DNA of 64,000 nt from a virus, in the IMG/VR virus record IMGVR_UViG_3300022555_000010, positions 87,774-151,773 of that record. The stretch is one strand, 5' to 3'. A model generated the notes under the pieces. The model made no database searches. It worked only from the letters and a program-made list of their open reading frames with translations, and had not been told where the DNA came from. Position numbers and translations under genes: made by a program. Below are positions 1-64,000 of the stretch, piece after piece (position 1 is the stretch's first letter; each line of letters starts with the position of its first letter).

Positions 1-663
1 GATGAGCAGGACTATCTTGTGACGTCAATTGACAATGCCATTCTGACTCGAATTCGGAGTATCACATTGAAGCATGATGCGAAGGAATGGGCGATTTGGG
101 CACAGGCGGACAATCTGGACCCTCGTGGGATCAACTTCCTGCTTCGGTATCCGGAGATGATGATTGGTAATGCTCGGACGAATCCCCGGACGCTGGCACA
201 ATGTTTCCGGGATATGCGTCGAATTCCCGAACTGAAGTCGAAGGAAGATCAGATGCGTTTCAAGACGATGGCGATGTCTCTTCTGGACGAGGAGACGGTT
301 TCATCGTTGATTGTCTTTATGGAGCGTGATGTCGAGTTAATCATCGAGCCGGATCAGATTCTGGCCGGTCAGGATTGGCAGTGGATTGAAGGGCATGTCG
401 CGAAACTGATGGGAAGTCGTGAGAAGCGTGTGGATGTCCTGGGGGTCATTTGTGACCGTTTGTTTGCTCACTTGGTTCAGCCGGGGACAAAGGCAGATGA
501 AACGTCAGTGAAGAACTTTCAGAGGTTCCTTACGATGGACGATATTCCGGAGGATTTGAGGCACAATCTCTGTATGAGGCTTTCACGGGTGAAGAACCAG
601 AAGGATCATCAGTGGATTCTGAGAAACGAAAAACTGACCAAACTTATTATGCAGGTCATTTGA
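1..663 (+). CDS. C-terminal part of MoxR-like AAA+ ATPase (5' end outside window)
   Basis: Frame open from base 1; YLVTSIDNAILTR resembles the sensor/Arg-finger region of AAA_5 ATPases, followed by W-x-x-W-A and NPRT. Confidence 0.55.
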   Translation, partial: DEQDYLVTSIDNAILTRIRSITLKHDAKEWAIWAQADNLDPRGINFLLRYPEMMIGNARTNPRTLAQCFRDMRRIPELKSKEDQMRFKTMAMSLLDEETVSSLIVFMERDVELIIEPDQILAGQDWQWIEGHVAKLMGSREKRVDVLGVICDRLFAHLVQPGTKADETSVKNFQRFLTMDDIPEDLRHNLCMRLSRVKNQKDHQWILRNEKLTKLIMQVI

Positions 664-1199
664 TGGATCGGAAAGAATATAATCGAGAATATCATTTAAT
701 CCATAAGAAAGAGCATAATATTCGATCAAAGGCATGGTATCAGGACCATAAGGATATTATCTCAATAGATGGAAAGGCATGGAGAGATTCTAATCCCGAA
801 GTTGTGAGCAAGAAGAATAAGTTGTATGTATTAAATAATAAAGAAAAGCATAAGAAGAGATGTCGAGATTATCAGAGAGATCGAAGGTCAGTAGATCCTT
901 GTTTTAAGTTGTTGTCAAATTTAAGAAGAAGGGTTTGTCATGCGATCACTGATGGGCATCGTTCTTTTCACACAAAAGAACTGGTCGGTTGCGATATTAA
1001 AGAATTGATGAGACATCTTGAGTCTAAATTTCAGTCGGGAATGACTTGGGAAAATTATGGAGAATGGCACGTTGATCATATCAAGCCTTGTTCTTCTTTT
1101 GATTTGACCGACATTAATCAACAAAAGATGTGTTTTAACTGGATGAATTTGCAACCATTGTGGGCATTAGAGAATATCAGGAAGAGTAATAAGATTTAA
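663..1199 (+). CDS. HNH-type endonuclease
   Basis: GMTWENYGEWHVDHIKPC...NLQPLWALENIRKSN; basic repetitive N-terminus; ATG overlaps upstream TGA. Confidence 0.75.
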   Translation: MDRKEYNREYHLIHKKEHNIRSKAWYQDHKDIISIDGKAWRDSNPEVVSKKNKLYVLNNKEKHKKRCRDYQRDRRSVDPCFKLLSNLRRRVCHAITDGHRSFHTKELVGCDIKELMRHLESKFQSGMTWENYGEWHVDHIKPCSSFDLTDINQQKMCFNWMNLQPLWALENIRKSNKI

Positions 1200-1202
1200 G
1201 GA

Positions 1203-2138
1203 GTGAATATGATTATCAAAAGTAGAGTGACGGGGAAGAATGTCTTGGAAGTCCTGGAGAATTTCAGGATGGATGTGACATTGCCGAAGTTTGCAAGGCC
1301 GAAGCAGGAGACGACTAATCATTCCAACTATAATGGGGCTGTGAAGATGTCCAGTATGTCCGGTATGGCAGGGTTCGGAATTGAACCGTCTGACGATGGA
1401 GTGTCAGAATCCTGGGACATAGCAACTACTCCGATGTTCTTCAATACAGCCCAGAGCATAAATGGAGACTCTAAGACGGCCTACAGTATTGGTTGGAAGC
1501 GTCGGTTGGTGAAGAGGCTTGAGAAGATGCTCAAGTTGAACAGGGAAGAGAAGAGGATTTACGGCAAGGTGAGTCCGATTGATATCTTCCTGTCGGCTCG
1601 TGGTTCCTTACAGGAGATCAAGGACTATATTGACCGGGTGAAGATCTATGACGCGGTCATCAAGGATGCAATGTTGGCTGGGCAAATTGGTCGGGCGGAT
1701 CAGTTGAAGAAGGCACGGAAGATTGTTCAACAGGAGAGTGTGCTTCGGGCAGCCGGGTTTAAGACCTTTCTGTCTGAGGAGACAGTCATTGACTTTGCGA
1801 TCAAGTGTGAGAAGGGGTTGAGATTGGATTGGGTTGCCAATTTTAATCGTCCCGTGCCGGCAGAGGTTTTGGCTAAGAAGGTTGAGGCAGATGCCTTGAA
1901 GATGTTTGACAACTATGCCATCCTGCATTATGACCCGAGTCAATCGGCGTTTGTCTTGACCCCGGCAGAGGTTCAAAAACGGAAGGACCCGATCTTGTTC
2001 GGACTCCTGGAGAATTCCCGGAAACTGTATTTCATTGGAGACTGGAAAGACGATGTCTGTCAGTTGACGATGGAGGAAGTTGCTCGGGTCCTGGGGCATC
2101 CGGCAGGGGAGATCCCGGAAGATCCCACGGCCATTTAG
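1203..2138 (+). CDS. hypothetical protein
   Basis: 311-aa ORF continuing the operon. Confidence 0.7.
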   Translation: MNMIIKSRVTGKNVLEVLENFRMDVTLPKFARPKQETTNHSNYNGAVKMSSMSGMAGFGIEPSDDGVSESWDIATTPMFFNTAQSINGDSKTAYSIGWKRRLVKRLEKMLKLNREEKRIYGKVSPIDIFLSARGSLQEIKDYIDRVKIYDAVIKDAMLAGQIGRADQLKKARKIVQQESVLRAAGFKTFLSEETVIDFAIKCEKGLRLDWVANFNRPVPAEVLAKKVEADALKMFDNYAILHYDPSQSAFVLTPAEVQKRKDPILFGLLENSRKLYFIGDWKDDVCQLTMEEVARVLGHPAGEIPEDPTAI

Positions 2139-2201
2139 CCGGATCGTCATATTAAAGTTGAAGTGCTCGACCTCGGGAAAACTGGGGGCGAGCATTTTCT
2201 T

Positions 2202-2240
2202 TTCCGTATTCTGGAGTTGTTTCTGCAATGTATAGATGTG
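2202..2240 (+). promoter_or_regulatory. bipartite phage promoter motif, copy 1
   Basis: TTCCGTATT-N14-GCAATG-N7-GTG. Confidence 0.7.
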
Positions 2241-2759
2241 CAGGTAACAAATAACAATAACGGAGAAGAAAAGATGACCTTGACTATAAATGACTTGAAG
2301 GTGGGTTCGTTGGTGGTTGGGATGAATGGTAAGATGGGTGTTGTGGTTGGGCATGAGTTGAATCGCCCGAAACATCCGATTATGTATAAGAACAGTCCGG
2401 ATGGGGCTACTTATATCGCCGGGGCGGATTATTTCAAGGCGATTCTCGGGTCGGTGGATATGGATGCCTTTAACAATGCGGCGATTAAAATGCCGATTTT
2501 CCCGAATATCCCTGCCTTTGTCCCGGCCTCACGAGAGCCTCTGTTTGGAACGGATATTGAGCACATCGGGATCGTTCCCGTCCAGATTGCAGAGATGAAA
2601 CTAAAGTCTGGCGACCAGATTCAGGTCAGACACGGGTCACGAGTGATTACGGTCGAGTTCTCGGGGTTCAACTGGAACCGTCCGAAATACCCGGTGTCTT
2701 ACACCATCAACGGGAAGAAATGGAAAGGGCCTTTGTCAGTAATCATCGGTAAGGCCTAA
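2238..2759 (+). CDS. hypothetical protein (start GTG 2238 or ATG 2274)
   Basis: Downstream of the promoter motif; internal duplicated RPK(H/Y)P(I/V)xY element. Confidence 0.65.
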   Translation: MQVTNNNNGEEKMTLTINDLKVGSLVVGMNGKMGVVVGHELNRPKHPIMYKNSPDGATYIAGADYFKAILGSVDMDAFNNAAIKMPIFPNIPAFVPASREPLFGTDIEHIGIVPVQIAEMKLKSGDQIQVRHGSRVITVEFSGFNWNRPKYPVSYTINGKKWKGPLSVIIGKA

Positions 2760-2780
2760 GAAGCCTTCAGAAGACGAGTT

Positions 2781-2829
2781 GTAAAGCCCTGTAGTCCAAC
2801 CTGATACGGGGCTTTATATTTTCACTTTT
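2781..2829 (+). terminator. intrinsic terminator
   Basis: TAAAGCCCTGTA/TACGGGGCTTTA hairpin followed by T-rich run. Confidence 0.6.
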
Positions 2830-2830
2830 C

Positions 2831-2869
2831 TTTCGTATTATAGTCAGGTTTCGGCAATGTATAGGTATG
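2831..2869 (+). promoter_or_regulatory. bipartite phage promoter motif, copy 2
   Basis: TTTCGTATT-N14-GCAATG-TATAGGT-ATG. Confidence 0.7.
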
Positions 2870-3013
2870 AACATTACATTCGATCTTGGACCGGACATTG
2901 AGGTTGAGGGTGACGAGTGGGAATCGCTAAAGATGGCCTTGGATGACATTGAACGGTTGGAAGATGAACGGAAATTGGGAGAGTTTCTCTCAGGATATCA
3001 GGTGCAATTATGA
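2867..3013 (+). CDS. small acidic hypothetical protein (48 aa, not in ORF track)
   Basis: MNITFDLGPDIEVEG...; starts at the motif ATG and its stop overlaps the next ATG (ATGA). Confidence 0.6.
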   Translation: MNITFDLGPDIEVEGDEWESLKMALDDIERLEDERKLGEFLSGYQVQL

Positions 3014-3225
3014 CCAATGAAAGACAGGCTTTTAAACAGGGTGAGATTATCTCGTATTGTGGAGACACCTTTGAGGTTATCGAGAACTTCGGGGATACTG
3101 GGACGGTTAAAGAGACCGGGAAGGGTGGCACAGTGGTCACTGGGTTCCATTGGAACTTTGCCGGGGAGAAGAGTGTCAGGTTGGATTCGTGTGAAGCCTT
3201 GAGGATTCTGGACGGTGTGAAATGA
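3010..3225 (+). CDS. hypothetical protein
   Basis: ATGA-coupled on both sides. Confidence 0.6.
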   Translation: MTNERQAFKQGEIISYCGDTFEVIENFGDTGTVKETGKGGTVVTGFHWNFAGEKSVRLDSCEALRILDGVK

Positions 3226-3518
3226 GTCAAATCGGTGAAATAGCGAAGGAATGGCTGAAAGTTAAAAAAGCCAGTTTGGGGACTCGGGATGGACTTCCTG
3301 GGGAATTTCATCAAGAATACCTGTTTGCCGGGATCAAGGTCGGTTCCAGGGTGGCTATCAAGACAACTCACGGCAGTCTTTTAGAGGGTCGGGCGGTAAT
3401 GAGGGGGCCGGCAGGGTGGGTCTTGAACCTGGGAGGGGATCACGGGACTCCTGGGATAGCTTCGGAACGGAATGTGGTTTGGGTGACTGGGGCAAGCAAG
3501 ATCCTGGGGTTCAAATAA
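3222..3518 (+). CDS. hypothetical protein
   Basis: ATGA-coupled ORF. Confidence 0.6.
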   Translation: MSQIGEIAKEWLKVKKASLGTRDGLPGEFHQEYLFAGIKVGSRVAIKTTHGSLLEGRAVMRGPAGWVLNLGGDHGTPGIASERNVVWVTGASKILGFK

Positions 3519-3523
3519 AAACC

Positions 3524-3562
3524 TTCCGTATTGGGGTGTAAATCTGGCAATGTATAGGTATG
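3524..3562 (+). promoter_or_regulatory. bipartite phage promoter motif, copy 3
   Basis: TTCCGTATT-N14-GCAATG-TATAGGT-ATG. Confidence 0.75.
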
Positions 3563-4246
3563 AAAAGGAACAACAACATGAAAGAGAATATCTTGAGAGT
3601 GACATTCGTCGTGCTGCTGTCGATTGTAGGATATGCCACCTATGACATCGCGGACTCGGTCTTCAACCCGGTGGTTGCTGATAAACCTGTTCTGACGAAC
3701 ACGGTTGCCAAAGTAACTGCGGTTCAAACCGTTGTAACGAACAAGCCTTTACCGGTGGTAGCACCAAAGAAGGTTTCACCTGTGGTCAAGCCGAAAAAGT
3801 TTCTGATGGTTGCGGCCGACTTTGATCTGCCAGGGATTGACGGGAATCGGTTGATTGACTGGTTGGAGACGGCAGAGAATCCTGATGGGGACCCGGACAT
3901 GGTTGGAGATACAAATCTTCGGCATCATGCTTATGGAACTTTACAGATTCGGCAACCTTATTTAACGGATGTGATTCGTTTCGCCAAGAAGGACATGATC
4001 AAGAAATATGGTCGGGTTCTGACGATTAAGGATATGAAGGACCGGCAGAAGGCACGATGGGTTGCTCGGGTTTATCTTCATTGTTACGGGAAAGAATACA
4101 CTCGGCGGACAGGTAAGATTCCGACCTACAAGATTTATGCGAAGATACACAATGGGGGACCGGAAGGTTGGCATCCTCGGAATCTTGACACGAAACGGTA
4201 TTGGGCGATGGTGGTTCGGGTGAATGGATTGGAAGGGACGGTATAA
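3560..4246 (+). CDS. membrane-anchored i-type (destabilase-like) lysozyme / transglycosylase
   Basis: N-terminal hydrophobic helix; E..GD...AYGTLQI; YAKIHNGGPEG...TKRYW. Confidence 0.6.
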   Translation: MKRNNNMKENILRVTFVVLLSIVGYATYDIADSVFNPVVADKPVLTNTVAKVTAVQTVVTNKPLPVVAPKKVSPVVKPKKFLMVAADFDLPGIDGNRLIDWLETAENPDGDPDMVGDTNLRHHAYGTLQIRQPYLTDVIRFAKKDMIKKYGRVLTIKDMKDRQKARWVARVYLHCYGKEYTRRTGKIPTYKIYAKIHNGGPEGWHPRNLDTKRYWAMVVRVNGLEGTV

Positions 4247-4645
4247 ATGTTGGACTTTTATAAAACAGGTGCAGGTCGAAGGTTCTGTGATTCGACGGTT
4301 CCAGATCTTGTGGAACAGATGAAGAGGCTCGCGGACGAGATGAGTCGGGCGAACAATCTGAAAGAGATGGAGTTGAAGAACATTGGACCGTTGTCTGCGA
4401 CGACTCCTGGGGATATCGCGAAGGAATTCATTCAGCCGACAAACAATTGGAATGAAGACACTCTGTTTGTGGAAAAGATATTAAAGAGTGTTGATTCCGA
4501 AGGAGGAAGTATCATTCTTCTCGGAGAAGATTATGAAAAGATCCGTGGCATAAATATTCGTGGAATGCTTTTGGCAGCCGGAGTCAAAATTGAACAAGAT
4601 GACGATATGAATGAGGCAACCTTAACAAAGGATGAAGGCGGTTGA
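4247..4645 (+). CDS. hypothetical protein
   Basis: ORF abutting upstream stop. Confidence 0.6.
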   Translation: MLDFYKTGAGRRFCDSTVPDLVEQMKRLADEMSRANNLKEMELKNIGPLSATTPGDIAKEFIQPTNNWNEDTLFVEKILKSVDSEGGSIILLGEDYEKIRGINIRGMLLAAGVKIEQDDDMNEATLTKDEGG

Positions 4646-4647
4646 TT

Positions 4648-5088
4648 ATGAATAAGACAGAAATAATGGCAGCGGTTATGAGGACGATGAACAAGGCGAA
4701 GTCGGCGGTAAAGCCGGTCCCTGTGGTTCCGGAGATTCAAGCAGTGGGTGGAACAGTCTCCCCGGCAATGAATCAACAGGAGATTCAAACAGTATTGAGA
4801 CAGGTCAAGGGAGCCTCGGGGATTCAGAATGTCCAGGACGGGACTCGGGTTCATATTCATTACAAATCATTTGGGGTTCCGACTCAACAGGGGATTCGAT
4901 GTGCCTCTCGTGCGGCTGAACTGGGATTGTCTCGGGATCGGTACACGGGCAGGATTCACCGGGTCTGGACTTCCTCTAAGGGTGATCAATGTGTCACGAT
5001 GTGGGTGGAACTGGAACGGGATCATATGTATCGAACATTGAACCTGGACAAGGGTGAAGTTTACAAGTTCATCATTCTCGGGGAGTAA
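4648..5088 (+). CDS. hypothetical protein
   Basis: ORF in operon. Confidence 0.6.
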   Translation: MNKTEIMAAVMRTMNKAKSAVKPVPVVPEIQAVGGTVSPAMNQQEIQTVLRQVKGASGIQNVQDGTRVHIHYKSFGVPTQQGIRCASRAAELGLSRDRYTGRIHRVWTSSKGDQCVTMWVELERDHMYRTLNLDKGEVYKFIILGE

Positions 5089-5106
5089 TCCTGGGTATAA
5101 TGGGTT

Positions 5107-5976
5107 ATGTATTCACTTCCGGTAGGCATCTCAGTATTGACGAATGGGCAGAGATTGTCGAAACTCAAGGAGACTCTCGACAGGTTTCTGTCCTATTGTT
5201 ATTACCGTCCGCTCGTTATCGGGATCTTCAATAACGGTTCAACAGATGATACAAAGCAGTGGTTGTATCAGTTACAGGCCAGTGATCCTCCCTATGGAGT
5301 GACTTACAAGATTGAACAGTCAGATGTGGACCTTGGTTGTGCGGAAGGCACGAATCGTGCATGTGGTCTGGTTCGTGCCTGTGAGTTCGCGATACACCTG
5401 GAGTCAGATTTCTATCCTCTGTCCAATGAGCAATCAGGAGAGGATAAGTTATGGTTGAGACGGGCGATAGAGTTTATGCAGACGGTGGATTGCAATTATC
5501 TCTATTTGAGAAGGATGGTCGGGGAGTGGGAGATGATGGCTCACTATTGGTCACAATGGATGCCCAGGATTACGGAGCAGAGGGGAAAGTATTTGAATTG
5601 TCCGGATTTCTGGTGGAGTAACAATCCGGCGATACGACGAAATGAGGCTCTTTACAAGAACGGGACATTGCCATTGGATGTCACGAAGGACGGTCCGAAG
5701 GGGACACCAGCATGGAGCCAGCCGGAATTGACAACGAAGGCACCTGGTCGAACCTGGATACATCAGTGGGGATTATTCATCCATGATCGGGAACTTCACG
5801 GGGATATTTTCGACAGACTGACTTGCAAGAAGATAGGAAAGCAGTGTAAGTATGGGTTTTTCAAGGATGGATCGAAAGAAGATCCGTTCTGTGAGTTGTG
5901 TGCGAATACTGAGGGTGGGTACAGGGAGATGCCGGAACACGAGGTTTGTTTCCGGGATTCATTAAGGGGTAAATGA
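5107..5976 (+). CDS. GT2-like glycosyltransferase
   Basis: FNNGSTDDT, LGCAEGTN, HLESD (DxD-equivalent); TATAAT at 5096-5101 just before ATG. Confidence 0.7.
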   Translation: MYSLPVGISVLTNGQRLSKLKETLDRFLSYCYYRPLVIGIFNNGSTDDTKQWLYQLQASDPPYGVTYKIEQSDVDLGCAEGTNRACGLVRACEFAIHLESDFYPLSNEQSGEDKLWLRRAIEFMQTVDCNYLYLRRMVGEWEMMAHYWSQWMPRITEQRGKYLNCPDFWWSNNPAIRRNEALYKNGTLPLDVTKDGPKGTPAWSQPELTTKAPGRTWIHQWGLFIHDRELHGDIFDRLTCKKIGKQCKYGFFKDGSKEDPFCELCANTEGGYREMPEHEVCFRDSLRGK

Positions 5977-8900
5977 AAGTTGTTTTCGTAAATACTGTTG
6001 ATTCTGACCAGCCTTCGGGTGGGGCCAAGCAGGCTTATCGGCATATTGATGTCCTCAATCAGTTGGGGATTGATTCCTGTTTCGCACATCCGACGCCGGG
6101 ATTCAGGTATACCTGGTTCGACAATAATACTCCTACGATTCACACGGATGATGTGGAATTGACGGCAGACGACTTTATGATCTTCGGGGAACTGGTTCAT
6201 GAGGTTCCCAGGGTCAAGGGGTGGGACAGGTGTGGAAAGGTCGTTCTATGTCAGAATGACTATAATGCTTTGGGTGGATTCAAGTTGGACTTGGCGAATA
6301 CCCGGCAGACCTATCGGGAGGCGGCAGCAATCTTGTGTCCTTCTGAGAATGCGGTCAGCAACATCCAATTCATATTTCCATCGGCCAGGGTGATGAGATT
6401 CAAGTATTCATTTGATCGGGCACCACTGGAATTTAGTGCTGAAAAGGAATCACTTGTCGCGGTGATGCCCCGGAAGAGAGGGCACGAGATTGACGCTGTG
6501 CTGGCAGTGATTGGGATTCGATGGGTTCCCCCAGGATGGAATCTGCTACGATTGGACAATATGTCTGAAAAGGATGTCGCCAGAGCATTGAAGAGATGTG
6601 CAGCATTTTTGTCTCTGGGAGAGAAGGAAGGATTTGGGATGCCACCGGCAGAGGCTATGGCCTGTGGGTGTATTACGGTCGGTTATACGGGGTATGGTGG
6701 AAATGAGTTTATGTTGCCGGGTATTTCATTCCCGGTGCCGGATGGGGACTTTATCGGGTTGTCTCGGGAGTTGATGAGGATTTTCAAGATGCCCCAAGAA
6801 GAACGGCTGGAGATTGCTCATAAGGCGTCAACCTTCATTCGGGCGACATATTCTACAAAGGATGAAGTGGAGAGTATCAAGGAGGCTTGGGGGAAGATTA
6901 CGAGGCCGGTGATAGATCTTCGTTCAGATGCCAGGTCAAGGATGAGGAAAGAGGTCGCGGCTTATGTCCCGGTATACAATGAGGGACCGTATCTGGAGAA
7001 CATCCTGAAGTGGCTGATACCGCGTGTGGGAGAGATCTTTGTGGCGGAGAGTATTATTCCATGGTCGCCGAATGCGAAGGCAGGAGGGGAATCGAAGGCT
7101 ATTGTGGACAAGGTGTTGGCTGAATGTCCGGAATCCAAGAATGTCATCCGTTATATGAGGGTTGGGGATCAGGAGGACAAGGATGACCCATTGCTTCGAG
7201 AGGCGAAGCAGAGGAATTCGATTTTGGAGAAGATCAGGGAATACGGATTCAAGTTCGTGTGGATGGTCGAGGCCGACGAGTTCTACCGTGACAATGAGGC
7301 AGAGGAGATGTGGAGTTGGTTCTTTGACCGGGTGACGGAAGGAGCCAGGACTGCGAATTGCCATTGGCATACTTATTGGCGGTCGATTCATTGGAGGATT
7401 GATCCACCGGAGAATTTCAGACCGAATGTCGCGTTTTTATCCGATTGCAAGTTCAGGCACGGAAGGATTCTGGAAGCCAAAGACGAGCAGATGTCTGTGG
7501 AAGTCCCGGACCGGGTTTGCATGATTAGGCATTATTCGTGGGCAAGGACTCCGGCTGACGTGAAGAACAAGTTGGCAGCCTGGGGACATTCAAAGGAATT
7601 GGACCCGGATTGGTATGAAAAGAAGTTCATGGCTTGGAAGCCAGGGGACGATATGTTCAATGTTCATCCGACGAATCCTGAGAGTTACAAGATGATTGTT
7701 CGGTGTGACTTGCCATTGCCGGAAGCGATGAAGGGTCATCCATTCATTGACATGGAGATTATTGAAGATAAGAATAAGGAAGTTTTCGTTATGCCAGAAG
7801 TAAAAGAGTCTGTGAAGGTTAGGACGAATCGGATTAAGGTGGTCATTATGCACCACAACAAGCCGGAGAATGCTGACAAACTCTGGGAGCAATTGTCTCC
7901 GGTGTTCGATGATGTTGAGATCTTTGACAATGGTTCTGATCCTGGGAAGGTTCCGATTCACACAACTCGTTCAAGGGAGAATGTTTATTGGACAGGGACT
8001 TGGAATGAGGTCATGGCAACTTGCCACGAGTATGATGCTGTCTGGGTCATTGGGTGTGATATCGAATTGATGTATCAGCCTGAAGACTATCGGACGGCGA
8101 TTGAGAGCAGTTTGCCGTTTGGATGTTGGAGTCCCTGCATTGATGGTCGGGCACACGACTTTATGCAGGAAAAACACTATGGAGACAAGCATCCAGAAGA
8201 GGTTAAGAACATTGAGGGAATGGCCTTGGCGATGTCTGGGAGTCTGATGAGACAGATCGGGGAACTGGTTCCAGGGAGTAAGATTGGTTTCGGGCAGGAT
8301 TTCTGGATGTGTTATCGTTCGAGGAAGGCCGGGATGAGGAACATCATTGATGGTCGGGTGTCGGTTCATCATCCTGAAGGGATAGGGTATAATGAGGCAG
8401 AGGCTCATCGGCAAATGGAGGAAACATTCGGCCGGGCGTATGGTCCAGACTTTAGAACCACTATTTTTGAATATGATCAGAGATTTGAGAAGAATATAAT
8501 CGGGGAGACGAAGATGCCAGAGGGAAAGAGATTTACGATTGTCACGGTCGATAATGGCTGGGGATTATCAGAGTTTATTCGGGTTACGTCGAAGTTTCCT
8601 GACATTCGCAGGATTGTGATGAGGAAGGGAGTGATTGACAACATTCAGATGCCTGGGATTGAGTTTGTCGAATACAATGAGGATTTGAAGGGACTTGTGG
8701 ATCAGGCGGATATCGCGTTATTCCCTCGGGTTGGCGTGGCGAATAAGGATGATTATCAGAAGTTATTGAAGGCGGGGGTTGCTACGGTCGTGAGGGAGTC
8801 TTGTTCTCAAGGGATGATCGAGCATATGAAGACCGGGTGGTTTTTCCGGGATGAACTCTGGGCAGAACATTGGTTGGCATTTTTGATGAACAACCCGAAA

Positions 8901-9581
8901 GAGATCTCCAGGATTCGTGAGGAGGCTGGACAGGCTCCCAAAGTGGAAATCAAGAAGGAAGAGAAGCCGGCCGTGATTCGATGCAAGGTGACAGTTATCA
9001 CTCCGACTTATAAGCGTGATCCGGCTGTGATTCGTCGGTGTCTGGGAAGCATGTTGATGCAGACGGAGACAGATTGGGAGCAATTCGTGTGTTCTGACGG
9101 TGCCTTGGAAGAACCCGCTCGTGATCTTGTAAATAAGATTGGAGATCCACGGATTCGGTATTTTTACACGGAAGGCAAGAAGGAAGGGGACTACGGGAAC
9201 ACGGTCAGATCGGAGATGATGAAGTATGCCAGGGGGAAATATGTCCTATTCCTTGATGACGACAACCTGATTCTTCCTCATTACCTGGCGACGATGGTAT
9301 CAAAGATGGAGAATTCCCCGGACTGTCAATTCGCAGTTTGCCAGATTATGCATTTTGGTCCATTGAATGAACAGGAAGAGGGGAAGGCTCCAAAAGTGTT
9401 GCTTGGGGACCCGGTAAAGTTGTATCATATTGATCCATTGCAGGTTCTGGTCCACCGGGATATAATGCAAAAGGTTGGTTGGGACACAAAAGTTGGGTAT
9501 TTATCTGATGGAGTGTCATTAGAACGATTAGCGTCCTACAAGCTCGTTCGGGTGAATGAGGTATTGGGGATTCATATGTAA
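5973..9581 (+). CDS. multidomain glycosyltransferase (GT4 plus several GT2 domains), 1202 aa
   Basis: SGG..; EGFGMPPAEAMACG (GT4); VPVYNE...EADE (GT2); FDNGS; ITPTYKR...CSDG...YVLFLDDDN (GT2). Confidence 0.85.
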   Translation: MKVVFVNTVDSDQPSGGAKQAYRHIDVLNQLGIDSCFAHPTPGFRYTWFDNNTPTIHTDDVELTADDFMIFGELVHEVPRVKGWDRCGKVVLCQNDYNALGGFKLDLANTRQTYREAAAILCPSENAVSNIQFIFPSARVMRFKYSFDRAPLEFSAEKESLVAVMPRKRGHEIDAVLAVIGIRWVPPGWNLLRLDNMSEKDVARALKRCAAFLSLGEKEGFGMPPAEAMACGCITVGYTGYGGNEFMLPGISFPVPDGDFIGLSRELMRIFKMPQEERLEIAHKASTFIRATYSTKDEVESIKEAWGKITRPVIDLRSDARSRMRKEVAAYVPVYNEGPYLENILKWLIPRVGEIFVAESIIPWSPNAKAGGESKAIVDKVLAECPESKNVIRYMRVGDQEDKDDPLLREAKQRNSILEKIREYGFKFVWMVEADEFYRDNEAEEMWSWFFDRVTEGARTANCHWHTYWRSIHWRIDPPENFRPNVAFLSDCKFRHGRILEAKDEQMSVEVPDRVCMIRHYSWARTPADVKNKLAAWGHSKELDPDWYEKKFMAWKPGDDMFNVHPTNPESYKMIVRCDLPLPEAMKGHPFIDMEIIEDKNKEVFVMPEVKESVKVRTNRIKVVIMHHNKPENADKLWEQLSPVFDDVEIFDNGSDPGKVPIHTTRSRENVYWTGTWNEVMATCHEYDAVWVIGCDIELMYQPEDYRTAIESSLPFGCWSPCIDGRAHDFMQEKHYGDKHPEEVKNIEGMALAMSGSLMRQIGELVPGSKIGFGQDFWMCYRSRKAGMRNIIDGRVSVHHPEGIGYNEAEAHRQMEETFGRAYGPDFRTTIFEYDQRFEKNIIGETKMPEGKRFTIVTVDNGWGLSEFIRVTSKFPDIRRIVMRKGVIDNIQMPGIEFVEYNEDLKGLVDQADIALFPRVGVANKDDYQKLLKAGVATVVRESCSQGMIEHMKTGWFFRDELWAEHWLAFLMNNPKEISRIREEAGQAPKVEIKKEEKPAVIRCKVTVITPTYKRDPAVIRRCLGSMLMQTETDWEQFVCSDGALEEPARDLVNKIGDPRIRYFYTEGKKEGDYGNTVRSEMMKYARGKYVLFLDDDNLILPHYLATMVSKMENSPDCQFAVCQIMHFGPLNEQEEGKAPKVLLGDPVKLYHIDPLQVLVHRDIMQKVGWDTKVGYLSDGVSLERLASYKLVRVNEVLGIHM

Positions 9582-9594
9582 TACTGGAGGTCTT

Positions 9595-9837
9595 ATGGCA
9601 AAGAAAGAGAAGAAGAGAGTTGTCAATGGACGATTGATCCGAGTCTTCGAGTCCAAGAGACCTAAGTTTACGCATGTGTCGAAGGAATGGGACGCAGTTC
9701 AGGTTGAGGATGTGAATGGACACAATAGTCGTTGTCTGTTGTTTACGGCCGGTGAGATTGCGGAAGCACAAAAGAGGGCTGCGAACAATGTTGAGGAGTT
9801 GACGAAGGAAGGTTTCATAATAGAGATTCTTGAATGA
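9595..9837 (+). CDS. hypothetical protein
   Basis: GGAGG RBS before ATG. Confidence 0.6.
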   Translation: MAKKEKKRVVNGRLIRVFESKRPKFTHVSKEWDAVQVEDVNGHNSRCLLFTAGEIAEAQKRAANNVEELTKEGFIIEILE

Positions 9838-9859
9838 TAGACCTGCATAATTTCTTGTT

Positions 9860-9892
9860 GTGCCAGGTCTGCGAACCTGGCACTTTTGTTTT
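9860..9892 (+). terminator. intrinsic terminator
   Basis: GTGCCAGGT/ACCTGGCAC stem plus TTTTGTTTT. Confidence 0.75.
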
Positions 9893-9893
9893 C

Positions 9894-9922
9894 GGGCCTT
9901 TAGCTCAGATGGTCAGAGCAGG
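9894..9922 (+). pseudogene. 5' fragment of a tRNA (Ile2/Met-CAT-like)
   Basis: GGGCCTT TAGCTCAGATGGTCAGAGC AG: acceptor strand plus D arm, then unrelated AT-rich sequence. Confidence 0.7.
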
Positions 9923-9971
9923 AAATTAAATTATACTTGAGGTCGCTCTTACCAATTGATATGCTGTAAGG

Positions 9972-10457
9972 ATGAAAAGAAATGATGCTTTGTTACCGTA
10001 TGACAATTATTGGATTTACAATCCAGTTGTAAGTGTGTCTTCAGGAAGAAGAGTTTGTGTTTTAGTTTCAAAGAAGGATGGATGTAAGACAAGTATTAGC
10101 TATGCTCGATATTTGATGTCAGTCGCTATCGGAAGAATATTGGATTCAAAAGAGTTTGTAGATCATAAAGATGAAGACAAGTTGAATGATGACATCTTGA
10201 ATTTACAAATATTGTCTCGTGGTGATAATAATCGAAAATATAGAATATGTGCTGGGATAAAGCCTGTTAGATTTAAATTTCGATGTCCCAGTTGTAAGTG
10301 TGTGTTCGAGAAAGATAAAAGACAGTCTCATCTTTCAAAAGGAGGAGTTTTTACGGCATGTTCAAGATCTTGTGCTGGAAAAATTCGGGCAATGATGGGT
10401 CATGGATTTTTTATTGATGTCTCAGGAAATGTAATAGGGGAAATCAAGGACCCGTAG
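9972..10457 (+). CDS. HNH homing endonuclease with C-terminal Zn finger
   Basis: VDHKDEDKLNDDILNLQILSRGDNN; CPSC...CSRSC; TAG stop lies inside the downstream tRNA. Confidence 0.8.
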   Translation: MKRNDALLPYDNYWIYNPVVSVSSGRRVCVLVSKKDGCKTSISYARYLMSVAIGRILDSKEFVDHKDEDKLNDDILNLQILSRGDNNRKYRICAGIKPVRFKFRCPSCKCVFEKDKRQSHLSKGGVFTACSRSCAGKIRAMMGHGFFIDVSGNVIGEIKDP

Positions 10458-10524
10458 CTTAATTGGTCAAAGCAGTTCTCTCATAAGGAATTGAGTCTCA
10501 GTTCGAGTCTGGGCGGGTCCACCA
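10448..10524 (+). tRNA. tRNA with CAT anticodon (probably Ile2)
   Basis: GGACCCG/CGGGTCC acceptor, CT-CAT-AA loop, TTCGAGT, ACCA; resembles bacterial tRNA-Ile2. Confidence 0.85.
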
Positions 10525-10569
10525 ATATGAAAAAAAGAAGAGACGGATAAGACTTGTCCTATTTGCAGG

Positions 10570-10968
10570 ATGATTCTTGGATTCAAACCCGGTCGCGGGG
10601 ACAGATGCCAGGAATGTAAAAACACGGTAGGTGTTGAAGATGCTTATGCCTGGTATAAGATGGAACGTCAGATGGAACTACAGTCGAAGGCTTATGTCTA
10701 CTTGTTTCCAGCATTGATGATTGTGGCGATGTTTGAAAGAATCTATGTTTACAAAGGTGGATACACCTTGAGGTCATTCTTGATTTACGACCTTGTTCCC
10801 TGGGGATTGTGGGTATTCAATGTATTCTTCTTATGGCCTGGGAAAGGGGTAAGTATCCCAGGGATGAAGGATAGATTAAAGAGGGCAAAGGATGATTTGT
10901 TTTTGAAGAAGTTGGGTGGCGAGCCAGTTCGTAAAAAAGGTGATTACGATGGGTTCGGGGAGTTGTGA
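10570..10968 (+). CDS. membrane protein with N-terminal Cys motif (true start possibly 10527 across an A7 run)
   Basis: Two hydrophobic segments; the upstream in-frame sequence encodes CPIC, pairing with CQEC. Confidence 0.55.
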   Translation: MILGFKPGRGDRCQECKNTVGVEDAYAWYKMERQMELQSKAYVYLFPALMIVAMFERIYVYKGGYTLRSFLIYDLVPWGLWVFNVFFLWPGKGVSIPGMKDRLKRAKDDLFLKKLGGEPVRKKGDYDGFGEL

Positions 10969-11000
10969 TACAGAAGGCATTTCAGGCGTTTTTGTATGGT

Positions 11001-11053
11001 AATAAAAATAGTTAAAAGATTTGTTGCATCGCGATTCGCGAATAGCGTATAGT
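11001..11053 (+). promoter_or_regulatory. sigma70-like promoter of the tRNA operon
   Basis: AT-rich UP region 11001-11020, TTGCAT 11024-11029, TATAGT 11048-11053; predicted +1 about 11060. Confidence 0.65.
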
Positions 11054-11059
11054 GAACGC

Positions 11060-11134
11060 ATGAAGACATCGTTGTCATATCTCTATCTGGTGAGTTGCTT
11101 ATTTAATAGCAACTTCCGTAGGGGTATGTCCTGA
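11060..11134 (+). CDS. leader peptide MKTSLSYLYLVSCLFNSNFRRGMS (24 aa, not in ORF track)
   Basis: ATG at predicted +1; 3' end overlaps the antiterminator strand; codons match downstream tRNAs. Confidence 0.75.
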   Translation: MKTSLSYLYLVSCLFNSNFRRGMS

Positions 11135-11200
11135 TCTGACTTCATAAAACAGGATGTAGACAAGCCCCACGGAGAGATCCGGAGGGGCTTTTGTGTTTTT
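11093..11200 (+). promoter_or_regulatory. transcription attenuator (pause hairpin / antiterminator / terminator)
   Basis: AGTTGCT/AGCAACT hairpin 11093-11114; TTCCGT(A)GGGGT 11114-11125 pairs with GCCCCACGGAG 11164-11174; ATGTCCTG/CAGGATGT nested inside; mutually exclusive terminator 11162-11200. Confidence 0.75.
11162..11200 (+). terminator. conditional intrinsic terminator
   Basis: AAGCCCC-A-CGGA-gaga-TCCG-GA-GGGGCTT followed by TTGTGTTTTT. Confidence 0.8.
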
Positions 11201-11277
11201 GGGATTTGGGTTTGTCGTGACAGAATGTCGTGAGAAGTGTCGCGAGATGATATTCGCGAATAGAGAATGAATAGATT

Positions 11278-11354
11278 GGTGGGGTAGCTCAGTCTGGTAG
11301 AGCGTCGGCCTGAAGAGCCGAGCGTCGGGGGTTCAATTCCCTCCCTCACCACCA
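11278..11354 (+). tRNA. tRNA-Phe(GAA)
   Basis: Full cloverleaf, TCGGC-CTGAAGA-GCCGA, CCA end. Confidence 0.95.
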
Positions 11355-11368
11355 AAGTTGAATAGATT

Positions 11369-11454
11369 GCTCGAATGGTGGAATGGCAGACACGTAGCCC
11401 TCAGAAGGCTATGGCCGTAAGGTTGTGGAGGTTCAAGTCCTCTTTCGAGCACCA
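11369..11454 (+). tRNA. tRNA-Leu(CAG)
   Basis: TAGCC-CTCAGAA-GGCTA, long variable arm, CCA. Confidence 0.95.
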
Positions 11455-11533
11455 GTGGATAGGGTGGAATTCCCTCGTGGGTCCGAATCCCACTCCGAGC
11501 AATCGGATGGCTGAGTGGTTTAAGGCAATCCAC
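11455..11533 (+). ncRNA. circularly permuted tRNA-like RNA (compact, YrlA-like module)
   Basis: Order: GTGGAT, variable arm, T arm GTGGG-TCCGAAT-CCCAC, acceptor TCCGA-GCAA-TCGGA closed by a tetraloop, D arm TGGCTGAGTGGTTTAAGGC, ATCCAC. Confidence 0.7.
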
Positions 11534-11539
11534 AGTTTT

Positions 11540-11576
11540 GGAAGGATGGCAGAGTGGTCTAATGCGGCGGTCTTGA
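11540..11576 (+). pseudogene. 5' half of interrupted tRNA-Ser(TGA)
   Basis: GGAAGGA TGGCAGAGTGGTCTAATGC GGCGGT CTTGA, then breaks. Confidence 0.85.
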
Positions 11577-11644
11577 TTATTGCAATTAAAAGTTGATAAT
11601 TCAACTCTTGTAGAGAGTAGTCAATACTATAAGGGAGAATTATT

Positions 11645-12106
11645 ATGCCAAGCAGGCTGTATTCGAGGGAAGTTCTTGAGCCGGTTGTTATAAATAGCAG
11701 ATCTTTTCGAGATTTGACGATAAGGCTGGGTAAGAAACCACATGGAGGGTTGATAAATCATATAAAAAAGATTGTTGTTGGATTGGGAATAGATTGTTCG
11801 CATTTCAATCGTGGGGCTTGGAATAAGGGAGTGGTTTGGACTGGAAGAAGATCGGCTGAGGAAATTTTTTCGGGAGGAAAGATAGAGCCTGCCTATCGGT
11901 TGAAGAGGGCGTTATTAGAGATAGGTCGTGAGTGGAGTTGCGAGGTTTGTGGAATTAAAGATTGGATGGGGAAAGAAATAGACTTTGAGATTCATCATAT
12001 TGATGGGGACAAAAAGAATAATACAATTGTAAATTTGAGGATTGTTTGTCCTAATTGTCATTCTCAGAGTGGAAATTCAAGATTCAAGGGAAGGAAACAT
12101 GGCTGA
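11645..12106 (+). CDS. HNH endonuclease
   Basis: CEVC...EIHHIDGDKKNNTIVNLRIVCPNCHS; TGA stop inside downstream tRNA. Confidence 0.9.
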   Translation: MPSRLYSREVLEPVVINSRSFRDLTIRLGKKPHGGLINHIKKIVVGLGIDCSHFNRGAWNKGVVWTGRRSAEEIFSGGKIEPAYRLKRALLEIGREWSCEVCGIKDWMGKEIDFEIHHIDGDKKNNTIVNLRIVCPNCHSQSGNSRFKGRKHG

Positions 12107-12181
12107 GTGGTCTAAGGCGGGTGTTTTGAAAACATCAGATGTTAATAGCATCCGTAGGTTCAAATCCTACTGTTTCCGCCA
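12093..12181 (+). tRNA. tRNA-Ser(TGA)
   Basis: GGAAACA/TGTTTCC, GGTGT-TTTGAAA-ACATC, long arm, GCCA. Confidence 0.92.
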
Positions 12182-12182
12182 G

Positions 12183-12237
12183 TTGAAAACCGGAGTACCG
12201 AGAGGTATCGGGGGTTCAAATCCCTCTCCTTCCGCCA
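12183..12237 (+). pseudogene. 3' half of interrupted tRNA-Ser(TGA)
   Basis: TTGAAAACCGG, variable arm, GGGGG-TTCAAAT-CCCTC, TCCTTCC-GCCA, which pairs perfectly with GGAAGGA at 11540. Confidence 0.85.
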
Positions 12238-12239
12238 GT

Positions 12240-12332
12240 TTTTCGAGGATCTTTTCGAGGCATTTAACTCGTTGAGATTCAAATGTTTGTGAGAATTTTC
12301 AGTCAAGATTTCGAGGATCTTTTCGAGGATCT
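12240..12332 (+). repeat. four copies of TTTCGAGG(ATC), in two tandem pairs
   Basis: Copies at about 12241, 12253, 12309 and 12321. Confidence 0.7.
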
Positions 12333-12438
12333 GATTGAAGACCTTATCCCTGGTGGATATTGTAATGGCAAATTGACAACTGAATAGTGAATAGCAAGGC
12401 GGCTGATCCGGGTTCTTGTACCGGGTCAGTCGTTGTAT

Positions 12439-12515
12439 GGGCGATTAGCTCAATTGGTCAGAGCGTCTGGTTTACACCCAGAAGGTTATCGGTTCGACCC
12501 CGGTATTGCCCACCA
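12439..12515 (+). tRNA. tRNA-Val(TAC)
   Basis: TCTGG-TTTACAC-CCAGA, CCA. Confidence 0.92.
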
Positions 12516-12525
12516 TTTTTTTTAT

Positions 12526-12564
12526 TTCCGTATTCTGGGGAAGTTATGGCAATGTGTAGGTATG
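12526..12564 (+). promoter_or_regulatory. bipartite phage promoter motif, copy 4
   Basis: TTCCGTATT-N14-GCAATG-TGTAGGT-ATG. Confidence 0.75.
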
Positions 12565-12843
12565 AACTACTACGATGAAATGAATAAAGTGCCGGAACAT
12601 CTCAAGGGGATTGCTGATGTCGTTAAGACACACACCCATCGAGATGTAAATGAGAAAGAGGCGTCCGAGATTGCCTTCGCACTCTTAGAGCTTGAAGGGA
12701 ATAAAGTCATAATCAAAAAGATTGCGGATTACATTCAGAGTCAGAATCAGCAGTTGCGATGGGCTTACGAGAGACACAACAAGTTCGCCGATGATGTTTT
12801 TCAATGGGTTCGCTGGGCGGCTAATTGGACATTGAGGAAATAA
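12562..12843 (+). CDS. hypothetical protein
   Basis: Starts at the motif ATG; the longer track start overlaps tRNA-Val. Confidence 0.65.
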   Translation: MNYYDEMNKVPEHLKGIADVVKTHTHRDVNEKEASEIAFALLELEGNKVIIKKIADYIQSQNQQLRWAYERHNKFADDVFQWVRWAANWTLRK

Positions 12844-12852
12844 GGGAAATAT

Positions 12853-13299
12853 ATGGCACACAAACGCAAAGACACTTTGACGAAGTCTCCGGACTGGTGG
12901 AGACATCTTCGGCCTTTCAACAAACGGAAGGTGGCCAAGGCGGAACGTCGTGCAGCCAGGGCGGAAATCACGGAAGAGGACTATGAGGATGCCAAGGGGC
13001 TTGGTCTTCACAAAGAGCCATCGAAGATGAGATGGTTGAGGGAGACGGATGGGGATTCGATTATTCCCCAGGGTTGTTACTGTTACGATCAGAAGGGAAT
13101 TTGTCCTTACTGGGACAAGGCGGAGAATAAACAGGAACAGAATAACGGGTATTGCTGGTTTCAGATGAGCGGGGATTGGGACGAGAAGGGCTGTGATCTT
13201 CTTTGGGATCAGTGTAAAAACTGCGGGAAGAACGATGTTGATGTTCCCGAGGGTATAATACAGGTGATAGCAGAGAAAGATGAGGAACCAAAATGTTAG
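12853..13299 (+). CDS. hypothetical Cys-rich protein
   Basis: ORF with CYCY, CPYW and CKNC. Confidence 0.6.
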   Translation: MAHKRKDTLTKSPDWWRHLRPFNKRKVAKAERRAARAEITEEDYEDAKGLGLHKEPSKMRWLRETDGDSIIPQGCYCYDQKGICPYWDKAENKQEQNNGYCWFQMSGDWDEKGCDLLWDQCKNCGKNDVDVPEGIIQVIAEKDEEPKC

Positions 13300-13568
13300 A
13301 AGTTGATTTAAGGAATGCTTTTGAGCCGGGGAGTAATGCTGACAATTTCTCGGTGTTGTTGCTTCGGTTGATTGCCAAGGCAGACGGGGACAACAAACTG
13401 AAGTTAAGTTTGGGTTATCCTGTTCATGTGAAGGCAGTTTGGATTTATCAGAATCAGTGTCCGTATCGGGATATGAATCGGAGTGTGGTTGACTGGGCGG
13501 CAATCGCAACCCAGGCTTCCGAAGGAAAGGATTGTGATGAATGTCAAAATCATTTGGAGAGGCTTTAA
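13293..13568 (+). CDS. hypothetical protein
   Basis: GAGG RBS; LIAKADGDNKLKL..GYP. Confidence 0.6.
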   Translation: MLEVDLRNAFEPGSNADNFSVLLLRLIAKADGDNKLKLSLGYPVHVKAVWIYQNQCPYRDMNRSVVDWAAIATQASEGKDCDECQNHLERL

Positions 13569-13894
13569 GCCAGGGCATCCCGATAGTGTTGCTTCGTAAG
13601 GGTGATTGTCCGGAGGTTATTGGTGAGCCGGGGAAGGAACCAGAGGCTTTGGATACTTTGGATAAGATGAAGATAGTGAAGTTGACACGACCCCAGGATG
13701 GTCGAAAACCGAAGGGTGCGATACAGAATTTCTCCGAGAAGCCGGTTCTGACAGATGAGGAACTTCTGGAAGAGTATGGTTGGGAGATGGAATGCTTGAG
13801 TCCGTTTGAGTTGAGGCATAAGGATGGGTCATTCTTATGCGGGAATCAGGCGAAAGATCTATTGAGGCAGTATCGAGAGGATGAGAAGAAATGA
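13541..13894 (+). CDS. hypothetical protein
   Basis: Overlapping ORF in operon. Confidence 0.5.
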   Translation: MSKSFGEALSQGIPIVLLRKGDCPEVIGEPGKEPEALDTLDKMKIVKLTRPQDGRKPKGAIQNFSEKPVLTDEELLEEYGWEMECLSPFELRHKDGSFLCGNQAKDLLRQYREDEKK

Positions 13895-13896
13895 TT

Positions 13897-13932
13897 CCCC
13901 GCATGGTGAAATTGGCAGACACAACGGACTTA
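13897..13932 (+). pseudogene. 5' half of tRNA-Leu (TAR anticodon, probably TAA)
   Basis: CCCCGCA TGGTGAAATTGGCAGACAC A ACGGA CTTA, then breaks. Confidence 0.8.
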
Positions 13933-13992
13933 CAATGCAGTGATGTCTTAATTATTATTTTATAATTCTTATCATAGTAGGGAGATACTACT

Positions 13993-14553
13993 ATGAAAAA
14001 GACTGATAATGAGATACGTGAGGCGGTTGTTGGATCTATTACGTATGCCGGGATTTTGATTAAATTAGGTCTTGTCCCAATGGGGGGAAATTACAAGACA
14101 ATAAAGAGAAGAATACGAATTCTTGGTATTTCGACAGAACATCTTAAGGGGAAGTCATGGAATCGGGGAGGAGTTGGAAAACGAAGTTATGCGAAGAAGT
14201 CCTTGGAGAGTGTAATGATAGAAGATTCTTCGTATTCGACTTTTAAACTCAAGAAGAGATTGTTCAGAGAGGGAATTTTTAAGAAAAAATGCAACAAGTG
14301 TGGAGGAGAACAGTGGCTGGGAAAGCCAATGCCATTAGAATTAGAACATAAAAATGGGAATAGTCACGATCACAGGATAGAGAATTTAGAGATACTTTGT
14401 CCCAACTGTCATTCTTTTACGGATACATATCGAGGTCGGAAGTCTCGTGGGAAAAAGATTATGAAGGAAGAACGACGATGTTCTAACTGTAATGGTCGGG
14501 TGTCGTTAGGGTCGAAATCTGGATTGTGCTATTTATGTTCTCCAAAGTTTTGA
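13993..14553 (+). CDS. HNH endonuclease (paralog of 11645-12106)
   Basis: CNKC...LELEHKNGNSHDHRIENLEILCPNCHS; C-terminal CxxC..CxxC. Confidence 0.9.
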   Translation: MKKTDNEIREAVVGSITYAGILIKLGLVPMGGNYKTIKRRIRILGISTEHLKGKSWNRGGVGKRSYAKKSLESVMIEDSSYSTFKLKKRLFREGIFKKKCNKCGGEQWLGKPMPLELEHKNGNSHDHRIENLEILCPNCHSFTDTYRGRKSRGKKIMKEERRCSNCNGRVSLGSKSGLCYLCSPKF

Positions 14554-14557
14554 AAAT

Positions 14558-14634
14558 GCCGGAGTGGTCCAATTGGCAGAGGCAACAGTTTTAAAAATTG
14601 TGTGTTGCGGGTTCGACTCCCGCCTTCGGCACCA
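14558..14634 (+). tRNA. tRNA with TAA anticodon (Leu) and short variable loop
   Basis: GCCGGAG/CTTCGGC, ACAGT-TTTAAAA-ATTGT, 5-nt variable region, ACCA; 77 nt. Confidence 0.85.
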
Positions 14635-14764
14635 AGGAGAAACAAGATGACGGACGAGGAGATCGGACGGAGGTTGTTGAATATTGACGCCATTGCATAT
14701 TCTCAATGGAGTTATTTGACAAGAACTTTGGGATGTATTGTGGTTGATGACGAAAGAGACTTTT

Positions 14765-15223
14765 ATGAAATTCAAGATACCGTGTGAGTGGACGGTGAGG
14801 ACGGTCGAGGTGATCGAAGCCAAAAATTTGGTAGATGCACAAGATAAGGCTTTCAAGTTGACTCGACCAAAGACATTGGAAGGCTGCAAGATTGAAGATC
14901 CTATTGGTGGGGGTCTGGATTGGAAGACATTCAACAAGATGTATCCACCAAAGCCTCCGGCTGATCCGATGGAGGGTTGGACAAGGACAACTGATCCTGG
15001 GCCGTATCAGGGCGGGCAATGGGTGAAGGAGGCGAATGGGTGTGAGGTATTTGTCACCGGGGATACTGGGCCGATAGAGGTCGGGATGGGAATGACAACC
15101 TATTCGTGGAGTGTGTCGAAGCCTGGTCGTAATGACACTCTAACCTCGAAGAAGGATTTCGATAGGATTGAAGAAGCTCGTGATGCGGCATTGAAGGCAT
15201 CGGAACGATGGAGTAAGATGTGA
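14765..15223 (+). CDS. hypothetical protein
   Basis: ORF in operon. Confidence 0.55.
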   Translation: MKFKIPCEWTVRTVEVIEAKNLVDAQDKAFKLTRPKTLEGCKIEDPIGGGLDWKTFNKMYPPKPPADPMEGWTRTTDPGPYQGGQWVKEANGCEVFVTGDTGPIEVGMGMTTYSWSVSKPGRNDTLTSKKDFDRIEEARDAALKASERWSKM

Positions 15224-15396
15224 AGCCTGAAGTGATTAAGGGGATCAGGAAGCAGTCTGGGATGACTCAGACGGAGTTTGCAAAGGCGATGAGAGTATCA
15301 TTCGCGACTGTAAACAGATGGGAGAAAGGACATTTTGTTCCACTCCCGGACAGACTGGATCGTTTGAAAGAGTTTAAACAAGGAATCGTGAAATGA
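15220..15396 (+). CDS. XRE-family helix-turn-helix regulator (58 aa, not in ORF track)
   Basis: IKGIRKQSGMTQTEFAKAMRVSFATVNRWEKG; GTGA and ATGA coupling to neighbours. Confidence 0.85.
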   Translation: MKPEVIKGIRKQSGMTQTEFAKAMRVSFATVNRWEKGHFVPLPDRLDRLKEFKQGIVK

Positions 15397-15764
15397 AAAA
15401 CAGGTTTGCGGAGATCGCGGAGAGAGTGGCGGCTAAGTATCAAGACATTGGTCATCAGCCTGGAGATAGACTCTGGTGGGTTGGCAATGATGGTAAGGTC
15501 AAGACCTTGGTGTCAACTGGTAAGGAGTTCCACCACGATATTGACGAGAATATCGATATGGATGCTCGGTGGCGTGGCCGTTTGGAAAAGGGTGGTATGT
15601 GTACTCTGTTACCACCGGTGCATCTGTATGCGAAGTTCAAGGATGTGGAGGATATGCCTCTCCCGGATTCAGCGATGACGAAGTTGGAGAAACTGGGAGC
15701 GAAGCACTTCTATCTGGATACTCAGCGGGGTATGAATCGGATCAGTAAGACGGTTGTCCGGTGA
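15393..15764 (+). CDS. hypothetical protein
   Basis: ATGA-coupled; N-terminal RFAEIAERVAA. Confidence 0.6.
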   Translation: MKNRFAEIAERVAAKYQDIGHQPGDRLWWVGNDGKVKTLVSTGKEFHHDIDENIDMDARWRGRLEKGGMCTLLPPVHLYAKFKDVEDMPLPDSAMTKLEKLGAKHFYLDTQRGMNRISKTVVR

Positions 15765-15776
15765 ACTGGAGATTTT

Positions 15777-15812
15777 GGAAGAATGCCGTAACTGGTAGCG
15801 GGTCTGATTCGA
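15777..15812 (+). pseudogene. 5' half of tRNA-Ser(CGA)
   Basis: GGAAGAA TG CCGT AACTGGTA GCGG G TCTGA TTCGA, then AT-rich sequence. Confidence 0.8.
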
Positions 15813-15857
15813 TTGTAATAATTGTTTGATATTTGCACCTAAAGTGGAGGTGCGAAT

Positions 15858-16706
15858 ATGAATAAGTGCAGATTTTGTGGAAAAGGCGGATTTGAAAAGC
15901 GGGGACTTCGAGAACACGAGAAGTATTGTCGGATAGTTCATCGTTATGTTGATATTGCGAAGGAAGAACTGGAAACAGGATTGTTGCTATGTGAGACGGG
16001 ATGTGGTCTGCCAGCCAGATTTACATTGAAAGTTGGAAAGGTTTGTTGTTCTGAGTTTGTTCAGTCTTGCCCGGAGACAAAACGAAAAAACAGCCTTTCA
16101 AAGAGTGGTGAGCATAATCCAAGAGGCATGTTGGGTAAAAAGACCGGAAGACTCGGAAGGAAGAATGTGGATGTCTTTGGTGTTGTCGTGGCAGGTCGAA
16201 TAAGTAAAAAGATTTCCAATAGGTTGACTGGTAAAGTTACAGGGATGGCATCAACAGTTGGAAATGAGATTGAGAGAGTTCGTAAGATTTCTGATGCGGC
16301 AAAAAAGAATACTTACGGAAATTATGGAGGATACAAGAGGGGAGCAGGAAGAGGGAGACACGGATGGTATAAAGGTATCTGGTTTGACTCTTCCTGGGAA
16401 TTAGCGTGGATCATATTCAATATTGATCACGGGATTCAGTTTGAGAGAAATAGTGATAGGTTTGAATATCAATGGGATGGAAAGACTCATAAGTATCTTC
16501 CAGACTTCAAAATGGCTGATGGGAAGTATGTAGAAGTTAAATCGTGGTTGAATGACAAGGTGGTTGCAAAATTAAAGGCGTGTCCAGGAGTTCTTGTTTT
16601 AATGAAGAAGGAGATGGAGCCGTTTATTCAGTATGCAATTAGAAAATATGGTAAAGACTTTGTTAAGGATTTTGAGATTAAAAGGAAGAATGTCCGAACT
16701 GGATAA
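15858..16706 (+). CDS. PD-(D/E)XK endonuclease (TnsA-N-like) with Zn-finger N-terminus
   Basis: DSSWELAW...YLPDF...YVEVKSW; CRFC..H..C; TAA stop inside downstream tRNA. Confidence 0.8.
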   Translation: MNKCRFCGKGGFEKRGLREHEKYCRIVHRYVDIAKEELETGLLLCETGCGLPARFTLKVGKVCCSEFVQSCPETKRKNSLSKSGEHNPRGMLGKKTGRLGRKNVDVFGVVVAGRISKKISNRLTGKVTGMASTVGNEIERVRKISDAAKKNTYGNYGGYKRGAGRGRHGWYKGIWFDSSWELAWIIFNIDHGIQFERNSDRFEYQWDGKTHKYLPDFKMADGKYVEVKSWLNDKVVAKLKACPGVLVLMKKEMEPFIQYAIRKYGKDFVKDFEIKRKNVRTG

Positions 16707-16771
16707 GGAGTCTGCCTCGAAAGCAGATGTACCGAAAGGTATTGGGGGTTCGAGTCCCTCTTCTTCCGCCA
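16684..16771 (+). tRNA. tRNA-Ser(CGA)
   Basis: TCTGC-CTCGAAA-GCAGA, long arm, GCCA. Confidence 0.92.
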
Positions 16772-16974
16772 CACCGAGTGAGATTGTTTATATCAGTAAG
16801 GGAGTTTTGTTGAAGGAGATGGCGGATCTGGGCATCAATATCAACAGTGTTACGGCTGATGGGATAGTGAGTTCGGCAAAGATGGTGATTGTTGATGGGA
16901 TTGTGGTGAAGAATCGGGATGGTAAGACCGGGGCGAATGTCTCGGGAACGATAGTGGTCGATGATGAGAAAGAT

Positions 16975-17049
16975 TGGCGAGTAGCTCAATGGTAGAGTAT
17001 CCGGCTGTTAACCGGGTTGTTGGAGGTTCAAGTCCTCTCTCGCCAGCCA
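16975..17049 (+). tRNA. tRNA-Asn(GTT)
   Basis: TCCGG-CTGTTAA-CCGGG, GCCA. Confidence 0.92.
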
Positions 17050-17055
17050 AATATT

Positions 17056-17379
17056 ATGAAACAAGAACTGATAGATCTATGGCAGCAGATGGCCGATCTG
17101 ACAAAGGAAAAGTGTCAGAAGTCCTGTAGGAATATGGGAGCATGTTGCAGTGGAGAATACTGTGAACTCGCCGCCGAGACGATGGAGAAGGCCGGTGAGA
17201 AGGTTCCCCCGATGCCTTTCGTAGTGGACGGGAAGTGTTCTATTCCTCCTCATTACAGGCCGATATGTGCATTACATCAGTGTGATATTGGCAGTCTTGG
17301 GTTTATGAAGGGGGACCCGGACTTGACAAAGAGATATTTTGATTTGAGATTCAAGTTGGAAGACTTGGCAGAATTTTAA
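17056..17379 (+). CDS. Cys-rich hypothetical protein
   Basis: CQKSC..GACC..YC...C...RPICALH. Confidence 0.6.
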   Translation: MKQELIDLWQQMADLTKEKCQKSCRNMGACCSGEYCELAAETMEKAGEKVPPMPFVVDGKCSIPPHYRPICALHQCDIGSLGFMKGDPDLTKRYFDLRFKLEDLAEF

Positions 17380-17542
17380 TTCCGATAGTACCTTCAGCAA
17401 TGGGATACTTCTAAAAAAACAGGTGCCCGAAAGGGCGTGAAGGTTCGAGTCCTTCCTCTGTGGCTAATAACTGCGGAGTGGTGGAATTGGCAGACACGCC
17501 TGCAAAAAAAGACCCATTGTGATTTTCGGTATTGTAGGAATT
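17378..17542 (+). ncRNA. YrlA/Y-RNA-like ncRNA: long bulged terminal stem plus permuted tRNA-Leu-like module
   Basis: AATTCCGATAGTACC/GGTATTGTAGGAATT and TCA(G)CAATGGG/CCCATTGTGA stems; A7 linkers; module 17420-17502 runs variable arm, T arm, loop-closed acceptor, D arm. Confidence 0.75.
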
Positions 17543-17546
17543 TTAT

Positions 17547-17582
17547 TTCCGTATTGAGACAAGACATCTGCAATGTATGTGC
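17547..17582 (+). promoter_or_regulatory. bipartite phage promoter motif, copy 5
   Basis: TTCCGTATT-N14-GCAATGTATG; here followed by an AGGAG RBS rather than an immediate ATG. Confidence 0.7.
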
Positions 17583-17598
17583 ATTAGGAGATGAGATT

Positions 17599-17817
17599 AT
17601 GTTGGGACTTAAAAAGAGGGCTGAGGATCGTAAACTGGAAAATGATCTATACTTATCTCGTCGTGGGTATGATTACGCGGCCGGGAGATTGTTACGAGGT
17701 GGGAATGTCAAGAATCTCTATGAGGAGGCGGCGAGATGTGATGATCATAGAGAGCCTTTTACGATTGGGGTTTGTGATGCAGTCAGGGACTGGGAGAAGA
17801 AAGGGAAAGTGGGATGA
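17599..17817 (+). CDS. small hypothetical protein, paralog of 19711-19926
   Basis: MLGLKKRAE...RRGYD..AG.LLRG...A(V/I)RDW shared with 19711. Confidence 0.65.
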   Translation: MLGLKKRAEDRKLENDLYLSRRGYDYAAGRLLRGGNVKNLYEEAARCDDHREPFTIGVCDAVRDWEKKGKVG

Positions 17818-18563
17818 AAGTGTTTTTAACGAGTGGGGGAACAAAGACCCCGATAGACAGTGTCAGGCACGTAGGGAATATGTCAAAGGGGACATTTGGT
17901 TGTCATCTCTGTAATGCCTTTTTGAAAATGGGGCATACGGTTCACTATTTTTACGCCAAGGACAGTAAGGCACCTCACGATTTCAGGCTGAATCTCAAAG
18001 AGGTTGGTTCGAGAGAAGCGATGGAGACATTATTGGAGAGCTATGATTTCCTCGATGATTTTGGGGATCGATACATACCAATGGAATATTCTGATTTCAA
18101 CTCCTATGCAGAAGGTCTGAAAAAGATGCTTGGTTCTGGTTTGTTTGATTTGCCGGATGTTGTGGTTTTAGCGGCGGCAGTAAGTGATTATGCCCCGGTA
18201 AAGCACGAAGGCAAGATCAGTTCGGATCTGGATAAGATGGTCATCGAGTTCGAGAAGACTCCGAAGTTGATCAGGCAGATTCGGGATTTCTGTCCGAAAA
18301 CATTCCTGGTGGGGTTCAAGTTGCTTGTTGGAAGCACCCAGGACGAGTTGCTGGAGGCGATGAAGAAGCAGATGAAAGTTGCGAAGACGGATATGGTTGT
18401 CGGGAATGACCTGAGGGATATCCGGGCGGACAAACATTCGTTGACTATTTTGAGGGCAGACGGGGGAATCTCCGGGTTCTCTGGGATGTCGGGTGATAAA
18501 TTGGCGGAATATCTTGTGGGATCTATTGATATCTTACAGGGAAGAAAGAAACGGTTGGCATGA
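17814..18563 (+). CDS. coaB: phosphopantothenate--cysteine ligase
   Basis: TSGGTKTPIDSVRHVGNMSKGTFG, AAAVSDY, KISS, LVGFKLL, VVGND. Confidence 0.9.
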   Translation: MKVFLTSGGTKTPIDSVRHVGNMSKGTFGCHLCNAFLKMGHTVHYFYAKDSKAPHDFRLNLKEVGSREAMETLLESYDFLDDFGDRYIPMEYSDFNSYAEGLKKMLGSGLFDLPDVVVLAAAVSDYAPVKHEGKISSDLDKMVIEFEKTPKLIRQIRDFCPKTFLVGFKLLVGSTQDELLEAMKKQMKVAKTDMVVGNDLRDIRADKHSLTILRADGGISGFSGMSGDKLAEYLVGSIDILQGRKKRLA

Positions 18564-19708
18564 ATATTTTACTTGGATTGACAGGAAGTGTGGCGACAAA
18601 GATTGCCCCGAAGATCATTGAGGCTTTGGAGGCGATTCCGAATTGTTCTGAGGTCAGGGTGATAATGACTGACAAGGCGGCAATGTTTTACAACCCGGAG
18701 GCATTGGCCAGGGTTTCAGGGGTCAAGGTCTACACGGAGGGAGACGAGTGGACCTGGCGGAAGGAAATCAAGGCGATCGGTCATGCTACGGTTCAATGTC
18801 TTGCAACAGACAAATGGGAAAAGGGACTACCCATTCAGCATATTGAGTTGGTGAAGTGGGCTTCTTGTCTGGTGATTGCTCCGGCGACGGCGAACACGAT
18901 TGGGAAGATGGCCAATGGGCTGTGTGACAATCTGCTGACTTCGGTGTTTACGGCCTGGGATCGGAATCGGCCGGTGATTATGGCACCGGCGATGAACACC
19001 ATGATGTTACATTCGCCTGCGGTAGTTCATAATATGGAGACGTTGCAGAAGATGGGTGTTCTGATGGTGCCGACAGTCAAGAAGGAATTGGCTTGTGGGG
19101 ACACAGGAGATGGGGCCTTGGCAGATGCCTCGGATATTGCTCGGGTGGCCGCCAGGGAGATTCAGTGGCTATTTCCGTTCAATCTGGTGTCACCGATCAG
19201 GGGAATCCCGGTTGGGAGTCACCCAGGAGCCTTTGGAGCAATGAGGAAGCATGACAGACATTGTGGAGTGGACTTGTATTGCAACAATGGGACGCCGGTT
19301 GTTTTGGTTGAAGATGGCCGGGTGGTAAGCATTGAACCATTCACCGGGAAAGATGCTGGATGTCCTTGGTGGCTGGATACGAAGGTTGTGAAGGTGGAAG
19401 GGGCCAGTGGGGTCGTTTGTTACGGAGAGATTGAGCCTCGGGACTATGTTCAGGTTGGAAAGGTGTATCGGAAGGGGTGTCAGATTGGGAATGTGATCCC
19501 GGTGTTGAAGCCGGAGAAGCATCGTCCGGATATCCCTGGGCATTCGTGTTGTATGCTTCATCTTCAGATGTTCAGTCACGGGACATATAATCTGAAGGAT
19601 GAGTTCAACAGTCACGAAGAATTGCCGGACTATATCATTGATCCGACACCGTATCTGTTGGGGGCGGTTGGGGCAAAGGATATTAAGAAGTTGGATGTGA
19701 AGGTGTAA
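18560..19708 (+). CDS. coaC: phosphopantothenoylcysteine decarboxylase fused to an M23-peptidase-like domain
   Basis: LTGSVA, HIEL, PATANTIGKMANGLCDNL, PAMN, LACGDTGDG; C-terminal HCGVDL..GTPV..DGRV...LHLQ. Confidence 0.85.
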   Translation: MNILLGLTGSVATKIAPKIIEALEAIPNCSEVRVIMTDKAAMFYNPEALARVSGVKVYTEGDEWTWRKEIKAIGHATVQCLATDKWEKGLPIQHIELVKWASCLVIAPATANTIGKMANGLCDNLLTSVFTAWDRNRPVIMAPAMNTMMLHSPAVVHNMETLQKMGVLMVPTVKKELACGDTGDGALADASDIARVAAREIQWLFPFNLVSPIRGIPVGSHPGAFGAMRKHDRHCGVDLYCNNGTPVVLVEDGRVVSIEPFTGKDAGCPWWLDTKVVKVEGASGVVCYGEIEPRDYVQVGKVYRKGCQIGNVIPVLKPEKHRPDIPGHSCCMLHLQMFSHGTYNLKDEFNSHEELPDYIIDPTPYLLGAVGAKDIKKLDVKV

Positions 19709-19710
19709 CA

Positions 19711-19926
19711 ATGTTTGGATTTAAGAAAAGAGCCGAGGCAAAGAGGCACGAAGAGAACCCGAGTCCTAGGAGGAGAGGATATGATTCTATCGCAGGGGGA
19801 ATATTGAGGGGTTGGAATATTGATTCACACATTGATAATTTTATGTTGGAGGGACCGGGAAGTGTTGAGGATGGCGAGGAAGAGGCGATAAGGGATTGGA
19901 TGAAAATGAGAGGATTTAAACAATGA
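19711..19926 (+). CDS. small hypothetical protein, paralog of 17599-17817
   Basis: MFGFKKRAE...RRGYDSIAGGILRG...AIRDW. Confidence 0.65.
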   Translation: MFGFKKRAEAKRHEENPSPRRRGYDSIAGGILRGWNIDSHIDNFMLEGPGSVEDGEEEAIRDWMKMRGFKQ

Positions 19927-20055
19927 GAAAGTCTACAGCGAGTCCAAAGAGTACGAAGATCAAGAATGGTTGCACTCGGACGAAGAGGAGTTCAGGGTGT
20001 GTCGGGTCGGCAATTGCTCGGACTCGTGAACGAAGGAAGTGTCGGTAAGTATTTT

Positions 20056-20087
20056 GACGGGTTAGCCAAGTGGTTAGGCAGGTCTTG
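20056..20087 (+). pseudogene. 5' fragment of a tRNA (Cys-like)
   Basis: GACGGGT TAGCCAAGTGGTTAGGC AGGTCTTG resembles the 5' half of bacterial tRNA-Cys. Confidence 0.65.
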
Positions 20088-20142
20088 AAAAAGCATTGAC
20101 TTGACAGGCCAGTAATAGCATTATTCAGGGAATGGAGGTGCT

Positions 20143-20856
20143 ATGAAAAAGAACGAAGAAATTAAAATCAAGGCAAGAGATTTGAGGTCGCTCGGATTAT
20201 CTGTTGGAGATATTTCAAAAAAACTTTCAGTCTCTTATGGCTCAGTTGGTAACTGGGTTCGTGACATTATTCTGGACGAAGAACAGAAGAAGAATATCTC
20301 AAATATTCGTCAAAAGGAAGTTCAGCGTGTTTTCGATCTTCCCTTAGAGATTTTTGATAAAATGATTGAAGACGGCTTAAGCCAGAAAATGATTGCTGAT
20401 AAATTGGGAGTATCTTTGGGAATAATGAGTCGAGTGTTCAAATCGAAGGGGCTATCAGGAAGAACGCCTAAAGGTCAGAGACCCGTATTTGGTTTGAGCG
20501 ATTGTAAGATTTGTGGAGTTCCCAGAAAAACATGGCGAGGAGGAACTTGTCCTACTTGTGTGTCGAAAATTAGACGTTTAAAAACGAAGATTAGGGCAGT
20601 AAAGGAGTTGGGTGGGAAATGTAAAAGTTGTTCGTGGGAACCAACAAGTCGTGAGGTTGCGGCGATGGAATTCCATCATAAAGGTGGAGATAAAAAAGAA
20701 TTTGAGATAGGTAAGAAGATGAATCATAAGTGGGAAACTTTACTTCCAGAAATCAGGAAGTGTAAATTGTTGTGTTCTCGATGTCACAGGATTGAGCACA
20801 GTCGAGTAGATCCATTGTTTGATTTTATATTTGATCAAGATGATAAGATGCGATGA
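20143..20856 (+). CDS. HTH + HNH-like endonuclease
   Basis: Two HTH segments; CKIC..CPTC; CKSC...MEFHH...KCKLLCSRCHRIEH; TGA stop inside downstream tRNA. Confidence 0.8.
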   Translation: MKKNEEIKIKARDLRSLGLSVGDISKKLSVSYGSVGNWVRDIILDEEQKKNISNIRQKEVQRVFDLPLEIFDKMIEDGLSQKMIADKLGVSLGIMSRVFKSKGLSGRTPKGQRPVFGLSDCKICGVPRKTWRGGTCPTCVSKIRRLKTKIRAVKELGGKCKSCSWEPTSREVAAMEFHHKGGDKKEFEIGKKMNHKWETLLPEIRKCKLLCSRCHRIEHSRVDPLFDFIFDQDDKMR

Positions 20857-20920
20857 CCGAGAGGTTAGGTGGTTCTCTGCAAAAGAACATAGGCTGGTTC
20901 GAGTCCAGTTCGCATCTCCA
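20847..20920 (+). tRNA. tRNA-Cys(GCA)
   Basis: GTTCT-CTGCAAA-AGAAC, U73 discriminator, CCA. Confidence 0.92.
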
Positions 20921-20929
20921 AAATTTTTC

Positions 20930-21016
20930 GGGGAGTTAGCCAAGCGGCAACGGCGGCAGACTGTAAATCTGTTTCTCTAACGAGGTTCAAAGGTTCGAGT
21001 CCTTTACTCCCCACCA
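20930..21016 (+). tRNA. tRNA-Tyr(GTA)
   Basis: GCAGA-CTGTAAA-TCTGT, long arm, ACCA. Confidence 0.95.
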
Positions 21017-21054
21017 ATTATTAGTGATCAGTAATATATCGGTGAACAGTAATA

Positions 21055-21300
21055 ATGAGCAGAAGGATCAGATACACCAAGCAGAGAGCCTTATTGGGAT
21101 CTTTGATTACAAGGGATGGTCTAAAATGTCACTGGTGTCATAGGGAATGTGACCCGAAGGCTAATAATGGAAGTCCTGGATATCCGACCGTGGAGCATCT
21201 GAAGAGGCAATGTGAGGGTGGAACGGATGACCCGGTGAATCTGGTGGTGGCTTGTTTGAAGTGTAATAGTGGGAGACATTTGCCTGGGTGGACTCCGTGA
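21055..21300 (+). CDS. small HNH endonuclease
   Basis: RDGLKCHWC...TVEHL...GGTDDPVNLVVACLKCNSGR. Confidence 0.85.
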   Translation: MSRRIRYTKQRALLGSLITRDGLKCHWCHRECDPKANNGSPGYPTVEHLKRQCEGGTDDPVNLVVACLKCNSGRHLPGWTP

Positions 21301-21520
21301 TTGATGGAGTGGTCAATGGATTGATTCAGGAAGCGTCCTACCCGGATTGCAGTTATTGGCAGTTGCATATTTGTGGATGTGGGCAGGCTTCGGTTCGGCA
21401 TCTTGTTGAGGGAGATCACAAGGGCTGGATCATGGGATGTAATTGTCGGACCGGGCTGGATTTGTTGGGATGGTTGCCGATAGGAGTTGTCCCGGCAGTG
21501 GATGAGGTAGATGAGTCGTT

Positions 21521-21610
21521 GGAAGGATGGCAGAGTGGTAATGCAGCGGTTTGCTAAACCGTACAAGGTGTAAAAGTCTTGCGTGAGTTCAAGTCTCACT
21601 CCTTCCGCCA
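21521..21610 (+). tRNA. tRNA-Ser(GCT)
   Basis: GCGGT-TTGCTAA-ACCGT, long arm, GCCA. Confidence 0.95.
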
Positions 21611-21772
21611 AAATGTGTTTGGGGTGGAACCCTGATATAACGGTCCGTGATGCTGAAAGCTGAAGCGGGTAGCTGTTGATTGCTTCCAAAGCGACACAGA
21701 AAGTCGGTTGACTGTAGTGCGAGGTCAGCCTTTTAAATAGGCAGTAAAAACCTGCATCGGACGCCAATTATC

Positions 21773-21811
21773 TTCCGTATTCTGTGGTACAATCTGCAAT
21801 GTCTTTATATG
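21773..21811 (+). promoter_or_regulatory. bipartite phage promoter motif, copy 6
   Basis: TTCCGTATT-N14-GCAATG-N7-ATG. Confidence 0.7.
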
Positions 21812-21979
21812 AAACTCCCAAACTACTTCTTAGATGATTGCTGTAAGAAGAAGCCGGGAGTCGAGTGGGATGGTGGGGAGATCACGGCTAAGTGCCGCAA
21901 GTGTGGGGACTTGGTCACAAATCGAGAGATGTGGAAATTGATGATTGCCTGGAATAAGAAAAAAAGAGGGTTGAAATGA
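21809..21979 (+). CDS. small Zn-finger protein (56 aa, not in ORF track; loosely Lar-like)
   Basis: CC...CRKCG...AWN; starts at the motif ATG, ATGA-coupled to next gene. Confidence 0.55.
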   Translation: MKLPNYFLDDCCKKKPGVEWDGGEITAKCRKCGDLVTNREMWKLMIAWNKKKRGLK

Positions 21980-22344
21980 AGGACCAATCGGACTGGATAT
22001 CGTTGATGAATGACAATGCTTTCATCTCTCTTGCAGATGTTAAGAAATGGTTGAATATTGGAACGGCCTGGCAAATGAGGAGATTGGTTGAGTATCAGTC
22101 GTTTCCGATGCCGGCATATGGGACTTCTCAAACGGCCAGGATGTCTCGGGGATGTCGGTGGAGAGTCGGAGATATCAGGGAATGGTTGAAGACGGGTAAA
22201 TGTGTGAATGGTTGTGCTGAGATGTCAGAAAGACTTACGACCAGGATTGCGTCGGCTGAACGCAGAAGGTTGAACGGGAATCGGATTGCGAAGATTTACA
22301 GGGATTTGGATAGTAAGGGGTTAAAGCTTGGCGATAGGCCTTAA
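21976..22344 (+). CDS. AlpA/excisionase-like HTH protein
   Basis: ISLADVKKWLNI...FPMP...RWRVGDIREWL. Confidence 0.6.
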   Translation: MKDQSDWISLMNDNAFISLADVKKWLNIGTAWQMRRLVEYQSFPMPAYGTSQTARMSRGCRWRVGDIREWLKTGKCVNGCAEMSERLTTRIASAERRRLNGNRIAKIYRDLDSKGLKLGDRP

Positions 22345-22354
22345 GGGATAATTT

Positions 22355-22549
22355 ATGAAAGCGTATGGAGTTCCTCGGATTTGTGATGCTGAGTATTGTG
22401 ACAAGGCGGATATCAAGAAGTACGGCAGGGCGACCGTGGATCGGTGTTCTCGGGCGGACAGGGGTAAGAACACGGCTCGTCGTATCTGGGCTAAAAAGGC
22501 TCGTCGTGATGGTAAAAAGGAAACGATTCTTTCCGTATCGGCAGCCTAA
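22355..22549 (+). CDS. small basic hypothetical protein
   Basis: 64-aa Arg/Lys-rich ORF. Confidence 0.5.
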   Translation: MKAYGVPRICDAEYCDKADIKKYGRATVDRCSRADRGKNTARRIWAKKARRDGKKETILSVSAA

Positions 22550-22569
22550 TTCGGCAATGTATAGGTATG
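22531..22569 (+). promoter_or_regulatory. bipartite phage promoter motif, copy 7
   Basis: TTCCGTATC-N14-GCAATG-TATAGGT-ATG. Confidence 0.75.
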
Positions 22570-22824
22570 AAAATGACAATACAAGGACAGGTTAAGGAAT
22601 GTGCGGTCGCGATTCTGTATGCAAACCGTGGCAAACTGGGTGGAATCAACTTCCGGTACAATCTGAATCATTTTGGTGAGGCGATGCGTAAACACATGGC
22701 AGGGATCAAAGAGGAAGGTCTTGCGGTTCCCCAGGCGACTCTCAAGCTCGTGGCACGGGCTGAGAAGGTCTTGAATGAAGAATGTGACGGTAAGGATTGT
22801 TCATTTCAGAAGGTGGCAGTATGA
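22567..22824 (+). CDS. hypothetical protein
   Basis: Starts at the motif ATG. Confidence 0.6.
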   Translation: MKMTIQGQVKECAVAILYANRGKLGGINFRYNLNHFGEAMRKHMAGIKEEGLAVPQATLKLVARAEKVLNEECDGKDCSFQKVAV

Positions 22825-23246
22825 GTAAATTAACGATAAAGGTGATGAGGCATGTTCGGGATCAGATTGAACAGGCGACCAAAGAACTTAAGGCGATGGA
22901 TGCCAAAAAGGGAAAGTATCATGGGGCACTTGCCTTCAGTCATTGGGCGGAATGGAATCTGATGGCTTATGTAAATCAAGAGGCTCGGTTGGCTGAATGG
23001 GAACAGTTCAAGGCGAGCATCGAGGCTCGGCTCAAAGAGGGATATGAGGACGATAACATTGTTCGTTGGATTGAGGGTTGGCGAGATGGTCTGGTGGAGA
23101 TAGTCATGGGTGGGTATGCTCAACACAGCACGAATCAGATCGCCAACATGATCGAGGCTGAGAAGATTGATGTGAAGCGAAAGATGGCCGGGATGAGGAT
23201 GATTGACTCGGGATCTTTGGAAGAACTGCTTTCAAATTTAAAATAA
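22821..23246 (+). CDS. hypothetical protein
   Basis: ATGA-coupled. Confidence 0.6.
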   Translation: MSKLTIKVMRHVRDQIEQATKELKAMDAKKGKYHGALAFSHWAEWNLMAYVNQEARLAEWEQFKASIEARLKEGYEDDNIVRWIEGWRDGLVEIVMGGYAQHSTNQIANMIEAEKIDVKRKMAGMRMIDSGSLEELLSNLK

Positions 23247-23285
23247 ACAATCTCGGGGATGTTCCGGGAGTGTATAATGTGACTT

Positions 23286-23570
23286 GGGAAAGAGACGAGC
23301 GTTCGCTTTGATGAGTCCGATAAATCATGGCTGCGAGTGTGAGTCTGGCACAAGCGGGGGCAATTAGAAGTTCCTGGGTTATCCCCAAAGGTGGTTCAGG
23401 ACAATAGACCAATGGCTATGAAGAATGAGAGTATATGTTCAAAAGACATATATAGCCATACCGTGCGAGAAGCGTCAGTCTGATAAACGGCATCTTTAGT
23501 CGGTGAACCGTGGCGTTGAAATAATACGTCAGCAAAAAGGACAGTGGAAAACCCACCTCGTCTCTTTCCT
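23286..23570 (+). ncRNA. candidate structured ncRNA (about 285 nt)
   Basis: TATAAT 23273-23278; terminal stem GGGAAAGAGACGAG/CTCGTCTCTTTCCT; several internal helices; U-rich tail; no + strand ORF in the track. Confidence 0.6.
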
Positions 23571-23610
23571 TTTCTGTTTTCGTTTTTATGATATTGTGGG
23601 TGAGTAGATT

Positions 23611-23693
23611 GCAGGTATGGCGAAATTGGCAGACGCACCAGACTCAAAATCTGGCGAGAAATCATGTGGGTTCAAGTCCCTCTACCTGTACCA
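23611..23693 (+). tRNA. tRNA-Leu(CAA)
   Basis: CCAGA-CTCAAAA-TCTGG, ACCA. Confidence 0.92.
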
Positions 23694-23820
23694 AAGTTAT
23701 TCGGAGGAGAGGATAATCCGTTAGGACGGGAGATAGTAAACGGACCCTCATGAGAATACGAAAGCGTCGGTCGCACCCCGTATGCGGACTTCGGCTAACC
23801 AGTTACACTCAGGAGAAAAT

Positions 23821-24453
23821 ATGAACGTAAAATTAGTATGGATCACACCGGACGCCGAGAAATTTATCGCTTATTGTGCAAGGGTTTCGAATCCGGCCAA
23901 CCAGGATAACCCGGATATTGAAGGTCTGATTCGGTATTGCATCAAGCACAAGCATTGGTCACCATTTCAGATGGCGAATGTCTGTGTCGAGGTAAATACG
24001 AGCCGGGCGATTACGGCTCAGATTGCCAGACACTCATCGTTGTCTATTCAGGAATTCAGTCAACGGTATGCCAAGGTTCAATCATTTGAGCCGATAGAAA
24101 TCAGGAGACAGGACACGAAGAACCGGCAGAATTCGATTGATGACTTGCCTGTTGACCTCAAGGAATGGTGGAAGACAGAATGTGATAAGGTCCTGGAAGG
24201 GGCATCAAAGTTGTATTCTGAGGCGGTGGCGAAGGGGATAGCGAAAGAGTGTGCCAGGTTTGTTCTCCCGATGGCGTCTTCGAGTCGTATGTATTTGAAT
24301 GGGAACGTCAGATCGTGGTTGCACTATCTTGAAGTGAGGACAGGGCCTGACACACAGAAGGAGCATCGGGATATTGCTTTTGCGATTAAGGACATTATGA
24401 CAGAACAGATGCCGTTGATAGCGAGGGCGACCGGGTGGACCGTTGATCATTAA
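23821..24453 (+). CDS. thyX: FAD-dependent thymidylate synthase
   Basis: HWSPF, QIARHSSLSIQEFSQRY, ECARFVLP, NVRSWLHYLEVR..TQKEHR; AGGAGA RBS. Confidence 0.93.
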   Translation: MNVKLVWITPDAEKFIAYCARVSNPANQDNPDIEGLIRYCIKHKHWSPFQMANVCVEVNTSRAITAQIARHSSLSIQEFSQRYAKVQSFEPIEIRRQDTKNRQNSIDDLPVDLKEWWKTECDKVLEGASKLYSEAVAKGIAKECARFVLPMASSSRMYLNGNVRSWLHYLEVRTGPDTQKEHRDIAFAIKDIMTEQMPLIARATGWTVDH

Positions 24454-24467
24454 TTATGAGATAATTT

Positions 24468-24553
24468 GCTCGGGTGGTGAAATGGCAGACACATCAGTTT
24501 GAGGGGCTGATGACCGCAAGGTCGTGGGGGTTCAAGTCCCCCTTCGAGCACCA
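24468..24553 (+). tRNA. tRNA-Leu(GAG)
   Basis: TCAGT-TTGAGGG-GCTGA, long arm, ACCA. Confidence 0.93.
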
Positions 24554-24562
24554 GGTTGAATT

Positions 24563-24646
24563 GCCGGTATGGTGAAATTGGCAGACACGTTAGCCTTAGA
24601 AGCTAATGCCGTAAGCGTGGGGGTTCAAGTCCCTCTACCGGCACCA
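24563..24646 (+). tRNA. tRNA-Leu(TAG)
   Basis: TTAGC-CTTAGAA-GCTAA, long arm, ACCA. Confidence 0.93.
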
Positions 24647-24847
24647 TTTAGAAAGAGAAGGTAAAGATGAAATGCTGTATATGTAACGAAGAAGTGGACA
24701 CAACGGTCAGTCAGATTCCTCCGACATGGTATGGAACATTTCGAGGTGAGAAGATGTTGGCAGTTATACACGACAAGTGTATTGAGGAGCCTGGAGTCCG
24801 TGATCGCTGGATCAAGGGAGAGTTTTACGACCTTGCTAAAGAGTAAT

Positions 24848-24935
24848 GGAAGAATGCTGTAATTGGTTAGCAGGCATCGTTGGAAACGATGTGTGGTGAA
24901 AGCCATTGTGAGTTCGAGTCTCACTTCTTCCGCCA
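24848..24935 (+). tRNA. tRNA-Ser(GGA)
   Basis: CATCG-TTGGAAA-CGATG, long arm, GCCA. Confidence 0.92.
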
Positions 24936-25276
24936 CAAAAAGGATGATATGAATAACACTTACGATATTAAGGTTTCTTCTCCCCTATTAAGACCAGGGA
25001 TGGTCATCAGGACAACGTGTAGTGAGAAATATGTTGTCCCGGTCGTCAATAAAATGATGGATATGGTTCGGGAGATTAATACTCCGAAGCCGGAGAAAGG
25101 GAAGAAGAAATGACATACGAACAAGTATTTACAAAAGAGGCTGTGGAACAGATGGTCAAGGATGAGTTGACTGTTCCGACGAAGGAAAGGATGACCTGCA
25201 CGACTTGTGCGGATAATCAGACCTGTGAATTCGCCTGGGATCTTTATAATACGGATGGGGATTGTCTGGCGGTAAA

Positions 25277-25570
25277 ATGAAGACCGAGGAAAGACAAGAA
25301 TGGGTTTATCGTTCCGGGCTTAAGCCTGAATGGGTTTATTGTGTCTATCTCTTGGAGTGTAAGGACAAGACTCTGTATTGTGGGATCACCAAGGACATTG
25401 TGAGGCGTTTAAGACAGCACAATGCCGGCAAGGGGGCCAAATACACTCGGGGCCGACTACCAGTCAGTATTTTAAGACGGAGTGTCCTGATGGGGCACGG
25501 AGATGCCTTGAGGCTTGAAATGAAGATCAAGAAGCTGCCTCGGGATCAGAAATTGGCCGCCTTGTTGTGA
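25277..25570 (+). CDS. GIY-YIG nuclease (UPF0213-like)
   Basis: VYLLECKDKTLYCGITKDIVRRLRQHNAGKGAKYTRGRLP. Confidence 0.9.
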   Translation: MKTEERQEWVYRSGLKPEWVYCVYLLECKDKTLYCGITKDIVRRLRQHNAGKGAKYTRGRLPVSILRRSVLMGHGDALRLEMKIKKLPRDQKLAALL

Positions 25571-25827
25571 AAAGTAAGTTCGAGATTGCTCACGTCTTTG
25601 GGAAGTCTTGCAGAAAGTGTAGAAAAATTTACAGTTCTTGCAAGGTTTGTCCTGATTGTCAGGGAGATGTGGTTGTTGTGATGTGTCCGGTAAAGGTTCC
25701 CAGGGGTTGCATTTTGGTGTGGGATGATGGTACAGTACCCGGAAATGATTTTTGGGCTGAGATGTCTGATCTCGAATTTGGGATGTTTCAAGAGGCGATT
25801 GTTCATAAGAGGCCTGGAAGAAGTTGA
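25567..25827 (+). CDS. Zn-finger hypothetical protein
   Basis: CRKC...CPDC. Confidence 0.5.
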   Translation: MKSKFEIAHVFGKSCRKCRKIYSSCKVCPDCQGDVVVVMCPVKVPRGCILVWDDGTVPGNDFWAEMSDLEFGMFQEAIVHKRPGRS

Positions 25828-25834
25828 TTTTTTT

Positions 25835-25909
25835 GCGTCGTTAATTCAGTGGTAGAATGACTCGTTGCCAACGAGTATGTCATCGGTTCAAGCCCGATAC
25901 GACGCTCCA
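25835..25909 (+). tRNA. tRNA-Gly(GCC)
   Basis: ACTCG-TTGCCAA-CGAGT, TCCA. Confidence 0.95.
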
Positions 25910-25931
25910 AAACTAAAAGGAGAAACAAGGT

Positions 25932-26456
25932 ATGAAGAAGATTGGCACATTGATTGGATGGGGTTGGTTGGGTGGGGTTGTATTGGCTGGAATTCTGATG
26001 GTTGGGTGTACTCAGCCACAGGTGCAAGCCGTTGCTACGCAGGCAGGTATGGTGGCATCGGTTCTCTGGATTGGGGCGGACAATCCGACTCCGGATCAGA
26101 AAATGGTGGCAGCAACTATTGTCTCTCAGATCAAAAAGAGTTCAGCGACTATTTCGGCAAGTAATAGTACATATTACGCGGTGTTGTCCCCGGTGATTGA
26201 TGCTTACATTGCGAAGAATGTTGTGTCGAATCAGGTCGCGATCGCGAAGATTACTGAGATCTGGGTATTGACGAGTATTGACACGATGTTTGCGATGAAT
26301 ACATCCTGGATGGGAAATGTTTCGATGGTATCGATAGGGGTGACATCTTTTTGTGATGGGGCACAGGTTGGTTTGGGATTACCGGCAGACAGTCCGGCGA
26401 TCAAGGCGATTACCCAGGGATCGAAAGCTCGGAAGGTGGCTCTCAAATTGAAATAG
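25932..26456 (+). CDS. putative lipoprotein
   Basis: MKK plus hydrophobic stretch plus lipobox-like MVGC; AGGAG RBS. Confidence 0.6.
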   Translation: MKKIGTLIGWGWLGGVVLAGILMVGCTQPQVQAVATQAGMVASVLWIGADNPTPDQKMVAATIVSQIKKSSATISASNSTYYAVLSPVIDAYIAKNVVSNQVAIAKITEIWVLTSIDTMFAMNTSWMGNVSMVSIGVTSFCDGAQVGLGLPADSPAIKAITQGSKARKVALKLK

Positions 26457-26480
26457 CCTTTTCTGGGTGATGATGGATTG

Positions 26481-26519
26481 AAGGCCGGCAGGTGGGAACA
26501 CTTGTCGGCTTTTTGTTTT
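26481..26519 (+). terminator. intrinsic terminator
   Basis: AAGGCCGGCAGGTG-ggaa-CACTTGTCGGCTTT plus T run. Confidence 0.8.
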
Positions 26520-26605
26520 ACTGTGCGGAATCTTTTATATTTCTCTCATAGTTGAAGGCCAAACTCCGGGATCGGGGTGGGGCATAATTCTATTTAAGGA
26601 CGACC

Positions 26606-28564
26606 ATGAGAGTATATCGAAGTAAGATGCGGTTCTTCTGTGCTCCGCTAAAGGCTTATATTCCTGTCGGGGCGACAATTGCTCGATATGAATATGCTGT
26701 CCGTTTGGTCATCAATTTAGATCCTACCGGGATTACAACGGATGAGCTTCTTGGCATTGGGATGGTTGTTGAGGACCCGGAAGAAGTCAAGTGGTTCTAC
26801 AAACTTGAGCCGCCACCGTTTGGAGATGACACGGGGCATTTTGTCTATCTTGAATCTTATCCTGAAGATTCTTATGGAAATGTGGAAGCTGGTGGGGCCG
26901 GATTCCAAGGACCTCAAGGTCCGGCAGGTTCAGGCGGTGGTGGGGTACAAGGACCTCAAGGTCCGGCAGGTTCAGGCGGTGGTGGGGTACAAGGACCTCA
27001 AGGTGTTCGTGGGGTGAATGGATCGGCTGGCACTCAAGGCACTCAGGGATTTCAAGGTCATCAAGGTAATCAGGGTTCACAGGGCAATCAAGGCGTTGGG
27101 GGTTCACCCGGATCTATTGGGACACAAGGCAATCAGGGTTTTGTGGGAGTTATTGGTCTTCAGGGTCTTCAAGGAAATCAAGGTTTGGTTGGAACTGGAA
27201 CACAAGGGCCGGCTGGCAATCCAGGAGGACCACAAGGTAATCAGGGACTACAAGGTATTACTGGTAATGATGGTAGTCCTGGCGGGTATCAGGGGCCGCA
27301 AGGCAAGCAAGGTATTCAAGGATTACAAGGTAATGGGATTCAAGGATTCCAAGGTCTTCAGGGAACAACGGGATCGTCTGGTGGTTCTGGTTCACAAGGG
27401 TCACAAGGTAATCAAGGTTTGGTTGGAACTGGAACACAAGGTTCTCAGGGGACACAAGGTTCTCAGGGGAATCAAGGTTCTCAGGGGAATGTCGGTATTC
27501 AGGGAAATGCAGGCTTTACAGGTGCTACTGGTCTTCAAGGTTCTCAGGGGCCACAAGGACTGCAAGGTTCTACTGGTCTTCAAGGCTTCCAAGGGCATCA
27601 GGGATTCCAGGGAAATCAGGGGTTTCAGGGAAATCAAGGTCTTCAAGGATTTCAGGGACTTCAAGGGTTGCAAGGGTTGCAAGGTGCTGATGGTCAGCAA
27701 GGTTTTCAAGGTAATCGGGGAGTTGTGGGATCATCCGGATCTCAAGGCAACCAGGGATCTCAAGGATTTCAGAGTTCTGTTGGTGTTCAAGGAAACCAAG
27801 GATTTCAGGGTATTCCAGGGACTGTGGCAGGACCACAAGGTGTTCAAGGGAACACGGGATCTGCGGGAGGCACCGGTCTTCAAGGTAATCAAGGATTTCA
27901 AGGATATCAGGGAACTGGGGTTCAAGGAACGACAGGTGCTACTGGGGTTCAAGGTAATCAAGGTTTCCAAGGTTTTCAGGGAACAACGGGATTAATAGGT
28001 CCTCAAGGATTTCAGGGATTCCAAGGTTATCAGGGATTCCAAGGATTACAAGGAACAGGTCCTCAAGGTGTTCAGGGATTCCAAGGTTATCAGGGATTCC
28101 AAGGATTACAAGGAACAGGTCCTCAAGGTGTTCAAGGATTCCAAGGGCTACAGAGTAGTGTTGGATTACAAGGACTTCAGGGGCCATTAGGCACTCAGGG
28201 TAATGTTGGTACGACAGGACCGCAGGGTGGCGTAGGATTTTCTTCAATTGTGCCTTTGGGAAGTGTTTCGGGGAATGTCAATACGGACATGAGGCTGGGG
28301 AACATTTTCAAGGCAACGCTTACGGGTAATATAACATTGATGAATCCGACCGGGTATGTTGATGGGCAATCTATCAGTTGGTATTTGAAACAGGATGGTT
28401 CTGGAGGACATGGAATCACCTTAGATTCGAAAATCAATATCCCGACGAGTGCTTCTAGCCCACTTTCGTTTTCAACTGATCCAGGCAAGATGGATATTTT
28501 AGTTGTCAGGTACGATGGTGCCGCAGACAAGTTTCAAGTTCTATCTATGGTCCCAGGGTATTGA
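26606..28564 (+). CDS. collagen-like fibre protein (module 1)
   Basis: Long G-x-Q triplet run with internal 42- and 60-nt duplications; C-terminal domain ending FQVLSMVPGY. Confidence 0.85.
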   Translation: MRVYRSKMRFFCAPLKAYIPVGATIARYEYAVRLVINLDPTGITTDELLGIGMVVEDPEEVKWFYKLEPPPFGDDTGHFVYLESYPEDSYGNVEAGGAGFQGPQGPAGSGGGGVQGPQGPAGSGGGGVQGPQGVRGVNGSAGTQGTQGFQGHQGNQGSQGNQGVGGSPGSIGTQGNQGFVGVIGLQGLQGNQGLVGTGTQGPAGNPGGPQGNQGLQGITGNDGSPGGYQGPQGKQGIQGLQGNGIQGFQGLQGTTGSSGGSGSQGSQGNQGLVGTGTQGSQGTQGSQGNQGSQGNVGIQGNAGFTGATGLQGSQGPQGLQGSTGLQGFQGHQGFQGNQGFQGNQGLQGFQGLQGLQGLQGADGQQGFQGNRGVVGSSGSQGNQGSQGFQSSVGVQGNQGFQGIPGTVAGPQGVQGNTGSAGGTGLQGNQGFQGYQGTGVQGTTGATGVQGNQGFQGFQGTTGLIGPQGFQGFQGYQGFQGLQGTGPQGVQGFQGYQGFQGLQGTGPQGVQGFQGLQSSVGLQGLQGPLGTQGNVGTTGPQGGVGFSSIVPLGSVSGNVNTDMRLGNIFKATLTGNITLMNPTGYVDGQSISWYLKQDGSGGHGITLDSKINIPTSASSPLSFSTDPGKMDILVVRYDGAADKFQVLSMVPGY

Positions 28565-28575
28565 GGAGGCTAATT

Positions 28576-31032
28576 ATGGCAACTCTCTACTTTCAGGATA
28601 CGAGATCACCGGGTCCAGCAGATTATGCGTGGGATACTGCTGGAAACTGGTGGCATAGTTGTGACAATTTAGGGGTCGTTTCAAATCCCAATGGGGCGAT
28701 CCCGCTTGTAAATGACAACATCTATATTGTCGGACAAATGGACCACGGACCATCAGTTCCTATAAGTCTTATCGCGATTAATGTTGGAGCAATAAGGTAT
28801 GGTGGTGCTTATGTGCCAGTAGGAGGAACATTCCAAGTCGATTGCACTCGTGCATCAACTGATGAAATCATGTTTAGGGGATGGTCGAGTAATAAGGGGT
28901 CAATCTATCATTCTTCGTTTTACGATTATGCTGGAAATCAACCAACCGGAATAATTTACGGTTGGGGATATTTCAATCAAGGGTCATTTAACGAAGGAGA
29001 GATCATTGGAGATGGTGGATATTTCGCAAACGACTCCATGAATGGAACTTTGGCACATATCAATGGAAGTGGAAGTTTTGACAATAACTCGGCGAATCTG
29101 GGACTCATAGACTTTTTCTCAGTCTTCTATGAAAACACTTTCAATGATGCCACAGGATCAATTGGAAGCGGGGAGTTTTTCGACACTTCGTTTAATGCTG
29201 GTATTTGCCTGAAGAGAATTGTAGGAGGAATCCCATTCAGTTCCGGGGATGCTATTTTCTATAGCACTTCATACAATCACACCACGGGGGATGTTCAGGG
29301 AACAGCATCCTATTACAATGACACAATCAATTATTCAAATACATATCCAAGTGTCCGGCACGCAGAGTTCTATGACTCGTCAATAAATGAGTATGGTTCG
29401 AGCATATCGGATGCTCTTTTCTATAACAATTCCAATAACAATGGCCAGGTAGGGTCATCACAATTTTGGAATAACTCGTTTAATGCCAACTATGGGGTGC
29501 TTATAACGACTTCGGAATTCCATGACTCGGCATACAATCAAACATTGAATTCGGGCGGGACCGAGGTTGTTTATTTTTATGATTATTCGTTCAACAATGG
29601 GAGAGCGGGAACTTGTTATTTTGAAAACTATTCCGTAAATCATGGTTATGGATTGTATGTTTACTTTGACGATTATTCATACAACTACAGTTATGGTGCT
29701 GCGGCGACAGGCGTGTTCAGGAGTGGAGACACATATAATTCTGGTGAAGTTGATACCGGGTATTTTCATCTGTCGTCTCAGAACTTTGGATACCTTTGGA
29801 ATTATGCGGAATTTTACGATACTTCGGAAAATCACGGTCCGTATGTGTATGGATTGACTACGACTTGTTATTTCTACAATGCTTCAAAGAACTTTGCACA
29901 TGAATATGCTGGATATTTCTATTCAACATCTGAGAACCAAGGTTCTGTAGACCATGCAGAGTTTCACGATAGTTCATACAACACAGTGGATGTTGGATAT
30001 GATGTTTCATTCTTTGACACGTCACATAATGCTGTGGGTGGATGGATCGGGTCAAGGGGATGGGGGACTGTCAATTTTTATGGATCATCGGTAAATTATG
30101 GTTATGTCCAATATGAGGCATATTTTGAAAACACCTCAATTAATGACACGACAGGGTTAGTCGTAACTGGGCATTTTGACACGACATCTTACAATTTGGG
30201 AACAGTAACTACGGGAACATTCAATAATAGTTCGTCGAATCGTTTGGGTGGCCATGTGTCTACGGGGGATTTCCACAATACGACTTACAATGCGGGGATA
30301 ACTGATTCCGGGTCGTTTTATGATACGGCCTACAATTCACATCAGGTGGGTTCTGGTTATTTTCATAATTCTTCTAAAAATACTGGGAGTGTTGAGACGG
30401 GGGAATTTCACGATTCGGCGTATAATGACACGACAGGAACTTGTAGTCCAAATGATGCCCTGTTTTATGACACTTCTCAAAATCGCGGTATCGCGGATTC
30501 AGCCGATTTTTACGACTCATCGCAAATGACGGCTCCGGGATCTTGTAGTACTGCCAACTTTTGGGCATCCTCAAAGAATTACGGAAGTGGCAACTCTTGT
30601 TCTTTTCACGACACTTCTGAGAATCACGGGACGATTCCGACACTTGCCGGTTTCTATGATTCGTCGTTGAATAAGCACTTAATACCTACAGGGGTTTTCC
30701 ATCATAATTCAACCAATCATACGAGTGGAACGGTTACGGCTGCGACATTCTATGATTTTTCAGGAAACAATGGAGCGGTCAACAATTCGGTATTCAATAA
30801 TGACTCATACAATGGATTGACCGGGAATGTTTCAGGGACGGCGACGATGAGGGATTCAAGTTATTCGATGAATACATCAGGAATGACGACAAAGGTATGG
30901 AGAGATACCGGGAATGTAATCGTTCCAGAACTTCATCAGGTAGCACCAGGAGTTCATTATGGGACGGGGCTGGCTCAAGTTGGGACAGCGAAGAATGGAA
31001 TAAGGGGGACAGGAGTCCTCGGATTTTTATAA
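28576..31032 (+). CDS. beta-solenoid repeat protein (putative fibre/receptor-binding)
   Basis: Repeats of about 17-19 aa, N-x-G-x-V...F-Y/H-D-x-S-x; GAGGAGG RBS. Confidence 0.7.
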   Translation: MATLYFQDTRSPGPADYAWDTAGNWWHSCDNLGVVSNPNGAIPLVNDNIYIVGQMDHGPSVPISLIAINVGAIRYGGAYVPVGGTFQVDCTRASTDEIMFRGWSSNKGSIYHSSFYDYAGNQPTGIIYGWGYFNQGSFNEGEIIGDGGYFANDSMNGTLAHINGSGSFDNNSANLGLIDFFSVFYENTFNDATGSIGSGEFFDTSFNAGICLKRIVGGIPFSSGDAIFYSTSYNHTTGDVQGTASYYNDTINYSNTYPSVRHAEFYDSSINEYGSSISDALFYNNSNNNGQVGSSQFWNNSFNANYGVLITTSEFHDSAYNQTLNSGGTEVVYFYDYSFNNGRAGTCYFENYSVNHGYGLYVYFDDYSYNYSYGAAATGVFRSGDTYNSGEVDTGYFHLSSQNFGYLWNYAEFYDTSENHGPYVYGLTTTCYFYNASKNFAHEYAGYFYSTSENQGSVDHAEFHDSSYNTVDVGYDVSFFDTSHNAVGGWIGSRGWGTVNFYGSSVNYGYVQYEAYFENTSINDTTGLVVTGHFDTTSYNLGTVTTGTFNNSSSNRLGGHVSTGDFHNTTYNAGITDSGSFYDTAYNSHQVGSGYFHNSSKNTGSVETGEFHDSAYNDTTGTCSPNDALFYDTSQNRGIADSADFYDSSQMTAPGSCSTANFWASSKNYGSGNSCSFHDTSENHGTIPTLAGFYDSSLNKHLIPTGVFHHNSTNHTSGTVTAATFYDFSGNNGAVNNSVFNNDSYNGLTGNVSGTATMRDSSYSMNTSGMTTKVWRDTGNVIVPELHQVAPGVHYGTGLAQVGTAKNGIRGTGVLGFL

Positions 31033-31051
31033 GTAAAAAGGAGAAGAGACA

Positions 31052-31489
31052 ATGCAAGTAGACATCAATAAGACAGTAAGTTACGAGGTTGCAAAGGTTG
31101 AGGTAATGGGGGTCAACATCGGCAAGAATGCAGACGGAAGCATGATCTTCATGGTCCCGTATTGTTGGTTGGCAGCAGATGGTTCTGTCATTCGGCAGAA
31201 TACTGGTCGTTATTCCGCTGCGGAATTGACCGCAGCCCTGGGTGGAGGCCAAGATGCGATAGATATGATGACAAAGATTGCATCTCTATTCCCGGAAGGA
31301 GATCGTCCTTCTTTGAGTATTAGGACAATGCTGGACAAGGTTGTGGTATATGCAGGGCACAATGAGACGGTAGACGGCAAGCCGAAGCCCGTTGTCGTTC
31401 AGTACACTGACGCGGATCTTACGGCCAAGGGTGTGACTGAGGCGATGATTGTCGCTGTGATTCAACAGTTGGCAGTGGTATTGGTATAA
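31052..31489 (+). CDS. fibre-module small protein, paralog of 54771-55214
   Basis: TVSY.VA.V.V...I.K..DG...M.PY.WL shared. Confidence 0.65.
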   Translation: MQVDINKTVSYEVAKVEVMGVNIGKNADGSMIFMVPYCWLAADGSVIRQNTGRYSAAELTAALGGGQDAIDMMTKIASLFPEGDRPSLSIRTMLDKVVVYAGHNETVDGKPKPVVVQYTDADLTAKGVTEAMIVAVIQQLAVVLV

Positions 31490-31543
31490 TAAATCGGTCA
31501 GGACTTCAGGCATCTAAATGGTGCCTGGGGACTGAGGAGAATT

Positions 31544-32755
31544 ATGGCTAATATATACTTTGAGGATAAACAGGGATCACCAGACTACAAATGGGACACG
31601 GTTGTTAATTGGTGGACAGATACTGCTCGGACTATTTCAGCAGGAGCACTCCCTATTGCGGGAGACTCAATATTCATTGCAGGTGGAATACATCATGGTC
31701 CTTCTGTTTCTCTGACATTCTCAAGTATTAAGGTTGCAGATGTTTCAACTGGCGGTGGGTCTTTTAATGCATTATTTACCGGGGCACTTGGACCAGTGTT
31801 TTTTTATGATCATACCTATAATTATGGAACACTCGACGATGCTACTTTCTATGATTACTCTGTGAACAATGGAACGGTAACTAATGGGGTTTTTAACAAT
31901 GATTCTTCGAATTTGCTGTATGCGACGAATGGAATATTTAACAACCAATCATTTAATAATGGTTTTTCGACGACAGGCACTTTTAATTCCGGTTCCAAAA
32001 ACTATTTCAATGTAACTACCGGAATTTTCAATGATTCGGCACGGAATATGGGTTCAGTATCTTCCGCAAAGTTTTATTTTATTGCAATCAACAACTCTTT
32101 TTTTGTATTGCCCGAAGGGGATTTTTACGGAATATCCTGGAATGAAAGTCAGGTGACTATTGGAAATTTTCATGATTCGGCTTCAAACCAGAATGGGGGA
32201 GGTTTGGTTACAACGGCCAATTTACATAACACTTCTTACAATATTGGGACAATTACAACTGGAAACTTTTACAATTCATCGTTGAATCATGTGATCTTCA
32301 CGATTCGTGGGATTGTAGGAACAGGTAATTTCTATGACACATCTGTAAATCAAGCAGATGCGACAACGGCGAATTTCCATAACAACTCTTATTACGATAT
32401 TGGATCTACAGCAACAACTGCAAATTTCTACGATATAACTTACAACTTGGGGACAGTTCCAACTGCAAATTTCTACGATGTGTCATATAATCTGGGAACG
32501 GTCACAACTGCGTTTTTTTACAACAATTCCTATAATGATATGGGAGGGACAGTTTCAGGGACTGCAACTTTTAGAGACTCAAGTTATGTAAAGGACACCA
32601 GTTCTGTCACGACGAAGGTATGGAGAGACACCGGGTTTATCACGCAGCCTGACCCAAGTAATGTTGTTGGAGGAACAGCATATGGGACAGGTTCAAGTTT
32701 GATGGGAACCAGGGGTAGTGGGATCAATGGGACCGGGTTTTCCGGAACATATTGA
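31544..32755 (+). CDS. beta-solenoid repeat protein, paralog of 28576-31032
   Basis: Shared N-terminus (YFED..G.PDY.WDT..NWW) and C-terminus (VSGTAT.RDSSY...TTKVWRDTG). Confidence 0.75.
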   Translation: MANIYFEDKQGSPDYKWDTVVNWWTDTARTISAGALPIAGDSIFIAGGIHHGPSVSLTFSSIKVADVSTGGGSFNALFTGALGPVFFYDHTYNYGTLDDATFYDYSVNNGTVTNGVFNNDSSNLLYATNGIFNNQSFNNGFSTTGTFNSGSKNYFNVTTGIFNDSARNMGSVSSAKFYFIAINNSFFVLPEGDFYGISWNESQVTIGNFHDSASNQNGGGLVTTANLHNTSYNIGTITTGNFYNSSLNHVIFTIRGIVGTGNFYDTSVNQADATTANFHNNSYYDIGSTATTANFYDITYNLGTVPTANFYDVSYNLGTVTTAFFYNNSYNDMGGTVSGTATFRDSSYVKDTSSVTTKVWRDTGFITQPDPSNVVGGTAYGTGSSLMGTRGSGINGTGFSGTY

Positions 32756-32833
32756 TTCTACCGCTTGACGGATATTGAATAGTGTTAGTAGACTAATTAG
32801 GTCGGAAGAGGCAAGTTTCTTGGACTAAATCTG

Positions 32834-33610
32834 ATGAGGTGGAATATGTTTGGAATAGAATTTTCGAGTGGTGTGTTGAAGGATAGGGCGGCCGGAGGTA
32901 TCATCGCCTCCATAATTCTTATTCTCCTATTGGTCGTCAAAAGATCGTGGAGAAAGATACGGATGGCATTTAGCCGGTTTGACACCACACATCCTGTTAT
33001 TTTAGAGGTGGAACAAAATTGGGATGTATACACAGACATCGTAGAGTTGAGAGCACTTGCGAATGCTGACCGGGCTTATGTCTTAGGATTTCATAACGGA
33101 ACGGAATTTCTGCCAAGTCGTCCGGTTTGGAAGCTAAGTTGCACTCATGAGGTTGTTAGACCGGGTGTATCCTATCAGGCGGCAAGGCTTCAGGGTATTC
33201 TCGTTTCATTGATTCCGGAAATCATTAGTGCGGTTCTTGCAGGTTCTTCTCATCATACAGGGATTATGACTCCGGAATGCACAGAGTGTAATCACAAAAT
33301 TCTTTGTCGGAAGAACAATAAGAGGGTTGTGGTATTCCAGGTCGAGGATATGGATGACAGTTTCAGCAAACACCATTTCGAGGAAAAGAACATCAAGACT
33401 ACGATTCTTGGCGGAATTACAAAGAATGGTTCAGTCAATGCGATGGTTGGCATAGATTATTGCGGTACAAGGCTTTCTGACGATCTGGTGAAAAAAATGA
33501 TAGCAATTGTTTGTCATTCAACAGATGTGGTTCAGTATCACTTACAATCAAAGAAAGATCAGGCTGGGACCAATAGTCCTGAACGTCCGATTCCTTCTTA
33601 TCCTGTTTAA
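32834..33610 (+). CDS. single-TM membrane protein with possible GAF-like domain
   Basis: N-terminal TM helix; ADRAYVLGFHNG...SCTHEVV; a holin role is speculative. Confidence 0.45.
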   Translation: MRWNMFGIEFSSGVLKDRAAGGIIASIILILLLVVKRSWRKIRMAFSRFDTTHPVILEVEQNWDVYTDIVELRALANADRAYVLGFHNGTEFLPSRPVWKLSCTHEVVRPGVSYQAARLQGILVSLIPEIISAVLAGSSHHTGIMTPECTECNHKILCRKNNKRVVVFQVEDMDDSFSKHHFEEKNIKTTILGGITKNGSVNAMVGIDYCGTRLSDDLVKKMIAIVCHSTDVVQYHLQSKKDQAGTNSPERPIPSYPV

Positions 33611-33649
33611 TTTTTGTCAAACAATTCTCATTCCGGCGTATAATGGGGA

Positions 33650-33946
33650 ATGGCAGCAATTGGTTGGACAGAAATAAGAGGACAGAAATTCTCCGAATCG
33701 GAAGCACGAGAGGCTTCCGACTTTAACGAGATTCTGTCCAATTTTGCTCTTGACCCCCAAATGGTATACACGTTATTTCATCAGGAGAACTTATCAGTGG
33801 CGAAACGGTTAGTTCTGGCTGAGACAATCCCACTGGATGAAGCATCGGCCATGTTATTTACGGATTCAGATTCAAGGATTAGAGAAGTTATTCAAGTTCG
33901 ATTACGGGAGGACAGGCTCAATGCCACCGGCAATATTATCTGTTGA
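33650..33946 (+). CDS. hypothetical protein
   Basis: TATAAT shortly before ATG (possibly leaderless). Confidence 0.55.
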   Translation: MAAIGWTEIRGQKFSESEAREASDFNEILSNFALDPQMVYTLFHQENLSVAKRLVLAETIPLDEASAMLFTDSDSRIREVIQVRLREDRLNATGNIIC

Positions 33947-33954
33947 GAGTAGTT

Positions 33955-34737
33955 ATGAGTATATTTACGACAAAAGATGTTGATGCGGCTGGGGTTGTTC
34001 GTCCAGGTACGGGGACTTGTGGGGTTTACGGCATTGGGAATATTGTCAATGGCAAGTGGTATATTGGTAGTAGCAAACATATTTGGCACAGGTGGAAGGC
34101 ACATATTTCTTCTCTTCGGTGTGGTAAACATCGTAATAATTTTCTCCAAAATGCTTGGAATAAACATGGAGAGGGATGTTTTGAATTTATTATTCTCGAA
34201 GAGTGTCTGGCCAGCGAAAGAATGATACGTGAGAATATATGGATGGGAACTCATCGTTCTTTGGTTGAACTATCTGGGTATAATCTAAAGACGGCTGATC
34301 CTGAAAATACGGTTTATTCGGAGAAGGCCAAGATTAAGATGCGGCTGACAAAGAGCACTCCGGAGTGGAAGGCAAAGGCTAGTGCAGCACAGATGGGACA
34401 TAAAACGAGTCAAGAGACCAAGGACAGGATTCGTGAAGCCCATATTGGTCAAAAGGCTTCAGCGGCAACTAGGGAAAAGATGAGTAAGGCCAGGTTGGGT
34501 AAAAAACATTCAGAAGAATGGAAACTCAAGCAGAGTGTTGCCATGAATACTTCTGAATATAAGGATAAGATGAGTTCATCTTTGAGGGTTCAATGGAAGA
34601 AGCCGGAATTTAGGGATAAGGTGATGGCTGGACGCAATACGCCAGAGTGTAAAGCAAAAATCAGAAGCCCGAAATCTGACAAGCATCGGGAAAATATGAG
34701 GGCATCGTGGGTTCAGAGGAGACTGAAGATAAAATAG
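33955..34737 (+). CDS. GIY-YIG homing endonuclease with NUMOD3 repeats
   Basis: GVYGIGNIVNGKWYIGSS...RWKAH...H.N..LQNAWNKHG; repeats such as GKKHSEEWKLK and ETKDRIREA. Confidence 0.9.
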   Translation: MSIFTTKDVDAAGVVRPGTGTCGVYGIGNIVNGKWYIGSSKHIWHRWKAHISSLRCGKHRNNFLQNAWNKHGEGCFEFIILEECLASERMIRENIWMGTHRSLVELSGYNLKTADPENTVYSEKAKIKMRLTKSTPEWKAKASAAQMGHKTSQETKDRIREAHIGQKASAATREKMSKARLGKKHSEEWKLKQSVAMNTSEYKDKMSSSLRVQWKKPEFRDKVMAGRNTPECKAKIRSPKSDKHRENMRASWVQRRLKIK

Positions 34738-34779
34738 TTGGTGTAATGGGATTGGAGAGCATCCTGTCGGGATGATATT

Positions 34780-35988
34780 ATGGCAAGTAATTCTATAAAT
34801 ATTTCGAAAGAGTTGATAAAAGGGATTGTAGACATTGCTCGTCACAAAGAGTTTTACGGGCATATCATACAACAAATGGAACGGATCTTCGTGGAGGATG
34901 ATCATACCGTTCAGACGGCAGCGGTCGGACGGGTTCCAGGGGACAGATTCGTTAAGATGTATCTGAGCCGAAAATTCTTTAGAGACATTTTCGAGGAACA
35001 CGGTAAAACAAAAGGATGGACCTTTATGTTGGGAGTCCTTGAACACGAAATCATTCATATCGTTTTTGGACACCTATTTCTAATTTTCGAGGACCATACC
35101 AGGGGGAATGTGGCAAAGGACCTCGTGGTCAATGGGATTATTCCCAATGACACTTTGCCGGGGAATTATGTCATTCCGGAACATTACGGATTTGAACGAG
35201 GTAAATCTTCGATGTGGTATTACACCCATCTTCAAGACAATCCGAAATATAAAAAGCAGTGTGCTGATGGACAATTTGGAAAGGGCGGGATTCTGTCTCA
35301 CATTATGTCTTCACATGGAATGTGGGAGGATATTAAGGACGATCTTGTGGCCAAGGAGTTTGCAAAGGATATTGTTCGCAAGGCACAAGATCTTTGCAAT
35401 AATAGTTACGATAATATTCCTGGGGCTGTTCTGGCACAGATTGAAGACTTGCTCAAGAAGGAAAAGTCTATCATTCCTTGGGCAAAGGTGCTGAGGATGT
35501 TTGTGGCGTCTTGTGCCGAGAGCATTCTGGACTATACGGTTAAGAGAATCAGTAGAAGGTTCAATACAAGGCCTGGGACTCGCAAGGGGGACGTCTTGAA
35601 CCTTGCCGTGGGGGTTGACACCTCCGGATCAATATCCGATCAGGAATTGGCCATATTTTTTAATGAGATCAAGTGGCTATGGAAAAATGGGGTTACGGTT
35701 ACGGTTTATGAAGCTGACTGTGCGGTTTGTGCTGTGTATAAGTACAAGGGCAAATTCACAGGGAAGGTTCATGGGAGAGGTGGTACTAACCTGGAGCCGG
35801 TGCTGAAGGAGACGGAAGGCAAGTATGATGCTCTGATTTACTTCACCGACTTCGAGGCCCCGACCATCACCAAGAGGTACAGGATTCCGATATTGTGGGT
35901 TTTGAGATCGGATATGGGTCCGGATCGTTATCCCTATAAATGGGGCAGATGTATTCGGATTAACAATGACAAAGCAGTGGCGGCATAA
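34780..35988 (+). CDS. putative metallopeptidase with VWA-like domain (DUF2201-like)
   Basis: HEIIH (HExxH); VDTSGSI; GRGGT; YFTD. Confidence 0.85.
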   Translation: MASNSINISKELIKGIVDIARHKEFYGHIIQQMERIFVEDDHTVQTAAVGRVPGDRFVKMYLSRKFFRDIFEEHGKTKGWTFMLGVLEHEIIHIVFGHLFLIFEDHTRGNVAKDLVVNGIIPNDTLPGNYVIPEHYGFERGKSSMWYYTHLQDNPKYKKQCADGQFGKGGILSHIMSSHGMWEDIKDDLVAKEFAKDIVRKAQDLCNNSYDNIPGAVLAQIEDLLKKEKSIIPWAKVLRMFVASCAESILDYTVKRISRRFNTRPGTRKGDVLNLAVGVDTSGSISDQELAIFFNEIKWLWKNGVTVTVYEADCAVCAVYKYKGKFTGKVHGRGGTNLEPVLKETEGKYDALIYFTDFEAPTITKRYRIPILWVLRSDMGPDRYPYKWGRCIRINNDKAVAA

Positions 35989-36012
35989 AGCCGGGAATAA
36001 AGGGAGAACAGT

Positions 36013-36381
36013 ATGAAAAGTATGTTTGTAGTATCAGGGTCGTTTGTGAATAAGCATGTTGGGAAAGAGTATGATGTGATCGTCGAGGTTGCCGATGAGC
36101 CTACGACTGAGAACATTCAGGTCTATGCTGATCAGGTGATGGGAAAGATCAAGGAGTTGTGGGATATGGAGGTTGCGACACCTTATTCTGATTTAGCAGA
36201 ACGAAAGGTTGTGGTTCATCTTCATGCGGCACCGCCTTTTGCGGCGATGCTTGTCAATCTCCAGATCATTCTGAAGGCACAGAGTGGGATTGTTGTGGAA
36301 CTTCCGTGGGAAACACCTCCGGATGTGACGAAGTTGGATGCAGAGTCCCAGGAGATTCTGAGGAAGTTGGAGAACAAATGA
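36013..36381 (+). CDS. hypothetical protein
   Basis: GGGAGA RBS. Confidence 0.6.
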   Translation: MKSMFVVSGSFVNKHVGKEYDVIVEVADEPTTENIQVYADQVMGKIKELWDMEVATPYSDLAERKVVVHLHAAPPFAAMLVNLQIILKAQSGIVVELPWETPPDVTKLDAESQEILRKLENK

Positions 36382-36863
36382 AGATAAACCAAGTTGGGAT
36401 TACGGAGTTTGCTCTCCCTGTTGGGGCTATCGCAATCATTTCTGGTAACACGTTAGAACTTCACATGGGCAAGTCGGTTGATGGGTATAAATTACCCAGT
36501 GAGCCAAAGTGTACCAGGACGGAACTGGGAAAGATGATTCCGATAAAACAAACTCGGAATCGCAAGGTGTTTATTCCGTTCTATGAATTGGCCGTGAATG
36601 CTGTGATTCCAGGAGAGAGGCTCCAGGACATTATGAGGCGACTGGAGAAGAAGAATAAGAAAGAGATTGCCGCCGCCGTTCTGGATATGGCGAGGTTCAG
36701 TCTCTTGTTTGAAGATCAGAAGCAAACATCAGAAATGATGAGAGCTGGTAAATGTTCTTGGGTTCTCAAGGTGTTTCGCAGTTGGCCTATGGCTATTCGG
36801 GCTGATGGTAGCGGTAATTTGGGGGCCTGTGCGTATCAGCAGTTGTTAGTGATTGGTGGATGA
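36378..36863 (+). CDS. hypothetical protein
   Basis: ATGA-coupled. Confidence 0.55.
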   Translation: MKINQVGITEFALPVGAIAIISGNTLELHMGKSVDGYKLPSEPKCTRTELGKMIPIKQTRNRKVFIPFYELAVNAVIPGERLQDIMRRLEKKNKKEIAAAVLDMARFSLLFEDQKQTSEMMRAGKCSWVLKVFRSWPMAIRADGSGNLGACAYQQLLVIGG

Positions 36864-36893
36864 GTCGGTAAACAAAATAAGGAGTAATTAGGT

Positions 36894-37472
36894 ATGTCGA
36901 AGTTTGTAGATTTCTATAGTGACCGTGAAGTTCAAGACATCATGGAGGCGTTTGTCGAGCGTTTCCCGTCGATGTTTGAGGGGTTTGATGCCTCCAAGAT
37001 TGGGTTCGTAACCACGAAGAAGAAGGGCAAGAAGACTGGGCCGGCATTGAAGATGCATAAGGTGGCCTATCCTCAAAACGTGTGGCTCTCGAAGGCCTAC
37101 ATTTGTGAGGCTCAAGACGGGGCCTGGAAGCGGTTGGATGCCAAGAAGAAGAATCTGTCGGTGTTCCGTTCTATGTGTGCGGTTCCGGCGGGTGGATTCG
37201 ATGAGCAGTCGAAGTCTTACGGGAAATTGCTTACCCCGGACATCAAGATGTTTATGCGGGAATTCGCGGCATCTGGTGGTGTTCCGAACTGGGAAGAGAA
37301 TCCTTCGGCAACTGACCCGATGGAGCAGACGGTGGAAGGAATTGCCAAGGCGATGCCTATCGTTGAAGCGATCCCGGCCGAAGACGGTGTTGAACGCAAG
37401 GCTGTCACGGCGGCTGATGTGGCGTCGGTGGTGCCCAAGGGCAAGGGTGCCGCGATGCCTGTCAAGAAGTAG
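36894..37472 (+). CDS. hypothetical protein (possible phage metallopeptidase-like fold without HExxH)
   Basis: AAGGAG upstream; W..LD..KK..V pattern. Confidence 0.5.
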   Translation: MSKFVDFYSDREVQDIMEAFVERFPSMFEGFDASKIGFVTTKKKGKKTGPALKMHKVAYPQNVWLSKAYICEAQDGAWKRLDAKKKNLSVFRSMCAVPAGGFDEQSKSYGKLLTPDIKMFMREFAASGGVPNWEENPSATDPMEQTVEGIAKAMPIVEAIPAEDGVERKAVTAADVASVVPKGKGAAMPVKK

Positions 37473-37495
37473 GATAACATCCAAGGGGGACAGCG

Positions 37496-38104
37496 ATGCC
37501 TGTTAATAGGCCAGACGATTATCTGGAAATGCCGGATTACAAACGCAGACAACTACGTTTGCAGAAGAAAATCAGGCACTACGAGAAACATGATCGTCCA
37601 GAGCTGTCTCCCGAGGATCTCTTGAAATATCTCAGGGATCATAAGATTCGATCATCCAAAGTCCTTGAAAAGACTCGTGCTCCAACAGATCCAAATACCA
37701 ATGATTTCCGGAAGGCTTTTGGCAGTTGGTCCGAAGCAGTGAGAAAAGCGTTTGGAAGTGGTATTGCTTTTGATGTGGATAAGGACTACATTCTCAAATC
37801 TGTTCCCCAGTTTAATTTATGGTCGGTGAAAAGATTTAGGGAAGCTCGTAAAGTAGACCCGGTGAGTGTGCCTTCTTGGAGGTCCATAAGAAAGAACTGG
37901 GGAACTTACAAAAATTTGATAGAGTGTGCTCGCCGTCAGAATTTGAAACTGCTTTTGTATGAATACTTGAAGTTGAAACGGAAGTTAGGACACATCCCGA
38001 GCCTTGAAGAACTCCGGGAAGCCAATATAAGGATGGACGAAGCAATCCTCTTTTACGGAAGTAAAAAGCAGATGGATGAGTTTGTCGTCACTATGGAAGG
38101 ATAA
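37496..38104 (+). CDS. homing-endonuclease-associated repeat protein
   Basis: FGSWSEAVRKA, WGTYKNL, KLGHIPS repeats. Confidence 0.6.
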   Translation: MPVNRPDDYLEMPDYKRRQLRLQKKIRHYEKHDRPELSPEDLLKYLRDHKIRSSKVLEKTRAPTDPNTNDFRKAFGSWSEAVRKAFGSGIAFDVDKDYILKSVPQFNLWSVKRFREARKVDPVSVPSWRSIRKNWGTYKNLIECARRQNLKLLLYEYLKLKRKLGHIPSLEELREANIRMDEAILFYGSKKQMDEFVVTMEG

Positions 38105-38105
38105 T

Positions 38106-38555
38106 ATGAGAGACCGACAAGAAGTTGTTGACAGGTATATTGAATTGAGAGACAGGTATCTCAAGGAACGTAAGGAACAGTATCTTGGTAAACTACCTAT
38201 CAATTGTTCCCATAATGTCAGACTTCGAGTGAAGGGCAAGGGGCAACTGGGATTCTGTCAGAACCCCCAAGTGTTATCCAAGTGTGGTCCCCACAAAATG
38301 TTTTTATGTAATGAGCCAGATACGGCACAACGATGTCGTGTCTTCAATTGCCGGAACACAGAGGTTACAGTGGAGGCCGAGATGAAAGAGATCATGGGAT
38401 CTCCGGCCAGGTGTGGTAATGATTATCCGAAATTGGCGATGTTGATCTGGTTTCTTCAGGAGGATGTTGTCGGGAAAACAAAGAGTTTTTGGAAGAAGGC
38501 TGATAAAATTCTCTGGAAAATCCCAAGACTGATAGCCACAGGGCGTTGGAAATGA
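38106..38555 (+). CDS. Cys-rich hypothetical protein
   Basis: ORF in operon. Confidence 0.55.
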   Translation: MRDRQEVVDRYIELRDRYLKERKEQYLGKLPINCSHNVRLRVKGKGQLGFCQNPQVLSKCGPHKMFLCNEPDTAQRCRVFNCRNTEVTVEAEMKEIMGSPARCGNDYPKLAMLIWFLQEDVVGKTKSFWKKADKILWKIPRLIATGRWK

Positions 38556-39136
38556 ATAAAATTTGGGTATGTCTTATGGTGAGTAGGACATTGTCCAACA
38601 CCAACCTGAAAGCCATCTCCAGGGAACTAACAGTAGTTTTCAGGGATGATCTTTTGGGTTTTAAAGTTGTTTGCAATGACCAGATGTCGGCTTCTGGGGA
38701 GTATTACATTTTCGTAAATTGTGATAATTACCGGGAACATATTGAGGCGATCAATCGTTGTCATTTTATTACGAGTGTGGTTCCTGACCGTGAATCTCCA
38801 CATCCTTTTACTCCAAAAGAAATTGTTGAATTTTTAACTTCCGCTGGATTAAAGGAAGAACCGAGTGGCACCCTGGAGAACGGAGATGTCGTTTTAGTAA
38901 AGGATGGATATCTCAAGGGATTGTATGGGGTTGTTACAAAAGAAATGCCACGCAAAAAGTTCAAAGTTTTCTTCAGTTTTTATGTTCGACAATTTACCGA
39001 GTCTTTACGCGTGACATCATTGGAATTTATCGGTAAGGTATCTGGATATGAATTTCCGTCGGAAGTCGTTGGTAAACCAATTGTTATAGGGGCTCACGTT
39101 GTCCACCACCGTAAGTTACATAGGCCAGAAAGTTGA
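38552..39136 (+). CDS. NusG-like transcription factor (NGN + KOW)
   Basis: YYIFV in the NGN-like part; KOW ENGDVVLVKDGYLKGLYGVV. Confidence 0.65.
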   Translation: MNKIWVCLMVSRTLSNTNLKAISRELTVVFRDDLLGFKVVCNDQMSASGEYYIFVNCDNYREHIEAINRCHFITSVVPDRESPHPFTPKEIVEFLTSAGLKEEPSGTLENGDVVLVKDGYLKGLYGVVTKEMPRKKFKVFFSFYVRQFTESLRVTSLEFIGKVSGYEFPSEVVGKPIVIGAHVVHHRKLHRPES

Positions 39137-39677
39137 TAATCTCAGATCGTCAAATACGACTGAAGAAGGTATTCTTCCATATTTCAGTGTCGAGCAGGTT
39201 AGAGCTTTCAGGTCAGTTTTTGGCTTTTTGAATGATAAGGACCGGGATATTCTATATCTCATCTTTGTCTCTCGAAAGAAGCAGAAGGACGTTCAGCGGA
39301 TCATGAACCGGTCCCAGCCGTCACTTTGCTATGATATCAAGCGTATTCGTCGCCGGCTTCGATATATCTTCTACATTCACTCCGTATTTGACATCTTCGT
39401 GAACTTTACCCAGGAGAAGGTTTCTTTCTTTACCCCGGAAGAGATGGAGATTCTCACATTGATGTTCTACACCAGTAGTTTCACAGTTACGGCCGAGATG
39501 ATGAATCTGTCCCAGGTGAGGACTCGATATGCCTATAATAAGTGCCTACGGAGGATGGAAGCCCTGGGAATGTGGGAGTCTTACGAGATCTTCATGGTCA
39601 TCCGGGAGAACTTGAATGCCATAAGAAGGGTCTATAAGGGAGATTCTTGTGGTTTAAAGGCTCTTGAGTTGGTGTAA
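39099..39677 (+). CDS. protein with two sigma70-region-4-like HTH domains
   Basis: LNDKDRDILYL...QKDVQRIMNRSQPSL..IKR; FTPEEMEILTL...TAEMMNLSQVRTR. Confidence 0.55.
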   Translation: MSTTVSYIGQKVDNLRSSNTTEEGILPYFSVEQVRAFRSVFGFLNDKDRDILYLIFVSRKKQKDVQRIMNRSQPSLCYDIKRIRRRLRYIFYIHSVFDIFVNFTQEKVSFFTPEEMEILTLMFYTSSFTVTAEMMNLSQVRTRYAYNKCLRRMEALGMWESYEIFMVIRENLNAIRRVYKGDSCGLKALELV

Positions 39678-39717
39678 GTTTTTATTGATATTCTGGTGTT
39701 AGTAGGAGGACATTGCT

Positions 39718-39990
39718 GTGAACGAAGAAATTTTTGAGGGCTTTTGCTGGCATAGTTCCATCGGAATCGATTCGACTCTGGATGGAAATAAGAAGTTTGT
39801 GACTCGACTCCCAAACAGTCGTCAGGCCCTGTCTATGTTCACAGCGTCCGGGAATAACCTGTTGATCCATAAGACAACGAGGTGTTTATGGAAAATGTCC
39901 GAGGATAAGAAGACCATCGAACCTGTATTCAGCTCAGATGTTCTTTCAACTGACGAGGTTAAGGCGGCTATGGAGGGATCTGAACAATGA
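39718..39990 (+). CDS. hypothetical protein
   Basis: AGGAGG RBS, GTG start. Confidence 0.6.
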   Translation: MNEEIFEGFCWHSSIGIDSTLDGNKKFVTRLPNSRQALSMFTASGNNLLIHKTTRCLWKMSEDKKTIEPVFSSDVLSTDEVKAAMEGSEQ

Positions 39991-41513
39991 ATTTAGAAGC
40001 TATTTTTAGAAAAGATGCGGCGATTGAAGATCACTCACTTGTGGACCATTCCTGGCTAAAGGACGGATCAATCTTGAATATCGAGTCAATGAGGAACCCG
40101 AACAACATTAAGCCACAGGTTGAGGTTGAATGGGGTCTGGGCGGTCCAGATATCGATATCGACGAGCCTGCGGGTGCAGTCAAGCGTAACATCCCGGAAG
40201 AGAACCTGGGGGATGCTGGGGCCGTTATTCTCTTTGCCAGGGACAAGATGAACCGGGGATTGCGTGGAAGTCAGGTCGTGGCGGCTCTCCGGGCTAAATA
40301 TCCGGCAGCTTTGTTGGCTTCTGCCTCTACAGGTCTTCGTCAGATGTTCGCGATGGAAGGGATTATTGGTCGAATTGCCATTGATGCCAGGGGATACAAG
40401 AATTGTCAGGCGGCTGTCAAAGCGGCAAGTAATTCCCCCTACAAGCGGTTTATCAAGTATGTCTATGGGTGTTCTTGTGGTGATCACCACATTTTGCCAA
40501 TGAATGACACCAGCATCATCGGTTCTGATGTTGCATCCTGCGGGAACGGATTTGACGATTTCTTGGCCGGGGACAAGACAACAGCCAAGACTGCGGCTTA
40601 TTGCCGGACAACAATGCTACCTGTTATGGCGGCAGGAGACTTGGATAAGTCGTTGCTGGACAGCACTTTAATCGATATGGGGGATCTTACCCCGGTGCCC
40701 CAGGAAGTCGTGAAGAAGGTCGGGGCGATGAAGGCGAGCAATCTTCGTAAGATTCAGGCTGCTTTCAAGTGGCTGGATAAGAAGGCTGATGCGACAGAAT
40801 CGTCGAGATATGCTGGTAAAGTGGACGCCAGTTCGTTCCAATTGAAGAAGGCGGATAACGAGATTGATTTCTTCAATGGACCGGAGGCGGAGATAGAGGT
40901 GGACGGAACTAATCCGTATTTGATGACGGACATTGATCCTCGTGCTCCTTTCAAGACAAACTTCGATGGTCCGACATCATTGCCGGGACTTCTGGATGAT
41001 TTGGAAGCGATGACTCCCCAGGGAGAGGGTGAAGCCCAGATCCCGATTGAATTGATGGACGAACGTGGCGGGGCAACTCAGGTTCAGATTGATCAGCCGG
41101 CTCAACCGATCAAGAGGCAGGTTGTTGAACAACGTCCGTGCAATATGGATGTTGATTTCTTCGCTCCGGGGAATATGGACATTAACTTGGATGGCGAACA
41201 GGAACTGCCAATTGATGAGATGAGCAAGATTTTCGAGCCTTTGGATGTTAATCCGAATGGTGGTGACATGGATGGGACAGCCCTGGAACTGGGAGCCATT
41301 GATGTTGATATGGCGGACAAACTTCCGCCAGGGTTTGAAGGAACGGATGAGATATCATTCGACGAACAACCTGTAAAGGATGGTTTGATTGACATCGATT
41401 TACTTCCTCGGGCTGATGATATTGACTTTGATTTGACTGCGAAAGTTGAGAAGAGAGTCCCATATCATAATCCGAGCAGACCTTCCGGGATGCAGAACAG
41501 ACGACATGGATGA
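39987..41513 (+). CDS. hypothetical protein with acidic C-terminal half
   Basis: 508-aa ORF, ATGA-coupled. Confidence 0.7.
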   Translation: MNLEAIFRKDAAIEDHSLVDHSWLKDGSILNIESMRNPNNIKPQVEVEWGLGGPDIDIDEPAGAVKRNIPEENLGDAGAVILFARDKMNRGLRGSQVVAALRAKYPAALLASASTGLRQMFAMEGIIGRIAIDARGYKNCQAAVKAASNSPYKRFIKYVYGCSCGDHHILPMNDTSIIGSDVASCGNGFDDFLAGDKTTAKTAAYCRTTMLPVMAAGDLDKSLLDSTLIDMGDLTPVPQEVVKKVGAMKASNLRKIQAAFKWLDKKADATESSRYAGKVDASSFQLKKADNEIDFFNGPEAEIEVDGTNPYLMTDIDPRAPFKTNFDGPTSLPGLLDDLEAMTPQGEGEAQIPIELMDERGGATQVQIDQPAQPIKRQVVEQRPCNMDVDFFAPGNMDINLDGEQELPIDEMSKIFEPLDVNPNGGDMDGTALELGAIDVDMADKLPPGFEGTDEISFDEQPVKDGLIDIDLLPRADDIDFDLTAKVEKRVPYHNPSRPSGMQNRRHG

Positions 41514-41541
41514 GATTGGAGTTCGGACATAGTCCGATAAT

Positions 41542-42126
41542 ATGAGCGATAACGACTTTGACAAGACGGATAGAGAGGCCGGAGTAACATCTGAGGTACA
41601 GGTTTTGCCTCCTTGGCAATCCAGTGGTCTGTCTACGGTAAAGCCGGCATCTGATGTAATTCAATTCCGGCAGAAACTTGTGGAAGAGTATCATAAGGGT
41701 GCTCCAAGTCTTGCTGCTCGGCTGAAAATAGCTGGGAAGGAAGACCTCGAATCATACATTGTCGCGATGATTGATGAGGTTATCCAGGAGACAGATCACT
41801 TGCTGGGTAATGAGTTGGTTGCAACTCATAACGGTGATTTGCGTGACGCTTCCGTCATTTCATTTAAAAGGGCCGAGGTCTTGGAGAAGGCAATCAAGGC
41901 GGCTCAAACGAAACAGCAGTTTGAGAAGCAGGGCGGGGTAGATGTTGATTCCCCGGCAATGATTATCATCTTCCGGTTCTTTATGGGCAAGGCGAAAGAG
42001 ACATTTGACAAGATGGGCGTGGATACGGAAATACCGGATCTATTCTTTAGAAGGTTCGGTGAGGTGACTACGGACTGGAAGAAGGATCTACGACAGAGTT
42101 TTGAGCAGGTAAGGAACCAAAGGTGA
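41542..42126 (+). CDS. putative terminase small subunit
   Basis: Helical 194-aa ORF directly upstream of TerL (position only). Confidence 0.4.
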   Translation: MSDNDFDKTDREAGVTSEVQVLPPWQSSGLSTVKPASDVIQFRQKLVEEYHKGAPSLAARLKIAGKEDLESYIVAMIDEVIQETDHLLGNELVATHNGDLRDASVISFKRAEVLEKAIKAAQTKQQFEKQGGVDVDSPAMIIIFRFFMGKAKETFDKMGVDTEIPDLFFRRFGEVTTDWKKDLRQSFEQVRNQR

Positions 42127-42133
42127 GGTTCGG

Positions 42134-45100
42134 ATGGCGAATAATCTTCTTGCAGAACTTTCCAAAGAGTTCGTCACCGGGACGACAGAAATCACGGATG
42201 TCATTACTTTCTCGGAATCGTCCTGGGGGCTTGGAATCACCTTGTCTCCCGTTCAGAAGTTTACCCTAAAATGTGCATCTGGTGACAATCTCATTGTGGG
42301 AGACTCTGGAATACCCATTACTCTTCGTCAATACTTTGATGATAAACATTCTCTTGTTGAAACATATGACGAGACCACTGGTGAAATTAAATGGACATCA
42401 TCGAATGGGGTATTTCAAAACGGAATTAAGGAAGTCTATCGTTTAACAGGGAAATTGACAAAAAGGTGGGTAGAATTGACGGGGGATCATCTTGTAAAGG
42501 TTCCTTATGGATATCGACGGTTAGATGAATTAAAGAAGGGAGATCGATTTGTAATTACCGAATTAGAGCCATTTGCGAAGGTAAACTCCGGATTAGAGGA
42601 CTGGGAGGCAGGATTTCTCGGTTTGATGGTAGGTGATGGTTCATGTTCTTGTGCCAATATCGGATTAGTGGTGGCAGATGGAGAATGGGAGATTCAAAGA
42701 TATTTCGAAGACTGTGTTCTTCGAATGGATTCAAATATGATATTTCGTTCTCGTGCTGGGGAAGGATGTTTTACTCATTATGCGGCACGACCGAAGGGTT
42801 GGGACCGAAACACCAAAAGTGCTGTTGGAATATTTTTAGATAAACATGGTGTTTTGGGAAAGACTTGTCATGAAAAGAGAGTACCAAATGCCGTGTTCCA
42901 ATCGTCATCATCGGCCCAGAAGGAATTCCTTAAGTGCGTTTTCGCGACAGATGGAGGAATTTCGGTACATCGAGGGAAAACACTTGGAATTACACTTTTA
43001 TACACTTCTTGTAATCGGGTATTGATAGATGATATTGGGCTATTATTGAGGAGATTTGGAGTCAGAAGCACGGTTGTTCATCTTGACACGGATACAAACT
43101 TTGGGAAACAGGACGCTTGGCAAATTATTATTAACAGTGTGTCTGAGATGAGACGTTTCTTTTCCAGGGTTGGAGTCCCAATGGGTTGGGAAAGAAGATA
43201 TGATGAGTCTTGGCCAATAATCAATAGTCGTAAGAGGTCTTTCTCCCACGTTGATTGTTTACCAGTAGAGGTGAGGGAATTTGCGACAGGAGTTAGAAGT
43301 GAATTTTTAAAAGGAGGAGGAAGGATTCCAAGATCTGCTCCATCTGTTATTAGGGCTCAAACGACTAATAAGTCTTCTTTATTGGCGTTGGCGAATTGGA
43401 CGAAGAATGTGGAGGCCAGGAGAATATCTGACGGGGATATTTGTTGGGACAGGGTTTTATCAATAGAATCACAGGGAGAAAAAGATGTCTATGATATCTC
43501 CGTTCCCGTTACTAACAATTTCGTATTAAATGGGATCGTGGTTCATAATTGTTTGTATGGAATGCCTCTTGATAAAGGGGAGAAGACGATTGATGTTCCA
43601 GACATTGTCAATGAGCACATCCTTTATCGTTTCAATGAGGCGGAATTTCTTCATTGGCTCTATGCCGAGAAGAGGTGCAATGTTGAATTTACAGAGGGGA
43701 AAATCTGGCAGAACTTGATATTAGCCTGGGGGCGTCGTAGTGGTAAATCAACCTTGTCGGCTTGTATCTCAAACTATGAGATGTATAAACTTCTGAAGCA
43801 TGGGGACCCGGCGAAGTTTTATGATCAGAATCCTGGGGCGGTCATCTCAATATTGAACGTGGCACCTACTGATGAGCAGGCCGAGGTTGTCTTTGATATG
43901 ACACAGAATATGGCGACGAGATGTCCGTTCATCAAAGATCGAATGAACCATCTTACACAGACCTATTTCGATATTCAGACAGATGAGGATATGAAATTCA
44001 CCGGAAAGAAGAAGGCCAGTTTGTTGTCAATCTCCGGGGGATGTTCTTCCAACGCACTTCGTGGACAAAATGCCATAATGATCATTATGGATGAGATGGC
44101 CCATTTTATTGACAACAATGGACGTTTCTCAGGATCTGAAGTCTACAACGCTTTGGAACCTTCTCGTTTGACATTCAGGAGAGATGGAAAGGTTATCTGC
44201 ATTTCATCTCCATATGCCAAGTTCGGAAAGTTCTACGAGTTATGGCAGGACGCTTTTCAGAATCCTGAAATCACCCTCGGGTTCAAGATGTATTCGGCGA
44301 TGGTTAATCCGACAAAGTGTCCAACGGAGATTCTTAAGGCCGCAAGAAAGGCAGACAGAACCAAGTTCATGTGTGAGTACGGGGGAGAGTTCTCGGATAC
44401 AATTACAGCATGGATTGAGGATGAGGCAGAATTTAAACAGTGTGTTGTAAGTTCTCCGGCACCTTCTCGGGGTGTTCATGATGTTCCATATTATTACGGG
44501 ATTGACTTGGGATTCAAGAATGACGGTTCATCGGTGGCAGTGGTCCATAAAGACACTACAACTAATAAAATCGTTCTTGATTATGCCAACGTGTGGTATT
44601 CTGGTTCTTCCGATATTTGGGACATTGATGATAGTCCATATCGTCTATGCAATAAATTCGCCAAGATGGATCTGATTCGGATGAATGATATCGTAGCGGA
44701 GATCAAGGATCTGACAAAATGGTTTCCAGCTAAAGAGGGAATATTCGATCAGCACAATGGATACGCCCTGGCAGAACTTTTCTTGAACGAACACATGGCT
44801 CAATTTGAAATGCAGAACTTTTCAGACTCGTTGAATAGTGAAGTCTATCAGCTTGTTAAGAGGCTTTATGCTGAACAGTTGCTTGTCCTGTTTGACCATC
44901 CCGTGTTGATTCCGGAGATGCTGACATTAGAGGCAGAGAAGAGGTCGAAGGATAAAACGATTGTTCGTGCCCCGGTTCGGAGAGGGGCACATGACGATAT
45001 TTCGGATGCTTACTGCCGGGCGGTTTGGAAATGCTATAACGGGTTCAAAGAGCGTCCGGCCAATATTTCGACAGGAACGGGTGGCCGGGTTACTCCGGCA

Positions 45101-45220
45101 ATGGGTGGAAAGGTAGAGACGGCAGCGTCTTTCATCGTTGGCCGGCTGAAGAAACACGGGGAACATCCTCGTGGTTTGTATAGTGTCGGGCGAAGACGGT
45201 CTACGACAATGATTCGGTAA
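42134..45220 (+). CDS. terL: terminase large subunit containing an intein
   Basis: Walker A GRRSGKS, Walker B IMIIMDE, ISSP, nuclease GIDLG and HDDISDA. Confidence 0.9.
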   Translation: MANNLLAELSKEFVTGTTEITDVITFSESSWGLGITLSPVQKFTLKCASGDNLIVGDSGIPITLRQYFDDKHSLVETYDETTGEIKWTSSNGVFQNGIKEVYRLTGKLTKRWVELTGDHLVKVPYGYRRLDELKKGDRFVITELEPFAKVNSGLEDWEAGFLGLMVGDGSCSCANIGLVVADGEWEIQRYFEDCVLRMDSNMIFRSRAGEGCFTHYAARPKGWDRNTKSAVGIFLDKHGVLGKTCHEKRVPNAVFQSSSSAQKEFLKCVFATDGGISVHRGKTLGITLLYTSCNRVLIDDIGLLLRRFGVRSTVVHLDTDTNFGKQDAWQIIINSVSEMRRFFSRVGVPMGWERRYDESWPIINSRKRSFSHVDCLPVEVREFATGVRSEFLKGGGRIPRSAPSVIRAQTTNKSSLLALANWTKNVEARRISDGDICWDRVLSIESQGEKDVYDISVPVTNNFVLNGIVVHNCLYGMPLDKGEKTIDVPDIVNEHILYRFNEAEFLHWLYAEKRCNVEFTEGKIWQNLILAWGRRSGKSTLSACISNYEMYKLLKHGDPAKFYDQNPGAVISILNVAPTDEQAEVVFDMTQNMATRCPFIKDRMNHLTQTYFDIQTDEDMKFTGKKKASLLSISGGCSSNALRGQNAIMIIMDEMAHFIDNNGRFSGSEVYNALEPSRLTFRRDGKVICISSPYAKFGKFYELWQDAFQNPEITLGFKMYSAMVNPTKCPTEILKAARKADRTKFMCEYGGEFSDTITAWIEDEAEFKQCVVSSPAPSRGVHDVPYYYGIDLGFKNDGSSVAVVHKDTTTNKIVLDYANVWYSGSSDIWDIDDSPYRLCNKFAKMDLIRMNDIVAEIKDLTKWFPAKEGIFDQHNGYALAELFLNEHMAQFEMQNFSDSLNSEVYQLVKRLYAEQLLVLFDHPVLIPEMLTLEAEKRSKDKTIVRAPVRRGAHDDISDAYCRAVWKCYNGFKERPANISTGTGGRVTPAMGGKVETAASFIVGRLKKHGEHPRGLYSVGRRRSTTMIR
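42272..43549 (+). mobile_element. intein with LAGLIDADG endonuclease (426 aa)
   Basis: K|CASGD...LTGDH...LMVGDG...FATDGG...VYDISV..NNFVLNGIVVHN|C. Confidence 0.92.
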
Positions 45221-45237
45221 CTCCAAAAGGAGATAAT

Positions 45238-45804
45238 ATGACAGTATTAAAGATAGTAAAGAAGATCGGGATAAGTGGTGGAATGCTTTCATCTGCGAAA
45301 GATGCCGAGGCGTCTTTGGCACGGGAGGAGGCCAAGGGGCTTGAGAATGGGCTTCCGGAAGGACATCCACTACGGAATGAGGCCGAGAAGCAAAAGGCAC
45401 TTCTGGGGGATCTAAGCGGTCTTCCTCCTGGTCATCCATTGATCAGGGCTATGCAGGATGCCAAGGCGAGATATGATCAGCAACAGGAGCAAAAAGTTGA
45501 AGAACAGGCTAATGCTTCTGAGGTAAAGAAGGTTCAAAAGGTTGCTTCGGATAGGGCAAGAGTGGCAGCCAGGAGAGCTGAAGAAGATCAGGCGATAAAG
45601 ATTAATGTTTCGGCTAAAGTGGTCAATTCGGGGATAGATGGGGCATTAGGGGAAGTCAGGAAAATTTACAAGATGCTGGCAGACAATGAAGAAATATTGA
45701 ATATTGATCCCTTAAGTAGAGCGAAGGTTGGAAGACTGAAGAGATTACTCTATGCGTCGGAACGTGGGTTGTCTGAGTGTAAGATCTCGAAAGTGGTGGT
45801 ATAA
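45238..45804 (+). CDS. hypothetical coiled-coil protein
   Basis: AGGAG RBS; two LP.GHPL repeats. Confidence 0.65.
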   Translation: MTVLKIVKKIGISGGMLSSAKDAEASLAREEAKGLENGLPEGHPLRNEAEKQKALLGDLSGLPPGHPLIRAMQDAKARYDQQQEQKVEEQANASEVKKVQKVASDRARVAARRAEEDQAIKINVSAKVVNSGIDGALGEVRKIYKMLADNEEILNIDPLSRAKVGRLKRLLYASERGLSECKISKVVV

Positions 45805-45807
45805 TTT

Positions 45808-47877
45808 ATGGCAACTGTAAAAAAAATCAAGACGGCGTCAACGGTAGGGGGGATACCTCGTCCGGAAGTAACTGTTGGACCGGCCGATCCTGTTCGGGCT
45901 CGAATTGCCAGAAAAGCAACTGGTTCCGGCGGATTTGGTTCAAGGTCGGCATCTGGTGGGCGTGAACGTGAAGCCGGAATGTTGATTGATACAAGTCAAG
46001 TCGCAGCTCCATATAGCACCGGATACAAGTTGGAAGCCTACAGGACTTCGTATGCCTATGGTTTGAGCGATCGCACAGGGGCGTATGACATCCCGACTTA
46101 CTTCGTTCAGATGAATGAGCAGAATGGTGGGATGCTCTATTGGCCAGTAACACTTCATGAAAAATACTCCTGGTATCGGTATTGGGCCAGGACAGACTCT
46201 TATATCGGCCGGGCTTTGGAGTTACTCTCAGATTTGCCGATGTCGAAGCTCACTTTGAATATGCCGAAGATGCCAAAGGAAAAGGCAGAATTGAGCGAGG
46301 AGATCCTCAACTTCTTCACCTATCAACTTGAGGTAATCAATGCCTTTGAGTTGTGTCAAAATGTCTTGTGGGAAACCAATATGATTGGGAATACCTACAT
46401 CTTCCACGAATGGGATGACAAGAAGAAGATGTGGAGTCGGGCAATCATGCTTCCCCCGGAGGAAGTCTATGTTTTCCAATTTCCATTCACGGACAACAAG
46501 AGGGTTGAATATAGGCCTCAAAGGTTGATTTCATTGATTAAGGCAGATGGAGGAGAGACGGCAAGTTCTACTCCCACTGGAGATTTTGATCGGTCTTCGA
46601 TGAATAATCAGATCGTTGAAGGGGTGCCGAAAGAACTGCGGGATATGGTTAAAAAAGAAGGCTGTATTGTAATGGATACAGACCCGTTGACCGGATCTTT
46701 CGTTCATCATATTGCTCGTCGCCGGTCGCCATATATGGATTTAGGATCATCGGTACTGGAGCGGGTATTGGTTCCTATGCTTCAGAAGGAGCATTACCGG
46801 TATACTCAGTTGAGTTTGGCCAGTCGGAATATGACTCCGAAGAATTTGATCACAGCTCCTGGGCTAATGCCAGATGAACTTAATGATTTGAGGACTCAGG
46901 TTGACTTGTCATATATGGACCCTGAATACTCGATTATTACCAACTACGAAGTGAACTGGCAACAGATCGGTGTCCAGGAACGTATGCTGGACTTCAGCCG
47001 GGAATACGAACAGATTGAGAATCAGGTGTTCGCTGCTCTTGGGGTAACTCGGGAATTGTTGACAGGTGAGGGAGCGTTTTCCGGAACGAAGATCACCGTT
47101 GAGATCCTGAACACGATGTTCTTATTGACTCGGGAAGTGCTTCGGAACTACATCGAGAAGCAGTTGTTTATCCCGATTTGTGAGGCTCATAAATGGTTTG
47201 ATGAGGATAAGAATGGGGCCAAGAAGTATTGGTATCCTACCATTGGATTCAATCGTTTGACGATTCGAGATAATGCCGAAGTATTTGACAGTCTGTTCCA
47301 GTTATACAGTAAGGGAAGTTTGCCGGTCGAGGTCATTTACGAGTTGTTCAACTTGAATGCGGACGAGATGGATTCGAAGTTGAGGGCGGCATTGTTTACT
47401 GTCAAGGATTCGACATTCAATCGTGCATCCGAAGAAGTTAATATCGAGGTTGGTCGGGCTTTGGTCACGCAGACGGATGTTGTCCAGAGGGCGGCGAAGT
47501 ATCTTGGTTTGACTTACAAGGGTCCGCCGGAAGGTGGAGATGGGACAGACGGTGGAGGCGATCCTGGCGGAGGTGGTGCTCCAGGAGAAGATGCCGCTGG
47601 TGCAGAAACATCTGAGGGTAATGGCGGATTCCAGGAGGGATATGGAGAGGCCCCTGAGACTGATGGTGGGACTGTTACGGGTGAGGGCGGGGAACAAGTC
47701 ACCAAGGATAATGACAAGCAAGAGAAGAAACCGGAAGACAAGAAGCCGGAAGAGAAGAAACCGGATCTTGATGCCTTGTCTAAGGAATTGGTAGACGCTT
47801 TGCCGCCGAATGCCACGGAACAGGACATTGCAGAGGCGGTAGAAGAGGCTGATAAGGCACATGGAGAAAAGAAATGA
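45808..47877 (+). CDS. putative portal protein
   Basis: Position after TerL; GNTYIF..., ALGVTRELLTGEG; acidic Gly-rich tail. Confidence 0.6.
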   Translation: MATVKKIKTASTVGGIPRPEVTVGPADPVRARIARKATGSGGFGSRSASGGREREAGMLIDTSQVAAPYSTGYKLEAYRTSYAYGLSDRTGAYDIPTYFVQMNEQNGGMLYWPVTLHEKYSWYRYWARTDSYIGRALELLSDLPMSKLTLNMPKMPKEKAELSEEILNFFTYQLEVINAFELCQNVLWETNMIGNTYIFHEWDDKKKMWSRAIMLPPEEVYVFQFPFTDNKRVEYRPQRLISLIKADGGETASSTPTGDFDRSSMNNQIVEGVPKELRDMVKKEGCIVMDTDPLTGSFVHHIARRRSPYMDLGSSVLERVLVPMLQKEHYRYTQLSLASRNMTPKNLITAPGLMPDELNDLRTQVDLSYMDPEYSIITNYEVNWQQIGVQERMLDFSREYEQIENQVFAALGVTRELLTGEGAFSGTKITVEILNTMFLLTREVLRNYIEKQLFIPICEAHKWFDEDKNGAKKYWYPTIGFNRLTIRDNAEVFDSLFQLYSKGSLPVEVIYELFNLNADEMDSKLRAALFTVKDSTFNRASEEVNIEVGRALVTQTDVVQRAAKYLGLTYKGPPEGGDGTDGGGDPGGGGAPGEDAAGAETSEGNGGFQEGYGEAPETDGGTVTGEGGEQVTKDNDKQEKKPEDKKPEEKKPDLDALSKELVDALPPNATEQDIAEAVEEADKAHGEKK

Positions 47878-50501
47878 TCACACAAGTTCTTCGACGGGCA
47901 CAGCTTGATGAGAAAATCAAGAAACAGATTCGACAACGGGTCAAGAAACTCCTGAAGCAGAAGCAAAAGGATGATCCTGAACAGTCGGATTCCGGCGATG
48001 AACAATCTGATGCCTCGGAAACCAATACTGAGGGGACAGTCTACTTGTTTGATGCTTCGGATCATTCTTCGAGGAGTATGGTTGCCATCGAATTCGACAC
48101 CCAGAAAGAGTTCGAGATTTATAAAAAGGATCACGATATTGAACCCGGAACGAAGGTAAAGATTCTGGATGAGGGAAAGAGCAAATCCAAGAAGCCTGAT
48201 GAGACTGGGAAGAAGCGTGGTCCTGGGGAAGATGAGGAAAAGGCAAAGCCTTCTAAGAAAAAAGAGGATGACAAGGGCAAGGAGAAGAAGCCCGAGGATG
48301 AGGGAAAGAAGACTGAAGGACAGAAGCCAGAGCAGAAGGAGCCTGGGGAGCCTTTGGAACATTCACATCCGGCCAGGATACCCGAGGGAATGCATCGTCA
48401 GGTCGCGATCAAAGACAGGTTGATTGATGAATTCGGTGCAGAGGCGAAGGACTGGAAGGTTCATAAACTTGATCCATCACAGCTTTCGATTGGGGTTGAG
48501 ATCAAGTTCCCGGACGGTTCGAGTAAGAAGTATGGACAGCTTTCACCGGACGAGAAGACGAGGGTGGATAAGGCGGTATCTGAGGGTTTGGCGGCCACAA
48601 AGGGATTGGGAGATTATACCAGTGTCTCTCCGGCAGCGTTTCAGGAAAACATGGCGGTGAATCTGGGCCGGTATGATGATGACTCCGTCGAGGAATCCAA
48701 GATTGACAGCACAGAGCCGGTCACAAAAGAGAATGTGGGACAATTGTCTTCAGCTCTCCGGGAGAATGGTCGGACGCTTCTGAAGAAATATTCCAAGAGC
48801 ATGTCCAGTGTCTCTCGTCCAATGGCCGAGAAATTTGTGGATGATATGTCTGATTCAGTCATTGAAGGTGTTCGTGACGGGTCCCTGGCAGGGATCAAAG
48901 AGGCGGATGTTGATGAGTTCGTTCGGGAAAGCGTTAAACGGTTGATTGGACAGGAAGTTGAGACACGTCGCAGATCCCTGGGAGATCATGGTATCAGGCA
49001 TGTGGCTTCAAACGTAAGAAGTTCGATGACAATGCTTAATGACTTACAGAGCAACGGGATACCAATTACCGGGAAACAGAAGTTAATGGCAGCGGGGATA
49101 ATGGCGGATCACGACATTGGTTATATGGTCGGGGATGTCGGCATAGACATTTCAAAGGGTAAAAAGCACAAGGAGTATTCCAAGGAAATCGTAGACCAGG
49201 AGAGGGAACGATTTGATAAGGTATTTGGGAAAGAAGATGGGGATAAGGCTCGGGTTATTATTGCGACTCACGATGACCCCATCTTTGACTGGGAGAAAGA
49301 CCCGGTTGGTTCTTCAGTAAGGCTTGCAGATAATGCTTCTCTTTTTGGTGCGGAGAAGGTTCAGGATTTATTCCTTCGTAGCCCCAAGGCTACAAACTTG
49401 GCTTGTAAATTGAGATTGGCGGCAGAGGGTAAGCCGGATGACAAGAAACTCCAGGAAGATATCAAGGGCCAGATGCACGAAGTCGTTGATGGTGGGGAGT
49501 TTGAGGAAGCTGACCGGGATTCCTTACATCACCAGATTGACGAGATGACTGAGGAGAAATTCAGCACAACGACAGATATCTTGAGCCGGTTCAGTGGGGA
49601 AACAAATGGTTTCAAGTATGACTCGGCGAAGAAGGTCATGAATGTGGATATGAAGTATTCTTCCGAAGGACAGATGGTGGATCAGTTATTCGGGGATGCT
49701 GTGGCTTGTAAGCAATTTGAGAAGTTCACCAAGGACCTCGGGGGACAGCCTATTCGTGGCAAGCGTGGAAACACGATGTTTAAGAGTCAGGACGGGAAGC
49801 CGGCCTTCCAATTGAACATTGATGGGTTTGATGAGCAGGACAATCCACAGACGGCAGCGATGCGGGATTTTGCCGGGAAGACAGCCAGGACGGAACTTCG
49901 CCGGGCATCGATGATGATGTCTCCTCCACCGGTAGCGACTGAAAAGGATATGAACAAGGCTAAGAAGGCGTTGGAACCGGCCAAGGACAAGTTCAGCAAG
50001 GATGAGTGGAACAAGTTGATGAAGGCTTTTGATGAGGGGACTAAGGACCCGGAAGCCTTGTCCAAACAGATCGGTATGTGGCCTTTATTGAAATCGGAAT
50101 TCGACTTTCTGGAGAGTAAGTCAGCTTCTGACCGTATAGTCCGGAGACTGGTAGTTTCGATGATAGCGGACCGGGTGGCTGATTCTGTCCTGGAAGATGT
50201 TTTCGAGGGAGACACAACACTTCAGGAAGGGGTGATTGTGGCAGGGAGAGGGCATCAGACCCAGAGGAAGGATAAGGATTTGATGAGGGACACGGGTGGG
50301 ATATCCAAAAACAGGCGGAAAGAGCCGGATATAAAGCCTCCCCGGTCGGATTCAGCTAATCGGTATCGGACTAAGGACAAGCCATCGGATGAGCGTGACC
50401 CGGATGTGGACAGAAAGGCATCGACTAATTTTGAGTCTATGGCCAGAGCGGAGTTGTCCAGGACTCCTGGGACATTCCGAGAAGCTGTTCACAGGGGTTA
50501 A
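47874..50501 (+). CDS. large charged protein with HD-like domain
   Basis: DHGIRHV...HDIGY...HD...LADN. Confidence 0.55.
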   Translation: MITQVLRRAQLDEKIKKQIRQRVKKLLKQKQKDDPEQSDSGDEQSDASETNTEGTVYLFDASDHSSRSMVAIEFDTQKEFEIYKKDHDIEPGTKVKILDEGKSKSKKPDETGKKRGPGEDEEKAKPSKKKEDDKGKEKKPEDEGKKTEGQKPEQKEPGEPLEHSHPARIPEGMHRQVAIKDRLIDEFGAEAKDWKVHKLDPSQLSIGVEIKFPDGSSKKYGQLSPDEKTRVDKAVSEGLAATKGLGDYTSVSPAAFQENMAVNLGRYDDDSVEESKIDSTEPVTKENVGQLSSALRENGRTLLKKYSKSMSSVSRPMAEKFVDDMSDSVIEGVRDGSLAGIKEADVDEFVRESVKRLIGQEVETRRRSLGDHGIRHVASNVRSSMTMLNDLQSNGIPITGKQKLMAAGIMADHDIGYMVGDVGIDISKGKKHKEYSKEIVDQERERFDKVFGKEDGDKARVIIATHDDPIFDWEKDPVGSSVRLADNASLFGAEKVQDLFLRSPKATNLACKLRLAAEGKPDDKKLQEDIKGQMHEVVDGGEFEEADRDSLHHQIDEMTEEKFSTTTDILSRFSGETNGFKYDSAKKVMNVDMKYSSEGQMVDQLFGDAVACKQFEKFTKDLGGQPIRGKRGNTMFKSQDGKPAFQLNIDGFDEQDNPQTAAMRDFAGKTARTELRRASMMMSPPPVATEKDMNKAKKALEPAKDKFSKDEWNKLMKAFDEGTKDPEALSKQIGMWPLLKSEFDFLESKSASDRIVRRLVVSMIADRVADSVLEDVFEGDTTLQEGVIVAGRGHQTQRKDKDLMRDTGGISKNRRKEPDIKPPRSDSANRYRTKDKPSDERDPDVDRKASTNFESMARAELSRTPGTFREAVHRG

Positions 50502-50503
50502 AA

Positions 50504-51991
50504 ATGGATATTGTTGCAGAACTCAACGCTATTGCCAGGGAAATTAAGGCTTCACCTTCTGAGAAGGAAGTGGAGCGTCTGATGAAAAGTGTTCTACGTG
50601 GAACGGTTTTTGCCAATAAGACTCACGCGGTCGGTGGCTATGTGAGAGACGAGTTGTTGGGAATTGACGCAAAAGACCTGGATATTGTCGTTGAAATGAA
50701 GGATGGGGCTGAGAAACTAACCAATTGGTTGCATCAGTTATTTCCGGTTGAGACATCTACCCCGAGAAGATTGGGTGCCGGGTATCCTATCTGGCAGATC
50801 GTTTTCAAAGCCAATGTTGTCCATAACGATGAGGAATATGCCACAGAAGGGGCAACAATCGAGTTCGTTGATACTCAGAAGGAATCATTCCCGGACCCTA
50901 AAAGTCGGCAGAGAGTTGTTGAGTATGGGACTTTGAAGGAGGATATTGAGCGGAGAGATTTCACAGTCAATATGTTGCTCAAGGATTTGTCCACAGGGGA
51001 GGTTGTAGACCTGACGGGGACGAGTAGACAGGATCTTCAGGATGGTGTCCTACGCGGGCACCCAGGGGTTGATTTTGACAAGATACTGAGGGATGACCCG
51101 CTTCGGATGCTTCGGCTTGTCAGGTTCCAGGCAAAATACGGTTGGAATATTCCAATGGACGTTTTGAAGGCGGTCAGGAGGAATGCTTCCAGGATTGAGA
51201 TAATGTCCGGGGAGAGGATTCAGGGCGAGTTGGTCAAGATGATGGAATTGGGAAAGTTAGCACAGGGAATCAGGATGATGAAGGCTGTAGGGTTACTTCA
51301 GTATGTTTTACCCGAGGTCCAGGCGATGTCCGGGGTAGAACACGAATATTCCAAGGGATCACACCAAGAGGGGGACGTTCTCCGGCACACTCTGATGGTG
51401 CTTCAAAATGCTAAGCCGGGGGTTGAAAGTCAACTTGCGGCCTTATTGCATGATGTTGGCAAGCCAGATTCTCAGGATATTTTAGATGGGACGATTCGGT
51501 TTATAGGTCACGAGAAGGTATCCGGGGAGATAGCCGAAGCGATCTTGAGACGGCTGAAGTTCGATTCTTCGACGATTACGAGGGTGAGAGGGATAGTCGA
51601 GGGACATATGAGGCCACACCAATTGTCGAGGTCTGAAGCCGGGCCTTCAGCACTTCGGAGATTCATACGGGATGTTGGAGCCGAACTGGTGGGAGCAATC
51701 ATGGATTTAGCGGAAGCCGATTGTTTGGGGACAATCCCTCCGAGAAATTTGATACCAGATTTACGAAAGGAAATTGATGCTTTAATGGCCCCGGTTCAAA
51801 AGGCCGAAGAATTACCGATTGATGGTAAGGATATCCAAAGGATTTTAAAGATAGGTCCAGGCAAGCAGATAGGAGATATGCTTAAGTTGTTGAAGGACAA
51901 GAAGTTCGAGATGGGGCAAGACGGTATAGAAATGACCAAAGACATTGCGGAAAATTTTATAATCGAACGCTATAGCGGAGGGGCACGATGA
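50504..51991 (+). CDS. cca: CCA-adding tRNA nucleotidyltransferase with HD domain
   Basis: VGGYVRD..DLDIV, EDIERRDFTVN, DDPLRMLR..RF, SGERI, LLHDVGKP. Confidence 0.9.
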   Translation: MDIVAELNAIAREIKASPSEKEVERLMKSVLRGTVFANKTHAVGGYVRDELLGIDAKDLDIVVEMKDGAEKLTNWLHQLFPVETSTPRRLGAGYPIWQIVFKANVVHNDEEYATEGATIEFVDTQKESFPDPKSRQRVVEYGTLKEDIERRDFTVNMLLKDLSTGEVVDLTGTSRQDLQDGVLRGHPGVDFDKILRDDPLRMLRLVRFQAKYGWNIPMDVLKAVRRNASRIEIMSGERIQGELVKMMELGKLAQGIRMMKAVGLLQYVLPEVQAMSGVEHEYSKGSHQEGDVLRHTLMVLQNAKPGVESQLAALLHDVGKPDSQDILDGTIRFIGHEKVSGEIAEAILRRLKFDSSTITRVRGIVEGHMRPHQLSRSEAGPSALRRFIRDVGAELVGAIMDLAEADCLGTIPPRNLIPDLRKEIDALMAPVQKAEELPIDGKDIQRILKIGPGKQIGDMLKLLKDKKFEMGQDGIEMTKDIAENFIIERYSGGAR

Positions 51992-52302
51992 ATGAGAGGA
52001 TCGCAAAGATGACAGAAACTGTTGCATCAGAAGTAATTGGTGATGAATCGCCAAGGGTATCTGTTCCTCAATTCAGGACGGCGGCCGTGACTCCCGATGA
52101 GGATGAGGCATTATCGAATGTTGATCAGGCTTTTGATGCGATCCTGGCGGCGGCAGCGGTGATCGACGACAATCTTCCGAATATTAAGACAGGGAATGTC
52201 CCGGAGAAGGCAGCGGTTGATGCAATCAAAGACCTGATGGAAACGGCTATAAAGCCTTACCTGGCTGATGCACTCAAGGCGATGCAGATTTTTGGAAAAT
52301 AG
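51988..52302 (+). CDS. hypothetical protein
   Basis: ATGA-coupled. Confidence 0.6.
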   Translation: MNERIAKMTETVASEVIGDESPRVSVPQFRTAAVTPDEDEALSNVDQAFDAILAAAAVIDDNLPNIKTGNVPEKAAVDAIKDLMETAIKPYLADALKAMQIFGK

Positions 52303-52312
52303 GAGAATAATT

Positions 52313-52711
52313 ATGGCAGTCAATGACAGAGTTCAGATAGACAGTGGAGACATCTCTGCGGGTCAACTTGCCCCATCACAGGCGGCACGGACGAATTTCA
52401 CCCCAGGGAAAGCGACAGCCAAGCCAGGAGATATGAATTGGCCGAAGGATTTCAGGCTTCCTACCGGGACACCGGCATTTGATGGTGAGGCAGCGGGTCC
52501 AGTGGAAATGAATCGGACGAGAGTTATCAAATTGGGTCGCAATATTGTTTCAGACCAAACTGTTTTAGCCCCGGTGGTTACAGGGACGAGGGTAGAGACT
52601 CGGGATGGTCAAGGGATTCACGGGGTAGATACGGTTACTGATACTGTTAATCCTCCAAATTTAGCCAATCGGGAACGGCAGGCTGGGAATGATTCGATTA
52701 AGGGGGCATAA
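52313..52711 (+). CDS. hypothetical protein
   Basis: AGGAG RBS. Confidence 0.6.
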   Translation: MAVNDRVQIDSGDISAGQLAPSQAARTNFTPGKATAKPGDMNWPKDFRLPTGTPAFDGEAAGPVEMNRTRVIKLGRNIVSDQTVLAPVVTGTRVETRDGQGIHGVDTVTDTVNPPNLANRERQAGNDSIKGA

Positions 52712-52714
52712 TTT

Positions 52715-53677
52715 ATGGACATCTATGTCGTCACAAAAGAATTTTCCTCACCACAACTCGGAGTTAGATTAAACTTGTCGGATACTGTTGGCCATTACAG
52801 TTCCCAGGTTATAGACCTTGTTGGTGGGACTCAATATTCAAGTCAGGCTTTTTATGATTGGGTTGGTTCTCCAGACAGTTTCAATTATTTGTCTTATACT
52901 GGGTCTATTCCAGACCCGTCTTCCGGTGGCGGCGGTGGCGGGGCTCAGGGCTATCAGGGAGTTCAAGGGTTTAGGGGGTTTCAAGGAGTTACTGGTCCAC
53001 AAGGATCTCAAGGTTTAGGGACTCAGGGTAATCAAGGTGTTGTCGGAATTGGGAATCAGGGGGTTCAAGGTAATCAGGGTAATATTGGACCGCAAGGTAA
53101 TCAGGGAGTTCAGGGAGTTACGGGATCTCAGGGAGCTGTTGGGACACAAGGACATCAAGGATTTCAGGGAAATATAGGAGTTGGAACACAAGGATTTCAG
53201 GGTGTCACTGGTTCAGGATCTCAAGGAGTTACGGGCTCCCAAGGATTTCAGGGTCCTCTAGGTTCTACGGGATCTCAGGGTGTTGTAGGATTACAAGGCT
53301 CTACAGGATCTCAGGGTGTTGGATTGCAAGGTGTTCAGGGTTCAGCAGGTGGTGGACTTGTTGTTACCCCTCTCACTTATGCTGCCACTCTTAACACTGA
53401 TGCTTCTACGGGCAATCTATTCAGGGTCACACTCACGGGTAATGTGACTCTTGCCAATCCCACAAATGCGACAGACGGGAAAGCAATCACTTGGGAAATA
53501 AAGCAGGATGGAGTTGGAAGCAGAACGGTTACGCTGGGTAGCAAATTTGTTATCCCGACGAATGCCACAACGCCTTTGGCGTGGTCAACGGCGGCCAATG
53601 CAATGGACATTCTGGCAGTCCGATACAATGCGGGTGCCGACAAGTTTTATGTCCTGTCAATGGTAGGAGGTTACTAA
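52715..53677 (+). CDS. collagen-like fibre protein (module 2)
   Basis: G-x-Q repeats; C-terminal domain paralogous to 26606, ending FYVLSMVGGY. Confidence 0.85.
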   Translation: MDIYVVTKEFSSPQLGVRLNLSDTVGHYSSQVIDLVGGTQYSSQAFYDWVGSPDSFNYLSYTGSIPDPSSGGGGGGAQGYQGVQGFRGFQGVTGPQGSQGLGTQGNQGVVGIGNQGVQGNQGNIGPQGNQGVQGVTGSQGAVGTQGHQGFQGNIGVGTQGFQGVTGSGSQGVTGSQGFQGPLGSTGSQGVVGLQGSTGSQGVGLQGVQGSAGGGLVVTPLTYAATLNTDASTGNLFRVTLTGNVTLANPTNATDGKAITWEIKQDGVGSRTVTLGSKFVIPTNATTPLAWSTAANAMDILAVRYNAGADKFYVLSMVGGY

Positions 53678-53678
53678 A

Positions 53679-54761
53679 ATGGCAACAATCAACTGGACTG
53701 GAAATATAGACGGCGACTTGACCAATGTCGGCAACTGGGATACCGCAGTGCCAACAACAGGCGATGCAGTTGTCATTGATGTTGCCAATTTTACGGGGGC
53801 TTCAGCCAATCCATCAACAGGGACATGTACATCCGATACGGTGGTAATCAACTATGCGACCCAAATTGACGGCGGGACATATTCGGGTACTCCTAACAAT
53901 TCGGGAGCTATCACAGGTGGCACATGGAACGGCGACAACGCACTTAATGCTGGGACTATCTCAGGCGGAACCTTCACCGGGACTAATTTCAATAATGGTT
54001 ATAACGGTAACATAACAGGCGGAGCCTTCACGGGCTCAGGCTTTACTGTTGATTATGGTGGCGTCATAACAGACGGTCATTTCACGGGCTCAGGGCTTGT
54101 CATTACGCCAAGCGGAGGATCGGCTGGGGCAATCTATGGCGGGACTTTTGACGGGGATGTAAGTTCTGGCTCATTCAATGTGATGTTTTTGATTTACGGC
54201 GGAACATTCAACAGCACCGTCAATATTGCTGTAATTGTCGTAGGAGGAACTTTCAATGATGGACTGACTACCCAGAATGATATTTCAGGTGGTGAAGTCT
54301 TTGGAGGTTTTCTGACTTACTACAATATCTCAGGAGGCACATTCCACGGGGCGGTAAACGAATATGGTTATAGTTATGCCAATGTAATCTCAGGGGGGAC
54401 TTTCAATTCTACTGTATACACGCAAGTCCCTATCACAGGAGGCACTTTTGTTGGAGCTATCAGTTTGTCAAATGTACAAGTCTCAGGCGGAAACTTTTAC
54501 GGCGATGTAGTCTTTGGCTCAGGCTCAGGCACTCCAACAGGTCAGTATCCTTACTTCCTTGGCCATGTCGAAGTTCAATCATATGCCGACATTGAAAGCG
54601 GTACATTCGTCGGGACATTGCAGGTCAACCCTGGAAGCACATTCAATTTTGCAAGTACCTACATTTCCATGTGGGGTTTACAGGGGTTAAAAATGTATGA
54701 CAGCCCGGTCTTTACACTGGCTAAAGGTATCAACGGGAGTGGAATATTGGGTCTTTTATAA
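53679..54761 (+). CDS. Gly-rich beta-solenoid repeat protein
   Basis: I-(S/T)-GG-T-F repeats; ends KGINGSGILGLL. Confidence 0.7.
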   Translation: MATINWTGNIDGDLTNVGNWDTAVPTTGDAVVIDVANFTGASANPSTGTCTSDTVVINYATQIDGGTYSGTPNNSGAITGGTWNGDNALNAGTISGGTFTGTNFNNGYNGNITGGAFTGSGFTVDYGGVITDGHFTGSGLVITPSGGSAGAIYGGTFDGDVSSGSFNVMFLIYGGTFNSTVNIAVIVVGGTFNDGLTTQNDISGGEVFGGFLTYYNISGGTFHGAVNEYGYSYANVISGGTFNSTVYTQVPITGGTFVGAISLSNVQVSGGNFYGDVVFGSGSGTPTGQYPYFLGHVEVQSYADIESGTFVGTLQVNPGSTFNFASTYISMWGLQGLKMYDSPVFTLAKGINGSGILGLL

Positions 54762-54770
54762 GGGGGAATT

Positions 54771-55214
54771 ATGAACATAACAGTTGGACAAACAGTTAGC
54801 TATTCGGTGGCTTCGGTGCAGGTTAAGAATGTTTTGATCAGCAAGGGGTCAGATGGGAAGCTCAGAATAATGGCTCCCTATGCCTGGCTTGACTCTGCCA
54901 ATGTCGTACTTCGTACTGGCACCAATGTTTACACGGAAGCCCAGTTGACCACCGCTCTTGGCAGTAATGCCCCTTCGGCAATCGCCTTGATGGGTTCACT
55001 TGTTCCTTCAACGGGCACCAGCGGTAATTGCAGCATTTTGCTGGGGGATAGCGTGACGGCCATTAAGGGGTACAGCGGCAGGGACGATGCCGGCAAGGGT
55101 AAGTGGTTCAGTACCACATTGGATGCCGCAGCATTTGCCACAGCTATCAGCCCTATGACTGTTGACCAGTTGAAGGCAATGATTCAGGCTTTTACGGCAA
55201 CCGTCTTTACCTGA
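54771..55214 (+). CDS. fibre-module small protein, paralog of 31052-31489
   Basis: TVSYSVASVQV...KGSDG...MAPYAWL. Confidence 0.65.
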   Translation: MNITVGQTVSYSVASVQVKNVLISKGSDGKLRIMAPYAWLDSANVVLRTGTNVYTEAQLTTALGSNAPSAIALMGSLVPSTGTSGNCSILLGDSVTAIKGYSGRDDAGKGKWFSTTLDAAAFATAISPMTVDQLKAMIQAFTATVFT

Positions 55215-55222
55215 TCGGGTTT

Positions 55223-55690
55223 GTGGAGGCAATTATGATTTTCCGGCAACGAAAGACATTTCTATTCTCAGGAACAGTAACTGGGTCTACAGGCCTTCTC
55301 AAGAAACAGATTATCGGAAAGCCTGTTCTCGGGATAATAACCGTTCTTGGAAACAAGGAAGATCTGGATTCTCCAATTCATCGGGTATTCAAGGTTGGAG
55401 GTAAAATAACTCAGGGGCCATTAATGGGTCTTTGCCCAGGAAATGATTTTGGAGGGGAAGATTATCCATACGTTCTTCGGAATCTTCAAATCAATGACAT
55501 GATGAGTTCCCAGTCTGGGGACGCAAACATATCTCTTACAGTTGTGCCTTGGAAGAGGCTGGATGACATTGTGGTGTGTGTAATGCCAAAGGGCTGGTTC
55601 ATGAATAGGATGGTGGGAGGAATCGTCGTGAAGGGCACCGCAGAGCTTCTCAGTTCAGAGGATCTTCCAGATGCAATAAGAAAGAGGTAG
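55223..55690 (+). CDS. hypothetical protein
   Basis: ORF in operon. Confidence 0.55.
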   Translation: MEAIMIFRQRKTFLFSGTVTGSTGLLKKQIIGKPVLGIITVLGNKEDLDSPIHRVFKVGGKITQGPLMGLCPGNDFGGEDYPYVLRNLQINDMMSSQSGDANISLTVVPWKRLDDIVVCVMPKGWFMNRMVGGIVVKGTAELLSSEDLPDAIRKR

Positions 55691-55694
55691 AACA

Positions 55695-56012
55695 TTGTCT
55701 TTTTCTTTTCCATATCCTGTAAATGCGGCAAGTCCAAGACCTCCCGGTCAAGGATGTCTGTCTTGTGTCCATAAACAGTATTGTCCGGCGATGTATTGGT
55801 TGAAAAGGTATCAGATAGAGGGCCGGACAATAGATGACCATAACGGGATTCTTTGTGCTTCTTGGTCGAATAATATGGCAGACCAGGTAAAGGCTCACGC
55901 AACGCAGACGGACATGGATGAGTCAGATTATATGTATATCCAGGGGATTATGACCGAACCTGACAGATGTGGTCTGACTGATTCCGTAACAGCATCGAAC
56001 AGGAAACCTTAA
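55695..56012 (+). CDS. Cys-containing hypothetical protein
   Basis: CLSCVH..YC; GAGGT RBS, TTG start. Confidence 0.55.
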   Translation: MSFSFPYPVNAASPRPPGQGCLSCVHKQYCPAMYWLKRYQIEGRTIDDHNGILCASWSNNMADQVKAHATQTDMDESDYMYIQGIMTEPDRCGLTDSVTASNRKP

Positions 56013-56013
56013 T

Positions 56014-56421
56014 ATGCCACTTTCATTTGCAGAAGCCATTAAGAAGGACATAAACAGGATCTCCTTCATTGAGACACAGGAAAAGAAGGCACCCAAGAGG
56101 AAACCAAAGAAGGTGGGCAAGACACCGGCTTATGGGACATTGTATGCCTTGAGGAACACCAGGATGTCTATTCGGGAGGGTGCTTTAAGATTGGTCCAGG
56201 TGATTTTGACCTATCAGAAGGAAACCTCTGGGGAAGTAAAGAAATATATTGTTGCTCCATATAGTTATAGGTATCGGAGATTGAAGGGTGGGCTACGGAA
56301 GATGCTTTACGCTTATGACATGGAAGATAAGCACATAAAGGGCTTTGTTATCGGGAACGTGAAGAGGGTAGCCCTGACGGATCGTAAATTCCGACCGATG
56401 TGGCCTGTTGAGATCAGTTGA
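56014..56421 (+). CDS. stand-alone WYL-like domain protein
   Basis: LTY.K..GEVKKYIVAPYS...LYAYD....IKGF...V.....DRKF. Confidence 0.6.
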   Translation: MPLSFAEAIKKDINRISFIETQEKKAPKRKPKKVGKTPAYGTLYALRNTRMSIREGALRLVQVILTYQKETSGEVKKYIVAPYSYRYRRLKGGLRKMLYAYDMEDKHIKGFVIGNVKRVALTDRKFRPMWPVEIS

Positions 56422-56470
56422 TCAAAGTGTAATTAAATTTCAATATTTTGATTATAAGTGGAGGACATCT

Positions 56471-57418
56471 ATGAAGAATCGAAGAGGAAGCCTGTTGAAT
56501 GGCACAACTTTTGGTGATGCAATTTTAATGTATAAGCCTGGGGACATTGTGAAGCCCGTTGTGGTAACGGATCTGTATTTCACCGGGGTTGTTCGTTCTG
56601 TTGATACGAAAACCAATAAGATCACGGTTGCCTGGGGTGGTGGTCCCGAGAGTCAGCATGATGTGGACGAATTGATGCCTATGCCTTCTTTTGAGGGTGC
56701 GAGTGTTATGGCTTCGGTTCGGAGAATGCGTGCGGATGTGGAAGATCTGTTGACGGATGTTCAGGCGACTTCGGGAGATGAACCACCAGCACAAAGATCG
56801 GTTTTTGAAGAAACTGCGAAAATTTCTTCAGTTTCTGACGGAATGAGATCTCGCAGGGCGATGTACTGGTGTGGGCCTGAGAGGACATATCGGTTGACTC
56901 AGCAGGAACAGGAGAGTGGGGTAGGAACTTGTCCGAAGTGCAAGGTTGAGATGAATAAGGAGAAGTTCACTCGGTCTGACAAGTTGCTGACTTGCCCGTC
57001 ATGTGGTTTCAAGGTGCCGACAAGTAAGGCTGTCACTCAGGTTGAGGTTAAGGTTCCGGAAGGTGTTTCGGTTCAGGTGACACAGCAGGACAGCCAGGGA
57101 CAGGATGTTTCGAGTCAGGAGATTATGGCAGGGGCAGGTCGAGGTCGCAGGGCTGCGGTTGACCCGAAGGATCTTGAGGATCTTCCCAGGCTGACTTTGG
57201 GGATGATCGCGTCTTTGGTTTATCAGGACTGGAAGAATGGGAATTATGCGGCCAAGCCTTATCTGGAGGCGATGTCCACATTGAACAACGTCAGTGATAT
57301 GTATGGGCAGGATAGTGGGACATCGATTGTGGCCTATTTCTTGTCGAATGCGACGACCTGGAGGGGAGAGGTGGCCAAGGTGGTCAAGAAGGAACTTCAG
57401 CGGAGAATTCGCCGATGA
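56471..57418 (+). CDS. hypothetical protein with Zn ribbon
   Basis: GGAGG RBS; CPKC...CPSC. Confidence 0.65.
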   Translation: MKNRRGSLLNGTTFGDAILMYKPGDIVKPVVVTDLYFTGVVRSVDTKTNKITVAWGGGPESQHDVDELMPMPSFEGASVMASVRRMRADVEDLLTDVQATSGDEPPAQRSVFEETAKISSVSDGMRSRRAMYWCGPERTYRLTQQEQESGVGTCPKCKVEMNKEKFTRSDKLLTCPSCGFKVPTSKAVTQVEVKVPEGVSVQVTQQDSQGQDVSSQEIMAGAGRGRRAAVDPKDLEDLPRLTLGMIASLVYQDWKNGNYAAKPYLEAMSTLNNVSDMYGQDSGTSIVAYFLSNATTWRGEVAKVVKKELQRRIRR

Positions 57419-57861
57419 ATGAGTTAGATCCAAATCTCAGGAAGAAGTTTGAGGATCTAACGAATCAGTTGAGTCCGGAGAATTTGACTTGTGATGGGGA
57501 ATGTAGCCAGTCACAGGTACAGATGAGGGTGAGAAGGATTCATCAGGAATGGGCGGTATTGGAACGTAAAGCTGGTCGTAAGGTTTCGCAGGCAGAGATT
57601 GATGAATATCAATACAAGAGGTGGAGAAGCAGCTCTATGAATGATATCCAGGCTTCAAAAGAGGTAATGATTGCTGCGAAGATCTTGGCAGATGATGAGG
57701 GATGGATTGATGTTAAAACGGCATTACCGCCACCGGTTGATATTGGTATGGGTTTCAAGGTTCAGTCGTATCCGGATGGAATGATTGGAATCGTGAGGAA
57801 AGAGAAGACAGTCTTGTTGCTTGAGAAAGAACAGGCACAGAGATTGAAAAGATTATTGTAA
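57415..57861 (+). CDS. hypothetical protein
   Basis: ATGA-coupled; LSPENLTCDGE. Confidence 0.6.
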   Translation: MNELDPNLRKKFEDLTNQLSPENLTCDGECSQSQVQMRVRRIHQEWAVLERKAGRKVSQAEIDEYQYKRWRSSSMNDIQASKEVMIAAKILADDEGWIDVKTALPPPVDIGMGFKVQSYPDGMIGIVRKEKTVLLLEKEQAQRLKRLL

Positions 57862-57893
57862 GAGTTCAGGTAATCACAAACAGGAGAAAAAGT

Positions 57894-58148
57894 ATGGCAT
57901 ACAGTAAAGCGTATCAGACGGTAACGGCAGGTCGTGTTCGTGAAGACGAATCGATTGCCTTTTTGGGTAAGAACAAGATTGCAACCCCGGCTCGCGTAAC
58001 GAGCTTCACATCTATGGGCGGCCAGAAGCAGCCACAGTTAGTTGAGGAAGCAAACGAATTCGTCGGGAAGAATGTTGACCTCGGTGGCAAGACGAGCACA
58101 AAGCGGAACAAGTCTGCTTATCGTCCGCCGTCGGTTCAAATCTCGTAA
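57894..58148 (+). CDS. hypothetical protein
   Basis: AGGAG RBS. Confidence 0.6.
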   Translation: MAYSKAYQTVTAGRVREDESIAFLGKNKIATPARVTSFTSMGGQKQPQLVEEANEFVGKNVDLGGKTSTKRNKSAYRPPSVQIS

Positions 58149-58224
58149 TCAGGTTCGTTGCACCCGGAGGGGAGATGGTTTCAGGGTGATCCCGCCATCT
58201 CTCCTCATCTCGTTTGGAGAATCT

Positions 58225-59172
58225 ATGAACGAAGCTCGAATAGCCGATATTGTCACCAGGAAATACGTTGCTGGAGAAGACTGGGAAGTAACTGATGCTG
58301 TGAAGCATCTTGTTCCTCAAGTCGTTCAGGAGATCAAGCGTCGTGGTGGTTCAGTTGGTTCAGTTCGAGATAATAAGATTCAGGTGAGTAATTTGGTCTT
58401 GGATGAGGATCACGGTATTCCATTGGAAATCGCTTTATATGAGGGTTCACATTATCCCGGTAAAGTTCTTATCAATGAGACATTTAGTGGGATACATCCA
58501 GTCCCGGTGAAAGATCGGATTCCTTTTAATGCAAAGGGTGTTGTGGATGCGGTCGTTGACGGGTTTATGTCTTTGGTGAACTACCGTAAGGCGTCGAAGA
58601 CGGGAGGGATGAGTTATCCCACGAGGCAGCAGGTCGAACACGCAACCCTGTATCAGTTGGTTCGTTGGGGTCGGTATCTACCAAGCCCCGGAGAGAACTT
58701 CATCGATCAGGATAATTTTGAAGAGATGATGGAGAAGGAAGTTCCGATTATGAATCGGATTATTCAGAGACGGGATGAGATTGGGATTACTCCTGAAGTC
58801 AGTAAGGCAGTGGGTTGGGAGAGACGGTCTGACGACTTGTGTTTGAGACCTGACTCGGCTGATGCTGCAATAGACATTGGGCTGAATGAGGCTATGGACG
58901 AATTGGAATATCAGGGCCATAAAATGTGGACAGCGTCCAAGGACTTTATGGCTGGGAAGATGGAAGACGAGGTTGCGGATCAGATAAGATCTGTTCTCAT
59001 TCATAGCAAGAAGGTTGTCACTGAAAAACAAATGTTGGGTTTGATTACTTTTAATGGGCCTAAGTCTGTATTCGAAAAGACATGGGACAGTATGATTCGG
59101 GATGAATATCTGATTAAGGATTCTCCTGGACACTACAAGTGGAATGATGAGGGGTCGTTCACGGAGAAATAA
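58225..59172 (+). CDS. hypothetical multi-segment protein
   Basis: GGAGA RBS before MNEARIAD. Confidence 0.6.
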   Translation: MNEARIADIVTRKYVAGEDWEVTDAVKHLVPQVVQEIKRRGGSVGSVRDNKIQVSNLVLDEDHGIPLEIALYEGSHYPGKVLINETFSGIHPVPVKDRIPFNAKGVVDAVVDGFMSLVNYRKASKTGGMSYPTRQQVEHATLYQLVRWGRYLPSPGENFIDQDNFEEMMEKEVPIMNRIIQRRDEIGITPEVSKAVGWERRSDDLCLRPDSADAAIDIGLNEAMDELEYQGHKMWTASKDFMAGKMEDEVADQIRSVLIHSKKVVTEKQMLGLITFNGPKSVFEKTWDSMIRDEYLIKDSPGHYKWNDEGSFTEK

Positions 59173-59175
59173 CAA

Positions 59176-62100
59176 ATGAACAGACGATGCACAGGAGATA
59201 GTTGTTTGGCGGAAGCAGGGGCACGGTCAGTCTCCCTGGATATGCCCGTTGCTACTGTCCTGTTGAATCCACGGCAGGAGTGGAGTCGTTTGGCTACAGG
59301 TAACGGGCGTATGCGTATCGCTCGGGATCTCGAAGTGGATTGGAAACAGTTCACCCCGGATAACTATTTGTTCTCCCATTGCACAATCGTCGCTTCAGTC
59401 GCCACAGAAGATAACGGATTTCATATCAAGCCGGCCTGTAATGACCTGGTGAACAATAATGGTAACGCCTGGACGAATGAAGTTCTCCTGGCGACCTTCA
59501 GGACATTCGTGGGTGGTGAGAACTATCTGGAACACGTCCAGGTGCCTGAGTTGTCCAAGGGGAAGTTGTTGGATGCAGTTCTGAGGCCTTTGACTTACAC
59601 GGACAAGATGGGTCAGACGGCCGATATTTATTACTGTTTCACCGGGGACGCTCGGGTATTGATGTCAGATGGGACGGAAAATAATATTCAGGATATTGTG
59701 GTTGGAGATTTTGTTTTTTCTGGAGAAGGAAAAATCAGAGAAGTCTTGGCTGTTTCGAAGAAATATGCTTCCGACATTGTCAAGTTGAAGATTCGGGGTG
59801 AATTGGATGTTGTAGGATGTACTGCTGGACATCGTATTTGGGCGAAAGAAAACATTGAAGATGAATGGAAAATTACAGAGGTGGGTTCTGTAGGTAGGAA
59901 CTGGTGGGTACTTCAGCCTAAACCAATATGTAGTGGTGATATTGAAATTAGCAAGGATTTGGCTTGGTTGTCTGGATTTTATGCCGCAGAGGGATCTATT
60001 GTAGAACGAGCAGATAAGGATGGGGTTAAGCATCCAAAGGTAACACAGTTTACTTGTCATCAGGACGAGGAGACTATTGCTCGTCAAGCTATTGATTCGG
60101 TTTTAAAGGAAATCGGTCCTTATAAGGTGCCATTTTTTACTCAGAGATATTCTGGTGAGAAACTAATGAGAAACGTAAATGGGAGTGTCGATAGTCGTGA
60201 TACTTCTGAATTCGGATGTAATATTCGAGTTGGACACGAGACTCTTGCCGAGATGATGATTTCACTTTGTGGTAGGGGATCGGCTACAAAGAAGTTTCAT
60301 ACTGACATTTTAATGGAATGGAATGATGAGGCAAAATTAGGATTTTTAGCTGGGTTAATCGATGGAGATGGATGTTCCAGAAGGGATGTCGTCAGCTTTA
60401 AGTCTGCCAGTAACGATATGATTCGTGGTGTTGAATTCTTATTGGCTTCTCTTGGGATGGCATATTCCACTACTGGCAATTGGCATGATGGTCCATACAG
60501 TGGATGTGCGACAGTGGAGCTTGATTGTCAGTCGAGCGATCTTCTTCGTCCATATCTACGGGTGAAGAATTCCTTTGATGTGTGGTCTGGAGATTTAAGA
60601 TTAAACAACAGGGCTTCAATTGCTTGCAAGGAAGGTATTGCTCGCAGGGTTGAGTCTATTGATAGGATCGCAGATACGATTGAAGTTCCAGTATATAACA
60701 TTGAAGTTGAGGAAGATCACAATTATATCGTTTCTGGTATCAAGGTGAAAAATTGCGATATTTTGGTTGCTACGGATCGTAAGCATGACCGGTTGGTCAA
60801 GAAGATTGGCAAGGGTGAGTTGACCACGATGAGCATGGGTTGTGCTATTTCTGGTACTCCGGTGACGATGCTGGATGGAGCGACTAAAACCGTCGAGATG
60901 GTGCGGGTTGGAGATAAGGTGAGGACGCATACGGGAGGAGTTGCCGAAGTCGAATCCATACGGACGAGACAGACTGTTCCGGGAGAATTGAGAAGGCTTT
61001 CATTGACGGGAATTCCAGATACTTATGTGACTGGCGAGCATCCATATTGGGCATTGATCGGATACGATGTTTGTATTGGATGCGGCAAGGAGATGGGACG
61101 GAGTATCTCAAAGCCGTGGAAGTTGGATCAGATTCTTCACCATTGGTGTTCTGAGTCGTGCAAGCAAAAGCACTCGAATTCTAATCCGAAATGCAGTTCG
61201 GTCTTTGAGCCTGTGGTTCAAAAGGTGAAGTTTGGATGGGTTCCAGTGGCGGAATTGAGGAAGGGTGATTATGTTGCCGTTCCGATGGGACGAAAAGAAG
61301 CAAATAGGGCAGGGCTGGATAAGTTCAAGTGCGTGCTGTTGGGATATTACGCCGCCGAGGGCAATTTGCAGAAGTCGGACAAGGGAGAGCCGATGTCTGT
61401 TGAATTTTCTCTTCATGCTGATGAACCGGCTGGAGATGAAATTATGGCTGCCGCTCGTGAGTGGGGCATTTCCGAGTCCAGTATTTACTCTCAAGAACGG
61501 AACAGGAAAAGCGGTAGAAGTCGCAGGATTGTGATTCACGATAGGGAGATGGCAGAGTGGATGCAGAAGACCTGTGGTGAATACTGTGATGAAAAGAGAT
61601 TTGCTGGATGGGTGATGGATCTCGACGATGAAAGTCTGTTGAGCATTCTCGGAGCATACATCAGCGGAGACGGGCATTGCCGGAAGGATTCGGCTCGGTT
61701 TACGACGGCGAGTTGCAGTCGAGCATTGAGCGAACAAGTGTTATCAATGCTGATGTTCTTGAGTGTTCCGTCCAATATCTCCGAGTCCAAGGTGAATGGT
61801 AAGAAGCCAGCGTGGTATGTCAATACGAGAAAGGGACACGCTGGAATTTTAGCTGGGAGAACTTTTAAGTTCAGAAATCAACAGGCGAATCATTCAGGAG
61901 TATCGAATGTTGGTGGGTATATGCTTCGCAGGGTGACAAGGAACGATCCTACAGATTTAATCTGTGATGTTCATAATGTGCATGTCAAGAACGAGGATGG
62001 CGATCATTCGTATATCTTGAATGGCGTGGCGGTTCACAACTGTTTGGCGGACTGGGTGACTTGCTCCCGTTGTGGGAAGGTCCTGGGTGACAATATGCCG

Positions 62101-62490
62101 AACTGCCAACATCTTGATAATGAGCTTCTGTCTCGGTTCCGGGATAAGAAGGGAGTTGAGAGGGTGGTCGCAGAGTTGTGTGGTCGCTCGATAATGAAGG
62201 ATGGGAAGAGGGTTGGAGACGGCAAGAGCGTCAAGTTCATCGAGGCATCGTGGGTTGAGAAGCCGGCGTTCTATGGTGCGGTCTTGAATCATTATGTCAG
62301 TGAGTTACCCAAGGAGGCGGCAAGGATTCTTGAGATGCCGACAAGCAGGCTTCAATTGGCGATGGATGACATCTTCAAACTGAGGGTGGCGGACAAGAAT
62401 GGGATGATGATCATTCGGGTAGCCCAGGCCGAGATTGCTCGTCGTATGCAAGAAGACAGGTATAACAAGATTGCGAGGATGATCGGATGA
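59176..62490 (+). CDS. putative prohead (capsid maturation) protease with two inteins; 331 aa after splicing
   Basis: Exteins NNNGNAW...YLEH...GKLLDA...MSMG|C...CSRCG...CQH...FIEASWVEKPA. Confidence 0.65.
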   Translation: MNRRCTGDSCLAEAGARSVSLDMPVATVLLNPRQEWSRLATGNGRMRIARDLEVDWKQFTPDNYLFSHCTIVASVATEDNGFHIKPACNDLVNNNGNAWTNEVLLATFRTFVGGENYLEHVQVPELSKGKLLDAVLRPLTYTDKMGQTADIYYCFTGDARVLMSDGTENNIQDIVVGDFVFSGEGKIREVLAVSKKYASDIVKLKIRGELDVVGCTAGHRIWAKENIEDEWKITEVGSVGRNWWVLQPKPICSGDIEISKDLAWLSGFYAAEGSIVERADKDGVKHPKVTQFTCHQDEETIARQAIDSVLKEIGPYKVPFFTQRYSGEKLMRNVNGSVDSRDTSEFGCNIRVGHETLAEMMISLCGRGSATKKFHTDILMEWNDEAKLGFLAGLIDGDGCSRRDVVSFKSASNDMIRGVEFLLASLGMAYSTTGNWHDGPYSGCATVELDCQSSDLLRPYLRVKNSFDVWSGDLRLNNRASIACKEGIARRVESIDRIADTIEVPVYNIEVEEDHNYIVSGIKVKNCDILVATDRKHDRLVKKIGKGELTTMSMGCAISGTPVTMLDGATKTVEMVRVGDKVRTHTGGVAEVESIRTRQTVPGELRRLSLTGIPDTYVTGEHPYWALIGYDVCIGCGKEMGRSISKPWKLDQILHHWCSESCKQKHSNSNPKCSSVFEPVVQKVKFGWVPVAELRKGDYVAVPMGRKEANRAGLDKFKCVLLGYYAAEGNLQKSDKGEPMSVEFSLHADEPAGDEIMAAAREWGISESSIYSQERNRKSGRSRRIVIHDREMAEWMQKTCGEYCDEKRFAGWVMDLDDESLLSILGAYISGDGHCRKDSARFTTASCSRALSEQVLSMLMFLSVPSNISESKVNGKKPAWYVNTRKGHAGILAGRTFKFRNQQANHSGVSNVGGYMLRRVTRNDPTDLICDVHNVHVKNEDGDHSYILNGVAVHNCLADWVTCSRCGKVLGDNMPNCQHLDNELLSRFRDKKGVERVVAELCGRSIMKDGKRVGDGKSVKFIEASWVEKPAFYGAVLNHYVSELPKEAARILEMPTSRLQLAMDDIFKLRVADKNGMMIIRVAQAEIARRMQEDRYNKIARMIG
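59635..60753 (+). mobile_element. intein 1 (373 aa, LAGLIDADG; ends K-N rather than H-N)
   Basis: Y|CFTGD...CTAGH...FYAAEG...FLAGLIDGDG...VYNIEVEEDHNY..SGIKVKN|C. Confidence 0.9.
60841..62040 (+). mobile_element. intein 2 (400 aa, LAGLIDADG with Zn-finger insertion)
   Basis: G|CAISGT...VTGEH...CIGC..WCSESC...YYAAEG...YISGDG...HSYILNGVAVHN|C. Confidence 0.9.
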
Positions 62491-62969
62491 ACGAAAAAAG
62501 AATAGCCGACAGAATTGCCACGAGTTTTACTGCTTCTAATAATAGTGTTGAGGCAAAGAAGGCCTTGGATAAGGCTTGGGGTGACTTGTCTTTAGCCAGA
62601 CAGAGACTCCAGATGGTTCTGAGAGAAGATAGTCCGGAGAATGAAGACGAGATTATCGAGATGATCAGAACTCTTGAACAGATGACTTGGCAAATCAGTG
62701 TTTATAAGAGGGCTACCTATATTATTAAAGCTAGTAATCCTGATCTCGATGCGGTGGTTGAAGTTGTAAAGGCCAACAGTTTTATGTCTCTGCGGGGGCC
62801 ATTGACGAAACTCAACATTGGCAAGGTGGATTATTTCAGTGGGGATATGGGGCCGTCTCATTGGAGCATCAAAACTCGTCGTGGAACCATCGTGATTGTT
62901 AGCAAGACCGGGGCAGACATTGGTCCTAATGACATTGTAGTTGGAAATTTCGTGGTTGGATATATTTGA
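62487..62969 (+). CDS. hypothetical protein
   Basis: ATGA-coupled; MNEKRIADRIA. Confidence 0.6.
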   Translation: MNEKRIADRIATSFTASNNSVEAKKALDKAWGDLSLARQRLQMVLREDSPENEDEIIEMIRTLEQMTWQISVYKRATYIIKASNPDLDAVVEVVKANSFMSLRGPLTKLNIGKVDYFSGDMGPSHWSIKTRRGTIVIVSKTGADIGPNDIVVGNFVVGYI

Positions 62970-62978
62970 GGGATTTTT

Positions 62979-63617
62979 ATGAAACTCCACAAAGCAGGTG
63001 ATGTCGGGATTGAAATTGTAGGTTTGGATGTCCAAGCGTTGATAGGACGTTTACGGACGGCCTATTCTGATGAGTGGATGGCTCATTATCAATATTGGGT
63101 CGGGGCTCAGTTGTTGGTGGGAGGAATGAGAAAGAGTGTTGAGCCGGAATTGTTACAACACGCTGAGGATGAGAAGAATCATGCCGGGATGATTGCAAAT
63201 CGAATTATCCAATTGGGAGGGTGTTTGGTTCTTCATCCTTCAGATTGGGAATCGAATGGGGCGTGTGGGTTTGCCCCGGCAGTAGATCCGTCAGTTCGTG
63301 GGATTTTGAAAGACAACATTCACGGGGAACAGTGTGCCATTCGGTATTATCAGGAACTTTTGAATTTTGTCAGGGGCAAGGATGATGTGACTTTTGAGAT
63401 GATTCGGGAGATCCTGGCAGATGAGGTCGAGCATGAAGAAGATCTTCAGATGTTGATGGATGATGAAGATACTGGGCTTGATGGTCGGGGAAGAGTTGCT
63501 GGTGCGGGAATGGCTCCGGCCGAATTTCAATCAAAGGTTCGTAGTCTGATTCGGAAGATTGCCTTTAAGTATGGGGGGGACTGCCAAAGGGCAGGAGGCT
63601 TCCGGAACAACGGTTGA
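62979..63617 (+). CDS. ferritin-like / DPS-like protein
   Basis: DEWMAHYQYW, EDEKNH...RIIQLGG, GEQCAI..Y, ILADEVEHEEDL. Confidence 0.85.
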   Translation: MKLHKAGDVGIEIVGLDVQALIGRLRTAYSDEWMAHYQYWVGAQLLVGGMRKSVEPELLQHAEDEKNHAGMIANRIIQLGGCLVLHPSDWESNGACGFAPAVDPSVRGILKDNIHGEQCAIRYYQELLNFVRGKDDVTFEMIREILADEVEHEEDLQMLMDDEDTGLDGRGRVAGAGMAPAEFQSKVRSLIRKIAFKYGGDCQRAGGFRNNG

Positions 63618-63861
63618 TGGGACTTACTGGTTTGCGACGATTCTGAGACAGAATGCCAGTAACGGGGAATGTGCTGGAGTATTGAACCTGACTGTGGACG
63701 GCAAGACGGTTAAGGAAGTTTGGAACTGGGATAAGGTATTTGAGAGTTCCGGGATTCCAATTGTTAATGCTGGAGCGAAGATTTCTCGTGAGTCTTCGAT
63801 TGTTGAAAAAATTTGTTAAAAGATAACAGCGGCGGTAGTCGCTAAAAAAGGGAGAACGCAT

Positions 63862-64000
63862 ATGAGTAGGGAAAGAATGACGAGTCGGGAAGTGAACGCT
63901 GCTGAAATTCTGAAGGCTGTTGAAAGTCTGGAGATCGCGGCAAAGGAAAATGATGACGCTGGATTGGTCAAAGAGGCCGATGCTATTGCCAGTGACGATA
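63862..64000 (+). CDS. partial CDS (runs off window)
   Basis: GGGAGA RBS; frame open to the end of the window. Confidence 0.55.
   Translation, partial: MSRERMTSREVNAAEILKAVESLEIAAKENDDAGLVKEADAIASDD

Follow-up and report, generated by a model that had tools for sequence, protein, structure and literature searches.

The window, i.e. the whole stretch of 64 kb that was analysed, is the final part of a single virus contig (151,773 bp, 46% G+C). All of the tRNA genes of the contig (16/16) are located in the window between 10.4 and 25.9 kb. In this cluster, one tRNA-Ser gene (A) is present as two halves, separated by an insert that contains an HNH endonuclease gene and a second, intact tRNA-Ser gene with the same anticodon (B). 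The features of the locus are the following:

11474..11539, plus strand: older tRNA debris upstream of A, composed of a Leu-like 3' end (T arm and TCCGAGCA) and a B-like tRNA-Ser 5' fragment
11540..11576, plus strand: 5' half of the broken resident tRNA-Ser(UGA) A, positions 1-36 through the anticodon TGA (37 nt, beginning with GGAAGGA and the D arm and ending in GGTCTTGA)
11573..11576, plus strand: left copy of TTGA (U33 and anticodon), repeated at 12183-12186
11577..11644, plus strand: AT-rich cassette spacer of 68 nt, with a ribosome-binding site GGGAG (11633-11637) 7 nt ahead of the ATG
11645..12106, plus strand: HNH endonuclease gene, 153 aa (PF01844, 2e-6; phrog_10822, 2e-37)
12093..12181, plus strand: intact carried tRNA-Ser(UGA) B (ARAGORN; Rfam tRNA, 55.5 bits)
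12182..12186, plus strand: one G (12182) followed by the right copy of TTGA (12183-12186), read from the sequence
12187..12237, plus strand: 3' half of tRNA A, position 37 to CCA (51 nt: AAACCGG, long variable arm, T arm, TCCTTCC-G-CCA)

When the 610 bp of the insert (11577-12186) are removed, 11540-11576 and 12187-12237 form a sequence of 88 nt that is called as tRNA-Ser(tga) by ARAGORN. In the cloverleaf of joined A, the acceptor, D, anticodon and T arms are paired and the variable arm is long; the acceptor stem has 7/7 Watson-Crick pairs and the single G-G mismatch is found atop the anticodon stem. This full Ser(TGA) cloverleaf, with its 7-bp acceptor stem and its one G-G, had been proposed in the initial annotation and is borne out by the ARAGORN call, which is a tRNA-Ser(tga) instead of a non-tRNA. 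With the position set by the T arm, 7/7 Watson-Crick pairs would arise by chance with p ~6e-5; for a 4-nt repeat at a fixed junction, p is ~1/256. Provided that the acceptor, D and T arms are present, ARAGORN tolerates a wide choice of junction offsets, so its call on joined A shows that the halves belong together and not where exactly the gene was broken; the exact break point is ambiguous within TTGA. With long introns allowed, ARAGORN mostly returned chimeras of neighbouring intact tRNAs. A cassette-free allele of A would read GGTCTTGAAAACCGGAGTACC across the break site.

The coordinates also agree with the content that had been attributed to the insert, i.e. a spacer, the HNH gene, a different intact tRNA-Ser(TGA) and one G, with TTGA at both junctions (11573-11576 and 12183-12186). 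The element carries a whole tRNA, as was claimed, its boundaries are set to within the four nucleotides of TTGA, and the same layout was found in three further phage contigs. No more than 68 nt of the insert lie outside both the ORF and the tRNA, and this spacer (11577-11644) displays only weak sigma-70-like matches (six in the region versus 2.7 in shuffles). The segment 11577-12186 is almost certainly a unit of HNH gene and tRNA that was inserted into tRNA-Ser(UGA) A. The TTGA repeat may be a target-site duplication or microhomology, the sequence being compatible with both, and the other three examples have no consistent 4-nt repeat. Upstream of A, the B-like fragment of the debris (11505-11526) is 95% identical to positions 7-26 of B.

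tRNA genes are repeats that can mislead assemblers, and many foreign tRNA-Ser contigs match part of the 11540-12237 region. The split could on this account be a chimera made of reads from two wrongly joined tRNA-Ser genes, an explanation whose probability is nevertheless close to nil. Contigs of 1.0-1.4 kb cross both junctions with 0 differences in three runs of two other studies (X2 record 4, 11289-12335; X5 record 20, 11229-12239; X4 records 10 and 12), and a 99% identical HNH protein is recorded from other contigs. Since identical junction-spanning contigs were obtained in other studies, the split is not considered an assembly artefact. In one contig of run X2, 12242-12437 is swapped for 30 other letters, which may point to variation of these positions within the population or in a relative. 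In the same spacer, between the 3' half of A and tRNA-Val (12238-12438), TTCGAGGATCTTTTCGAGG occurs twice as a direct repeat, near 12243 and near 12311.

An empty site was searched for in several collections. The empty-site junction, the 3' half of A and the 29-mer of its 5' half each had 0 exact matches in IMG/VR. The contigs of four runs contained no exact empty-site joint, and the joints and loose ends at 11576 in these contigs are those of tRNA-Ser genes of other organisms. The flanking proteins have no relative in IMG/VR, hence no syntenic locus for inspection, and INPHARED holds no close relative of the window stretch.

The HNH ORF matches Pfam PF01844 with 28.2 bits (threshold 21.4, E 2e-6). 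Residues C99, C102, H118, N130, C135, C138 and H139 are invariant among its closest relatives (alignment A3), with both CxxC pairs and the H-N-H residues kept, and from its sequence the gene looks intact. It is free-standing, i.e. it has its own ribosome-binding site and is located outside any detectable intron. Relatives from other samples have 99% (P0001) and 69% (P0002) identity, the contig of the latter being absent from IMG/VR, and the matches listed in a metagenome scan for further relatives were filled by distant ones, with a best identity of 44%. Comparison of the protein sequence with solved structures revealed no useful similarity. The ORF and tRNA B share 14 nt, the end of the one being the start of the other. 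tRNA sequence codes for part of the conserved C-terminus GRKHG, because the ORF often ends inside the 5' end of the next tRNA; such ends are very common among the relatives, typically by 10 nt.

tRNA B scores 55.5 bits with the Rfam tRNA model RF00005 (gathering threshold 29) and is called Ser(tga) by ARAGORN, with the discriminator G73 and an encoded CCA. It is 72-73% identical to A, from which its anticodon stem differs (GGTGT/ACATC), and 62-69% identical to the other tRNA-Ser of the phage. A SegB-like tandem amplification was rejected as the origin of the pair, A and B being only 72-73% identical. tRNA A is 75% identical to the tRNA-Ser(CGA) and tRNA-Ser(GCT) of the phage, and its 3' half is 88% identical to the 3' half of the former.

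Opitutales/Opitutia MAGs (Verrucomicrobiota; loci L159-L248) have a chromosomal tRNA-Ser(UGA) to which the first 37 nt of the 5' half of A, and the first 43 nt of joined A, are identical. Over the whole gene, A and the Opitutales tRNA-Ser(UGA) agree at 78/85 positions; the T arm and acceptor are one base off and the rest of the differences are located at position 43 and in the variable arm. A 29-nt stretch of the 5' half was found exactly in the genomes of more than 120 bacterial species and in 0 IMG/VR contigs. The A-type anticodon arm (up to 2 mismatches) is present in 35 of the 151 genomes of the Opitutales class and the B-type arm in 2/151. Because the A-type arm is the commoner of the two in this class and the first 43 nt are host-identical, A is regarded as a host-like resident and B as an unusual incomer. 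The host-identical 5' half of A gives a host clue for this uncultured freshwater phage: a host among the Verrucomicrobiota, Opitutales, is possible from these identities, the anticodon arm alone being common to several phyla.

A single change would turn the G27-G43 mismatch of A into GCGGT/ACCGC or CCGGT/ACCGG, both natural bacterial variants. The mismatch could be a weak hint that the halves come from two alleles. A single point mutation would be the simpler explanation given the perfect acceptor stem of joined A.

Since both halves of A are nearly undamaged, the split gene could still be in use, its halves being transcribed and then joined through RNA repair enzymes or a ribozyme that escaped detection, and relatives of the HNH protein do occupy self-splicing introns in tRNA anticodon loops. 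Rfam searches were negative for a group I intron, both over 9000-27000 (E<=1) and over 11500-12280 (E<=10), while Intron_gpI was detected with the same search in three loci of relatives, used as positive controls: L050 (28 bits, E 4.5e-5, the match stopping precisely at the 3' exon), L009 (61 bits) and L006. Group I introns are preceded by a U at the 5' splice site and have G as their last base. Among the five junction choices within TTGA, none offers both. A group I intron in A was rejected on the grounds of these two results and of the 68 nt beyond ORF and tRNA, and the claim of an HNH and tRNA unit in tRNA-Ser(TGA) that is not an intron stands. Continued use of split A is very improbable for the same reasons: a group I core is missing even at E<=10, just 68 nt of the insert are neither ORF nor tRNA, no TTGA junction gives U and terminal G, and the isoacceptor with the same anticodon within the insert makes A redundant. 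The context is that of a tailed phage of a bacterium, with a host-like tRNA A of Verrucomicrobiota type. An integrase-type element was also rejected, as the insert codes only for the HNH protein and a tRNA, the repeat is 4 nt long and the tRNA is not rebuilt.

Four more units with a tRNA 5' fragment to or near the anticodon loop, a spacer, an endonuclease gene and an intact tRNA are found in the same tRNA cluster, and their endonucleases belong to different families:

9894-10524: fragment at 9894, HNH gene 9972-10457 (phrog_14913), tRNA-Met
13897-14634: Leu fragment ending in CTTA (break 13905), second phrog_10822 HNH gene, tRNA-Leu(TAA)
15777-16771: Ser fragment ending in TTCGA (break 15812), non-HNH endonuclease gene, tRNA-Ser(CGA)
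20056-20920: fragment at 20056, HTH and phrog_2255 HNH protein, tRNA-Cys

The anticodon of the fragment fits the carried tRNA in the units at 13897 (Leu) and 15777 (Ser). A recognisable 3' half was found at none of the four. Their missing 3' halves would fit a repair of the right end through homology in the 3' half of the tRNA, the left join alone being non-homologous. The split of tRNA A is plausibly the most recent of the five events in the window, since it is the sole one with both halves and has one stem mismatch only. At 17425-17505, two orphan tRNA pieces stand in succession with no endonuclease gene between them: the 3' end of a long-arm tRNA (variable arm, T arm, CTCTGTG), then a 5' fragment resembling tRNA-Leu.

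The HNH family phrog_10822 was compared across 113 loci with relatives of 30-55% identity (33 IMG/VR contigs and 80 metagenome contigs), of which 103 hold tRNA genes. Among 116 non-identical HNH copies with downstream sequence, 66 are followed by an intact tRNA on the same strand that starts between -40 and +60 nt from the stop codon. The tRNA overlaps the end of the HNH ORF in 38 of those 66, most commonly by 10 nt. Two cultured phages have this arrangement: in the Felix O1-like phage mistaenkt, a tRNA-Leu starts one base past the HNH stop codon, and in the Gordonia phage GodonK a tRNA-Glu overlaps the ORF end by 10 nt. In a metagenome contig (L098, 1623-2051), a match to GOLLD RNA (147.6 bits, slightly below the gathering score of 150) encloses a tRNA and has tRNA genes and an HNH relative as neighbours.

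Orphan tRNA 5' fragments were defined by BLAST against 558 tRNA halves, which replaced a 5'-half heuristic with a 50% background. They are located within 170 nt upstream of 19/109 HNH copies versus 2.4 expected, an enrichment of about 8-fold. A search for split tRNAs by acceptor pairing alone found four versus 2.7 in mismatched controls, which is not significant by itself. Most members of the family have a 5' fragment only or none. The layout with both halves, in which a split tRNA surrounds the HNH gene and an intact tRNA, was found in three other contigs:

L037: 5' half GCCCAGA to CTGCAA, HNH gene, intact tRNA-Cys(gca), 3' half ending in TCTGGGC; split tRNA-Cys(GCA)
L053: 5' half beginning with GCGACCG, HNH gene, intact tRNA-Leu(tag), 3' half from CTTAGAATCCGG to CGGTCGC; joined form called tRNA-Leu(tag)
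L011: both halves of a long-arm tRNA around the HNH gene and a tRNA-Tyr; broken anticodon unreadable

The carried anticodon is the broken anticodon in the window, in L037 (Cys-GCA) and in L053 (Leu-TAG). The junctions of L037 and L053 have no matching 4-nt repeat. In L053 (1582-1595, 2194-2212), the 5' piece is directly followed by TCCGGT, the 3' strand of the anticodon stem of the 3' piece. The left copy looks as though it had lost the loop, and the history of this junction would be more complex than a simple insertion.

Six relatives are of the intron type (L006, L009, L045, L049, L050, L059): their tRNA-Leu(UAA) is split after U34 (GACTT at the 5' exon end) and the HNH ORF is followed by a group I core. 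Occupied and empty sites are both available for an intron-borne relative, as the tRNA halves of L050 are 97-100% identical to the uninterrupted tRNA-Leu of L073. A maximum-likelihood tree was built quickly from 85 HNH proteins and is weakly resolved; in it, the five copies borne by introns group together as a single clade (SH-aLRT 99) within the free-standing copies. The four cases with both halves, including that of the window, fall at four different places of this tree, which indicates that the scar with both halves is a recurrent outcome and not one inherited oddity.

The insert of 610 bp is probably an intron-less homing cassette, made of an HNH gene fused to a spare tRNA-Ser(UGA), that spreads by cutting and replacing its target; cleavage and mobility are here inferred. 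The cassette would have entered the anticodon loop of the resident host-like tRNA-Ser(UGA) A. In cassette-free genomes, the HNH protein would cut the DNA of A-type anticodon arms near TTGA; the duplication of TTGA would agree with a cut staggered by 4 nt over positions 33-36, or with microhomology. Repair would copy the cassette in, and the halves of A would then serve as homology arms for later homing. Homologous homing itself makes no target-site duplications, so TTGA would need a separate founding event, i.e. end joining or microhomology. The spare tRNA B would escape cutting and replace the lost function, making the insertion costless to the phage. Around the break, B differs from A at 3/13 positions on the left and 7/13 on the right. 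An immunity of B is not obvious from these sequences, since A and B have the 8-nt core TTGAAAAC in common. The spare gene would do for the cassette what self-splicing does for an intron-borne endonuclease.

The fusion itself may contribute to regulation. As the last 14 nt of the ORF are the 5' end of tRNA B, maturation of B by RNase P would remove the stop codon of the HNH message and probably keep the nuclease low, as was proposed for T4 segB. Likely hosts have the identical arm in their chromosomal tRNA-Ser(UGA) gene, so this gene, or competing phages, might be cut by the HNH protein as well.

The split might instead be a one-off scar of illegitimate recombination, without any role in the spread of the gene. 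An ordinary free-standing HNH gene beside B would target another site, e.g. a T-arm motif as does SegB, or a flanking site, and repair at the TTGA microhomology would have dropped the HNH gene and B into A. The shortness of TTGA and the TTGAAAAC core common to A and B agree with such an accident, as does the outcome of the exact IMG/VR scans, which found no empty site. Many relatives, including that of the cultured mistaenkt, have an adjacent tRNA but no tRNA fragments, and SegB cuts many tRNA genes loosely and drives rearrangements of tRNA clusters (PMC2330249; PMC13096335). A scar without function is nonetheless unlikely. The break is located in the anticodon loop in every readable case, i.e. 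11576, 13905 and 15812 in the window and the breaks of L037, L053 and L110, and relatives occupy group I introns at U34/A35 of tRNA-Leu. Broken and carried tRNAs have the same anticodon where readable, and the approximately 8-fold enrichment of orphan 5' fragments just upstream of the HNH gene also argues against a single accident.

A homing cassette remains the preferred reading of the insert, and a broader one would make the whole arrangement a natural 'cleave and rescue' selfish element. The resident tRNA gene would be destroyed by the HNH nuclease at its anticodon loop, and its place would be taken by a resistant isoacceptor fused to the nuclease ORF. Such elements would be an alternative to splicing in the same enzyme family, would be widespread in phages and would overwrite host-like phage tRNAs with variant anticodon arms. 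We consider this generalisation evenly balanced. Against the cassette reading, co-conversion beside a tRNA without insertion is also common in the family, since most relatives carry a 5' fragment only or none. L011 was likewise counted against it, as its broken anticodon is unreadable and its carried tRNA is a tRNA-Tyr.

If the predicted cutting is true, these cassettes would rewrite the tRNA sets of phages, from host-like tRNAs to tRNAs with altered anticodon arms, which would bear on phage escape from host nucleases that cut tRNA anticodon loops. The locus would also be a small natural model of a cleave-and-rescue gene drive and a source of nucleases against conserved tRNA gene sequences.

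Several known systems can be compared with the locus. [quoted passage not shown] Like SegB and the F-Tfl enzymes, the window locus has a nuclease gene among phage tRNA genes, and its product would cut inside tRNA genes and spread with the neighbouring tRNAs; as in these systems, the ORF is in contact with a tRNA, whose processing may limit expression. The GIY-YIG enzyme SegB of T4/T6, whose recognition site is the T-psi-C region, brings about co-conversion and amplification (PMC2330249; PMC13096335), and tRNA processing was proposed to limit the expression of T4 segB (PMC2330249). In contrast to the window locus, whose target is left as two halves, SegB replaces the recipient region by co-conversion and leaves no split gene. 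The systems also differ in their targets, T-psi-C for SegB and presumably the anticodon loop in the window, in their nuclease families, GIY-YIG versus HNH phrog_10822, and in the spare tRNA with the same anticodon that is included in the inserted unit of the window.

The classical position of group I introns in tRNA-Leu(UAA) is U34/A35. The tRNA group I introns with HNH ORFs have the same HNH family and the same kind of target site as the window locus. Unlike them, the insert of the window has no ribozyme core, and function would be rescued by a spare gene and not by splicing.

HNH genes in the tRNA arrays of mycobacteriophages were reportedly described by Pope et al. in 2014. They are the commonest protein genes inside the tRNA arrays of mycobacteriophages and bacteria and were proposed to reshape tRNA repertoires (PMC5966550, PMC6409571, PMC8421152). 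Unlike in the window, these reports describe an association only, without an anticodon-split tRNA and a carried isoacceptor. A full-text literature search found no description of an anticodon-split tRNA gene with an endonuclease that carries a replacement isoacceptor.

The nrdA gene of Aeh1 is said to be split by mobE (Friedrich et al. in 2007). Genes in pieces that arise through the insertion of homing endonucleases are also known as 'fractured genes' with split inteins (PMC2677866). As in the window, a free-standing endonuclease gene stands between the two halves of the target gene. Their halves function, as subunits or through trans-splicing, whereas the halves in the window are probably dead and a whole spare is supplied. 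[quoted passage not shown] The window locus differs from both in being a natural element of 610 bp with an HNH nuclease and a complete tRNA.

Homing endonucleases normally spare their carrier in two ways, either by hiding in a self-splicing intron or intein or by sitting beside their target. The window locus displays a third way, to break the gene and bring a spare, and since neither half of the victim gene has been lost, this way is completely visible. Free-standing homing endonucleases of tRNA clusters are known; the window locus adds to them the disruption of the target together with a carried spare tRNA.
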